From Hemiscyllium ocellatum (lineage: Eukaryota), in NCBI RefSeq assembly GCF_020745735.1, contig NC_083403.1, forward strand, positions 66,683,003-66,747,002: DNA of 64,000 nt, in the 5' to 3' direction. The translations under genes and the position numbers were made by a program. The notes beneath the pieces were generated by a model, which did no database searches, was not told where the DNA came from, and saw only the letters and a program-made list of their open reading frames with translations. This document shows, piece by piece, positions 1 to 64,000 of this stretch (position 1 is the first letter of the stretch; every line of letters begins with the position of its first letter).

Positions 1-214
1 CTCCCTGCAGAGGGCTATGACTACAGTTACACATGTAAAGCTAGTACATGTAAACTGCTTCAAATTTCAATTTAATGAACAAAGGAGAAAGATGCCTGCT
101 TGGTAAACTTATGCCATGTTACTGCTATCCCTTACATGGATGTATGAGACTGAAACCAAAACTTTGCTTTGGCGACAAGTCGTACTGACGTTCCAATGCA
201 GTGGGACCATATGA

Positions 215-990
215 TCATAAGACCATAGGATGTAGGAGTAGAAACTGGCCATTCAGCCCATTGAATCTTCTCTGCTTTTCAATGAGATAATGGTTGATCT
301 GATAATCTTTCATTCCACTTTTCTGTTTTTTACCTATAAATCTTGATAGCTTCACTGATTAAAAATCTTTCTCAGCCTTCAATATACTTAATGACCCAAC
401 TTCTACAACCCTCTTTGGTAAAGACTTCGACAAATTCACTACCCTTTCAGAGAAGAAATTGCTTCTTATCTGTCTCTTAAGTGTATTACTCGTTATTCTG
501 TCATTTGCCATCTGCACTAACATTATCTAACAAGACGAACAACCTTTCCGCATCTATCCTGTGAAGTACCCTAAGAATGCTGGATGTTTTAAAAAGTTCC
601 AAAGTTCACAGAATACAAGCTCCGATGAAGAATCATCTTGACTCGAACTGTTAATTTGCTTTCTCTCCGTGGATGCTGCCAGCACTTTTGTTTTCAGTTC
701 ACAACCTACTCAACCTCTCCTGAAAGCAGTCCTTACATAACTGGGATCAGCCTAGTGAATCTTCTCTGGACTGCTTCCAATGTCATATATCTTTCCTCAG
801 ATATGGGCTCAAAACCGTTCATAATATTCCAGCTGTGGTCTGATGAATGCCTGACATAATTTTAGTAAATCTTCCTGACTTTTATACACTATTCCCTTTT
901 AAATAAAGCCCAATGTTTTGTTCGCCTTCTCTAATACCTCCTGAACTGGTATGCTAGCTTTTTGTGATTTGCATGTTAAAGGGAATGGAG
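215..990 (-). mobile_element. Degenerate CR1-clade LINE 3' fragment, with a decayed PLE-end insertion at ~620-700
   Basis: Starts with cataagaccatagg...ggccattcagccc, the reverse complement of a CR1 3' end. Resembles the other CR1 3' ends in the window. Confidence 0.7.
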
Positions 991-1229
991 TCAAATTTTC
1001 AAGAGGTACCTATAAGGATCACTTTTGCATCCCAGTTTCCATCCATAGCTGCCAGGTGCCCAGTTTTTGAAGAATAAGTTCAGTATCCTTTACAAGTGTT
1101 ACGTCAATAATACATAGTAAACAAAAACTGTTCTCTCCTAAAAGCACCCTTGATTCTCAGCCAGAAAGTTGTTGGGTTAAGTCCGATTACACATAAGCAC
1201 GATCTTGGTTGACAGTTCAGTTCATTATC

Positions 1230-1478
1230 CATAGAATCATAGAATCATAGAATCCCGACAGTGTGGAAACAGGCCCTTCGGCCCAACAAGTCTACACCGA
1301 CCCTCAAAAGAGTGACCTACTCAGACCTATCCCCCTACCCTATTATCCTATATTTACCCTTGACTAATGCACACAATCTCCACATCCCTGAACACTGTAG
1401 GCAATTTAGCATAGCCAATTCACCTAATCTGCACATCTGTGAGGCAGCAGTGCTAACCACTGAGCCACCGTGCCACCA
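1230..1478 (-). mobile_element. HE1-type tRNA-derived V-SINE, internally deleted, with (CATAGAAT)n tail
   Basis: Matches the 38210-38510 copy (gtgtggaaacaggcccttcggccc...gcagtgctaaccactgagccaccgtg). Tandem 8-mer tail at 1230-1253. Confidence 0.8.
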
Positions 1479-1724
1479 CACACTACAGTTTAATTACAGA
1501 TAGCCGGCATGGCTTTGAGAGGGGCAGGACATTGACAGAGCGTTAAATTTTAAAGGGGCTCTTTTTCAGACTGGAAAAAGTTTTCTCATGTGCATACAAC
1601 TGATTCAGAGGGTTTGGTGTGAAACTAGCTGTTATTTAATATTTAATTTGTATATTTTGTGTTCAACTCATTCTCTAAGATGAAATATATTGGAATCAAA
1701 ATGAAATATTAAAAATGTATAATC

Positions 1725-2264
1725 AAATATTTGGAATATTGCATGCAGTTCTGCTTGCCACATTACCAGAGGATGTGAGTGCTTTGGAAAGGGTTGAGAA
1801 AAGATTTACCAGGATGTTGCCTGTTCTGGAGAGTTTTAGTTGGTGAGGTTGGATAACCATGAATTGTTTCCACTCAGAAAACAGATACTGAGGGGTGACC
1901 TGAAAGGGGTCTACAAAATTATGAGAGGCAGAGTCAGATCCTTTTTTCCTGCGTGGAGAGGCTGACTACAATATGGCACAGGTTTAATGTGAGAAGGGGA
2001 ATGTTCAGGGGAGAATCGCTGGGAAATCTTTTCACACAGAGGGTGGTGAGTGCCAGGAAGGCACTGTCAGGGGAGGTGATGGAAGCAGGCATGTTAGCAA
2101 CTTTTAAGGTGTTCCTTGATAGATACATGACTGGGAGGTGAACAGAGGGATAAAAACTGTGCATGGGCAAGAGGTAGAGGGTCTAAATAAGGATAAGGAG
2201 TTGGCTCAGGCCTGGTGGGCCGAAGAGCCCATTCCTGTGTTGAATAGAATAGAATAGAATAGAA
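1725..2264 (+). mobile_element. CR1-clade LINE 3' fragment with (TAGAA)n tail
   Basis: Decayed RT C-terminal sequence (ORF-track GNLFTQRVV...FKVFLDRYM). Microsatellite tail at 2243-2264. Confidence 0.8.
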
Positions 2265-2282
2265 ATTTGGGGGTTGGGGGGA

Positions 2283-2595
2283 GTGTGGCAAGGTGGCTCA
2301 GTGGTTAGCATTGCTGCCCCACAGTGCCAAGACCTATGTTTGATTCCACCCTCATGTGAATGTCTGTGTGGAGTTTGCACATTCTCCCCGTATCTGCTCC
2401 GGGTGCTCCGGTTTCCTCCTACAGTTCAAAAATGTGCAGGCCATGCTAAATTGCCCATAGTGTCCAGTGATTTGTAGGTTAGGTGAATTAGTCACAGGGA
2501 ATGCAAGGTTACAGGGATGGAGTAGGGGGATGTGTCTGAATGGGATGCTCTTCAGAGGGTCAGTGCAGACTCAATGGGCCAAATGGCCGGCATCT
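2283..2595 (+). mobile_element. HE1-type V-SINE
   Basis: tRNA-like head (ggtggctcagtggttagcattgctgcc), V-domain (tgtctgtgtggagtttgcacattctcccc...ccggtttcctcc) and a LINE-like 3' end. Confidence 0.8.
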
Positions 2596-4199
2596 ACACT
2601 TTTGGGATTCTATGGTACGAAAGTAATTGTTTGACTGGATCCTTGGTCAATATTTGATATTCTAAGGTTGAGCACACTGGAAAATTTCACTTCCACACTA
2701 ATCTACACGAGGTAATATTTCCAATCTTCATATTACTTAGGTAGGCTTACCTTGTACAATAAGTGGAACACAAACTTGCAGAAAAATGAAATGAGTTGCA
2801 AATGAATCCAAATGTAAAACGGTGTAATATCCCACAGGCTCACTGGGGGAAGAACAGAAGTATCTTTCGTTAAAGGTGAATCAGACTTATTACAGCCCAA
2901 TTCATAAAAAGATTAAAGAAAACATAAAGATTATGTTGGCAATTTCTACATTTTTCTGCATTCCAATGCAATTGAGACAATTCTCGTGCTAATAAAAACA
3001 TCATTACATTACCTTATTATTCTGCCAATAAAAATAGGCAAGAATACTTTTGCAAATACATTTAGAGAAGTTTTCTCAATTAGCAGCATGTCAATTGATG
3101 TTTAGGCAGTTGGCAGATGAACAAGTTAAACTTTTGTCTTGCAGGAAGGGTCCATTTTGCGATACAGTGGTTTAGACAGTCCATAGTAGCAAAGTGTTAT
3201 CTGAATCTGATAACTGGGCTTTTGCACTTTTCAAAATTGAAACCTGAATGTGAGATCGCAGGGAAGAGGGTTTGATAGAACTTTCAGCTATCTCCGCTCT
3301 TAAAGGGAAATGCTGCTTGGGATGCCAGAGTGCAATACATCATATTGCCACAAGATATTCTTCTGTTTTTGGCCCTTGTTGATCATGCAGTGAAGAAGGA
3401 GCAAGGAGGCCAGAGGAGTTTATAGACTTACCAGAAGAAATTAAGAAAGATTACCTAACTCTCAAACTCAAGCATAAATCCTTCTCCTACAACTCTCTGA
3501 GGGGAATGCTTGAGGTATATATTTCCCAAAATGTACACTTTTTGGGACAACTGAAAACCATCTTCAATACACCACTCTGTGCATGGAACTGAACACTTGA
3601 CATTTTCTGTATTCAGATCATTTCAGACTAGTAGAAGCACTATCTTGAGAATGACTCTAGCCTCGAGTTTTAATTCTCAGGGCAAACTTGTCCTGTTATT
3701 GTAACCCTGAACCAATCAGGGCACAAAATGTAAATCTTGCGAAGGAGAAAACATGTCAAAATGCAGGATACATTCTCTGATGAAGTCCTGATCGTGGATA
3801 AAGATCCTGATCTATTCTCCTGTCAACTCGAAACATCTACGAGTATAGATGCCCCCGGAGAGATTCATGGAGGTGACCCCTGCAGGACTGCCCTCAACAC
3901 CTTCGCTGAAGATTGTTGCAATAAAGATAACTCATCCCTATATATTAATATGGAATCATTCAGAAAATTTATTGTGTCAAAAGAATGATATAGTAGAGGG
4001 AAGGCCTCCAATGGGACATTTACCTTCATTGTCAATTTGGCTGTTTCTGTACTGACTTGTTGATATGGAAGTGTGGAGATGGCAGTCACTGTGTTATTCA
4101 TCATCCTGCAGTATTACAATGCTTGATGATCTCTTTGCCTTTGTACCAACATCTTGCTTTCAAGAAGACCACCATCTCAAACTGGTGAAGTTTGATACG

Positions 4200-5150
4200 A
4201 AATTGTCCAACCCTTCCTCATAAGACAGGCAACCCATGCCAGGCATTAGACTGCTAAACCTTCTCTGAAATGCCTCCAATGCCTTTTACATCCATCCTTA
4301 ATTAAGGCGATCAATATTTTACACAGTATTCCATATGTGGTCTCACCAATGCCATACAAAACTGAATCATAACTTGCCTATTTTGTATTCAGTGCCCCTT
4401 TCCTGAAATAATAACACTCTAATAGCTTTCCTAATTACATGCTGTACCTGCACTCTAATGTTTTATGATTCATGCATTAGGTGATCCATGCATCACTGTA
4501 CTCTAGCATCTCTCACCATTAAGGTAATATGCTTCTTTTTTATTGTACCTATCAAAATGGATAATTTCACATTTCCACACATTTACTGCATGTGCCAGAT
4601 CTTTTCTCATTCACTTAATCTTTCTATATCCCTTTGGAGTTTCCTTATGACCTCTCCACAACTAACTTTACTGCCTGTCTTTGCATTATCAGCAAATTTA
4701 GTGACTAAACCTTGACTCTCTTCATCCAAGTCATTTGTGTAAATCATAAAATACAGAGTCCTGATTTTGTTACACACCCCCTGTTTCCTTACGTCAACCA
4801 GAAAATGACTCATGTATGCTTATTCTCTGTCTCCTATTAGTTACCCAATTTTACTTGCATGCCAATATGCCATCCTGTACACCATGAGCTTCCATTTTCC
4901 GCAATATATTTGACCTGGTGTGAAATTTAAGTACTGTATATCCACCAGTTCCCCTTTCTTCACAGTACATGTTACTTCATCAAAAAACTTTGATTGTTTG
5001 GTTAGACATGATATTCTTTTCACAAAACCATGTTGATTCTATCTGATTACCTTGAATTCATCTAAGTGCCTGACTAGTAGATTTTTAATAATAGCTTCAA
5101 ATATTTCATGTATGAGAGCTCTTAAATAACTGGCTTGTAGTTTCCTGCTT
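4200..5150 (-). mobile_element. Degenerate CR1 LINE RT fragment
   Basis: Minus-strand ORF pieces IYTNDLDEE...TKFADNAK...LQRDIERLSE and VDIQYLNF are CR1 RT motifs. Confidence 0.8.
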
Positions 5151-5954
5151 TCCTACAGAAAACTGACGCAAGTGTGTCAAGTGCTCAAGCTACCTTTTTT
5201 CAGTGTGATTTCTGAGCTCACATCATCTCAGGAATAGCATAATGCTTTAAACTTGTATTTCTTTACACTCTTCCAGTCATTGGTATCTGTAATGCTGGCA
5301 AACTATATAGTTTACAAAAATGATTTGCATGCTCTTATTCCACCTCAGTATCACAGGGTGAGTTGCCTCTGTGATGGCATCATGGCTTTGGCTATCAGAA
5401 GTCTCAGAAACTTTGAAGAATAGTGTATTTTTGATCAGAAATTAATAAAGGAGTTGATGTTCAGGGGAATGAATCAATGCTGCCGCAAGAAAATATTCAG
5501 GCATTTGACAAATCACACTGAGCAGTAACTATTGTTGGAATAGAAATGCCTTATTACAACAATCCTGATATAAATGTGCAGGCAGACGACTCACCCTGTG
5601 ATACTAAGGCGGAATAACAGTGTGCAAAGCACTTTTGTAAACTTCAGGGACTGAGGTGCAAAGACATCCTGTAAATATAAAATAAACGTTCCAATTATGA
5701 CAGAAACTGGCTCGAAATTATGGGAAGAAGAAAACATGGAAAATAGAAGCTGAAGGGGCAGGCTTCAGTATTAATATTATACCTGTACCTTCTGTTGTAG
5801 AACATTATTGTCCAGTTTTATTATTACTTTCTCTAGTTGTGCAACTGAACTATTGGGACACAGCAAAAAAAAAAGAAAGCTCTACTCCGAAAGAGGTTCC
5901 AATGTTGAATTTTCTACCACTAGTGTTAGAAGAGAATAGAAGATTGAATCAAGG

Positions 5955-6380
5955 GGAACATAGAAGATATTCAACCCTTAACCATTCAACCCCTTGAACC
6001 TGTTCCAACATTCAATATGTTAATGGCGAGTCATTGAGCTCAATTCCCTAATCCTGCTATTTGCCATATTCCTTGACCCCGTGGGCCATAAGAGCTAATC
6101 TACTTCTTCCTTTAAAAAGCACATAATGTTTTTGACTCAGCAACTTTTCATGACAGTGACTTCCATAGACTCTCTATGTGAAGAAATTTCTCCTCATTTC
6201 AGACCTAAAAGGTTTCCTCCTTATTTTAGACCATGACCCTTGGTTCTGGATTCCTCCAGCATCAGAAGCATCCTTCCTGCGAAGAACCTGTCTGGGTCCT
6301 GTTAGAATTGTATAGGTTTCTATGAGATCCCCCTCATCCTTCTGAACACTAGTGAATACAACCCTGATGGACTCAATCTC
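5955..6380 (-). mobile_element. CR1 LINE 3' fragment
   Basis: ORF piece GDLIETY...FRSEMRRNFFT. The 3' tail gaacatagaa lies at ~5956. Confidence 0.75.
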
Positions 6381-6531
6381 AATCCTAAATACATGAAGGA
6401 TAAAGGAACAGAAAGATACAGTAATAGGATTGGATGAGATGGATTGGAGGAGACTTGTAAAGATCATAAATTCTAGAGTAGTTCATTTGGGCCAAGTGAT
6501 CTGCAAGTGCTGCAAAGTCTATGTGAAACAA

Positions 6532-6992
6532 AGTTAAAAATCACACAACACCAGGTTATAGTCCAACAGGTTTAATTGGAAGCACACTAGCTTTCGGAGC
6601 GATGCTCCTTCATCAGGTGGTAGTGGAAGGCTCATATGTTGACATATGTTGACAATTGTCTAGCTATCACATTGTTAACAGCTACCCCGAGAATGCAACT
6701 TTTTAAAAAAAAGTTTTGTGATTTACACATGAAAGAAGTGAAACTATCACTGTATTCTAACAGATGAAAGGCTTAACAGACAATCAATTTTTTAATGTAT
6801 AATTTCAGTTACATCACACTGTAAATTTTTGCTATAAATTCTGTGTGTTAGGATTGAGCCCTTCACTATCACCTGGTGAAGGAGCATTGCTCCAAAAGCT
6901 AGTGTGCTTCCAATTAAACCTGCTGGACTATAACCTGGTGTTGTGTGATTTTTAACTTTGTACACCCCAGTCCAACACCGGCATCTCCAAAT
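6532..6992. mobile_element. PLE 3'-end insertion (family B) with an inverted copy of its own end; a hammerhead motif on each strand
   Basis: 6532-6633 is the reverse complement of ~6857-6958. 12-bp TSD tatgtgaaacaa at 6520-6531 and 6993-7004. The minus-strand hammerhead is intact (cac CTGATGA a ggagc atc gctcc GAAA gc ta gtg); the plus copy is mutated. Confidence 0.85.
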
Positions 6993-7809
6993 TATGTGAA
7001 ACAAGATGGTCTTTGCCTTGTTAGCACTTTGAACTACTTATACACTTTTATATACGATTTACAGATTTGTGATAGGAACTTATTTAGTCAATTACTTGTG
7101 CTAGTGAGCACATTTTTTTTGTAATAAAATATTGTTGTAATTGTTCACTGGGCTCAAATTGACACTGCAGAGATAAAGCTCATAGCAGAATGATCGAATT
7201 CTAAGCAAGTGATTTGTATTTACTTAAAGCATTTTAACTGGGATATATAACTTATTAACAGTACTTTTCCATGAGCAACATGATCACAACTGGAATCAAA
7301 ACAAGTGGATGTGATTACTGTAGAATTAATACTCCTACTGTGATCTGTGGATGAGGTCATATTGTGCGTGACTATTGGGTACCAAGGCTTTCAAGACTTT
7401 TATTAAAGTGCGTAGTGTTCTTTATCTCTCTTTGTTAAACTGTCTACAATTTGTATCATTTTCAAGGACATACCATGAATTCCAGTGCTACTTAATAGTG
7501 ATCATTATTTTCTGGTCAGTTCAGATCACAAAGATAGCTCTTTGAAAATTGATTCCATAAAAACCACAAGGGCTTCCAAGAACAGAACCGCCAGACTGAG
7601 AAATTCTGAAGTCGTAGATATTAAAATTCCATTTTCACTTAAGGTGGTAATATGTGGAGGAATAACTTTGAGACATGAGAACTTTCATCAAAGGCTTTGA
7701 AGGGAATCAATTACAAATGTGTTTAGTTTCAGAATCTCGTGTGAATCTGGACAAGTTTATTAAAAGAAAGACCGTTCGTTTAGTCTGTCTGGTTTAATGT
7801 TTGAAAAGG

Positions 7810-8228
7810 AAGAAGACTTTCATTTCTTTGGTGCTTTTCATTACTGTAGAACTCTTTAAAGTGCTTCACAATTAAGAACTTTGAAAGTACAGTCAATGCA
7901 GGAAATGAGTCAACCGAAGATGAATAAACAGCAATGTAATAATAACTGGATAATTATTTTTCATGATGTTGGTTAAGAGATAAATAGAGGCTTTTTCTCT
8001 CCAGTCACAAAAGCCCATGGTCCTCTTCAAAGTAATCACATTGGCTTTCTAAATTCGACTGAATGGAACATTAGGCCTTTTGCTTTAGTGTCTTATCCAA
8101 TGGATGTATTCTCTGGCAAAACAGCATTCCCTCAACACTGCACTGGAGTATTTGGATAGTCTGTCCAAATATCTGGAGTGGGGCTGGAATTCATAACTGT
8201 CTGAGGGAGACTGTTACCACTGAGCCGT
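7810..8228 (-). mobile_element. Ancient Deu-domain SINE (SacSINE1/AmnSINE1-like), decayed
   Basis: Recognisable pieces: aaacagcaatgtaataat...gatgttggttaagagataaat, cattccctcaacactgcactggag, and the tRNA-like head accactgagcc. Recognition is from memory of the family consensus. Confidence 0.55.
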
Positions 8229-8809
8229 GTGGATATAAGAGATGTCATGGCCGCCGAGGATGACCTTTGCAAACTATCAGCCGCCTTTCTTATTCAAAAC
8301 CACTTTGCCAGCTCACTTGGTCTGCCACAAAACTTACAGCTCAACTTGACAGTCAATTGCTTTAAAGGGACACTGCCATGTGACATTTGATTTCATTCCC
8401 AGGCCAGGTATGCAATGATAGAAGAAATCCTGGCTTCACAAAAGTAACTTTAAAAGTATTATTGATTGAAAACAATTGATTACCAGTTGTATTTAGGGTA
8501 GCAGTCATACATTTGGTTTTGCCCCACATACTATAGTTTTTACCTGATCTGGTTGCTGTCTAGGACCACAAAGCTTCACATCTGGTACTTTAACTCTTTG
8601 TTTACCTCAATCAAGTGGAAGGGACCTGTATTTGTTCTTTGCCCTGTTTGCAGCAGTCTTGAGACAATGGTTGCACAATGAAAGACATAATTTTCAGACC
8701 TTTTTTCTCCCCCCCATCAGCTGTAGTCTCTGGAATGTTTCCAAATCCACAAAAGTGATGATATTATTCAGTGCGTGATGAAGCAAATCCCATGTGTTTC
8801 TGCCTTGCA

Positions 8810-9720
8810 AAAAGTTGGCAAATGGAGTAAAACGTGGAAAAACATGAAATTGTTTATTCATGAAAAACATGAATATTGTTTAAAAAGGTAGAACCTGTAG
8901 GAAGGCGCTTGGGGATACTTATACATGTAACATAGAAAGCTAGCACACATGTGGAGCAGGTAAATAGGAAAGCTAATGGAAGGTTGACCCTTATTTAAAA
9001 GGGGGCTGGAGTATAAGAGTAAGGAAGTCTTACTGCAACTGTATAAGATGATGTTGTGAGCAGTTTTGGTCCCCTTGTTTAAGGAAAGTTATTATCTCAT
9101 TGGAGCTAGTTCAGAGGAGGTTCACTGGAACGATACGAAAAACAAAAAGTGTTGGAAATCACAATGGGTCAGACAGCATCCATGATTTCCAACAGTTATG
9201 ATTTCCAACACTTTTTGTTTCTAGTACTGATTTCAACACCTGCAGTAACTTGCTCCTTCACTGGAATGGTCTCTGTTATGGAGGGCTTGTCTTATGAACA
9301 TAGATTAAACAGGGGTTGGCACTCTACTCACTGCAGTTTAGAAGAATGAGAGGTGATTTCATTGAAACATATTGGATTCTTAATGGGCTTGACAGGATAA
9401 ATGCTGAGATGATCTTTCCCCTCATGGGAGACCAGAGGGAATAATCTTAAAATAAAGAAATGCCAGTTTAAGACAGAGAAGAGGAGGGAGGGCTTTCTTC
9501 TCTCTGAGGGTTGTGAGTCTTTGGAACTCCTTGCCACAGACAGTTGTGGGAACAGAGGCCTTGTGTATATATAAGACTGAGATAGATTCTTCATCAGTAG
9601 GGGAATTAAGGGCTGTGGGGAAAAAGCAATGTAAAGAATGTCAGTTCAGCCATAATCCTATGAATGGTGGAACAGGTTCGAGGGGCCAAATGGCTTTTCC
9701 TGTTCCTATTTATTTTGGTC
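8810..9720 (+). mobile_element. CR1 LINE 3' fragment interrupted by an inverted PLE-end insertion (~9135-9256)
   Basis: MEGLSYEHRLNR and SLWNSLPQ motifs. The insertion is flanked by ttcactggaacgat (9121-9134) and ttcactggaatggt (9257-9270). Confidence 0.8.
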
Positions 9721-10571
9721 TTTCTCTGAATGTGTGTTAATTTGCCTAATTCCTCTTATTCCTGTATATGCTCATTATGGTGCAGGAAAGAAACCCTCAC
9801 AGCCATCCCAAATCATCATTGTTTTCAGCTTCTAGAAAAAACATATCTTTACCACACTGATTCTTGTGGTTACTGCTGTATTGTAATAGATAGATTCAAG
9901 CACCAAAAACAGAATCTGAGAACTTCTACAGTCCGTTCTGTGACTGTTCTTGGGATGATACAGCTGCCATTGTTGCTCTCTCTTTATCTATGGAAAGCTT
10001 TGAGCTCATAAGCCATGTAGCAAGGATATCAAACGACATTTCAAAATAATATAATAACAAAGTGCAAGAAGTTGTGACCAAATTGTACAATGCTTCATTT
10101 AAGCCACTAAAGTGTCAATACCGTATCCAACTATGGTTATTACGATGAGAGGCTATTGGTGCTGAAAAGGCTCAGCTATGAGGATAGAATGGAAATAGAC
10201 TCAATTTGAACCTTGAACAGATTGAGAAGGTGACTAGAAGAGCTCTTGTTGCCTGCTTGAAGTCACTGAAAAGAAACCTGACTTTGTTTGAGGAAATAAA
10301 ACTTTAGGATGCATGTATTGTGATGACCAAAATGACCTTTCATGTCTATAACCATCTTGTGATCTCATAAAGGAGTTGGATCAGGACGTGGAGGATATGG
10401 ACCCACAATACATGGAGGCGTGCAGCTGACAGAGAAGCAGAAGGTCCTCAATTTTCTTTTAAATTTTTCAAGGATTGAAACAAGTGGTTAAAGTTTAAAG
10501 ATATAATTAGTGAATAAGAGTTAGAGATTTGTCTGACCATGTCAAACCTTTCACATTCTTCCCCAAAAAGC

Positions 10572-10775
10572 CAGGAGTCAAACAACACCGGGTTATAGCC
10601 CAACAGGTTTATTTGAAATCACAAGCTTTTGGTGCACTGCTCCTTCATCAGACTTGATGAGGATACAGCGCCCTGAAAGCTTGAGATTCTAAATAAACAT
10701 GTTGGACACAAACCTGGTGTTGTGTGACTCCTGGCCTTGCCCACTCCAGTCCAACACCAGCACCTCCACACCATT
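10572..10775. mobile_element. Older family-B PLE-end inverted pair with decayed hammerheads
   Basis: 10575-10650 is an inverted copy of ~10652-10730 and is homologous to the 6532 and 30838 elements. Confidence 0.75.
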
Positions 10776-12599
10776 CCTCAAAAAGAACATCAGAGTTCAA
10801 GTTATCCCAGAAATACTGTTTGTGGCTCTTCAGGGAATTGGACAGGTCATTCTTTTAGTTAGGAATGTTTGCCAGACACACTACCAGGAGACAAAAAGAA
10901 ACAAATTTATGACTGTGTATGTCATTGGATTTGAAAGCTAACTGAAGTAAAATTACTGAAGCATAACAAAATCACTCATTTAAACTTAAGCATAAATCAC
11001 AGAACTCACTGCCTTCTAATGATCAGGCTGGTATTCTATTCATCCTACAAGCCAGTTTAATTTCAGATTAAGTGTATTTCTACAAAATAACAAAAAACCT
11101 TCTCACAGAGAGAGATTAAAGAAAACCTTCCACTTATGTCTGAAAAAATAACAAATATTTGTTTTGAATCCGAACATTTATTATTTGGTCCTGTAAAAAA
11201 GAGTGACTGAAGATGGGGAGAGTGCATGAAGAAGAATTAGAAATGTGAACTGCAAAAAAGTGAACACAACATTGTGCCTGTGCTTTCAAACTGGAACATT
11301 AAAAGCAGATGTCAACCCTATGAGCTTTTACTGTGTTGGCAGTAGCTTTGTGTACACAGGAGACATTAAACTAGTTCTAAATGGGTTGTCCACTTACTAA
11401 GGATTTAAAAGCCTAATAAAATTTTCGCTGATGGCTATTTATTCTTGTACTGGCATGTAGGATTTGTCACTGAGTGACCTATTCATCAAGTACTTGGATT
11501 CACATTTTTAAAGGCTGTGAGGCTTAACTACTAAGGAGATTCCATCTGTCTCCTAACAGAGCTTTGGAGGTGAACTTTAATGTAACCTGCCCAACAAGAA
11601 TGTGAAATCTTTATTTTGACCAGAAGCTGCCCTGTTTTCTCAGAGTGGGTTGGAATAAAATCAGAGCTGAGAGACAAACAAAATGCAATCTTGGCTTTCC
11701 ACACTCCTACCATCATTTCAGTGAGATTTTTTCCAGCATGATCACCAATCTGCCTGAATAATGTGTCCAGACATGAAGCTTAGATTCCCAAAAACAAATC
11801 TGAAGAAAGCAGTTGAATAGAAGATAGCTGCGTGCACTTCCTGGACACAAGAAAGCCATAGGGGGTAGGTTTTTCTCAAATGTGTTGGAGGAGAGGGAGT
11901 AAACCTGGAGCAGAAGTTTCTTTTTGGGTTAGGACACAAACGTTTGATGAAATCTGGGTCATGAACCTATGCTGCAGTTCTTAAACAGTTAGCTGACACA
12001 ATTTTTGCAGAATTCATAATCGATAAGCAAAGGATGCACTCAGCTTCCAATAAAGGATGGCAGGTGTGCTTTCAAAGCTGGAAGGTAAATGGAAAGTGCA
12101 CATGCACAGAGGAGCTGCAGCCCACTGACACAGTGAAGGAAGAGAGAGGGCATCACTGTTCTGAACCTCTCAACAGTTTCTTTGAACTCTGATTAAAAAA
12201 TTAACCACAGCGGGGGATGGTGGTGTTTGGAGGGCTGGGAGGGGCATGTTGGAGGTTGGAGGGTAAGGTGGGGATTGGGGGAGTGGCGATGTTTGTGACT
12301 GCACTATAATTCTGCAGGTTTGGTGGCTGCAAGAGGGTGTGAACTGAAATTATTCTTGAGTGGTGACAGCCCCCTTCTTGTGCAACGTCCTCACCCTACT
12401 GCACCTTGGTATTTGTGAAGCGAAGAATGTTGCCAACATTCTTTGTTCCTTGATTGGGTCTGAGAGTCTACTCAGTTTACAGTGTTAGGGGAGCAAGTAC
12501 ATCTACTAGATATCTTAGCCAGAAGAAGCTCTCATCTAAATATGATGTAGCTACTTGCTTTCATTCAACAAACTACAAGTTACATTAGTTAGTTAGACA

Positions 12600-14800
12600 T
12601 TATTGTTCACAATGTAGGGAGGCAGAGATGTTCCATCTGTCCCTATTGAGATCCAGAGATATTCTCCTGATTTCTTGACCTAATTCTGTATGGCATCAAT
12701 AGGCATTCAATGCTGTCTCCAACATTAAGCTTTTCAGAACCAATAATTCATATTACATCTTCCCTCAATATTTTATTCGCATCGTTAACATTTATGCATC
12801 CATGTATACATTTGCATTTAGCATTGCCTCATCTCCCCAAGGCTCTAACTTCACAAATTCACATGGTCCGGTGGTTTTACAATTTTTCCAGAATGCACTC
12901 TGCCTGGATTTGGAAGATTGGTAGGTCCTTGCATGATTTCCAAAGCATCCTCCTGATATGAGGCTCAACACCATTCTTGCATTTTCACAAGTAATTGCCT
13001 CAAGGGTTCAGTCAAGTATTTCGCCAACTGGTTGACCATGCCTCGATATCTCTCTAGGTCATGGGCCAGTTTTGGTGTGGGTAGCTATTTAACAGACTTT
13101 GTTTTCTGTGGGTCGACCATTATCCATCCTCATTGATAATGTGTCCCAAGAAGTGAATGGATTCCTTGGAAAGTTCACACTGGTCATTGAAAGTATACCT
13201 TTAGCCTAAAAGTGTTTTAAAACTGCATGAACCCTCTGTTCATGTTCATTGACCATCTCCCCATGTGTCAATATATTACTCACTAGCCATGTGAGGCATT
13301 CGGAGGTTCACACATTAAAAAATCGTTAGTGCTGTAGTAATCCTGAATGACAATCTGTTTAAAGAAAATCTGTCAAGTGAAGTGACAAATGTAATAAGCA
13401 AAGGTGATTGCTCATCTAATGGCATCTGCTAGAATTTATATTTGTCATCAGGTTTAGTAAAAACTATTTTCAGACAATTTAGTTAAATTCTCATCAGAAT
13501 TGGCTAACTGAGGATTTACCTCCCTATTTTTGAGTGGTGCTGTCAATGCATGTTCTGATTAACTCATTGAGTTTGGGAATAGTGAACATGCCCGAATGCA
13601 AATGAGCTGGTTTTGTTACCAGGCAAACAGCAGACATTCTGCTTCCAGAGCTGACAGTAATACAGGCAGTGAAGGGCGAGCCTGCATTTAGGCAGGAGAC
13701 TGTCTGCAAACTAAAGCTTCTAGGCACGACAGCATCAGGGAATGATCACCCAAGTTGTCCAAGTCAACAGGGAGAAACACAGAACAGGCTTCCTCTATAA
13801 CAATTACAGAAGTCAGGCCTATACTCAGATATAGTGAGATGGGGAGGAAAAAGAAAAAATGCTGAAGGCTCATTGATAATTTATAGTGTCATTGAAAGCT
13901 TTCCAACTCTCTTAGACTGTTGAAATGTCAGCACTGGCTCAATTTTCACAATTCGGCCTGGTTAACCCATAAGCATGAGAGACATGAGCAGAATCTCCAG
14001 CCATCCTAAGGAGGAAATAAGTTGTAATCGCCAAGCATTGCTCATCTCTTACAAGTAATCAACTCCTTGACTGCAACAGATGTCAGGAAAGTTTGAACCA
14101 TGATGTTGAAAACTATACTCAAGGAATTACACTTTAATGTGGACAACAGTGAGGCTAAATGCCATGTGTGGGGAATGTGTTTGTACCTGGCCTGGGCACA
14201 TTATTTTATGTTCAAAACCATCTAGTGAGTGAGAGCACAAAATCAGTGATGGTCCCACACAACTCTGCAGGTGATGGTTCATTTCATGCATTAGCTTTTC
14301 AATGGCATTCAAGACTGGGAAATGCGCAATGGCAACTTACATATCCACTCTTTGTCAGAGTGTAGCAGTCTTCCTGCAAAGCTGCATAAAGTGCTGCCAC
14401 TCCCGGGTTCAATACTGTTGTGTGGAATGCTCCAGCATTTCAAGACAGCTTACCAGTCTATGGACATTCTGAAAGATTGAAGGGTTATCAATGATGGAAG
14501 GTTCAAAAGGAGTTGCCTCAGGTGTCCTCTCTACCTGCTGTCTATTTTGAAGGACTTAACTCCTCATCATTCAGATGTCAAATCTTGATGGGTGTCATAA
14601 GAGCTTTCTCATGCAATGTAAATGCACTGTCTCACTGCTCCTTTTTTCCTAATGGTCATGTAGGGCAAGTCACGATTCGATACTTTAATGTGGGATTACC
14701 TGGAGATATCATTTGTCCAAATACATTGACAATTAGGACATTTATTCAGCAACACAAAAGATTATGGATTACAATATTATCAAGGTCCACTTATCCTTTG
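12600..14800 (+). mobile_element. Highly decayed L1/Tx1-like LINE ORF2 remnant
   Basis: APE-endonuclease-like FIRIVNIYAS (12772-12801), TDFVFC and VDH (~13092-13120), plus faint C-terminal Cys-containing similarity near 14520. Many stops and frameshifts. Confidence 0.4.
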
Positions 14801-14904
14801 CATTAAGCTGGGTTGCTTGTCAAATTAGCAACAGGATTATTAACAAGTCCAAACTCAGCTCATTCAACCGATAAGCAGGTATAAGAGTAATATAAAAATG
14901 AAGA

Positions 14905-15063
14905 ATTAAGAATGCTGGAAATCTGAAAAAAAGCAGAAAGTACTGGAGAAACTCAGTAGGTTTGTAGTTTTGATGAAGGGTCACTGGATTTGAAACATTA
15001 ACTCTGTTTTTCTTTCGACAGGTGCTGCCAGACATGCTGAGTTTCTTCAGCACTTTGATTTTG
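14905..15063. mobile_element. Old PLE-end element with inverted 5' part and decayed hammerhead
   Basis: ttgatgaagggtcactggatttgaaacattaac... at ~14970, preceded by the reverse complement of its own 3' end (gctggaaatctgaa...ctggagaaactcag). Confidence 0.65.
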
Positions 15064-15369
15064 TGGAAGCAGTTATAAGTGGTCTCTGGCTTCTGAGACC
15101 CTGTGATACATTGATCACTCATGTTTTCATTGGCACTTTCCTGGTTAATGTCTTGATTCTCATCGTCATTCTCAGGAGTTTGCTGTTGACCTCCGATTTT
15201 TTTCTCCATCAAAGATGTGGCTCTAGTTGTCAAAGGCACAATATGTCACAACAATGCAGGACAACTATCTGGCCTGTAATGCAAGGCCTTGTTGGAATAA
15301 TCCAGGCAGCAAAACCTCATCCTCAAGAGGTCTATGACCTATTACATAATAGCACTGGTCAAAGAGTGA

Positions 15370-16312
15370 GCAAAGGTACAGTTAGGAAATTTTCAGATGA
15401 CACCAAAATTGGAGGTGTGGTGGACAGTGAAGAGGGTTACCTCAGATTACAACAGGATCTGGACCAGATGGGCCAATGAGCTGAGAAGAGGCAGATGGAG
15501 TTTAATTCAGATAAATGCGAGGTGCTGCATTTTGGGTTTGCAAATCTTAGCAGGCCTTATACAATTTATGGTAAGGTCTTAGGGAGTGTTGCTGAACAAA
15601 GAGACCTTGGAGTGCAGGTTCATAGCTCCTTGAAAGTGGAGTCGCAGGTAGATAGGATAGTAAAGAAGATGTTTGGTATGCTTTCCTTTATTGGTCAGAG
15701 TATGGAGTACAGGAGTCGGGAGGTCATGTTGCAGGACATTGGTTAGGGCACTGTTGGAATATTGCCTGCAATTCTGGTCTCCTTCCTATCGGAAAGATGT
15801 TGTGAAATTTGAAAGTGTTCAGAAAAGATTTACAAGGATGTTGCCAGGGTTGGAGAATTTGAGCTATAGGGAGAGGCTGAACAGGCTGGGGCAGTTTTCC
15901 CTGGAGCATTGGAGGCTGAGGGGGTGACCTCATAGAGGTTTACAAAATTATGAGGGTCATGGGTAGGATAAATAGGCAAAGTCTTTTCCCTGGGATCGAG
16001 GAGTCCAGAACTAGAGGGCACAGGTTTAGGGTGAGAGGGAAAAGATATAAAAGAGACCTAAGGGGCACCTTTTTCATGCAGAGGGTGGTACGTGTATGGA
16101 ATGAGCTGCCAGAGGAAGTGGTGGAGGCTGGTACAATTTCAACATGTAAAATACATTTAGATGGGTATATGAATAGGAAGGGTTTGGAGGGATATGGGCC
16201 AGGTGTTGGCAGGTGGGACCAGATTGTGATATCTGGTCGGCATGGACAGGTTGGACCAACAGGTCTGTTTCCATGCTGTACATCTCTATGACTCTATGAC
16301 TCTATGACTCTA
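15370..16312 (+). mobile_element. HER1/CR1-type LINE, 5'-truncated RT fragment with (ACTCTATG)n tail
   Basis: KFSDDTKIGG, MEFNSDKCEVLHFG and FFMQRVVRVWNELPEEVV. 8-mer tandem tail at ~16285-16312. Confidence 0.93.
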
Positions 16313-16399
16313 TAACACTGCAACTTTGTCCCGTGTCAGTTTGATACATTTTGTAAAGCTGTTACCATGATTAAAGGGGGTACAGCTTCTCTCCCGGGA

Positions 16400-17330
16400 G
16401 CCATCTCAAATGTGAGCTGAGCGCCTTGGAAAGAGGCTGTTATTTGGGAGTTCTCCAATGAGAGTCAAGGCAGTTTCCAGAAATCCAGGCACAGATATCC
16501 AAAATTTACGCCAATGGTCACATACAATTTGGACATAATGGACATAATTCACAACTGTCACAGAAAGGTGATAGTGTGCTCTCAAAGCCGCATGGTGCAT
16601 TTAATAGCACCTTGCACTTGGTGGGCACTCACAGTACTCTAGCCACTTGATAAATATTGTTAAGAGGGAAGGATATAGTATACGCTAGAGAAGCTGGTCT
16701 ATGGGGCTGAGGATTGGGAGATACTACACTGCTCCCTAGTTATCCCATAAAATGGGCCACTGGCAGAAAACTTCAGAATCTCATTATTTGCCTGCACCTT
16801 TTAAGTGTATCTTGTCCTGCTGTTTTCCCACTGGAATTTGGGAGGCTGCTGCTCTTCATGGGTTAGCTGAAGGTGTGTTAATTACTATCTCTTTCAGTGT
16901 TTTCACAGATTGATCAAAGCCAGAATAACTCCAGCAATGACAGGCTCCATGAACTCTGTCACCAGGTCATCTGTGGGACGTGTCAGACAAGATGCACAGC
17001 TTTATTGAAGAAACAACTGAGCAGGAATTCCTTACATTCATAAAAATGAAGCATTATACTGTATTATGCCCTCACATAGTGTGGGCATGGAGATTTCCCA
17101 AGGATGATGGTCATTCCTTCATGGGGTATGTGATCATATTCAATTGCACATTATGCAACCAAAGTTTTTTGCAACATTATATGAGTATAATTCTGCCAGT
17201 AAGTCATCACGAAAGCTTCGTAACCTCTGACAAGGAAAGGGCTCCTTTTGACATCACAGCCCATGTCCTTACAGTTCAGTGTGAGAATCTGGCAGTTCTG
17301 ATTTGTTAACTTCCAGAACTTGCCATGGAA
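16400..17330 (-). mobile_element. Possible decayed Tx1/L1 LINE 3' portion
   Basis: Minus-strand translation LTLNCKDMGCDVKRSPFLVR weakly resembles the Tx1 RT-adjacent zinc-binding region. Heavily mutated. Confidence 0.3.
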
Positions 17331-19819
17331 TGTGATTAGAAAATGGGTACTTCACATTCTGCTTTTAAGTCCCTTGTTATTGACATTTGTTTCACTGACA
17401 TGACAAGGAGGCAATGCTCAATGACTGATTAAGAGTCCACATTTTCGGCTGTTAATGACTTGCCGATGAAGTGTAAATTGAAGACAGATTGGTGGTATTA
17501 GTTAATCAATGGAAGCATGATTACTGCAAATGTCCCTTGAGTAGAGGCTCAAAATCAAAGATGTTTCATTCCACTCCCCACCCCATGAATAAATATTAAC
17601 TTATTCTGTCCAATTAACACACTGTCGCAGATATTTTGTGAAGTATTGCACAGTGGAGTTAAGGTTCCAACTTTGTGTTCTTGTGTTTGAATACAAACTG
17701 TTTGTGATGTGAAAACTTTCCTCCATTCTCCCGGGTCCTTTTTGTATTGCTGTCCTTGTGATTACCATCACTAATCAGTCTCTCCCTGTTTAAAATAAGC
17801 CTTTTACTTTGCTACTATTGTGCCTACTTTATCCCCAGACACCTTGACTTTGGAAATTCTCCTGTCTTTGTTGGCTCCACACTCTCCCCATGTGAAGACC
17901 AGAGTTAAAATGACCTGATTGAATCCCCTACTTTGAAAGATGCTCAGTTCCTTCCCATTCACTATGAGATTCCACTCAATTGTCTGCAATTTCATCCAAG
18001 TACAGGGACCATTCCCTCAGCGACCCAGTACAATGAAGCCTATCTCTGATGTTGAATTGCCCGTACTTTAACTCCCATACCATTTGCATTTGCCCTGCAG
18101 GACTGACTTTGGCCTAATCCCCTAACTGCAAGAATACAGATCTCTGGACTCTGGTAGGATCAAGTGCCAGGCAGATTATTTGCTTGAACCATATGCAATG
18201 TGTTTGTTGATTAAACTGCTGGCATATGCTGCAGCAATGATATTGATGTAGTATCACGCTGTACAACCTCTACCTGACTAATGGATTGGCTGCTCAGCAC
18301 TCCCCACTGTCACAAGTCACCCGTCTCTCCCTCTGCGCTGTAACTGACTGCTTAAGACATTGTATGCTAATGAAACAATGTCATCCACAAAGAGGCTGAA
18401 TGCTCCCAAGTAAGCATTGAAGTCAGTGAGCACCATCAAAGCAAGCTAAATACCATAAGATGCCTGTGTTTATGTATACGTAAAGTGTAGATGCACAAGA
18501 TGTGTGACTCTCACTGGATGCAAAGTGAGCAGGCATGATGATGTGGTGAGGCTGGAGATTTATCAATGCCATGTTACATCGATAAAGGATTGAAGCTGAT
18601 AGTGAACATAGACCATTCAGGGATATTGTTCAGAAGAAGCAGTTGCATATTGACAAGGCAGGCATTCAATGAGTTGAAGTTGTCAGGCACCTACTCTATT
18701 TTCCTGTTAGTTTTGCACCTTCCACTTTCACACTGAAGGGAAGAAGAATTTGACATGAAATGTGAATAGGTTATGTTTGGGATATTGATGATATTGCAAA
18801 TATATAGAAATAGGCGAGTTACCACTCAAGGGTGAGATTGTCGTTTAAGGTTATGATAAAAAATTGTATGAGGTTTTCTGAATCAGATCTTTTAATTTTG
18901 TCCTGTTTAGTCTGCTCACTTGTCACACTCTCGCCGTGCCAGTGAGAGAAACTACCTTCCATATTTCAGATGGGAAAAACCATAATTATTTACGTCATCC
19001 ATTTTTATGGACAGCTCATATAAATACATAGTTCAATTGTGGCTAAAGACCTGATAACCAGATTTATATCAACATTGTGTCATGTCCAACAAAATGATGT
19101 TAAAATGTCATTCAAAGAAAGGCCTAGTAACAGTGATGTTTCATAAAGCATAATGTAAAGAAATATAATTTACAAGAACTTGCATTAGCATTGCTTTTAA
19201 AATAGTTGCTAAACATTGAAATCATTGATTCAGATCAACTCTACAGAGAATCTTCCATTAAAAATTTTCCATTCAACCTGTTCAGAGATGTTATTGCAGG
19301 ATTCGGGAGTAGGTGAGCCCTGAACCCAAGTTCCTTGTTCAGGAGTAGGGACACTACTGTTGGAGCACAAGAAGACCCCAAAACAAATCAAATAGAGAGC
19401 AGCAATCCTTCCTCATTCCTTGTTTTTTTTAAATAGTCCTTGTCCCACCTAAGTCCACAAACAAAACCTTGGAAAAACAGAAAGATGCCACATCGTCTTT
19501 ACAATAGCTTCAGCAATTATTTATGACTAATGTAAGTTGCATGCATGTGCACTGCACTAACATTTTTATTGCAGATTTCCAGCATCTGTAATATCTTGCT
19601 TTCATATCGTTGCATGTATTGTGTTAGATTTGCTAAACATCTTGCATGAAGTTCATGAAGAATCAATGGAAAGAAAGCTTGGGTCAGTGTATAGTGGGCA
19701 CCAATGTGATATTGTCTGTTTTGCAAATGTTGTAAGAGTAATCCTGGAAGGCAGAATTGCTTTATACACTAGTGTATCGGAGATCCTGTTACACGCAATA
19801 GCAAGTGTGCTGTTCTATA

Positions 19820-20370
19820 TTTGTATAATGGATGTGGAGTTGTTGCCCTTGGGAGATTAGTAGTGAACCACATTCTTGAACTACTGCAGTCCACATGGTG
19901 TAGGGATAATGTGGTTAGGAATAGACTTACAGGATTTTGACCAAGAAACATTGAGGAAGATTGATTTTGCTCCAAGTCAAAATGATGTGCGGACTGGATG
20001 GGAACTTGCAAGTGGTTATGTTCCAATGTATTTTCTGCCCTTAACCTTCTATGTGGTACAGATAACAGGTACAGCTGGTACTGCTGTTGGAGCCCTGGTA
20101 AGTTATTGCAGTGTACATTTTATACACTACACACTGCTGGCATGGTATATCAGCAGTGGAGGACGTGAATGTTTAAGGTGGTGAATGAAATGCCAGTCAA
20201 GTGGGTTCCTTTGGGTTTTTTTATGTTGTTTTGCTTGAGTATCGTCGAAGCTGTGTCTATCCAGGATAGTAAACAGTATGCTATCGCACTCCTGACTTGT
20301 GCCTTGTCAATAATAGACAGAGTTGGGGAGACAGGAAGTGAGTTAATTTCTGCAAGGTCCCAGCCTGTAC
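19820..20370 (-). mobile_element. CR1/L2-group LINE 3' fragment (second family)
   Basis: Minus ORF KAQVRSAIAYCLLSWIDTASTILK is a LINE RT C-terminal motif. Related pieces lie at ~26325-26630 and ~51600-51745. Confidence 0.7.
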
Positions 20371-20414
20371 TATTCATGCGAGTTTGTAAAACTGTGCTAC
20401 ATTTGTGTTACTAT

Positions 20415-20705
20415 TAGATTAGATTTCCTACAGTGTGGAAATAGGCCCCTCAGCCCAACAAGTCCACACCAACCCTCCGAAGAGCAACCCACCCACACCC
20501 ATTGCCCTACATCTAACACTATGGGCAATTTAGCATGGCCAATTCACCTGACTAGCACATCTTTGGACTGTGGGAGGAAACCGGAGCACATGGAGGAAAC
20601 CCACGCAGACATGGGGGGATGTGCAAATTCCACAGTTGCCCAAGGCAGGAATTGAACCCGGATCCCTGGTGCTGTGAGGCAGCAGTGCTAACCACTGAGC
20701 CACAC
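20415..20705 (-). mobile_element. HE1-type V-SINE
   Basis: High similarity to the 38210 copy. The B-box appears as ggaattgaacccgg, and there is a (TTAGA)n tail. Confidence 0.88.
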
Positions 20706-21553
20706 TAGGTTGGACTATTGTTTTACTTTAAAACTCTGTCTGGAAAATTCAAGATCAATATGAGAAATTTTAATCAGTTAGTTTGTAAAATATTTTACCA
20801 GACTCCATGAGCTACTTTTATAACAAATCAGGCTGCAGTTGAAGGAACTAATTAGCCTGCATTCTATTTCCTGATTGAAACAATTCTAAAGTTTAATTAG
20901 TTCAATGAAGCTAATGATGTCACAATATGGTTATAAATGTAAGAAGGGTCAGAGCTCAGCAAAGTCTGCACTTAGTAAAATTAAACACGACACTTAGAAT
21001 TACTCTGTAATTGAAGTGAAAAAGGTCTGCTTTATTTATCAAGTACCCATTAAGTGTAAAATCACATGTAGCGAGAACTGGGTGGTGTACCTCTGGGATC
21101 TGGGTCCAATCCAACTCAGACAGATGGAATGAAGGTTTCTTCTCTCCAGCGTTTGTTAAATGTTCTAATTGAAATTGAGTTTGAGCTAGTCCCCATGAGA
21201 TCCCAGTGGAAATTAATCAAAACTGCAAAACAAGCCCTCAGAACTGGCAAACTAAACACATGAAAAATTTGAAGTAAACATGTTATGTTTGTAACATTGT
21301 GAAGAGAATGGTCCAGATATTTTGATTGGGGTCAGTGGAATTCAATTTCGATAAATGCGAGGAGTTGCATTTTGGGAAAGCAAATCTTAGCAGGACTTTC
21401 CACTTAATGCTAACATCCTAGGGAGTGTTACTGAACAAAGACACCTTGGAGTGGAGGTTCATAGCTCCTTGAAAGTAGAGTCACAGGTAGATAAGATAGT
21501 GAAGAAGACTTGCTTTCCTTTATTGGTCAGAGTATTGAATATAGGGTTGGGAG

Positions 21554-21714
21554 CAGGAGAATCGATGTTTCAGGCATGTGCCCTTCTTCCTGAAGAAGGG
21601 CTCATGCCTGAAACATCGATTCTCCTGCTCTTTGGATGCTGCCTGACCTGCTGCGCTTTTCCAGCAACACATTTTCAGCTCTGATTTCCAGCATCTGCAG
21701 TCCTCACTTTCTCC
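21554..21714. mobile_element. Family-A PLE-end insertion with ~40 bp inverted 5' arm and hammerhead motif (CTGAAGA core)
   Basis: gagcaggagaatcgatgtttcaggcatgtgcccttcttc pairs with gaagaagggctcatgcctgaaacatcgattctcctgctc. TSD tatagg-gttgggag (21540-21553) and tataggagttgggag (21715-21729). Confidence 0.85.
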
Positions 21715-22158
21715 TATAGGAGTTGGGAGGTCATATTGCGGCTATACAGGATGTTGGTTCGGCCACTTTTGGAATATTGCATACAATTCTGGTCTCCTTC
21801 CTATCGGAAGGATGTTGTGAAACTTGAAAGGGTTCAGAAAAAATTTGCAAGGATGTTTCCAGGGTTAGAGAATTTTGAGCTATAGGGAGGGGTTAAATAG
21901 GCTGGAGCTGTTTGCCCTGGAGCGTCAGAGGCTGAGGGGTGACCTTATAGAGATTTATAATAGACAGAGTTTTTTCCCTGGGGTTGGGGAGTCCAGAATT
22001 AGAAAGCGTAGGTTTATGGTGAGAGGGAAAAGATATAAAAGAGACCTAAGGGCAACTTGTTCACGCAGACGATGCTGCATATAGAGAATGAGCTGCCAGA
22101 GGAAATGGTGCAGCATTCAGAAGGCATTTGGATGGGTGTATAAATAGGAAGGGTTTGG

Positions 22159-22288
22159 TTCCTGATGAAGGGCTTATGCTCGAAACGTCGAATTCTCTAT
22201 TCCTGAGATGCTGCCTAACCTGCTGTGCTTTGACCAGCAACACATTTGCAGCTGTGATCTCCAGCATCTGCAGACCTCATTTTTTACT
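22159..22288 (+). mobile_element. Solo family-A PLE end (~130 bp) with intact hammerhead core
   Basis: ttc CTGATGA a gggc ttat gctc GAAA cg tc gaa. Near-identical to the 3' end of the 54172-55406 PLE. Confidence 0.9.
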
Positions 22289-22718
22289 TGGAGGGCTATG
22301 GGCCAGCTGTTGGCAAATGGAACTAGATTGAGTTGGGATATCTGGTCAGTATGGACAAGTTGGACCGAAGGGTATGGTTCTGTGCTATGACTCGATTGTT
22401 GGCTCTGATCAGACTAAAAATGACTCCTTTGGTCAGTTTCTGTGTTAACAATTCCTGGATAGGGGCATCCTGTTATGAACCAGTCCAGGAATTCACAAGT
22501 GGAGATGTGTAGAAGATCTTTGTAGAAACCACATTGAAATGCACGGTTAGCCATGTTGCTAGTGTCTGTGAAAGGGTAAGTATTTCTGATGGGAAGGTGA
22601 TGGGAAATATAGAGGTAGGTGACTGAAGAGGTTGGGAAAGGTGAGTTTGCAATTCTGGTGAGATGAGGGAGAAATGTCGGATTGGGAAGAGGTATCATGT
22701 AGGGAAGGGGGTTTGGGT

Positions 22719-24066
22719 ATTGGCGCTGCCTCGTGTTCCCACGAGGAGGTTGAACAGTTCATCCACTTTACCAACACCTTCCACCCCGACCTCAAATTCG
22801 CCTGGACCATCTCAGACTCCTCCCTCTCCTTCCTAGACCTTTCCATTTCTATCTCGGGCAACCGAATCAACACAGACATCTACTATAAACTGACTGACTC
22901 CCACAGCTACCTAGACTACACCTCCTCCCACCCTGCCCCCTGTAAAAACGCCATCCCATATTCCCAATTCCTTCGTCTCCGCCACATCTGCTCCCAGGAG
23001 GACCAGTTCTAATACCGTACGGCCCAGATGGCCTCCTTCTTCAAGGACCGCAGACTCCCCCCAGACGTGATCGACGATGCCCTCTACCGCATCTCCTCCA
23101 CTTCCCGCTCCTCTGCCCTTGAGCCCCGCCTCTCCAACCGCCACCAGGACAGAACCCCACTGGTTCTCACCTACCACCCCACCAACCTCCGTATACAGCG
23201 TATCATCCGCCGTCATTTCCGCCAACTCCAAACGGACCCCATCACCAGGGATATATTTCCCTCCCCTCCCCTATCAGCATTCCGGAAAGACCACTCCCTC
23301 CGTGACTCCCTCGTCAGGTCTACACCCCCCACCAACCCAACTTCCACTCCCTGCACCTTCCCCTGCAACCACAAGAAATGCAAAACTTTCGCCCACACCT
23401 CCTCCCTTACTTCTCTCCAAGGCCCCAAGGGATCCTTCCATATCCACCACAAATTCACCTGCACCTCCACACACACATCATCTATTGCATCCGCTGCACC
23501 CGATGTGGCCTCCTGTATATTGGGGAGACAGGCCACCTACTTGCGGAACGCTTCAGAGAACACCTCTGGGACACCCGCACGAACCAACCCAACCACCCCG
23601 TGGCTCAACACTTTAACTCCCCCTCCCACTCCACCAAGGACATGCAGGTCCTTGGACTCCTCCATCGCCAGAACATAACAACATGACGGTTGGAGGAAGA
23701 GCGCCTCATCTTCCGCCTGTGAACCCTCCAAGCACAAGGGATGAACTCAGGTTTCTCCAGTTTCCTCATTTCCCCTCCCCCCACCTTGTCTCAATCAATT
23801 CCCTCGAACTCAGCACCGCCCTCCTAACCTACAATCTTCTTCCTGACCTCTCCGCCCCCACCCCACTCTGGCCTATCACTCTCACCTTGACCTCCTTCCA
23901 CCTATCACATCTCCATCGCCCCTCCCTCAAGTCCCTCCTCCCTTCCTTTTATCTTAGCCTGCTGGACACACTTTCCTCATTCCTGATGAAGGGCTTTCCT
24001 GTCGAATTTCCTGTTCCTTGGATGCTGCCTGACCTGCTGCGCTTTTCCAGCAACACATTTTCAGCT
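22719..24066 (+). mobile_element. Penelope-like retroelement, Neptune-type, 5'-truncated and frameshifted
   Basis: RT C-terminus (FHPDLKF...SFLDLSI...TDIYYKLTDSHSYLDYTSSHP), Cys linker, and GIY-YIG (IIYCIRCTRCGLLYIGETG...RFREH). Hammerhead stem II is deleted at ~23995. Confidence 0.93.
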
Positions 24067-24259
24067 TGGGTCAAATCAGAAAGGATGTCAGGTCGGAGGC
24101 TGGAGTGTCAGGGGTCAGCAGTGATTTGACAATTCAGTTTAATAGACACCCAAAAATTACAGTAGATATTTAGGAGTATGGCAGACCAAGTGTTGGAATG
24201 TTGCATGTTAAATATTCAAGTCCAATGCATAACAGAGGAGACACGTGAAATCTTGACCT

Positions 24260-24860
24260 TTTATTTTAAGGGGAATGGAGTATAAAAATAGGGAGGTCTT
24301 GTTAAAACTATACAAGGAACTAGTCTGAGCACCCCTACAATAATTTGAGCAGTTTAGTCCCCTATCTAATGAAAGATACACTGGCATTGGAGGCAGTCCA
24401 GGGAAGGATCACTAATTTGATTCTGGGTATGGAAGGATTTTCTTATGAGAAAAGGTTGAATAGATTGGACCTATAATCATTGGAGGTTTAAAGAATGAGA
24501 GATGACTTTATTGAAACATGTCAATTTTTTATGGGTCCTGACAGGGTAAATGCTAAGACGTTTTTTTCTCCTTGTGGGTGAATCTATGAACAGGGGGCAT
24601 AATCTCAGAATAATGGGCACCCATTTAATACAGAGAAGAGGATATTCTTTACCACCAAGGTCTGTCAAATCTAGGTCCTTGTGTATATTCAAATCTGAGT
24701 CAGACAGATATTTAAACAATAACGGAATAAAGGGATATGGGGAAAAGACAGGAAGGTGAAGTTGAGAGGGTTATCAAAATAAACTTATTGAATGGGGGAA
24801 CTGGACTCAACGGACAGAATGGCCTAATTCTACTCCTACATCTTACGGTCTTATGATCTG
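24260..24860 (+). mobile_element. Degenerate CR1 LINE 3' fragment
   Basis: NRGHNLRIMG and CIFKSESDRYL motifs. Ends in tcttacggtcttatg. Confidence 0.75.
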
Positions 24861-25610
24861 GGATGCACTGCCTGAAGGGCAATAGAGATGTATTTGATCA
24901 TGTATTTTGAAAGGCAACTTATTAATTGTTTGAAGAGAAAATAATTTACAAGTCCATGGAAAAAGGTGGAATTTGGATAATTTAAGATGATCTTACAAAG
25001 AACTGGTGTGGACATAACTGGCCAAATAGTCTTCTTCTGTTCTTTAATCGTTCAATGATTATGTTACCTCAAGGATATTTTCTTTCACCTCACATTTTGT
25101 CTGGTAAGATTATATTATAGAAATTCATCTAGACCATTTTTGAGTACTGTAGAAAGTCTATGAGTAAAACTCATCTCCCAAAGGGCTCAAGGAAGTTAAA
25201 AAATGGACCCCTGGCCTAAATATCATTTGAAATATGAGCTGTCACTGCCTGTCATGACTCTACAGACAATTCATGTCATGGAAATGTTGTGATTAAAATG
25301 ATTTTTTAAATCATATTTTGTACTCAAATTGGAGACAGAACACAATCTTCAATTAGCAAAAGGTTTCCTTTTCAAAGGAAACACTTGGGAACAATTACAG
25401 TAACTACTATTATATTGCACAATTCTCAAGCTTATTTTTACAATGTCTTTCTTGTTTAATCGATCACAGGTTCACATGTTCTAAGACTTTGTCAGAAAAA
25501 CTGAAGAAGTGGATGGTACATTAGCTGACAAGGTACAATAATGGAATAGGAACAGAAAGCAGAAAGTGATGATTATTGTACAATCTCTAGAGAGGTAATG
25601 GATATTATCA

Positions 25611-25792
25611 AGAGTGAAAGTGAGGACTGCAGATGCTGGAGATAAGAGTTGAGAGTGTGGTGCTGGAAAAGCACAGCAGGTCAGGCAACATCTGAGGAGC
25701 AGGAGATGAAGGGCATTTGCCCGAAACATTTATTCTCCTGCTCTTCGGATGCTGCTAGACCTGCTGTGCTTTTCTAGCACCACTCTCTTGAC
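25611..25792. mobile_element. Family-A PLE-end inverted pair
   Basis: The minus arm (25615-25705) is complementary to the plus arm (25706-25792). Decayed TSD aatggatattatca (25597-25610) and aatgaatattacca (25793-25806). Confidence 0.8.
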
Positions 25793-26716
25793 AATGAATA
25801 TTACCATTCCACTTAACTGATTTTGAGTTTTCTGATGATCATGCTTGCAATAAGTTCAACAGATAGTGCTTTTTTGTAATGTCATAAGAATAGATGGTAG
25901 TACCAAGTTTTTTGGTTAAGTGTCAGTTATAAGGAAAATAGAAGGGAAAAAAAAATGGATGTAGGAGCTTCCACAAGTAGTGAGTGAGTGTTGGTCCGTC
26001 AATGAGTGAGTCTGGGGAATTAATCATGGGAAGCAAGGAAACGGCCAAGACTTTGAGCAAATATTTACTATTTCACTTTATTGTAGAAGTATCCTAATGA
26101 TAACAGCAGAAAAATCAAGATACAAAAGTGATCAAAAAATTATCACCAGACAAAACAATTATGAAAACAATTGGAACTGAAAGCTGAAAAATCCCCTGGT
26201 GATGACAGATTGCACCCAAGGGCCTTAAATGATGTGATCATAATGACAATGTATGCATTGGTTGCTCAAAAGTCCCGAGATTCTCGAAAGTCCCTGTGGA
26301 TTGGAAAAGTACATAAGTTTTTTTTGTTTTCACTCATGGGACGTGGACATTTATTACCCGTACCTGGTGACAGTGAAGGAATGGCGAAAAATTTCCAAGT
26401 CAGGATGGTGATTGTCTTTGAGGGGAACTTACAGATGGTGGTGTCCCCACGTATCTGCTGCCCATGTCCTTAGATGGAAGTGGTGATGGGTTAGAAAGTG
26501 CTGTGAGGGAGTGAGATTTTAGGATTTTGAACTAGCGATATTGAAGGAATGGCAATGTACCTTGGCCTGTGTCTATAGGTGATGCACAGGCTTTGGGGCT
26601 TTAGGATGTGAGTTACCCACAGGTTTCCTCAGGCAGAAGTTTATCAGGCTCTGGGTGATGTGGTCTATGGCAGGATGAGTGATAGAATTGGGTGAGATGT
26701 TCAGCAAGGCTCATCT

Positions 26717-26990
26717 CAACTAGGACAAAGTGAGGATTGCAGATGCTGGTGATCAGACAGTGAGTGAAGAGCCATGCAGATGAAGTCTGGTCCAGTCCAT
26801 TAACGAGGCATGTGTCCCTAAGCACATAGTGTCCCAGCAGCAGCATTTCAATGATAATTGTTGGTGCAGATTGAGGTGCTGGATTAAAGCGTAAGAATTC
26901 CCGATGAAGAGCTTATACTCGAAAAACTGACTCTCCTGCTCCTTGAATGCTGCCTGATTGGCTGTACTTTCCCAGCACCACACATTTTGA
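26717..26990. mobile_element. Family-A PLE-end insertion enclosing ~135 bp of non-PLE sequence
   Basis: Inverted tip at 26725-26756 and a plus-strand arm with decayed hammerhead at 26897-26990. 12-bp TSD caaggctcatct at 26705-26716 and 26991-27002. Confidence 0.75.
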
Positions 26991-29205
26991 CAAGGCTCAT
27001 CTGAAAATCAAGATGCATCACATCCCATCATTTCTGCTTTTGTCAGGTGAAATGGAGAGATTCTCGCTCGGCAGCAGTGCATTCCCAATTAACGTTCATC
27101 ATTGCTTGTGAAAAGGCATGTTAATAAACCAACTCACCAATGGTCGTGATCTTAACAATCCAAACCAGTTATCAGAAAAACATGATATGGAGCCAGAGTG
27201 AGTTCTTGGCAGGTCCAACTCGCCACTTGCTGCAAAAGATGTTGGATATCTGGCGCCAAAGTCTCGGACACGCTTGGCCAATGGGTATTAGCCACACGTA
27301 TTCCACATCCATGGACAGTGGCAACTGACATGTACCAACCTATAAGTACTATCATTGCACATCTCCAATCCATATACAGGATGTTTCTGCACTTTAATCC
27401 ATCACCTCAATCTGCAACAACAATTATCTTAGGGACACATGCCTTGTTAATGGACTGGACAAGACTGCATCTTCACTCACTGTCATAGCACCCACTCATC
27501 CTGAACCTGCCTGGATGCCTACGATATCTCTGCTTTACATCACCTTTTTTGTGCTTTGTCCAGTCTGCCAGAGATACTACATGCCTGGGGCAAATGTCAA
27601 GATAAATGCAGGGTAGTTCCAAACTGACAGTGCTTTTCTGGGTGTGCAGCGAGCTTTTAAATATGGTCTAGCATCAGGATGGTGGTAAATTCCAGAATTT
27701 ATAAGGAATAGTGAAGTACTCTGGGCACAGAGTGTGATAAGATAGGCCAAAAAGCAAACTAAAATGTCAAATAATGCAGCAGGTTTGGTAAGATACGATG
27801 AGAAAACCCAAACAGCGATATTCATTCTGCTAAACCCTACGCAACTTACACTGAGACAAAGAAAACCCATAATATTTCGCCCCTAATCTTGACCTGCATC
27901 ATCAATATATGGAGGCTTCTGAGAGAGGTTTCAGCATCTCGTCCAGTCTCTGACTATCTGGAGACCAGGTTTATGCCAATAAATCTGAAAGTCAGCGTTG
28001 AGAAAATGTGTACCATAGAACTTTAATAGCTTTCATGTGGAGGACTGACCTTGGCAGTGGCCAGGGAAAGCTGGCCAAATTTTAATTATCAAATAATAAG
28101 CAACCTGCAAAAATGTAAGGGGGCTGAAGTATGTAAAAAAAAGTGAAAGTAGAAAATTGCTAACTGCCGAGAAGGCTGAAAAATCAACAATTGTATTCTT
28201 TGATAGGAATAATTTAGGCACACTAATATAGTTTCCATAATTTATTAGAACAACACAAAAATGTTCAGTTCAAAATGGCCCAAAAATGTAACATCATGTA
28301 TCAATTGATTTTGTGCAAATTGCATTAAAACTTCTAACCACAAATATGCACAAAAAGACTGTACATGTTAGAGTTTCTATAAATATAGCTGAAAGAAATT
28401 GTCCCAAGTACAGAAAAATCACTGAGCACAATATTCAAGAACATTTAGTTTAAGTTTGTTTTTCCAAAATTATGATAAATCTTACTTGTTTCACATTTTG
28501 AAATCTGTGAATTGCATTTGATAGTACAACCCGGTATTGCTTTGAGTCACCCATCATTTTAGAAACAGAGAGAGGAGGTGCAACAGGAGACAAGCTGGCC
28601 CTTTGAGCCTGCTCCAACACTCAATATGATCATGGCTGGTCATCCAACTCAGTACCCTGTTCCCACTTTCTCCCACATCCTCTGATCCATTTGGCCCAAG
28701 AACTATGTTTAAAACCTTCTTGAAAACATTCAATGTTTTGCCCTCAACCACTTTCTGCCACCGAGGAGTCTAGAGGCTCACTACTCGCTTGGAGAAGAAA
28801 TTTCTCCTCCTAGAGTCATATACAGATGTAGAGCACGGAAATCGACCCTTTGGTCCAACTCGTCCATGCTGACCAGATATTCTAACCCAATCTAGTCCCA
28901 CCTGCCAGCACTGGCCCATATCCCTCCAAACCCTTCCTTTTACTGTTGCAATTGTACCAGCCTCCACCACGTCCTCTGGCAGCTCATTCCATACACGTAC
29001 CACCCTCTGAGTGAAAAAGTTGCCCCTTAGGTCTCTTTTATATCTTTCCCCTCTCACCCTAAACCTATACCTCTAGTTCTGGACTCCCCCACACTAGGGG
29101 AAAGACTGTCTATTTATCCTATTCATGCCCCTCATGATTTTATAAACCTCTATAAGGTTTTCCATCAATCTCCGACACTCCAGGGAAAACAGCCCCAGCC
29201 TATTC

Positions 29206-29541
29206 AACCACACACGCAGATGACAAGTAACATGAATTCGACTGGGACAACACTAATATTATAGGACAAGCCAAACAGAGAACAGCCACGGAATTCCTAG
29301 AGGCATGGCACTCATCCACAGATTCAATCAATAAGCACATCGACCTAGACCCAATATACCAACCACTGCAGCGGACAGCTGGAACTGACAACTGGAAGCG
29401 GCAGAGACAAACCACTACAAATGCCGGAGGAAAGATCACAGAAGAGCTTCGCAGGAGGCTCCCAAGCACTGAGGATGTTACCTAGACAGGGGACGAAACG
29501 TCTGCAACACAAATTCTCTGCTCAGCGAACAGAACCACAAC
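29206..29541 (+). mobile_element. Second PLE family (Poseidon-like) 3' end: GIY-YIG C-terminus plus hammerhead (family C)
   Basis: Translation HEFDWDNTNIIGQAKQRTATEFLEAWHSSTDSINKHIDLDPIYQPL, followed by a hammerhead at 29466-29505. Confidence 0.85.
29466..29505 (+). ncRNA. Minimal type I hammerhead ribozyme, family C
   Basis: gca|CTGAGGA|t|gttacc-tagaca-ggggac|GAAA|cg|tc|tgc. Stem I is gca/tgc, stem II has one mismatch, and the cleavage triplet is GUC. Confidence 0.8.
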
Positions 29542-30837
29542 ATCCTTGTAAATTGTTTCTGAACCCTTTCAAGTTTCACAACATCTTTCTGATAGGTGGG
29601 AGACCAAAATTGCATGCAACATTCCAACAGTGGCCTACTCCATATTCTTAAACTGTGACCCCTGGTTCTAGGCTCCCTGGTCATCAGGAACATCCCTCCT
29701 GTGTTTAGCAATCTAGGCCTGTTAGAATTTTATAGGATCTATGAAACACTCTGAATATTCTAAACTCCAGCGAATATGATTATGACTCATCCAGTTTCTC
29801 ATCATATGTCAGACCTGCTCTCCTGGAAATTACTTTGAAAAACCTTTCTTGCGATAGCTCTACACCTAGAGCATCCTTTCTAACATGAGAAGACCTAAAC
29901 CTTATACAATAATCTAGGTATGATCTAATCTAGGCCTACAAAATTGCATCAAAACATCCTTGATCCTGTAGTCGAATCATCTCACTATGAAGACCAACAT
30001 ATGCTTGCTTCTTCCTTACCTGCTGCATCTCCAGCAGGTTTACCTCCAGTGAGTGATGTACAACGACACTAAGGTTCATTGCAGCTGGCCCTTTCCCAAC
30101 CTATTGTCATTCAGATAACCTACCTTCTTGTTTTTGCTACTAAAGTGGATAATCTCATATTTATCTACATAATAGTTCACCTGCCATGCATTTACCCACT
30201 CGACTTGTTTTGCAGCAGGAAAGAATAGCCTTTGTTGTTCAAAATGTCTTCACTGCTGAGAGATTGTGCATTCTGCCCAAGGGATTCAAAACCTATTCAT
30301 TCTGCAATTTACAAACTTTCAAATGATGTTTAGCCTAACTCCCAAGATAACACTTTGTCCTTCCAGTAATTTTGTATCCAACCAGTCTAACAATTTGCAC
30401 AGACAAGTAAACGTAGCTGAAATATTTGTTATCCTGACAAATATACAACAAAGATCAAATTGTTTTCCTGCCCCTGCCTCGTACAAAAATCTGTATAATT
30501 GGATTTCAATAACACCATAAAAACTCTGCACGGGTGACTGCACATTTTCTTTTCAAGTTAGAGTGGAGGCAACATGTCCTTTACAGCATTGACTTCCAAA
30601 GCTAACTGCAACCATGTACAGAACTGTTTTCAGGATCGTTGTATCATGCAATGTCCTCATTGTGTACCTGCAACATTTAGTTTTGAAAGTTTAGAATGAT
30701 TTAAAACTGTGATTGAATGTGGCACATTCTTAGACACTGATAATGACCTATTATGGAAAAAGATAGAGTCATAGAAAATGCCCTTAGGCCTATTGAGTCT
30801 GCTCCAGTCAATAACAAGCAAACTGACTATTCTAATG

Positions 30838-31060
30838 ATTTGGAGATGCTGGTGTTGGACTGGGGTATAAAACGTTAAAAATCACACAACACCAGGTTAT
30901 AGTGCAACAGGTTTAATTGGAAGCACACTAGCTTTCGGAGCGATACTCCTTCACCAGGTGATTGTCCAGATGTTGATCACCTGATGAAGGAGCGTCGCTC
31001 CGAAAGCTAGTGTGCTTCCAATTAAACCTGTTGGACTATAACCTGGTGTTGTGTGATTTT
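30838..31060. mobile_element. Family-B PLE-end tail-outward inverted pair
   Basis: 30877-30962 is the reverse complement of 30976-31061. TSD tgactattctaatg (30824-30837) and tgactattataatg (31061-31074). Confidence 0.9.
30978..31012 (+). ncRNA. Minimal type I hammerhead ribozyme, family B (intact)
   Basis: cac|CTGATGA|a|ggagc-gtc-gctcc|GAAA|gc|ta|gtg. Perfect 5-bp stem II, palindromic AGCT stem III, CUA cleavage triplet. Confidence 0.85.
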
Positions 31061-34000
31061 TGACTATTATAATGCCATCTTCCAGCAATTGGGCCATAGC
31101 CGTTGGCAAGTACACATCTAAGTACCTAAATGTCATGAGGCATCTGCGTCCAACACTCATGTGGGCAATGAATCCTACATTACTACTACCCTCTGGGTGA
31201 AAATATTTTTCCTTACATCTCCTCTATGTCCTCTGCCCCTTACTTAACTCTATTCCCACCCCCCATCCCTCAATCAAGGGGAAAAGGAACTGCCTTAAAA
31301 TTGCATGGCTCTCCTCATAACTCTGTCTGCATTCTTGCAATGATTGCTACCAATTTTGTGTAGGATCCTGAGAAAGGTGGCTCAGATATACACTTGTTCC
31401 AGAGGGATAGTACAGTGAAATAACTGTTACAATGAGATCCTGGATGAGGATTCTCAATTTATTTTGTTTCCAGATGGTATATTTGAAAACTTGCAAATTC
31501 CTGGGTGGGGAGGTATAAAAAGCTTATCATCCTTAATCACCTGCACCCCCCACTCCCCACCCCACAACCTCTCCCCCCCACCCTCCTTGTTTGTTTGCAT
31601 GAAGGTTCTTTACAAAGGATCTCCTCCGTTTCTCTCAGAATAAAAAAAAGTTTAGAAAAGGAGACTTTTTAATCTGTTTCTTGAGTTGACCAAGAATGAA
31701 TTTCTAAATGCAAGATGAAATTAATACTGAAACACAAATTGGAAAATATGAAGTGAGTCCAAGAAAAGATAAACGTTAACAGATATATTAATCAGTCTCT
31801 GAGTTTTTCATAGAACATTGACACTGAGCACTTAGCTTTGAGATTCTTGGCTTTGTAGGTTAGTTAAAATTATCTTGCCCTGTTGACTTGCTTACTGACT
31901 GGCCTCCAGGACTCAGAGTTGGTGAATCCTTTACGTGCTGGGGTGACCAGTGGCTGGTTCTTCAACTGTGACTTTTACAGCATACTTAGCCTTGAACCCA
32001 AGCTCGTGCACACAACCAGCTCAGCTCAAAAACACTTTTAACTCCAACCATTATGTATTCTTTAAAACAGGAACATGTCTCTCGGTCACATTGCTGCCTT
32101 TTCTCCCATCACATTCGCAGTCAGATATTCTCAAAGGACATTACAGTGCAATTTGAACTGTGTTTTGTCCTTTGAATGTTCCTTGACACCTTCAGATATG
32201 CAATTCACGTGTTCCTCTTCAGATAGTTACTGAATTTACATCAATAATCGACTGTTGGCTGTACCAGCCAAGTAATTACATGTTGTAAGTAAAAATTTCA
32301 TTATATTCATAGGTAATCCAGGTCTCTGAGCCACGGTCGTGACATCAGGATGAAGTGAGTAGCAGGGAAACAGCCCACACATTTTTTGTTCAGTGGAGAA
32401 TTAAGAATGAGCCCATTTTGCTTGCAAGCACTCTTTCGGGCAAAAAAGAAAGGCCCAGCTAAAAGTGTGGTACAGCAGTAAATACGTTAAAAATGTCTTT
32501 ATTGTTAATGGCAACTCCACTGTAATTGCAATATTCAAAATAAACAGTGTTCTCTTTTGACTCCCACTTACTTCGATTCTTGACTGGGGATATGCATTGC
32601 CAAAAGTTTTCAAAGCAAACAGCAGATAAGGATAAATTCTTGAAACAAAAGGAACGTAGGTGATACAACAGGCTTAGTTTTATATAGCTGTAGCAACAAG
32701 CTGTCAAAGCAAGGAACTGCAAATGATACTTTACTTGGACAACTGACTTAGAATTCTGATCTCATGACCAAATAATTCTACCCTTACATGAAGTGGAGGA
32801 ACATGAATATGAGAAGTCAATAATATAAAATGTTAGTACTTTCTTTCCTTTTGTCATAAATTAGCACACTGCTTTTTTTCTTCTATTGCTAGTTCTTTTT
32901 AACTACAGTGATACAGTTCCTCTTAGCATTTTTGACTGGTACATGTTCCATCTAATGTGAGATTAAAGGAAGTAAGGATTGCTCATTTTACTGCATGAAA
33001 AAAATGTTACAATGAACACTGTACCTAATCCAAAACAAAATCAGCATGTGCCTTATCAATAAGTAATGGTTCCAACACGTCTGCACTTCCCTCTGTATAA
33101 TGGTGAACTAGCAATTCAAGTGGTCTTCGGAATCTATGTAAATCAATTCACTAGCATTTGGAATAGGATTAGACTTAATCAAGTTACTTAGGATGGAATT
33201 TTCCTCAATGGTGTTATCATTTATGAAGTTTCTCAACCAATTTGAAAGCACACTTAAGATGTTCCTTTTATCTTCAATATTCACTGCTGCACTTTTTAAA
33301 AACTTATTTTAACTCTTTAATGTCAAATATCTGTATTTTAGTTTCAAATTGGTGTTAGGTTTTCCTCATTTAATTGCTTTTTATTCTGCTGTATTATCCT
33401 TACATTATCTAGCAGGTAGTTATTTCAGCTAGTTTTCCTGTTGGGGTTGCAAAGTGTATTTATCCCACCTTCACATAACACAACAGTTAGAACTGGAATC
33501 TCCTACACCCAAACTTAGTATTGTCATTTCTGTGAACAACCTTGGTTCTTTATTTGAGTAATCTCTGAGAGATCTGTTAGTGGTGATTAGCATGTCTGTG
33601 TTTGTCAGTGGATCATTTGATATCCACTTCTGTTGGTTCTTTCTGAATTGAGGCCTGAATTTTCACAATGGCAGCAACCTTCATAATGGGTACAAAGGGT
33701 GAAGGGAGTAGATATAGGGGAATTGGTCAGCGTGCAGGGTATGAAGAGCCATAGGTATTGTGTGTGGGTGAGAGGGGTGAGTGTTGTTGTTTGCCTATTC
33801 ATGGCAGAATTATTTTAAAAAGTCCTGCATCCTATCTTGATGTTAGGCATGTCTTGCTCCTTTTATGTTTTTCACATGTGGCAGGGTGAGTTTCTCACTA
33901 AGCAATTGCTAATTCAGGGGGGTTATTGTTTGTGAATTTCTTTGTTATCAGCCCGCCTTGCCTGATCAATATTCAGCTATTTTACCAAACTGGCCAAACA

Positions 34001-34799
34001 AGTTCCAATTTAGGGCTTCCCAACATCTCAGGGCACCAGCCACATGTACCCTACATCTGCAAACATTGGCATTAGATAGATGTCAGGCTCCAAAATTCTT
34101 CATGGCACATCTCCAGTATGTTCACAGGACAAGGCCACATCCCAAGTTTTTTGTTTGGTGTCATAGTGCACACTAATCCTGCATCTACCTCACAGCATCA
34201 CTGCCTTGCATTTCCTTTTTCTACTTTCCCCTCAGCCAGGGTCTCATAATAATTGCCTTGCTATTTAGTGTAGTTATAAAAGAAGGACGCTTAACAATGT
34301 TGTCAAGAAGCCTTAGTCAAGTCAAGGGGAATTGCCTTTTTCTCAGGGGTCCCCACACAGTAAGTCACGGATTCCCTCCAATACCGCTGCAGGGGTTTGG
34401 AAATGGTCAGTCTGTCATTCAGAGCTGTCAGAATCAGGATGTTTGCTCTCCACATAATGGTGAGGTGCTGAATATCAGACAGCCCATAGCTTGTCTTGAA
34501 TCTTTCTGCCCTATTGGAGACTAATTTTCTCCTGAAATGTATGTGTGTGTGAGAGAGAGGGGTATTGAGGGAGATGAAAGTGGATGGAACAACTATTACT
34601 TTTGGTGTAGATGGGGAGGTATCCTGAGCAAGTGAGTAGGCAGAGCAGAGAATCTGCAGGGTTCACAGTGTTGCAGATTGGTGTAGTTAATAGATGTTGA
34701 GGGAGTGTATTACAGGCTTTAGTGAGAGTAGTGTAGTGGCTTGATGAGAGGTGAGTACAGTAACAGAGATAGAGTGAGTGTGAGGTATCAAACAGAAGA

Positions 34800-35026
34800 T
34801 ACTAATATTTTTGCTGATGGAGTGGAGAATGGATTTTGATCTTCTTCCTACAATGCTGGGCAGTTCTCCAGCTGCTGAGACTGCACTGACTTGGCAACCT
34901 TGGCTGAGGTTGGCATGGTCTCTACAGCTGGTGCTGGAGAAAGAGGAAGTCCCACCTCTGCACCTCCCTGCAGAGGAGCCCCACCAGGTCCTTGCCAATC
35001 AGGCATCAATTTCCCTGTCAGCCATG
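34800..35026 (-). pseudogene. Decayed Myb/SANT-like DNA-binding gene of a Harbinger/PIF transposon (NAIF1-like)
   Basis: Frameshift-corrected translation MADRE...DLVGLLCREVQRWDFLF...AKVA/VSAVSAA/RTAQHCRKKI fits the Myb/SANT-like RTxxQCRKK motif. Confidence 0.5.
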
Positions 35027-36089
35027 TCCGGATAAAATATCAGGAACTGTGAAGGACAAATCCCAATTAAAACCTATTGTCCAAGTTCGCCATGAGCTTT
35101 TGTGGATGGCATAGGTTCATCGGATGCCTGTGAATTCTAGAATATCCAGAGAGTGACAAATGTTCTGGGAATGGTAAGTGGTAACATGGGGTTGGAATAG
35201 GATGTGAGAGTTGCCAAAGGTAGATAATGAATATGGTGCTTTTGGTAAGATAAGGTGCAAGAACTCGCTCGTCCTCACAGTAAGAAACCTTCCAGAATAG
35301 TTGTTGCAATTTGGGATTCGGCAAAAAGTAAGATTTAGCCCTATGTATTTTTTTTATTGATGGACAATGACTGGCGTGCTTCTTCCCACTGAAAGCAATG
35401 ATAACATTGCCTTCACTGTTTGTCATTATTGTTTTACAATCAAAAGACAATTGTCTGGTAAACCTAAACCTAAACCAAATGAAGGAGTGCTTGTGATAGT
35501 TGGGTAACAGTCTTTTCCTGGTAATTTTCAACTCTGATTATGATAACAATATAACAGTGATAGAGGAAAGCTTTTAGTAAGTTTTCATTGTGTACCAGCT
35601 GCTAATGTAGAAATCCCAGTTCAGTTATATTTAAATGTATTAAAATTCATCTCTGGTCATCATTCTAATAATATATTCATATGAAATTAATACTTTCTCC
35701 CATTTTTGTTATATTTTGACATATTGGCTGCAAAAGTATGACTGGAGTGGTTTCATTAAAATGACTCATAATGGTTTAAGGTAAAACTTTGTTTTTGAAA
35801 ATGACTAGATATCAAAATGTGTGTTGTCTCCAAGAATGAATAATTTCTGTCACAAGCTAGATCTTTAAAATGCTGGAACTTGGATTGGTAAGTTACTAAG
35901 ATGGACAACCTACTTAGAGACTGAGAACACCAATATAAAATTCATGAGGTTATTGGATAGTGGCTGTGCCAGAAAGATTCACTATATATTGCTCCTTGTA
36001 AATGGAAAATGGGTTCAAATTATTGAGTAGGAAATTTCAGTAATAAGATCCCTGCTTGATTTTTGTTGAGACAGTTACACAAGGAACTT

Positions 36090-36310
36090 AGTATGTAATA
36101 AATTGCTTTGTGAACTAGAAGACATGAGTTCAAATCCCAATAGAGTTAAACATGAAATGAAATTCAGTAAGTATTTTAATTTGTGAGGTAGTTAGTGATC
36201 ATGAAAGCCTCCTAAATTGTCAGAACAGAAACAATTGCTTCACTAATGTCATTTACAGACAACCCTATGGCACTAACCAGTCTGATTTAAATGTGACTCC
36301 AGATCCAGGA
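36090..36310 (+). mobile_element. Decayed tRNA-derived SINE
   Basis: B-box-like gagttcaaatccc followed by ttcactaatgtc...atgtgactccagat, which I recognise as a shark SINE body. Confidence 0.45.
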
Positions 36311-38124
36311 ATTCCCACCAAATTGGCAGCAAAATACTCCCTGCAAACTTACTCATGGTACCCATTTAACATTCAGAAGAAAGGTACAGTGAGGATCAAC
36401 TATCCAGTCCACTTCAGCAGAAGTTTTGCAATTGTAGTTTACAAATAAGTTTGCCACATGTTGAAGCAGTAGTTAATCCTTTAACAGAAAACAACACTAG
36501 TAACTACTCATAAGCCAAAACTTTATCACTGTTTTTGTGTGAGATTGAGCTTAAGGGTTAATTTTTGGAATAAAATCAGAAAATGCTAGAAATGCTCAAG
36601 TGTCTAGCAGTGGTGACACAATCAGAGTTCACATTTTTGCTTTGTGTCACTTCATTGGAATAGCTTTTAAGTATAACAAGGATCTTCACCTACTACCAGT
36701 GCATGATAGAAAATGAAGTAAATGATTCTCTGATCTAAAATTTTCAAGTCTTTTTAATGCCAGCACGTATACCAAGTATGGTCCCCTAAGTTTTAGGACT
36801 GAGGAGTAGAGGTGCAAAACACTGTCTAAGCCAAATCATGTTTTCAAATTGTCTTACTAATGGTTACTATTACTTCAAGATCCTTTTTCTTCTATGGCTC
36901 AGGCCTCCTTGGGAGTATTGCTTGCCAAAAAAAACAAAACAGACAATCAAGTGGCTTCTGGGCTGGTATCTGAGTTAAAAAAAAGTAGACATGTGCTTTA
37001 ATTTGCTTTGGAGTTAAAACTCTTAACTTTCTTGCTCTCCAGACTGAATGGACTGTTGTTTTTCTGATTTGAATTAACTTCAGATTATCTCCCTCATTTT
37101 AGTGCTTGAGGCCAATTAAAGAAAATTGTTCAACAAATGAATGAAATTATTGCTCAAAATTGCAAGTCAGAACATCATTCCCATTTAGAAACAAGCATAA
37201 TACATCTTAGACATTGAAACACAGTTGATTATAAACTTTGTTTTGAGAATTCATGAAGCAAAGGATAACTCTTACTATTGAATAATTCAGACCAGCCAAG
37301 CTGAAACATGAAAGACTGGTGAAATCGGTCGTGCTAAATCTTTTCAAAATTCAGTTTTCAAATCAGCTCTGACAGTAATTCAAAACAGAGGTGCACTGTA
37401 TATCTAATATCTTTCTAACCGGTAGTTGAAAAATCAAAGGGAAATAGATAGAGCTCAATATTACTTGAGATTGTTATGATTTCAGCTGATGTTTCTATCA
37501 GACAAGTCAAATCAAGGGTGACTTGGCTTGATAATCATTTTTTTCTGATGGGGTGATCATTCAAGGAGCATCAGCAAATGAGGCTGTAAATTTAGTCTAT
37601 AACAATCAAATAGTTCACAAAATAAATAAAATGGAGTAAACCAAACAAAGCCAGTTAAATATAACACGGTTTTAAAGATTTCAAACACATGATAAAACCA
37701 AATTTCATTCATTTCTCAAAGCCATCACTTTACATCTGCTCAAAGATGAGAGAAATTTTCCTTCCCCATCCAATCTGTAAGTTTGAGTTAACTGCGTCTT
37801 GTCAGTTATGGTCCTGCAAACTGTAAAATACTTTTATAATCACACATTATAAAATGTGTGGAGCTTTAGTTTTCTTAGTCTCTTAATAACCTGCAGGGTT
37901 CCAACAAAATGGACAAAGTCTGGAAGTTCCACAGATTACATTTCTTCACTATTTTCTTAGTTTCTTTAAAAATGTTCCTTTTTCTTGGGAGAGACTGTTT
38001 TAAAAGAACTTGCATCTGAATTGAGTTAGATATCCTTTCAATTATCCAACAGCATTCCAATCTCTGGATTTTCTCTGAGCAAAAATTAATCCTTGGTTAT
38101 TCTAAACTCTCTAACCGAAAAAAG

Positions 38125-39140
38125 AATCATAGAGATGTACAGCACAGAAACAGACCCTTTGGTCCAACTCATCCATAATAATCAGATATTGTAAATAAAT
38201 TAGATTCGATTATTTACAGTGTGGAAACAGGCCCTTCGGCCCAACAAGTCCACACTGACCCGCCGAAGCACAACCCACCCATACCCCTACATTACCCCTT
38301 ACCTAATACTACGGGCAATTTAGCATGGCCAATTCACCTGACCCGCACATCTTTGGACTGTGGGAGGAAACCGGAGCACCCGGAGGAAACCCACGCAGAC
38401 ACGGGGAGAATGTGCAAACTCCACACAGTCAGTCGCCTGAGTCGGGAATTGAACCCGGGTCTCAGGCGCTGTGAGACAGCAGTGCTAACCACTGTGTCAC
38501 CGTGCCGCCCACCATCTAGTCCCATTCACCAGCATTTGGTCCCTATCCCTCTAAATCTTTCCTATTCATATACCTATCCAGATGTCTTTTAAATATTGTT
38601 ATTGTACCAGCCTCCACCACTTCATCTGGCAGCTCATTCCTTACACGCACCACCCTCTGTGAGAAAGAGAATTTTCCCCGAGGTCCCTTTTAAATCTTTC
38701 CCTTTACACCTTATACCAATGCCCTCTAGTTTTGGACTCCCCCTTCATGGGGAAAATACCTTGTCTATTTACCCTATCCATGCCCCTCATGATTTTATAA
38801 ATCTCTATAAGATCACCCCTCATGCTGTGATTCACTAGGGAAAATAGCCCCAACCTATTCAGCCTCTCCCTATAGCTCAAACCCTCCAACCCTGGCACCA
38901 TCCTGGAAAATCTTTCTGAACCCTTTCAAGTTTCACAACATCTTTCCTATAGCAGGGAGACCAGAATTGAATGTGGTATTCCAAAAGTGGCCTAACCAAT
39001 GTCCTATACAGCTGCAATGTGACCTCCTAACTCCTATACTAAATGCACTGACCAATAAAGATATGGATGCCAAATACCTTGTTCACTATCGTATCTACCT
39101 GCGACTCTACTTTCAAGAAAATACAAACCTGCACTCCATC
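38125..39140 (-). mobile_element. HER1/CR1-type LINE fragment containing an HE1 SINE
   Basis: MVPGLEGLSYRERLNRLGLFSL...GDLIEIYKIMRG. The 3' end is at 38125 (gaatcatagagatgtacagcacagaaacagaccc). Confidence 0.9.
38210..38510 (-). mobile_element. HE1-type V-SINE, well preserved
   Basis: On the minus strand: gggcggcacggtgacacagtggttagcactgctg (A-box), gggttcaattcccg (B-box), V-domain, and LINE-derived 3' end. Confidence 0.92.
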
Positions 39141-40329
39141 TTTCAATGTTTTTTCTCTCTCCTGTTGCAACTTCCCATAATATAAACATACTTACATTGA
39201 AACTGCAGGAGACACATGTTGGTTTAAAATTATGACTCCAGAAAGATTAATCCATTAAATTTTAAACTTCACATAAACCAACTCCCATATGCCACTAGTT
39301 TCAAACAAAATCTCTTAAAAAATGACATTAATATAGTTATATAAGCGACATACCTTTCATCACAGACCAGATATATATTTGTGATCAAGATAATTAACAA
39401 GTTCACAGGCTTTTAGTGGAGTTTATCTGTTTAATTACTTTATATAAAGATGTGCCATAATTTATTTACAAATTGATTATTGGTAATGCATTGATTAGAT
39501 TTGCATTGGACATGTCAAATGAGTTAGCTGATCTGTGAGGAAACCAGAGTTCACGTATACAATTAATCGGTATTATCTCATTTTCAATTTAATTAAGCAA
39601 TTGTTTCTCCCCTTCTTTTCCTTCTGGAATGCAATCAGGATTATAAGTATTAAAATTTTAATAACTGAGAAAACTAGCATGAACCAATGAAAATATATAG
39701 AAAAATCTTGGAAAACTAGGAAAAGCATTCAATTTCCCTGTAAAACATCAGATGTTTTGAAGTACTGGGTTTCGACTGTTGGGTAGCCATTAAGTAGCCT
39801 GCATAATTCTCCATCCCTTTAAACCAATTTTGACTATTGGATAGAAAATTGTGTGAGCTGCCCAACAGCTTCCTACAAGTATGGCTCTCTGCTGGGCATA
39901 ATGGATTATGGAACAAGTTTCAAGATGCTTCCTTTAACTGCAATTTAACACAAATTATCATGTTGTTTCATTTAAGGTCCAAACATTGAAAGTATAAACT
40001 TATGCAAATGAAAACAATATTGAAACATACAAATATATACCTGAATTACCACTATACACTTTAAAACATGAATGGGTAGACCATCACATTTATGCTGATC
40101 ATGTTCTATGACTCATTACGTAAAAGAGGATTCCCCTAGTGTTTAGTGGTTTTGTCGATGAAAGTGGCCCTTAGACTCATTGTGGAACAAAGAGATGGAA
40201 AGACATCAAAGGAAAGGGGAATTTGTAGCACCCTGCACTAAACATTTAATTTTTTTTGTCCAGTATCTGTTTTTAAAAATAGCTATTAAAGAGTTATAAC
40301 TTTTCAAAGTGTTGCACAGCTCAGTGGCG

Positions 40330-40665
40330 ATTGTTACATCAGCAAATGCAACTTGCATTCTATGGCAGCAATAGCTCACAAATACTAATGAGATGAGAAA
40401 CTATTTGCTGACGGGAGAAATTTGGCTAGGGCAGTAGGAGCACTCCTCAAACTTCACTGGGTTGTGCCAAGACCTCTTTAACATCTTTTAAAACAGATTG
40501 AGCGATTGGGGTTGGTTTTTTTTCCCTTGGAGAATAGCATCTCTAAAGTGCAGCTCACAGTGTTGCACAAAAATACCAGCCTAAGTTACGTCCTTAAATC
40601 TCAGAATAGGCAAAACAAAACTCCACAAGTGCCTGACACAGGGATGAATATCACTGCTGAACAAA
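40330..40665 (-). mobile_element. Ancient Deu-domain SINE, decayed
   Basis: Faint colinear similarity to 7810-8228. Confidence 0.45.
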
Positions 40666-41721
40666 GCGGAAAAATATTAAATTTATGTTGGAGTTCCCTA
40701 GCACTGAACAGATGAAGGCGTCTGCAACAACCCTCTGCCACCACATTGGGTGCAACTAGTTATCTAAGCACAAAACTGGTGTCAAACTTTGAATGTTTCT
40801 GATTACGTGCAGTTAAGCATTGTGCTACAGAGTGCATTTAACAACTACATCATGGGGGCAATTGTAACATAGTTTATTAAACTTACTTTAATACCAAATA
40901 TTCTGCAATTGGTTTCAAAAATTATTTTTGCTCAGCTATGCTTACATTCTTGTGTATACTTACTGTATACTCTGGGTAGTGTTGGAACATTTCACACAAT
41001 ATTAACCTTACCAGTAACTGAAGAAGATTTACAAGACGTAGTGAGATTAAATCATTTTAAAGATATGGTTCCAGTATTCACTAGGTCATTCTATTGTAGG
41101 TATGAGGCTGTTAATTTGCAATGTCTAGACAAAAAGCCATAAAAACAACATCACCTATAGATCGCTAAGAAGTTAGACTTTATATCAAACTGTCAAACTA
41201 GGCTTGTGAATGGACTGGTAATAAGTATTCTCTGACTGTGTTACAGATTTCCAATACGATGGGAGTCGAGGATGTCTATTAAATATTTTTATATCCATGG
41301 TGATAGCTCATAATCATTTTCACCTTATTTTATTGGATTTCTTCTGACTGAGAATGAAGAAACTTGTTCTCTATTTTGATACAAAATAACTACCTGAGTT
41401 ATCCAAGTATTGGGAATGAGCTCAGTGGTAGGGATGGTAATAGAAAATCAACATGAAGACATTGAATTGGAAGCTCAAGCTCTTCATATTGCTTCCATAC
41501 TTTCCCTCCATTGGCTAACATGATAGGAGAACATCACAATAGAAATGTAGTTAGAGCAATTCATTGACCAATTGAGAGGAATTATTCAAAGATTTTTCAA
41601 TTTTGCAAACAATGCTTGGGGAATCACAGGGTTTCAGAGTCTAGCCTGGTAAAATAAGCTGGTAAACAAATGAAAACTCAATACAGCCTGCTTCAGGAAG
41701 CCATTGACAGATCCAGGAAAT

Positions 41722-41850
41722 TTCCTGAAGAAGGGCTCATGCCCGAAACGTCGATACTCCTGCTCTTTGGATGCTGCCTGACCTGCTGCGCTTTTCTAGC
41801 AACACATTTTCAGCTCTGATTTCCAGCATCTGCAGTCCTCACTTTCTCCT
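41722..41850 (+). mobile_element. Solo family-A PLE end with intact hammerhead core
   Basis: ttc CTGAAGA a gggc tcat gccc GAAA cg tc ga, followed by the family-A tail to ctcactttctcc. Confidence 0.88.
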
Positions 41851-42859
41851 GAGAAAAGAGTATGTTTACTTTGGTTGCCATGGAAACTGAGAGAGGTTCT
41901 CTGCCTGGGTTTTATTCATCAAGGCTCCAGAATCCCATTGAAGTGGAAGGGCAGGGAAAAGAAGCAAAGTCCAGACATAGGCAACAAGAGATTGGCAATC
42001 TTAAGGTTAACAGAAGGCCTAGGTCAGGGAGGGATGCAGAAAAAGGCAACAGTGGGCAAAACAACCAGCCTCCTCAGTTCAATTTAGGATATCTTCCAGA
42101 GTTAATCCACCTTTCAAAGCTCAGTTACCTCCAAATGTCTGACAACATTGGCTCTGTCATGGTGACAGATCAGAACATCAAAGTACTGATAGACACATAG
42201 TCATGATCCACTGGGATACAGCATCTTAAATCAAGCCCTGATATTCCCAGAGTTGTACAAAATATTAACTTTTTTTAAGGTTAGGTACAGTACCCCATTT
42301 TAACTGCCTTGCAAACCAAGGTTGATAGAAAGCAAGAATCATGCTTCTGTATTAGAAAAAGACTATAGCTACAAGTAAACAGATACAAGTCATAAAACAC
42401 TATTAAAACTGTACTAAAACTTGAATCCCCTTATAAACTTCTTGTTACACCAGCAGACACACACACACACATATTATTGTAGATGGAGCAAAAAATGGGA
42501 ATTCCAGTGTTGAGATGATCTGTTTTTGGCTAGCCAGGCCCTTTTTGTTGGTTGTTTTTCTCTGAAAGCTTTCACTGACTTTAAGAAGTTCAGAGTGAAT
42601 GATTCACTTGAAACATTTCTTTGATTTATCAATTCAAAAGGTACAGCTCACAGAAGCAGCTGCAGGAAAGGTAATTGGTCTTGCTGAAGTTGAAACTGAG
42701 TTTATTTACTGCAGAGAACAGGTGGGGAAAACAACAACACACTTTTCTATGCTTATCTCTCTCTCTGCCTGTGTCTTGGTAACTTGTTTCCAGTTCCAAA
42801 CTGCTCAGTTAGCTGAGAACCAATCTGCTTCACTTGTAAACAATTCCGCAGCTTCTGTC

Positions 42860-43240
42860 AGAATTTAGAAGGATAAGAAGAGATATAATTGCTAAAGGGG
42901 GTTGACAAAGTAGCTGCAGAAAGAATGCTTCCGCATGAGGGGCAATCTAGAATGAGCGGTCAGAGTTTTATCATAGGCAGCAGCAGATTTAAAATAGAGA
43001 TGAGGAGAAATTTCTTCTCTCAAATGATTGTAAATCTAAGAAACTCACTAACCTCAGAGTCTCATGAGTGTCAAGGCATTGAATAATTTTAAGGAGTAGG
43101 CAGACAGATTTCAATTAGGAATGGGTTGAAGAGTTATGAAAAACAAGTAAGAAAGGAGTTGAAAATGAAGTGCGATCAGCCATGATTATATAAAATGGCA
43201 GGCTAGGCTCAAGGGGCCGAACCCTGCTTCTAATTTTTAT
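42860..43240 (+). mobile_element. CR1 LINE 3' fragment
   Basis: FKIEMRRNFFSQMIVNLRNSL. Confidence 0.75.
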
Positions 43241-43554
43241 GTCATTTTGCTCATGATCATTTGTATGTTGTAAGAACCCATAACCACAAAAACAAAATTC
43301 TCAAAAGTATTGAATATCTTTGTTGTGAAATTAAGCAGCCATCCTAGTAAATCCCTATTTTAAAATCAGTTGTTTCTCCTTACAGTCCACAATATTTAAA
43401 GACACAAAACACAATGCTTCTTACAACACGGAACTTCTACTTCCATCAAATATTTTTTAAAACAATGACTGCTGCAACCAAAAGATGACTATCTCACAGA
43501 GTGCTTTGTCAACCCATGGATTATCACAACTGTACTTAGTCTAAGATATTTCAG

Positions 43555-44758
43555 ATAGAATAGTCATATAGATGTACAGCACGGAAACAGACCCTTCAGT
43601 CCAACTCATTCATGCGAACCAGGTATCCCATGCCAATCTAGTCCCTACTGCCTTTATACTCTTCAAAGGATTCACTCAATCTATCCTGTCGATACCTGAC
43701 ATATGCTTCCTTCTTTTTCTTAACCAAACCCTCAATTTCTTTAGTCATCCAGTATTCCCTATACCTACCAGCCTTTCCTTTCACCCTAACAGGAATATAC
43801 CGTCTCTGGACTCTCGTTATCTCATTTCTGAAGGCTTCCCATTTTCCAGTTGTCCCTTTACCTGCAAACATCTGCCCCCAATCAGCTTTTGAAAGTTCTT
43901 GCCTAATACCATCAAAATTGGCCTTTCTCCAATTTAGAACTTCAACTTTTAGATTTGGTCTATCCTTTTCCATCACTGTGTTAAATCTTAGAGAATTATG
44001 GTCGCTGGCCCCAAAGTGCTCCCCTACTGACACCTCAGTCACCTGCCCTGCCTTATTTCCCAAGCGTAGGTCAAGTTTTGCACCTTCTCTAGTAGGTACA
44101 TCCACATACTGGATCAGAAAATTGTCTTGTACACACTTACCAAATTCCTCTCCATCTAAATCCTTAACACTATGGCAGTCCCAGTCTATGTTTAGAAAGT
44201 TAAAATCCCCTACCATCTCTACCTGATTATTCTTACAGATAACTGAGATCTTCTTATAAATTAGTTTTTTAATTTACCAATGACTATTAGAGGGTTGATG
44301 ATACAAACCCAATAAGGGAATCATCCCTTTCTTATTTCTCAGTTCCACCCGAATAACTTGCCTGGATGTATTTCCAGGAATATCCTTCCTCAGTGTGGCT
44401 GTAATGCTATTGCTTATCAAAAATGCCACTCCCCCTCCTCTATTCCCTCCCTTTCTGTCCTTTCTGTAGCATTTGTATCCTGGGACATTAAGCTGCCAGC
44501 CCTGTCTATCCCTGAGCCTTGTTTCTGTAATTGCGATGATATCCCAGTCCCATGTCCCTAACCATGCCCTGAGTTTATCTGCCTTCCTTGTTAGGCCTCT
44601 TGCATTGAAATAAATGCAGTTAAATTTATCAGTCCTACCTTGTTCTCTGCTTTGTCTCTGACTGCCCCTGACTGGTTGATTCGCTTCTGTTCTCAATTGT
44701 ACCAGTCTCAGACTGATCCTTTTCCTCACTATCTCCCTGGGTTGCAAACCTCCACCAC

Positions 44759-44813
<55 letters not shown>

Positions 44814-45620
44814 CCTTACTAGTTTAAATTCACACCTACTGGGACCTTTACCCTTTGAGAACATTCTACATCCTCTCTGAGACTTCCTTGATCTCGGTAC
44901 CAGGAGGTAACACACCAATATGATTTTTTTGCTGCTGGACACAGAAACGCCTGTCTGTACCTCGGATGAGAGAGTCTCCTAACACAATCGATCTCTTGGA
45001 ACCCAATGCACCCCTCATTACATTACAGCCAGTCTCAATACCAGAAACTTGGCTGTTAGTGCTACACTCCCCTGAGAATCACCCCCTACATTTTCCAAAA
45101 TAGCATACTTGTTTGAAATGGGGATAACCACAGAAGACTCCTGCACTAGCTGCCTATCTCCCTTATCTTTTCTGGGGTTAACCCATCTATGTGACTGTAT
45201 CTGTGACTTCTCTCCCTACCTCTAACTGCCATCCATCGCACCCCCTTGCTCTTGTAGATTCCTCATTGTCTCTAGCTATCTGTCCATCTGATCCATTCCA
45301 TCTGATTGGATTCACAACCAATGGCATTTATTGCAGGTATAATCCTCAGTAACATGTAAGCTCTCTCTGAACTCTCACATCTGACAAGAAGAGCATATCA
45401 CTCTACTGAAGGCCATTTTTGCTTCTTCCAATCTGCAAACCCAGAAAATAGCACCGACGTAGTCCTCTACAAAATACTGCTCCAAGCTAATTTAATACTT
45501 ATGGCTTATATTTTTATGTTTAATCAAGAGACCTATCTCAATGAAAATATATAATCATGTAGAGTGGGTTACCCCTCTCTACCCACTACTGCAGACTTAC
45601 AGCAAGGTCCCAAGGCCACA
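43555..45620 (-). mobile_element. Internally deleted CR1 LINE: 5'UTR + ORF1 N-terminus + ORF2 endonuclease + extreme 3' end
   Basis: ORF1 ATG at 45416 (MAFSRVICSSC...YTCNKC zinc-finger). APE domain YFNARGL, IAITET, GGGVA, GDFN and SDH at 43650-44620. The sequence then jumps to ~85 bp of LINE 3' end at 43560-43645. Confidence 0.88.
44758..44812 (+). repeat. Poly-C run plus (CA)n microsatellite inside the CR1 element
   Basis: Directly visible. Confidence 0.95.
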
Positions 45621-45980
45621 CTGAAAACTATTGACTGAGGAGGAGGAGATAACGAAAGACTGACTATCCCCCACCTCCTCCACCCCAAACCTCAATAGGA
45701 AGCTACTCCCTACAGCCACATTTTTTTGCCCATCCAAGAATTGACAAAATAACAGAATTAAAAACTATCTGATCCCTGGTCTGTGAAAAGCTATTAGCAT
45801 TCCTGCAACTGCAGATATAGAAAAAAAGTACATTCTTGAACCCTGAGTATTGTTGGTCAGTCACCATCAAAAGGTACCAAGACAAAGAATTTCAATTAAC
45901 ATGTATAATGATTTGATCTTGAACCTGACTGTGCAATAATCAATGCTACCAGTAACATCGCTTGTAATACCTGCAATCTT

Positions 45981-47255
45981 CGAGTAAAAAATGAGGTCTG
46001 CAGATGCTGGAGATCATAGCGGAAAATGTGATGCTGGTTAAAGCACAGCAGGTTAGGCAGCATCTCAGGAATAGGGAATTCGACGTTTCGAGCATAAGCC
46101 CTTCATCAGGAATGAGAGAGAGTAGCCAAGCAGGCTAAGATAAAAGGTAGGGAGGAGGGACTTGGGGGAGGGGCAATGGAGGTGGAAGGAGGTCAAGGTG
46201 AGGGTGATAGGCCGGAGTGGGGTGCGGGCGGAGAGGTCAGGAAGAGGATTGCAGGTTAGGAGGGCGGTGCTGAGTTGAGGGAACTGACTGAGACAAGGTG
46301 GGGGGAGGGGAAATGAGGAAACTGGAGAAATCTGAATTCATACCTTGTGGTTGGAGGGTTCCCAGGCGGAAGATGAGGCGCTCCTCCTCCAGCCGTCGTG
46401 TTGTTATGTTCTGCCGGTGGAGGAGTCCAAGGACCTGCATGTCCTCGGTGGAGTGGGAGGGAGAGTTGAGCCACGGGGTGATTGGGTTGGTTGGTCCGGG
46501 CGGCCCAGAGGTGTTCTCTGAAGCGTTCCGCAAGTAAGCGGCCTGTCTCCCCAATATAGAGGAGGCCACATCGGGTGCAGCGGATGCAATAGATGATGTG
46601 TGTGGAGGTACAGGTGAACTTGTGGCGGATATGGAAGGATCCCTTGGGGCCTTGGAGGGAAGTGAGTGTGGAGGTGTGGGCGCAAGTTTTACATTTCCTG
46701 CGGTTGCAGGGGAAGGTGCCGGGGGTGGAGATTGGGTTGGTGGGGGGTGTGGATCTGACTAGGGAGTCACGAAGGGAGTGGTCCTTGCGGAACGCTGATA
46801 GGGGAGGGGAGGGAAATATATCCTTGGTGGTGGGGTCCATTTGGTGGTGGCGGAAATGACGGCGGATGATACGTTGTATGCGGAGGTTGGTGGGGTGGTA
46901 GGTGAGAACCAGTGGGGTTCTGTCTTGGTGGCGGTTGGAGGAGCGGGGCTCAAGGGCGGAGGAGCGGGAAGTGGAGGAGATGCGGTGGAGGGCATCGTCG
47001 ATCACGTCTGGGGGGAATCTGCAGTCCTTGAAGAAAGAGGCCATCTGGGCTGTGTGGTGTTGGAACTGGTTCTCCTGGGAGCAGATGCGGCAGAGACGAA
47101 GGAATTGGGAATATGGGATGGAGTTTTTGCAGGGGGCAGGGTGGGAGGAGGTGTAGTCCAGGTAGCTGTGGGAGTCAGTCGGTTTATAATAGATGTCTGT
47201 GTTGAGTCGGTCGCCCGAGATAGAGATGGAAAGGTCTAGGAAGGGGAGGGAGACT
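45981..47255 (-). mobile_element. Penelope-like retroelement, Neptune-type, 5'-truncated
   Basis: 262-aa ORF with GTFPCNRRKCKTC and IIYCIRCTRCGLLYIGETG...RFREH. Intact hammerhead at 46078-46113 (minus strand). Confidence 0.95.
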
Positions 47256-47759
47256 TTTCATGAAAAACTCACAAACTGATCTTTTTCTCAACTTTATCTT
47301 TTTTAACTTTTATGTTTTAGCTTTCACTTCTCTTGTGAGAGTACAGATATTGACTTATCTTTCTGTATCATATTTAGTAACAACTAAGCCCTCTCTTTGT
47401 TACATCAAGAAAGCCTGGTTAAATTGACTCCTTTTAAAAGATAAATTCATTGAGGCTGGGAGAAAAGTATCTCAGGGTAGATTAAACTTGTTGTGACTAA
47501 TGAAGGGGCAGTTTCTTCAGGAATAGGAGCCAGTTCATCCTTCCTTCGCCAGGATGCCAATGATTTTGGATATCCCACCTGGAACCATAACAAATCAGGG
47601 AACCTTGCTTGTGGACAGAACATAACAGACCAAAAGACTAGTTCTGTAGAGAGGCCATGTGTTCTATGGTGGAGGATGAGGCAGCCCCACAGGACATGGT
47701 GGCTAACTATTGGCAGTGGTACTAAAGCTTGCCATGGTTCAAAATCTTCTGCACCTCCA

Positions 47760-48650
47760 GATCTTTCCAAGGAGATATAAGTGGGACCTCTGCTGGTCAT
47801 TGATGCATCATGATCGTGGCCAATGCTTATTGAAAAGTACCAATGAAACCACAAGAGCAGCAAAGTGCCCTTCTTAAATTTCCTACATATGTTTCTAGCT
47901 GGTATTCACCTTGCACTTGCAGCTATAGTGGAGGCAGGCTGTACCTTGGGATGATCTTAGCTGATGCCCTCTCGTTGCTTGAGGCTTGGAGAATTGCCAT
48001 GTTGAAGGGCTCCTGTATAAGTGTCATTGGCAAAGGAGCTAAGACCCATTGTGCACACTCTAAAACTGTCCTGACTGGAGAGTCTGGGGGCACAAGGCAG
48101 CTGTTCCTCTTCTCTTACATGCTGCATGTGTACTTCCCTGCTGCCCCTTCGAGTATGATAATCTGGTGGACACAGAAGGCAGCTCATCAGCATTTAGATA
48201 TGTTACTGCTACAATGAGCACATGGATAAGATGTTAGTATGGGTATCTACCAGTCTCTGGAATCCACTGACTGGCCTGCTGATTCTGGCTCACCATAATA
48301 GTCGCCTGTCTTTCCAAGGAGGCTGCTATGTGCTCAGGTCTGGTTCATCTAGGCTTGCTGGGAAGTTTTGATCATCCATGCTTGGGTAGTCACAGCTTCT
48401 GGGGGATTTGGCAGCTGTCTCCTTACCTCCTGTTGCAGTTAAAGCAAATGCTATGAGGCTTACACATCCAGTGATCTATCACCAGTGTGGGGCTCAGCAA
48501 GGGCCTGATCTCTCAAAGTCCTTTTCCTCTCAGTAGCCTCAGCTGTTAGAGATGTTGTCAGTTGATTGGACCCTTCTGTGATGCTCTCATCAGATAGTGT
48601 TCTTGAATCTAAACATGAATAGATAGTCATCATAGTGAGAATCACTGTGT
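47760..48650 (-). mobile_element. Possible decayed DNA-transposon (Harbinger-type) remnant
   Basis: GC-richer degenerate coding-like sequence resembling the low-complexity tail of Harbinger Myb-like genes. No diagnostic motif found. Confidence 0.25.
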
Positions 48651-48657
48651 TCTGGGG

Positions 48658-48915
48658 TTAGAGTATAGAGTCATGGAGGTGTACAATGCAGAAACAGACA
48701 CTTTGATCCAACTCATCCATGCCAACCAGATATCCTAAATTAATCTATTCACATTTACCAGCATTTGGCCTGTCTACTTCTAAACCCTTCCGATTCATAT
48801 GTCCATCCAGATAGCTTTAAATATTGTACCAGCCTCCATCACTTCCTCTGTCTGCTCATTACATAAACGCACCATCCTCTGTTTGAAAAAGTTGCCCCTT
48901 AGATCCCTTTTAAAC
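48658..48915 (-). mobile_element. HER1/CR1 LINE 3' end fragment
   Basis: Colinear with 38125-38700. Confidence 0.85.
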
Positions 48916-51900
48916 AGCAATAGACTGTGATTTCACACCAAATGGTACACATCAAAGAGTTAAATGCAATCATGCAGACTGATAGATTTCTCAGCAATTT
49001 CCTTTCATTGTTAATGACATATCAGATAATCAAAGCTCATTAAAACTCACAAGGTATTACAATTCTTCACTTTTGCCAACTTCCTTCCAAGAACTATGGA
49101 CTGCATCAACTGGTCAATCACCTTCCTTCCTTAGAGCAATGCTCCCTTCAACTCTGAATACTGCACTCTACTTACTCACATGCACAATTCCAATTTTTCA
49201 CATAGTGTTAACTTCACAAAGCTTGCACCATATTTGCATTTTTCTGAGCCCTAATCTGACTCAGCTACACAAAACAAATACTTTTTATGGGCTTCCTTCA
49301 CTCGTGTGCATGGCTGCACTGAACTATTAGTGAAACTTGGCTTCTATCAAGTCCCCTTGTTTCCTAAGATATTTCCTGCGCCCCAGTGCCAACACTTTGC
49401 TACCTACTAATTTCTGGAACTTCTCCAAGCTCTAACACAGACACATCCAACCACTCTTGACTTCTCACTGAGTCTCCAACTGTACAGATTCAGTTTAGCT
49501 CAGTTCTGTGTTGAGTAGTACAACTAACCGCAGCACTGTGCAACATGGAGTTTGTGTCTCTCCATCTCCCTCACCCACTCCCTAACTTTTCCAATTGCCT
49601 GTCATCATTAAACTCCTGCTCAATCATCCTTAAAATGCCCTGTGTGATCAATTGAAAACTTTGCAACATACTCTTTCACTCGTACTGGGCAGAATTTAAT
49701 GTAGCCACCTAGCAATTCTTGAAACTGTCAGTTCCACATTTGTTCTCATACACAGACTAATGGCTTATACAGTACAGAAATGCCAGCAAGAAGAAGGATT
49801 CCTCACACCATCACTCATTCGATTTTACTGTCTGATGATCTCTCAGCTCTGCTTTTGTGTGATATCACCTGATTTGCAAGGTTCGAATATCACCATGTCA
49901 TTCAACAGACAGTGAATTTATTAGACTAGGCACATTTAGAAATGAGTTATCCATTCTTTGAAGTCTGAACAATGAGAAATGAATGTGGCTTTTGCAGTGG
50001 ATGGAATAGAGATTTAAATAAATGATAACTCATCTGTGGAGATAAAAAAAGACAATATGTAAGCAATTGATTATTTGTAAGAACACATGCTGCAGCACTT
50101 GAGACAGACAATGTAAGTGAAGTGTAACTGGTTTATTGTACAAAGGACTCTCCACTTGTGAGCTCTACACTTTGCAGATTGCAACTTACATGCTCAATAT
50201 GAGTTGCATTTAAGCACGCACATTTAAGATTTTCCAATTAGCACATGGAAGGAAAATATCTAGCTCAGATGTAGCATAATCTTGTGTAAATACTCCATTC
50301 TATGAGATTGTGTTGAGGATTTTTCTAATCTTATCTTAGATCACATTACTCTGGTTCAGTGAGCCTTCAAACTGTCCTTTCAACCTTTGGCAACTTGAAT
50401 CTATGCTTTCCTCCAAAATCATTTTCCTCTTGATGATACTATGGAGTCTCAGTAGCATTGAATGGATCATGTTGCATGCATATGATCTTTTTTTGAATGT
50501 TGGGAAGAATGGACGTTTGAAATAAAAAGAGACTTTGGTACTTCTAGAATTTCACTGAAAGAGCTATTTCTAGTTGGGAGAGAAAAGGAGATTGTTGTTT
50601 CTTCCCTGAATCTATTTTATTCAATTGCAAGCCAGTCACATTAATTTGCATTTATTTACATATATTATCATATTAAAGGTGCTTGTCGGGGGTGATAGAT
50701 TTGAAAATGATAACCAGTGTTGTTTTGGGTATCTTAATTTACAGATGGTGGTGAATTGAGTTGTTGATTTGTGCAGGGTCTCACACTATAACTGAAACTG
50801 CAAAGTATTATTTTGAAAACTATTAGACTTCTGGATTTATTAGCCATGAAATCGATCTAAGATTTAAAAAAAAATCTGCGGTAGGGCAGGATGCGGAAGG
50901 GTTATTTTGTCTGCTAAATAAGTGATCCAACAAATTAAGACTGTATCATGCATTTCTTTTCTTATCAATGGTCTTACATTACACCAAGATGTATCATTTG
51001 AACTCAGCATATCAATTGCAATGGATGTTTCGTTGTGCTGTGGAATTTCAAAATTTTGCTAACAGTTGCCTACTTACAGATAAACTAAAAGTTGAGTGAA
51101 ATCAGGAATAACAGTAACCAAGAAGCCTGTTTTATTTCACACAGGATACAGTGAACAGAATTCAGCTTCCTGGTGAGATTGATCTATTTCCTTTTAATAG
51201 ACAAATTATAGAATATGTAATGATAACTCACTTTATGCCTAACACTCCTTTGTTATAGGCTGTGTCCATGTGTATACCAGTCTGAAGCCTTCCTTAGTTC
51301 CTCGGACTGCCACAGAAAGAAAAGAAGCAATTCTATGATCCCTCCCCAACTCTGACTATTGAGGTCTAGCCTAATCAGGGCTGTGTAGCTGCAGGAGATC
51401 AGAGAAAAAGGGAAGGGTAGACAAGACCTTGCAGGGAACTGAAACTGGAAACAGAATTTTAAAGTTGAAATATTGCCAAACCAGGAACAAATATGTATTT
51501 CATTGAGTACAAGGTGACAGAAATTCTATGATTTAGAATGCAACACTACCTGCTTGATGTAGAAATTGTGTGTCTAGCTGGTTTATTGTATGTTCGGGGT
51601 TGCCCTTGAGAAAGTGGTCCTGAGCTGCCTTCTTGAATGGCTGCAGTCCATGTGCAGTAGGTAAACCCATAGTAATGCAAGGGAGTAGTACTATGATTTT
51701 AACCCTGCAACAGTGAAGGAACATTGATATATTTCCAAGTCAGCTCAGATCATGTCTAAGGTTTGTTCTGTCAAATAAATTATTGAGAAACATTCTATTA
51801 CAGGCTTGAAACATTTAGAATGAAACGCCTGTGTCTTGATTTCCAAAGGGCTGTGAGGTTAATATACAGTATGGATAGCAATTTAAAATGGTAGGCAAGG

Positions 51901-52812
51901 ATGTCATCTTAGAATGCTGATGTTGTTCTTTCAACTATTGAATTTTAAAATGATTAGAAGCAGGTGAAGGGCACAGGTAATTCCCGGTAACCAATTCTGG
52001 GGATCTTAACTGACTTGTGAGGGACCTGTATTTTCAGCACCACAATAGTCATGGCTTTTTGAGGTAAGGCCAAACTAATTTGTGCAAGTCCTTCCAGTGT
52101 TTGAGGTAAACTAGAACTGGAACAATGTTGTCATGAACTTAACCTTGTCCTTCATAACCAGTTTACATTCACAGGGTCATTAACCTGATTCATTAATTCT
52201 GGGTGGAATTTTCCCTGGTGGTTGTGAGCACTGATGAGAAATTTAGGGGACTACGATAAGAATGAAAATATCTGATTCTCAACGTCAAGAAACTTTTTTC
52301 CAATTTTTCCCTCACGCCTAAAGTGGTAACATCTGAATCTCACCACTGAGCAGTGACTATAATACTTCCATGCATTTACATCTCACTAAAGTGCCAGCTC
52401 ACCTCATTCTATGCCATTTCTCCTTTCATTCACCGAGAAAATAGATGACGCAAATTCCTGAGATGTATACCAGACTAGGTACCTGGTGGCAGCAGTTTTT
52501 TGTGATGCTTGTCCTGGCCATTGGGTAACTGTTCCTTCTCAACAAAGTTGCTGCACGCTCCATGGTTACCTGCTTCCTCAAACTCTCACCCACACCAGTC
52601 TGCATCAACAAACACCAAGTCTCGCCACATCATCACGCCTGCTGGGGAACCACATCTGAAACCACCTCAGACTTTTAACATTTTACTTTGGAGCTGAGGT
52701 AACTTATGACGTGCAAGCTTCTGCCAGGTTGCTTTGTGCACAGGGTTACACATGTATCTTATGCACCTGCTCAGAATGCAGCTTACGGCTCTTAGTCTTC
52801 TAGGTAAAAAGC

Positions 52813-52910
52813 CATTCCTGATGAAGGGCTTTTGCCAGAAGCGTCAATTTTCCAGCTCTTTGGATGCTGCCTGACCTTCTGTGCTTTTCCAGCACCACTC
52901 TAATCCGGAC
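52813..52910 (+). mobile_element. Solo family-A PLE end with decayed hammerhead
   Basis: cattc CTGATGA agggcttttgcca GAAG cgtc...gatgctgcctgacc. Confidence 0.8.
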
Positions 52911-54171
52911 TGCTATCTTAGTCCTCGTGCAATTTAGCAGCTACTTGGTGGCTGTCAGGCTCTGTGTAATTCACATTTCTATCTGAGCATACGTTCACTG
53001 ACTTCAGCACTGACCTACAGAATGCCAGACGCTATATGGGTCACATTGCTTTCTTCGCACACTTTCAGGGTCTTCAGTGCTCAGTGAAAGGATGCCAGCC
53101 TCTGTGGCTTATGTTAATTTCGAATACAGAATGTAAATATTGGGTCTTTTTTATTTTTGTGGTCTTTAAAATTGTGAAGAAGAAGAATTGTTATAAACCA
53201 GTATTTTAAAGAATTACTGCATGACACTTATGGCAGGGATCATGCAAACAACTATTTGGGGAAGTAGTAATTGAAGTTTGGGTTGTGGGCGATCTGGAGT
53301 ATAGGTATATCTAAGTGGCAATAAGAAATTGATTGGTCTAAGGACTAGTAACCGGTGATAGATGTCAAAAGCTTTTACTTGCTACCAACTATGTAATGGT
53401 TTCACACACTGAACAGCTTGGGGTTGAGAAGAAGACACAGAGAGAAGTGATTTGATCTCCACCACTTTCTTTGGTCACTGCAGTCAAAACCCACTTCAAA
53501 CATGAAGAAAGCTAGGGTCCACCTTTCCTTCAGCAGTTGTTGTAAGCTGTGACTTTTAGCTGATAAATCAGATGCCTTTTATAAGTGAACCAGCCAACTT
53601 ATTTGTCATGTATCTGAAAAAAAGACGACTGATGGTTCTGATCATCATATGAATCACCTCAAGAATCCATGAATGGGAACCACTGGATTGCCTCACAACT
53701 TTCCTCTGCCCATAATCTATTTTGCCCTATTTGTTTGTCTGTCTGTCTATATATGTGTAAGGCAGAGTTTATAAAGGGATTAGAGTTTTAGTTTCTTGCA
53801 TGTCAAGGTTTATGACTGTGAGAAATGGTCCCAGCCACAGCAGAAGTTGTTGTCACTGCTGCTGTGATGGAGAGAAATTGCAGAGTAACAGATGCACGAG
53901 CAAACCCAGGATCAGCAGCAAACTCCAGTGACTGCTGAACAACCTCCATTCGAAGAGCTTGCAGCTGCAGGTCCTATCAGGATGTGGAAGAAATACAGGA
54001 GGCCTTGATGCTATTTCCTCCAGATGAGCAAGGCACTGTGTTGTTGCAGCCTGAGGATTTCCTGGGACTCTGCCTCAGAACTTTTCCAACTGCTGGAATG
54101 TAACCTAAAGGGGTGTGTGGATAGTCCACCACAGTGTCATTAAAGGTGACAGCTGACTAAATCTGTAAACA

Positions 54172-55406
54172 GCTGAAAACAGCTACCTGGACTACACCTC
54201 CTCCCACCCTGCCCCCTGCAAAAACTCCATCCCATATTCCCAATTCCTTCGTCTCCACCGCATCTGCTCCCAGGAGGACCAGTTTCAACACCGCACAGCC
54301 CAGATGGCCTCCTTCTTCAAGGACCGCAGATTCCCCCCAGACGTGGTCGACGATGCCCTCCACCGCATCTCCTCCACTTCCCGCTCCTCCGCCCTTGAGC
54401 CCCGCTCCTCCGCCCTTGAGCCCCGCTCCTCCAACCGCCACCAAGACAGAACCCCACTGGTTCTCACCTACCACCCCACCAACCTCCGCATACAACGTAT
54501 CATCCGCCGTCATTTCCGCCACCTCCAAACGGACCCCACCACCAAGGATATATTTCCCTCCCCTCCCCTATCAGCGTTCCGCAAGGACCACTCCCTTCGT
54601 GACTCCCTCGTCAGATCCACACCCCCCACCAACCCAACCTCCACTCCCGGCACCTTCCCCTGGAACCGCAGGAAATGTAAAACTTGCGCCCACACCTCCA
54701 CACTCACTTCCCTCCAAGGCCCCAAGGGATCCTTCCATATCCGCCACAAGTTCACCTGTACCTCCACACACATCATCTATTGCATCCGCTGCACCCGATG
54801 TGGCCTCCTCTATATTGGGGAGACAGGCCGCTTACTTGCGGAACGCTTCAGAGAACACCTCTGAGCCGCCCGGACCAACCAACCCAACCACCCTGTGGCT
54901 CAACACTTTAACTCTCCCTCCCACTCCACCGAGGACATGCAGGTCCTTGGACTCCTCCACCGGCAGAACATAACAACATGACGGCTGGAGGAGGAGCGCC
55001 TCATCTTCCGCCTGGGAACCCTCCAACCACAAGGTATGAATTCAGATTTCTCCAGTTTCCTCATTTCCCCTCCCCCCACCTTGTCTCAGTCGGTTCCCTC
55101 AACTCAGCACAGCCCTCCTAACCTGCAATCTCCTTACTGACCTCTCCGCCCCCACCCCACTCCGGCCTATCACCCTCACCTTGACCTCCTTCCACCTATC
55201 ACATCTCCATCGCCCCTCGCCCAAGTCCCTCCTCCCTACCTTTTATCTTAGCCTGCTTGGCTACTCTCTCTCATTCCTGATGAAGGGCTTATGCTCGAAA
55301 CGTCGAATTCCCTATTCCTGAGATGCTGCCTAACCTGCTGTGCTTTAACCAGCAACACATTTTCAGCTGTGATCTCCAGCATCTGCAGACCTCTTTTTTT
55401 TACTCG
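54172..55406 (+). mobile_element. Penelope-like retroelement, Neptune-type, 5'-truncated, with 14-bp TSD
   Basis: Cys linker plus GIY-YIG ORF at 54304-54864 (premature stops follow). TSD taaatctgtaaaca at 54158-54171 and 55407-55420. Confidence 0.95.
55273..55308 (+). ncRNA. Minimal type I hammerhead ribozyme, family A (intact)
   Basis: attc|CTGATGA|a|gggc-ttat-gctc|GAAA|cg|tc|gaat. Palindromic ACGT stem III and GUC triplet. Confidence 0.85.
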
Positions 55407-55624
55407 TAAATCTGTAAACAACTGGCTGCTTCTACGGATCCTTTGGAGACCTGTGTAGGAACTCTCAATTCTCAGCCCACAAATGGATCAAGGCTGTTAC
55501 CAATACAATGCCAGATCATAGCACTCCATCTTATTTCCTCATGATACGGTCTGTGTTGCAGTCTGGGCTGTTTGTTTTGCCAACATAGCTGACTTCACCC
55601 AGTGTTAGGGCACCACTGTACACT

Positions 55625-56270
55625 TAGAGTCATAGAGCCATAGAAATGTATAGCACGGAAACAGACTCTTCAGTACAAATTGTCCATGCCAACCAGACAT
55701 CCCAACCCAAACTAGTCACACTTGCCAGCACCTGGCCCCTATTCATACACCCATCCAGATGTTTTAAATGTCGCAATTGTATGCGCCTTCACCAGTTCAA
55801 TGTATCTATGTAACTGCGACTTTACCCCTTCCTATAACTGCCATCCATCACATCACCTTGCTCTTGGAAATTCCTCATTGCCTCTAACTGTCTCTGCATC
55901 CGATCTATTTAATCTGAAAGGATTCGCAACCAACAGTATTTATTGCGGATATAATCTGCAGTAACCCGTAAACTCTCCCTAAACTCCCACATCCGACAAG
56001 AAGATATCACTCTACTAAAGGCCATTTTTGCTTCTTTCAATTGGCAGACCCAGAAAATAGCATTGCCTTATTCATCTACAAAACACTGCTCCAGGTTAAA
56101 TTAATACTTACGGCTTATATTTTAAGTTTAATCAAGAGACATATCTCAATAAAACATATAGGCAAGAAAGAACCAACTCTACTTACTACTGCAGACTGAT
56201 TGTAAGGCCACGCTTAAAATCCACTTATCTGTTTCTGTGCTGTGACCTCTCCCAAACAGGTTCCTCCAAG
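55625..56270 (-). mobile_element. Internally deleted CR1: 5'UTR + ORF1 N-terminus joined to 3' end
   Basis: 55800-56215 is homologous to 45190-45620 (ORF1 ATG at 56025). 55625-55795 is a HER1-type 3' end. Confidence 0.8.
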
Positions 56271-56364
56271 AAAGACACAGAATCTATAGCAAAAGATCAC
56301 AGTATCATGTAATTAAGATGATATATTGAACAAACCTAGATAGCTGTTAAGTCTTTCATCTTTT

Positions 56365-57540
56365 AACATAGAACATAGAACATTACAGCGCAGTACAGGC
56401 CCTTTGGCCCTCGATGTTGCGCCGACCTGTTATACCAATCTGAAGCTCATCTAATCTACACAATTCCATGTACGTCCATATGCTTGTCCGAGGACGACTT
56501 AAATGTACTTAAAGTTGGCGAATCTACTACCATTGCAGGCAAAGCCTTCCATACCTTTACTACTCTCTGAGTAAAGAGACTACCTCTGACATCTGTCCTA
56601 TATGTATCACCCCTCAATATAAAGCTATGCCCCCTTGTGCTTACCGTCATCATTCTTGGAAAAATGCTCTTCCTATCCACCCTATCTAACCCTCTGATTA
56701 TCTTACATGTCTCTATTAAGTCACCTCTCAATCTTCTCCTCTCTAATGAAAACAGCCTCAAGTCCCTCAGCCTTTCCTCGTAAGAGCTTCCCTCCATACC
56801 AGGCAACATCCTAGTAAATCTCCTCTGCACCCTTTCCAAAGCTTCCACATCCTTCTCATAATGCTGTGACCAGAACTGTACTTAATACTCCAAGTGCAGC
56901 CGCACTAGAGTTTTGTACAGCTGTAGCATAACCTCATTGTTCCGGAACTCAGTCCCTGGATTAATAAAAGCTAAAACACTATATGCCTTCTTAACAACCC
57001 TGTCAACCTGGGTGGCAATTTTCAAGTATCTGTGTACCTGGATACCAAGATCTCTCTGCTCATCTACACTACCAAGAATCTTACCATTAGCCCAATACTT
57101 TGCATTCCGATAACTCCAACCAAAGTGAATCACCTCATGCTTGTCCGCATTAAATTCCATTTGCCACCTCTCAGCCCAGCTCTGCAACTTATCTATGTCT
57201 CTCTGTAACCTACGACATCCTTCATCACTATCCACAACTCCACCGACCTTAGTGTCTTCTGCAAATTTACTAACCCACCCTTCTACGCCCTCATCTAGGT
57301 CATTTATAAAAATGACGAACAGCAGTGGACCCAACACCGACCTTTGTGGTACCCCATTGGTAACTGGACTCCAGGATGAACATTTCCCATCAACCACCAC
57401 CCTCTGTCTTCTTTCAGCAAGCCAATTACATCCAAACTGATATATCTCCCACAATCCCATTCCTCCACATTTTGTACAATAGCCTTCTGTGGGGAACCTT
57501 ATCGAACGCCTTGCTGAAATCCATATACACCACACCAACC
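56365..57540 (-). mobile_element. CR1 LINE RT fragment with (CATAGAA)n tail
   Basis: GVPQRSVLGPLLFVIFINDLD...SKFAEDTKVGG...WQMEFN...LERVQRRFTRMLPG. Confidence 0.93.
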
Positions 57541-57589
57541 ATTTTAGTCTCACCTACCTACCACTTTAGAGTGGATTGCAGGTTTCAGA

Positions 57590-57712
57590 ACTGGAATTCT
57601 GTGTCTTATGGTCCTGCTCCACAGCTACCTGATGAAGGAGCTGCACTCTGAAACCTAATACTTCCAAATAAACCTGTTGGACCATGACCTGGTGTTGTGT
57701 GATTTTTAACCT
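57590..57712 (+). mobile_element. Solo family-B PLE end with decayed hammerhead
   Basis: acCTGATGAaggagctgcactctGAAAcctaatac...cctggtgttgtgtgatttttaac. Confidence 0.8.
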
Positions 57713-58220
57713 TGGGCAAATAGGCCCACAGCTGACACTCTATTGCAAATACAGTTGCTCATTTGTAAATATATTTACATGCCTGATTTATAGTCTGAGT
57801 ATCTGCCATTAAATAAGTGCCAAGTTACACAGATTATTAGTGTTTAGTGTCATTCCATCTTAGAACACTGTGTGGGAGAGCTACCATTTCAGAATCACAC
57901 AGTGAAGGATAATATCTTCTGTTTGCACTCAAGTTGTGCCTAACCCTATATATACCAGTCTATCATGCAGAAGGTTATGTTCCTCCTGCTCAAAGTCCTC
58001 ATCTTCCTGCCCAGATGACTCTCCCAGCTCTTCCACATCTATCCTTTCCCCTCTTTTTCTGTTCCACTTCTGCACAGCATAGCATTCTACAGCACGCTGT
58101 GTCTGGAGTGCACTTCAAGGACCCCAAATCAATCCAAGCAGCAGAACCTTATCCTCAGGAAATCTGTCAATTGCACCAGGGAGGCATTGGTTGAAGCGTG
58201 GGCTGCCAATCTCCGCGTAT

Positions 58221-58658
58221 CTCCGCTCAGTTTGAGTCAGGGGGATGGTTAATGTATCATCAGCCATTGTTATAGAACACAGTAACTATAGTAATCAGTC
58301 CACAATCTGAAGCATGAACATGAGAGTGATCAAGGATATTGTCATGGCAGCTCTCAAGGTATCAAGCCCAGAATATTAAGGTGTGGTAACAATGGTCACA
58401 GATTACATGTACATTGATGGATGATTTCTCTGTTGATGAAGTCAGCTGCTGTGTGATAAGGTGCTCTTAATATGTGATCATTGTTACCATATCTTAGTAG
58501 TGCGGGCCTGATATCCTGAGAGCTGCCACGACTATATCCTTGATAACTGTCATGTTCATGCTTCATTTTGAGTGCTGTACATTTTGCAAGGATGGTTGCT
58601 GTGCTCCATAACAATGGCTGATGATACAGTAAGCATCCTCGATTCAAACTGAGTGGAG
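58221..58658. repeat. Fold-back / MITE-like long inverted repeat
   Basis: Arms ~58221-58405 and ~58470-58658, e.g. tgaagcatgaacatga/tcatgttcatgcttca and tgtatcatcagccattgttat/ataacaatggctgatgataca. Spacer ~60 bp. Confidence 0.85.
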
Positions 58659-59632
58659 TGCCACAAGGATTGGTGCTGAGTCCAAAACTTCTCATCATTT
58701 ACATAAACGATTTGGAAGTGAACATAACAGGTACAGTTAGTAAGTTTGCAGATGACACCAACGTTGGAGGTGCAGTGGACAGCGAAGAAGGTTACCTTAG
58801 ATTACAATGGAATCTTCATCAGTTGGGCCAATGGGCTGAGGAGTGGCAGATGGAGTTTAATTTAGATAAATGTGAGGTGTTGCATTTTGGGAAAACAAAT
58901 CTTAGCAGGACAAATACACTTAATGGTAAGGTCCTAGGGAGTGTTGCTGAACAAAGAGACCTTGGAGTGCAGGTTCATAGCTCCTTGAAAGTGGAGTCAC
59001 AGGTAGATAGGATAGTGAAGAAGGTATTTGGTATGCTTTCCTTTATTGGTCTGAGTATTGAGTACAGGAGATGGGAGGTCATGTTGCGGCCGTGCAGGAC
59101 ATTGGTAGCCACTGTTGGAATATTGCATGAAATTCTGGTCTCCTTCCTATTGGAAAGATGTTGTGAAACTTGAAATGGTTCAGAAAAGATTTACAAGAAT
59201 ATTGCCAGGGTTGGAGGATTTGAGCTACAGGGAGAGGCTGAACAGGCTGGGGCTGTTTTCCCTGGAGGTTGGAGGCTGAGGGGTGACCTCATAGAGGTTT
59301 ACAAAATTATGAGGGGCATGGATAGTGTAAATAGACCAGAACTAGAGGGCATAGGTTTAGGGTGAGAGGGGAAAGATATAAAAGAGATCTACGGGGCAAC
59401 CTTTTCATGCAGAGGGTGGTACATGTATGGAATGAGCTGCCAGAGGAAGTGGTGGAGGCTGGTAGAATTGCAATATTTAAAAGGCATCTGGATGGATATA
59501 TGAATAGGAAGGGTTTGCAGGGAAATGGACCATTTGCTGGCAGATGGGACTAGATTGGGTTGGAATATCTGGTCTGCATGAAAGAGTTGGACAGAAGGGT
59601 CTGTTTCTGTGCTGTACATCTCTGTGACTCTA
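58652..59632 (+). mobile_element. HER1/CR1-type LINE RT fragment
   Basis: PQGLVL...YINDL...SKFADDT...WQMEFNLDKCEVLHFG, with the 3' end at 59632. Confidence 0.93.
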
Positions 59633-59633
59633 T

Positions 59634-59768
59634 TATGATCCTGCCCCACTTGTTGCCTGATGAAGGAGCAGTGCTCTGAAAGCTAGTACTTCCTTTGGAC
59701 TATAATCTGGTGTAGTGTGTTTTTTAACTTTGTCCACCCCAATCCAACACTGACATCTCCACATCATG
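59634..59768 (+). mobile_element. Solo family-B PLE end with near-intact hammerhead core
   Basis: gcCTGATGAaggagcagtgctctGAAAgctagtac...ccaacactgacatctccacatc. Confidence 0.8.
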
Positions 59769-61483
59769 GCTATTTGCCCTAAGCAGCTTTCCTTTTGGTA
59801 TCCCTCCCACTGTGAGTACTGTGAATGGCCAGCTCCTGGCTAGCAACATTTGATCTGGTGTTTGGCTGGGTTTGAAAACTGGCACTGTTACTGTGAATCC
59901 TGGAAGGTCCCGAAATGGTGATCGTGTCTGAGCGGAATATAACATGATCGGGATGTCATGGAGATATTATGCATAACTAAAGAGGCCATAGTGTGGGAAA
60001 ATGCATTAGTGCTCAGAAAAAGAAATCTTCCAGGAAAATCACCTGATTTTAGCTGATTTCTGGTAAAGTTCAGGTGTAAGGCAATTGTAAGATGTACACC
60101 CGGTTCAAGACACCAGCCACTACACATTAAACAATCCTGGGGCTTTCCTCCTGTGATATTTGGGCACTACATGAGTTGGGGTACAGCACCCCTGCTAATG
60201 ATATTTGGTTTAATTTTGATAAGTTTCTGATGTGAATTCACATTAGTCCTTTCATTATGTTTTGTTACAGAGCACCAGCAGAGGCTGCTTAAACTGCTCA
60301 CTGTTTATTCAAAAGGGGATAGTGGCATTAACTATGCAAACACATGTTGGAAGGAGGCAGGATTGCATGGTCAGATGATAGGATAGCACGTCGTACAAGA
60401 TGGGGACATGGAAAGCCTGTCTATTTACACATCAAGGCCTAATTTGTGAATCTTTTCAGGGTTTCTTTGTGAGGGCTACAGGAGAACTCTAGCTGCTTGT
60501 GCAGAGCTGACAAGGAATTCCGAGACAGGCAAATTTACCAGATTTTCCTCAGCCTTACATTGCTCACTGTGTTGCTGCTGTTGAGAAATAAATAGAGTAA
60601 GGCACCTTATGTGTTGAAACAAAAAATGACATTGTGCCACTGATGATGTTTTCAGGCTGCAGTTCATGAATTCAGGAAGTGCCTCCCCACCCTTACCTGG
60701 GAACCTCGCCCAGGCCTGAAACCTTTACACTTGTTTCAATGCTGTAGCTTGGAGGTGGAAACTGCATATTTTGGATTTAACACCTTGAACAATACTGCTT
60801 GAGTTAAAATAAGGTCTTCCTCTCTGCCTGAATTCTCATAATGCAAATGAGACTGTCACTCAGCTGCGTGATGTACTCAGAATTATATACTTATCTTGGG
60901 AGCAAACATTTGGATGAAGCCCTGTTGCTTTTGTTCTTGCTCTTCTTAAAAAAATCTTCCTAAAATGAAGTATGAGGAAGTAGTAATACAGTTTGGATAA
61001 TTCCCAAAGCTTTCGTTATGCTTTCAATTTGTGACTTTTGTCTGTTTGAAAGGCCTAGGGGTCCATGTGGACTCCTAAACCTATCATTGTCAACTGTATG
61101 AGCCAACTCAGCAAAGGTTAACCCATCACACATCAGCCCTTTTCACTTCCTTTTATGGTTGAGAGGCAACATGCTGGATTTTGCTATTTGTTCTATCTCT
61201 TTTGCTGCTTATTAAAGGAAAATTGGTAAATCAAACCTCCTGTGCATCTATAGTAAGAATAGATAGTAAACAATGTTTTCATCAAACATCAAAATAAGAT
61301 AAAATGTGCAGTGATTTTTGAGGTGGTTTTATTGGCTAAAATAATGTTCATTCATGCACAATATAACATAAATGGAATATTTTTTGGTTTAAGTGTTTGC
61401 CTGATGCACCACTGCTATGAAGCACATTATTTCAAGTGTGTTGATAGCTAATATGATTAGTGACAAAAAAGGTCACTTGAAAC

Positions 61484-61672
61484 TATAGGAAAGATGTTGT
61501 TAAACTGGAAAGGGTTCAGAGAAGATTTACAAGGATGTTGCTGGGATTGGAGAGTTTGAGCTATAAGGAGAGGCTGAATAGATTGGGGCTTTGAATCCTG
61601 GAGCGTTGGAGGATGAGGGGATATCTGGTTGGCGTGGATGAGTTGGACCAAAGATGCTGTACATCTCTATGG
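61484..61672 (+). mobile_element. Short internally deleted HER1/CR1 fragment
   Basis: aggaaagatgttgttaaactggaaagggttcag... joined to the 3' end gctgtacatctctatg. Confidence 0.8.
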
Positions 61673-64000
61673 CTCAACAGTTTACTTAAGTTGGATCAGT
61701 CCCTCAATAATTGGCTAAATTTGGAATTTGATACTTATGCTGTAATACATTAGAACTGATTAATAAATAATGAAAATGAAAGTCAGTGGTATTTAAACAA
61801 TGTAGCATTAATGGCAACATTTTCTCCATCATATCTGCACATGTTAAAATGGGTGCTCACCCTCAGCAGACAGGAGTTCCATCCTATACAACTTTACTGT
61901 GGAAAGAAAAACTTTTGAGAATACCCCTCAAGAGCTTACAAAACTATGTCCAGCTGAAATCTGCTTTACTAGTCTGTTTATTGCTTTTGTCATGGATAGA
62001 TTCTTAGTGACCTGGATGGGTGCTGTAAAATCCTGTGCATATTGCAAACTCAGCATTCCACCCTGTCCTGGGAATTAAGAATAATAAAGTCTTAGTGAAA
62101 AACAAACATTCAATGGTCACAGTGAAGTCATGCACATTTCTGCTAAGCATGCAACAAACTCTTTGAATTTCTTTAAATATAAGGGATAATTGCAAACACC
62201 AATGTTTAGTTCATCCCTCACACAGCTAGAGTGAAATCACTGTATTATCAAATAAATGAAAATTCAATTGCAGTTATGGAGTTATGAAAGAAAAGATCTA
62301 TGTAGAAATGAGCTTTAATAAGAAGAAATGATTCCTGTTAAAGGATTTGTATTTGGTGCATAGCCATCATGAATTGCTGACGTGAATGAAATTAACACAA
62401 ATGTTTATTATTTATTGCAAATCCACAAATATGTTCTTCAAGATTAATAAGCAGAAGCAATCTTTCCCTTCTATTACAGAATAGTTTCTGAATACTGCAA
62501 CAAATGTCTGCCCCAAAGAATATTTGTAGCAAATTATAAAATAATTTCTTTCTGATGTTAGAAATCTGTAACTAGATCTATAAACAGTAAAAGATGAAAA
62601 GACAGACATAGAAGGTGCCAAGGAAAAGACTTTAAACCTGATAAATTGGCTGATTGATTGGTGTCTCTTGACAGATGCTGTACATGTTGCTGGATGAGAT
62701 TTTGTGCATTCGCTTTGATAACATATCACGTTGTGTTAACTTGCGACTCTTTTAAATTCAAATAAGGCTGCCTTCCCAGAGTTATGAGCATGAATTGAAA
62801 AAGCAAAAGTAATTTTCTGATACCATAGCAGCTAAATATGTTAAATTATTTTTTTGTTCCTGTTATAAATATTGACAGGAGAATTCCAAATGCATAATTC
62901 TAAATCTGCTGTGTAGAATATAAGTTTCATATATTAACAACTTATTCTGTTGGATGTTCTGAATATTTCAGGACAGGCTAGGTGCTGAGAAAGGGTGAAT
63001 TATCATGTTAGGATGCAAGGTCAATGCTTTCGTTTTGCAATTGGATATTCTGAAGGGCAGCTGAAATAACAGAGTAGCACCTCATGCCACATCATGACAA
63101 GTAGGAAATGAAACTCATTAGCTAATCGACAGCAATTTTACTCGGGCTTTTAGATTTTTCTAAATAATGCACAGGAACCAGGGGTTTCAGAGCCTTGTCG
63201 TAAAAAGGAATAGCAGAAACAGAAAGAGCTGCAGCTACATAGAATAGGACAGCAGGACCTTGGGGCCAATGGTGACTGGGGTAGAGGGCATCCTCCAGTA
63301 TGTGTATACAATCAGAGGCTCAGGCAAGTTCAATTGGTAGTGTCTCTGAAGACTATGCTTCACCAGGGGGACTGTTACCCATCTGTGCAGTATGTGGGAA
63401 GACAGGCTGAGTCACATGGGAGGTGTTAGCCACCCAATTCATGTGGTATTGATGGTCAGTGTTGTGCGCTGAACATCTACAACTGCAGTTTTTACGAACA
63501 ATCAACTGTAAATATTTGTCGGACCTCCCCATTTTCTACTGTCCAATGCATTAAAGTGGGAGCCAACAACCTATTCAAGAGAACCAGTCAATTTTTCACA
63601 ACAATTTGAACAGCTAAGCTTTAAGAGAATGTTTCAGGGCCATTGCTGGATTATCCTAGATGGAGGGTATCATTGACTGCAATGTCTTCAAGCTAGCCAT
63701 TTGGGCCTTCACCAACTTTCCATGGCTGTGTTCACAACTACACTGTGACCACTGCAGATGTGTACATAGTTCCTGAGAAACAGACACAAAACCTGTATAC
63801 TTCAGCAATCCCAGTTCTCCAAGAATGTTTTTTCTTTCCCACCACATTCACCCCCCACCAAGTGCTATCCTTTGTAAAGATGTCTACTTGTCCTGTGAGG
63901 AACACAAGAACAGCTCAAATGATTATCGATCAGGCCATTGTGTCCTAAACATGCTGTTCAGGTGTCTTGATCTATTTGGAATTACATGTCAGGGCTTCAG

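What the first reader, a model, noticed from the sequence alone, without database searches (positions are those of the whole stretch)
30824..31074. Ribozyme-bearing PLE ends inserted as tail-outward inverted pairs within one target-site duplication
This 223-bp insertion has no coding sequence. It consists of two copies of the family-B 3' end, head-to-head, with 3' tails pointing outward, inside a 14-bp TSD (13/14 match). The same design recurs at 6532-6992, 9135-9256, 10572-10775, 14905-15063, 21554-21714 and 25611-25792, across different families and ages. The two arms overlap in sequence, unlike classical L1 twin priming where the arms are non-overlapping. Inference: both nicked target strands primed cDNA, on two RNAs or twice on one. 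A hammerhead-mediated RNA dimer would be a natural way to deliver two templates to one cut. Inverted pseudo-LTRs are known for PLEs, but these minimal palindromic ribozyme-SINE-like products look like a distinct abundant class.
Basis: partly seen in the sequence, partly recalled or inferred. Interest (0 to 1): 0.75.

Follow-up and report, generated by a model that had tools for sequence, protein, structure and literature searches.

The report
Head-to-head truncated Penelope insertion pair
This 223-bp palindrome is two 5'-truncated end pieces of a Penelope-like retrotransposon, each with a minimal hammerhead motif, joined head to head in one insertion event. This is a documented by-product of how this transposon class integrates, not a new class of element.

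Summary
Positions 30838-31060 are a non-coding palindromic insert between 14-bp target-site duplications (13/14). Contigs from two related species carry the empty site, one missing exactly 237 nt (223 + 14).

All six other listed loci are head-to-head pairs with significant TSDs. I found an eighth at 26720-26990. The window shows 8 head-to-head, 0 tail-to-tail and 0 tandem juxtapositions, against about 0.8 head-to-head expected by chance.

The arms are Penelope-like element (PLE) 3' units. Family A continues into GIY-YIG endonuclease ORFs, and the ribozyme motif meets the published PLE min-hammerhead criteria.

In 7 of 7 complete pairs, exactly one arm carries the ~35-nt "tail". The other arm ends at the internal site also used by solo copies. 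In four pairs each arm holds sequence the other lacks, so neither is a copy of the other.

This supports cDNA priming from both nicked strands, which has been shown in vitro for a PLE (Frangieh 2024). Head-to-head inverted pLTRs within one TSD and a one-sided tail are already described (Arkhipova 2013; Craig 2021).

The "distinct class" claim and the hammerhead-dimer delivery idea are not supported. This scan noted the same design elsewhere in this genome (s1-147182, s1-178366).

The parts
30824..30837 (.). Left copy of the target-site duplication (TGACTATTCTAATG)
   Evidence: family D2. Score test. Present once in the empty-site contigs of organisms B and C.
30838..30877 (-). One-sided PLE 'tail' of about 36-40 nt, the terminal extension of the left arm. 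It contains the CCAGCATCTCC motif shared with the tails of families A and D.
   Evidence: L-only 3' sequence. alignment with the tail-bearing copies 6849-6992, 10658-10768 and 59640-59764.
30838..30965 (-). Left arm: family-B PLE 3' unit with tail. Its hammerhead core at 30933-30957 is mutated (CTGGTGA).
   Evidence: nhmmer E = 2.4e-37.
30963..30975 (.). 13-nt junction spacer between the arms, not clearly assignable to either arm
30976..31060 (+). Right arm: family-B PLE 3' unit without tail, ending at the internal start site (...GTGTGATTTTT)
   Evidence: E = 3.6e-29. It ends within 4 nt of the ends of the no-tail copies 6533-6630, 10572-10657 and 57627-57714.
30981..31005 (+). Intact minimal type-I hammerhead core: CTGATGA, an extra A, a 5-bp helix II, GAAA, then the AGCT palindrome and predicted cleavage after the A (...GAAAGCTA|G)
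   Evidence: Criteria taken from PMC4209133.
31061..31074 (.). Right copy of the target-site duplication (TGACTATTATAATG)
6533..6992 (.). Family-B pair. Left arm 6533-6630 has no tail and right arm 6849-6992 has the tail. A 218-bp filler between them includes a LINE 3'-end fragment. TSD is TATGTGAAACAA (12/12).
9132..9255 (.). Family-E pair inside a LINE copy. Left arm has no tail and right arm has the tail. TSD is TTCACTGGAA (10/10).
10572..10768 (.). Old family-B pair with arms 81% alike. Left arm has no tail and right arm has the tail. The TSD is decayed, about 12-17 bp.
14887..15065 (.). Family-D pair. Left arm is short and has the tail. Right arm is long, runs from the hammerhead, and has no tail. 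TSD is AAGCAGGTATAAGAGT (13/16).
21551..21715 (.). Family-A pair inside a LINE copy. Right arm is complete with tail. Left arm is only a 39-nt internal fragment, 97% palindromic, with a 2-nt centre (snap-back-like). TSD is 14-15 bp.
25612..25792 (.). Family-A pair. Left arm has the tail and starts about at the hammerhead cleavage site. Right arm has no tail and starts in the hammerhead core. TSD is 12/14. The pair is present in organism B.
26720..26990 (.). Left arm is about 50 nt (tail plus a few bases). A 120-bp filler follows. Right arm has no tail. The arms barely overlap. TSD is CAAGGCTCATCT (12/12), extending to 14/15.
45981..47252 (-). 5'-truncated autonomous family-A PLE. The ORF at 46256-47044 has a CxxC linker and GIY-YIG motifs, followed by a hammerhead at 46086-46109 and a tail-bearing 3' end.
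54183..55406 (+). 5'-truncated autonomous family-A PLE, a solo copy with tail and its own TSD TAAATCTGTAAACA. A GIY-YIG ORF lies at 54304-54864.

Best explanation
The insert is one integration event of a Penelope-like element (PLE).

1. The PLE endonuclease made staggered nicks 14 bp apart, which later became the TSD.
2. Both 3'-OH ends primed reverse transcription of family-B PLE RNA.
3. One cDNA began at the outer start site and so includes the ~35-nt tail. The other began at the internal start site just upstream of the tail.
4. Both cDNAs stopped a few bases upstream of the hammerhead core.
5. The two cDNAs were joined head to head with a 13-nt filler, and repair completed the duplex.

Shown here: element identity, single event, TSD, empty site, the two kinds of terminus, and recurrence above chance. 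Inferred: the order of events, the joining step, and whether one RNA or two served as template.
For: **Identity.**
- The arms match solo and ORF-linked copies.
- Family A runs into GIY-YIG ORFs.
- The hammerhead motif shows the extra base between positions 9 and 10.1, the G10.1-C11.1 pair, and palindromic ACGT or AGCT at helix III. Helix II differs between families while staying paired. These are the PLE min-HHR criteria of PMC4209133.

**Single event.**
- One TSD flanks both arms.
- Both arms are absent together in two related species, with a clean 237-nt skip.
- Both samples of the window's own species carry the insert.

**Two primings.**
- 7 of 7 complete pairs have one tail end and one internal-site end. 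Solo copies use both termini: 5 with tail, 3 without.
- In the 9.1k, 14.9k, 25.6k and 26.7k pairs the tail arm is the shorter one, while the other arm extends further 5'. Each arm therefore holds sequence missing from its partner.
- Every junction differs, so the pairs were made anew each time.

**Literature.**
- A purified PLE protein nicks and extends both strands and starts at two sites that bracket the tail.
Against: - In the focal pair itself the two arms reach the same 5' point. The no-tail arm could therefore be a fold-back copy of the tail arm that stopped at the tail boundary.
- The 21.5k pair is best read as such a fold-back, so that route exists.
- Two independent primings do not by themselves predict the strict one-tail rule. 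With 5 of 8 solos tailed, 7 of 7 mixed pairs has P of about 0.005, so some coupling remains unexplained.
- No autonomous family-B element is in the window.
- Rfam finds no hammerhead at the gathering or E-value thresholds.
- Self-cleavage was not tested.
Confidence: 0.68

Rival explanations
1. Snap-back self-priming. A single tail-bearing cDNA, made from one nick, folded back at its 3' end and copied itself. Synthesis stopped at the protein-bound tail region, and the end was joined to the other target strand.
For: - The focal pair and the 10.6k pair are near-perfect palindromes with centres of 3-13 nt.
- The 21.5k pair has a 2-nt centre and an internal-only short arm.
- Arkhipova 2013 proposed self-priming from palindromic junctions.
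Against: - It cannot make the 9.1k, 14.9k, 25.6k or 26.7k pairs, where the tail sits on the shorter arm and the other arm extends further 5'.
- It needs an ad hoc stop within 4 nt of the site that solo no-tail copies use as their end.
Confidence: 0.2
2. A palindromic master copy is transcribed as a hairpin RNA and retrotransposed whole, so the inverted design is inherited rather than made at each insertion.
For: The design recurs in several families.
Against: - All eight pairs have different junction positions, arm lengths and fillers, even within family B.
- A hairpin template would give identical junctions.
Confidence: 0.03
3. Two separate insertions. A second family-B copy landed in inverted orientation beside the first.
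For: - The families are extremely abundant. K-mer depth over the arms is about 1e5 times that of the flanks.
- The arms differ at 4 of 85 positions, slightly more than the ~3.3% divergence between the window's species and organism B. This excess is not significant (P about 0.3).
Against: - One TSD brackets both arms and no inner TSD exists.
- Both arms are absent together in organisms B and C.
- The window has 8 head-to-head and 0 tail-to-tail or tandem adjacencies.
Confidence: 0.03
4. A MITE or foldback DNA transposon with terminal inverted repeats.
For: The insert is palindromic, has a TSD and has no ORF.
Against: - The two termini are unequal, one with the tail and one without.
- TSD length varies from 10 to 17 bp between copies.
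- The same unit occurs as solo copies and as the 3' end of GIY-YIG ORF-bearing PLEs.
- Arm lengths differ at every locus.
Confidence: 0.02

Closest known systems
Canonical EN+ Penelope-like element insertion architecture: inverted 5'-truncated copy or pLTR, one TSD, optional one-sided 30-40-bp tail (Arkhipova et al. 2013, PMC3846280; Craig et al. 2021, PMC8557442)
   Same: Head-to-head inverted copies inside one TSD of variable length, a tail on only one arm, a palindromic junction, a hammerhead in the repeat, and heavy 5' truncation.
   Different: Both copies here are truncated to 85-130 nt, so no ORF or direct pLTR remains. Family B has no autonomous partner in the window.
PAc (Poseidon of Anolis carolinensis) in vitro system (Frangieh et al. 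2024, PMC11167929)
   Same: Both target strands are nicked and extended. Reverse transcription starts at two adjacent internal sites that bracket the tail. The hammerhead lies about 60-100 nt upstream of the start sites.
   Different: That study did not recover joined head-to-head products. Here only the genomic end products are seen, and they add a strict one-tail-per-pair pattern.
L1 twin priming (Ostertag and Kazazian 2001; from my own knowledge, not re-read here)
   Same: The second nicked strand also primes cDNA, giving an inverted 5' segment within one TSD.
   Different: In L1 the second priming is internal and the arms are non-overlapping parts of one RNA. Here both primings start in the 3' terminal region, so the arms usually overlap. 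The 26.7k pair, with almost no overlap, is the closest to the L1 pattern.
Animal non-LTR retrozymes and PLE-derived non-autonomous hammerhead repeats (Li et al. 2026 bioRxiv 10.64898/2026.07.22.740005; Cervera and de la Pena 2014)
   Same: Short non-coding hammerhead-bearing units related to PLE pLTRs, present in high copy number.
   Different: Retrozymes are defined by tandem head-to-tail arrays. The window has no tandem juxtaposition. These are dispersed inverted pairs and solo copies.

Membership tests
Penelope-like element (EN+ PLE) insertion | Autonomous members encode a GIY-YIG endonuclease, with an upstream CxxC linker, next to the RT | tested here: met
   For family A, the ORFs at 46256-47044(-) and 54304-54864(+) hit Pfam GIY-YIG (E = 1.6e-4 and 4.7e-4, just under the curated cutoff). 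The translation shows the CxxC linker, IIYCIRC and LLYIGETGR motifs. The RT part is truncated away in these copies. For family B, the focal family, no ORF-bearing copy is in the window.
Penelope-like element (EN+ PLE) insertion | Minimal type-I hammerhead in the terminal repeat: extra base between positions 9 and 10.1, G10.1-C11.1, palindromic 15.x-16.x (PMC4209133) | tested here: met
   Families A, B and D all carry CTGATGA-A-G...C-GAAA followed by ACGT or AGCT. Helix II differs between families but stays paired. Rfam models do not detect it. Cleavage activity was not tested.
Penelope-like element (EN+ PLE) insertion | Optional 30-40-bp tail at only one end of the insertion unit | tested here: met
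   7 of 7 complete pairs have exactly one tail. Solo copies occur with and without it.
Penelope-like element (EN+ PLE) insertion | Inverted 5'-truncated copy abutting head to head, with the whole unit inside one TSD of variable length | tested here: met
   Eight pairs with TSDs of 10-17 bp, each significant against random flanks. Empty sites are shown.
L1-type twin priming product | Inverted arm primed internally, arms being non-overlapping segments of one RNA, and a poly(A) end | tested here: not met
   Arms overlap by 28-102 nt in 7 of 8 pairs. There is no poly(A). Both outer ends lie in the 3' terminal region.
Non-LTR retrozyme | Tandem head-to-tail hammerhead repeats able to give circular RNA | tested here: not met
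   No tandem adjacencies among 24 arms in the window. Circular RNA could not be tested.
MITE / foldback DNA transposon | Equivalent terminal inverted repeats and a TSD of fixed length | tested here: not met
   The termini are unequal (tail against no tail). TSDs range from 10 to 17 bp.

The most novel reading that the evidence does not exclude
The strict pattern of one tail per pair suggests the two primings are coupled on a single RNA. In the four asymmetric pairs the tail arm is never the longer one, which fits the same idea. A PLE protein dimer seated on the tail stem-loop would hand each nicked target strand to one of the two start sites that bracket the tail. The tail-side cDNA would then trail behind the other. 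This would be a defined two-ended integration mechanism special to PLEs.
Probability: 0.22. Interest if true: 0.55.

Novelty: already known. Interest (0 to 1): 0.25.

Why it matters
The insert shows that a shark-type genome is packed with minimal PLE by-products. The window holds 16 PLE-end insertions in 64 kb, half of them inverted pairs. Such pairs break short-read contigs and could mimic MITEs or miRNA hairpins in annotation.

The asymmetric pairs give genomic support for both-strand priming, so far seen only in vitro. They argue against fold-back copying as the general route. This is an incremental point for PLE specialists, not a new kind of element.

Tried and rejected
- **Rfam.** No hammerhead family matched at the gathering threshold on the whole window or at E up to 10 on 30780-31120. 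Only generic miRNA-hairpin matches appeared, far below their gathering scores. These are expected for any palindrome and I reject them as miRNA evidence.
- **nhmmer.** Profiles of families A, B and D/E added only two doubtful old fragments, at 623-684 and 19560-19590. No larger sample was available in the window.
- **One versus two templates.** The focal arms differ at 4 of 85 positions. At most about 2.8 differences are expected from the ~3.3% divergence to the species with the empty site (P about 0.3). The test is inconclusive.
- **RNA folding.** Folds of tail-bearing units show a long-range stem between the tail and upstream sequence. Z-scores of -1.2 to -2.0 are not significant.
- **Large inverted pair.** I tested whether the inverted 1.2-kb PLE copies at 45981-47169 and 54179-55406 form one giant pair. 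This is rejected, because the + copy has its own TSD.
- **Literature.** No paper in the held library links PLEs with twin priming.
- **Searches skipped.** I ran no large protein search because Pfam and visible motifs settled the ORF identity.
- **Expression.** No run on record as RNA holds the stretch, so expression was not tested.
Full report
**1. What is at the coordinates**

Positions 30838-31060 form a 223-bp palindromic insert. The arms at 30874-30962 and 30976-31064 are 94% complementary, with 13 nt between them. A 14-bp direct repeat with 13/14 matches sits at 30824-30837 and 31061-31074. No random flank pair from the window scored above this TSD (P = 0.0025). No ORF of 150 aa or more overlaps the insert. 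The window contains no N.

**2. What the arms are**

Read 5' to 3' with their outer ends as 3' ends, both arms match family-B copies elsewhere in the window: 6533-6630, 6849-6992, 10572-10768, 57627-57714 and 59640-59764.

Each unit begins with a hammerhead-type core, in this order:
- CTGATGA
- one extra A
- a 5-bp helix II
- GAAA
- the palindrome AGCT
- a predicted cleavage site after the next A

Families A and D have the same layout with a different helix II and with ACGT followed by C or T. These are the features Cervera and de la Pena list as diagnostic for PLE minimal hammerheads: a base between positions 9 and 10.1, the G10.1-C11.1 pair, and palindromic 15.x-16.x (PMC4209133). Rfam models do not detect the motif, and cleavage was not tested.

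Family A units continue upstream into ORFs with a CxxC linker and GIY-YIG motifs at 46256-47044(-) and 54304-54864(+). These belong to three 1.2-kb 5'-truncated PLE copies. The repeats are therefore Penelope-like element ends. Family B has no autonomous copy in the window.

**3. The arms are not equivalent**

The left arm ends with about 36-40 nt that the right arm lacks. The right arm stops at ...GTGTGATTTTT. That is within 4 nt of where the no-tail copies 6533-6630, 10572-10657 and 57627-57714 stop.

This matches the PLE "tail", described as a 30-40-bp extension present at only one end of an insertion (PMC8557442; PMC3846280). It corresponds to the sequence between two reverse-transcription start sites mapped in vitro (PMC11167929).

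**4. Recurrence**

| Pair | Family | Arm with tail | TSD | Note |
|---|---|---|---|---|
| 6533-6992 | B | right | 12/12 | 218-bp filler |
| 9132-9255 | E | right | 10/10 | inside a LINE copy |
| 10572-10768 | B | right | decayed | arms 81% alike |
| 14887-15065 | D | left | 13/16 | tail arm short |
| 21551-21715 | A | right | 14-15 bp | left arm is an internal 39-nt fragment |
| 25612-25792 | A | left | 12/14 | present in organism B |
| 26720-26990 | A | left | 14/15 | 120-bp filler, not listed by reader |
| 30838-31060 | B | left | 13/14 | focal insert |

Eight solo copies also exist, five with the tail and three without.

Among the 24 arms there are 8 head-to-head, 0 tail-to-tail and 0 tandem adjacencies. 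Random placement gives a mean of 0.8 head-to-head and never reached 8 in 20,000 trials. No pair mixes families.

**5. Single event and empty sites**

I laid contigs of four public runs on 25400-31300.
- An 854-nt contig of organism B (about 3% diverged) is contiguous from window 30832 to 31070. It skips exactly 237 nt, which is the insert plus one TSD copy.
- A 7.7-kb contig of organism C has 65 letters where the window has 301.
- Both samples of the window's own species have contigs that run from the flanks into each arm.
- The 25.6k pair is present in organism B. At least the right arm of the 26.7k pair is present in B and C.

Paralogous LINE copies lack the 21.5k and 9.1k pairs and carry their TSD sequence once. 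No single-arm state was seen at any locus.

**6. Mechanism**

*Fold-back versus two primings.* In four pairs (9.1k, 14.9k, 25.6k, 26.7k) the tail sits on the shorter arm, while the no-tail arm extends further 5', into or up to the hammerhead. Each arm therefore contains sequence absent from its partner. In the 26.7k pair the arms barely overlap. Neither arm can be a fold-back copy of the other, and a later DNA-level inverted duplication is excluded.

*Other alternatives.* Junctions differ at every locus, which excludes a palindromic master copy. Unequal termini and TSDs of 10-17 bp exclude a TIR transposon.

*Best reading.* Both outer ends coincide with termini that solo copies also use. The best reading is target-primed reverse transcription from both nicked strands, followed by head-to-head joining that sometimes includes filler. 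This agrees with the in vitro finding that a purified PLE protein cleaves and extends both strands, with no difference in start-site choice between strands.

*Limits.*
- The focal pair and the 10.6k pair are symmetric, so they remain compatible with fold-back synthesis that stops at the tail boundary.
- The 21.5k pair, with an internal-only arm and a 2-nt centre, is most simply a fold-back product.
- Independent primings do not explain why 7 of 7 complete pairs are mixed. With 5 of 8 solos tailed, the chance is about 0.005.
- They also do not explain why the tail arm is the shorter one in 4 of 4 asymmetric pairs. This hints at coupling on a single RNA, but the sample is small.

**7. The hammerhead-dimer idea**

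Arm 5' ends cluster 0-20 nt upstream of the CTGATGA box, not at the predicted cleavage site. The tail arm of the 25.6k pair is a possible exception. [quoted passage not shown] In an inserted pair, any transcript carries one sense and one antisense ribozyme, which would pair with each other.

The test for two templates was inconclusive. The focal arms differ at 4 of 85 positions against at most about 2.8 expected (P about 0.3).

**8. Comparison with what is known, and novelty**

The following are all published PLE features:
- head-to-head inverted pLTRs completing an insert inside one TSD
- a tail on one of the inverted repeats
- palindromic junctions
- heavy 5' truncation
- hammerheads in the repeats

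Both-strand extension and two start sites are published as well. The shark-type copies are extreme truncation products of that design, not a separate class, and they are not retrozymes because no tandems occur.

Two earlier notes of this scan on other parts of the same genome describe the same design. One follow-up there reached the same verdict, and I tested the claim independently here. The small addition from this work is the genomic argument, from the asymmetric pairs, that favours two primings over self-priming.

**Verdict.** The feature is already known in kind, and interest is low to moderate.

Noticed in passing
window 6700-6848, 57550-57626, 58729-59633: Every family-B copy that reaches the unit's 5' end (about 17-20 nt upstream of CTGATGA) is directly preceded by the 3' end of a LINE in the same orientation. 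The LINE-X-like fragment at 6700-6848 matches 56272-56365(-). Part of the 218-bp filler of the 6.5k pair is such a fragment. This suggests either template switching from the PLE RNA 5' end to a LINE RNA 3' end, or source copies lying downstream of LINEs.
   Followed up: partly
window 58221-58658: This stretch is self-reverse-complementary (73% over 456 nt). It lies in the RT region just upstream of the LINE C copy at 58729-59633, and may be an inverted 5' junction of a LINE insertion.
   Followed up: no
window 22159-22290: A solo family-A unit of 132 bp starts exactly at TTCCTGATGA and carries the tail. It sits inside a LINE C copy with at most a 4-bp duplication (TTGG), so not all insertions make long TSDs.
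   Followed up: partly
window 19560-19590 and 560-705: The first is a tail-only fragment (...GATTTCCAGCATCTG...). The second is an old family-D-like copy with an ambiguous tail-like piece to its left. Both are too decayed to classify.
   Followed up: partly
window 31061 joined to 25616 in other genomic copies: In 12-25 contigs per DNA run, and 2 in X15, a family-B no-tail end is followed directly by the tail end of an inverted family-A unit (table 5). This mixed tail-to-tail juxtaposition elsewhere in the genome may reflect insertion next to existing PLE ends.
   Followed up: no
window 30838-30975(-), 41713-41852(+), 55265-55406(+): Predicted RNA folds pair the tail motif (CAACACCAG or CAGCAUCU) with sequence 30-50 nt upstream. 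This places the internal start site in the loop, which recalls the stem-loop start site reported for PAc. Z-scores are weak, from -1.2 to -2.0.
   Followed up: partly
window 25597-25793, 28749-29733, 30719-31112: Contig k-mer depth over PLE units and a neighbouring repeat is 1e4 to 1e5 times that of the unique flanks in all four runs, which cover three species. These families are among the most abundant repeats in these genomes. Depth is not a copy number.
   Followed up: no
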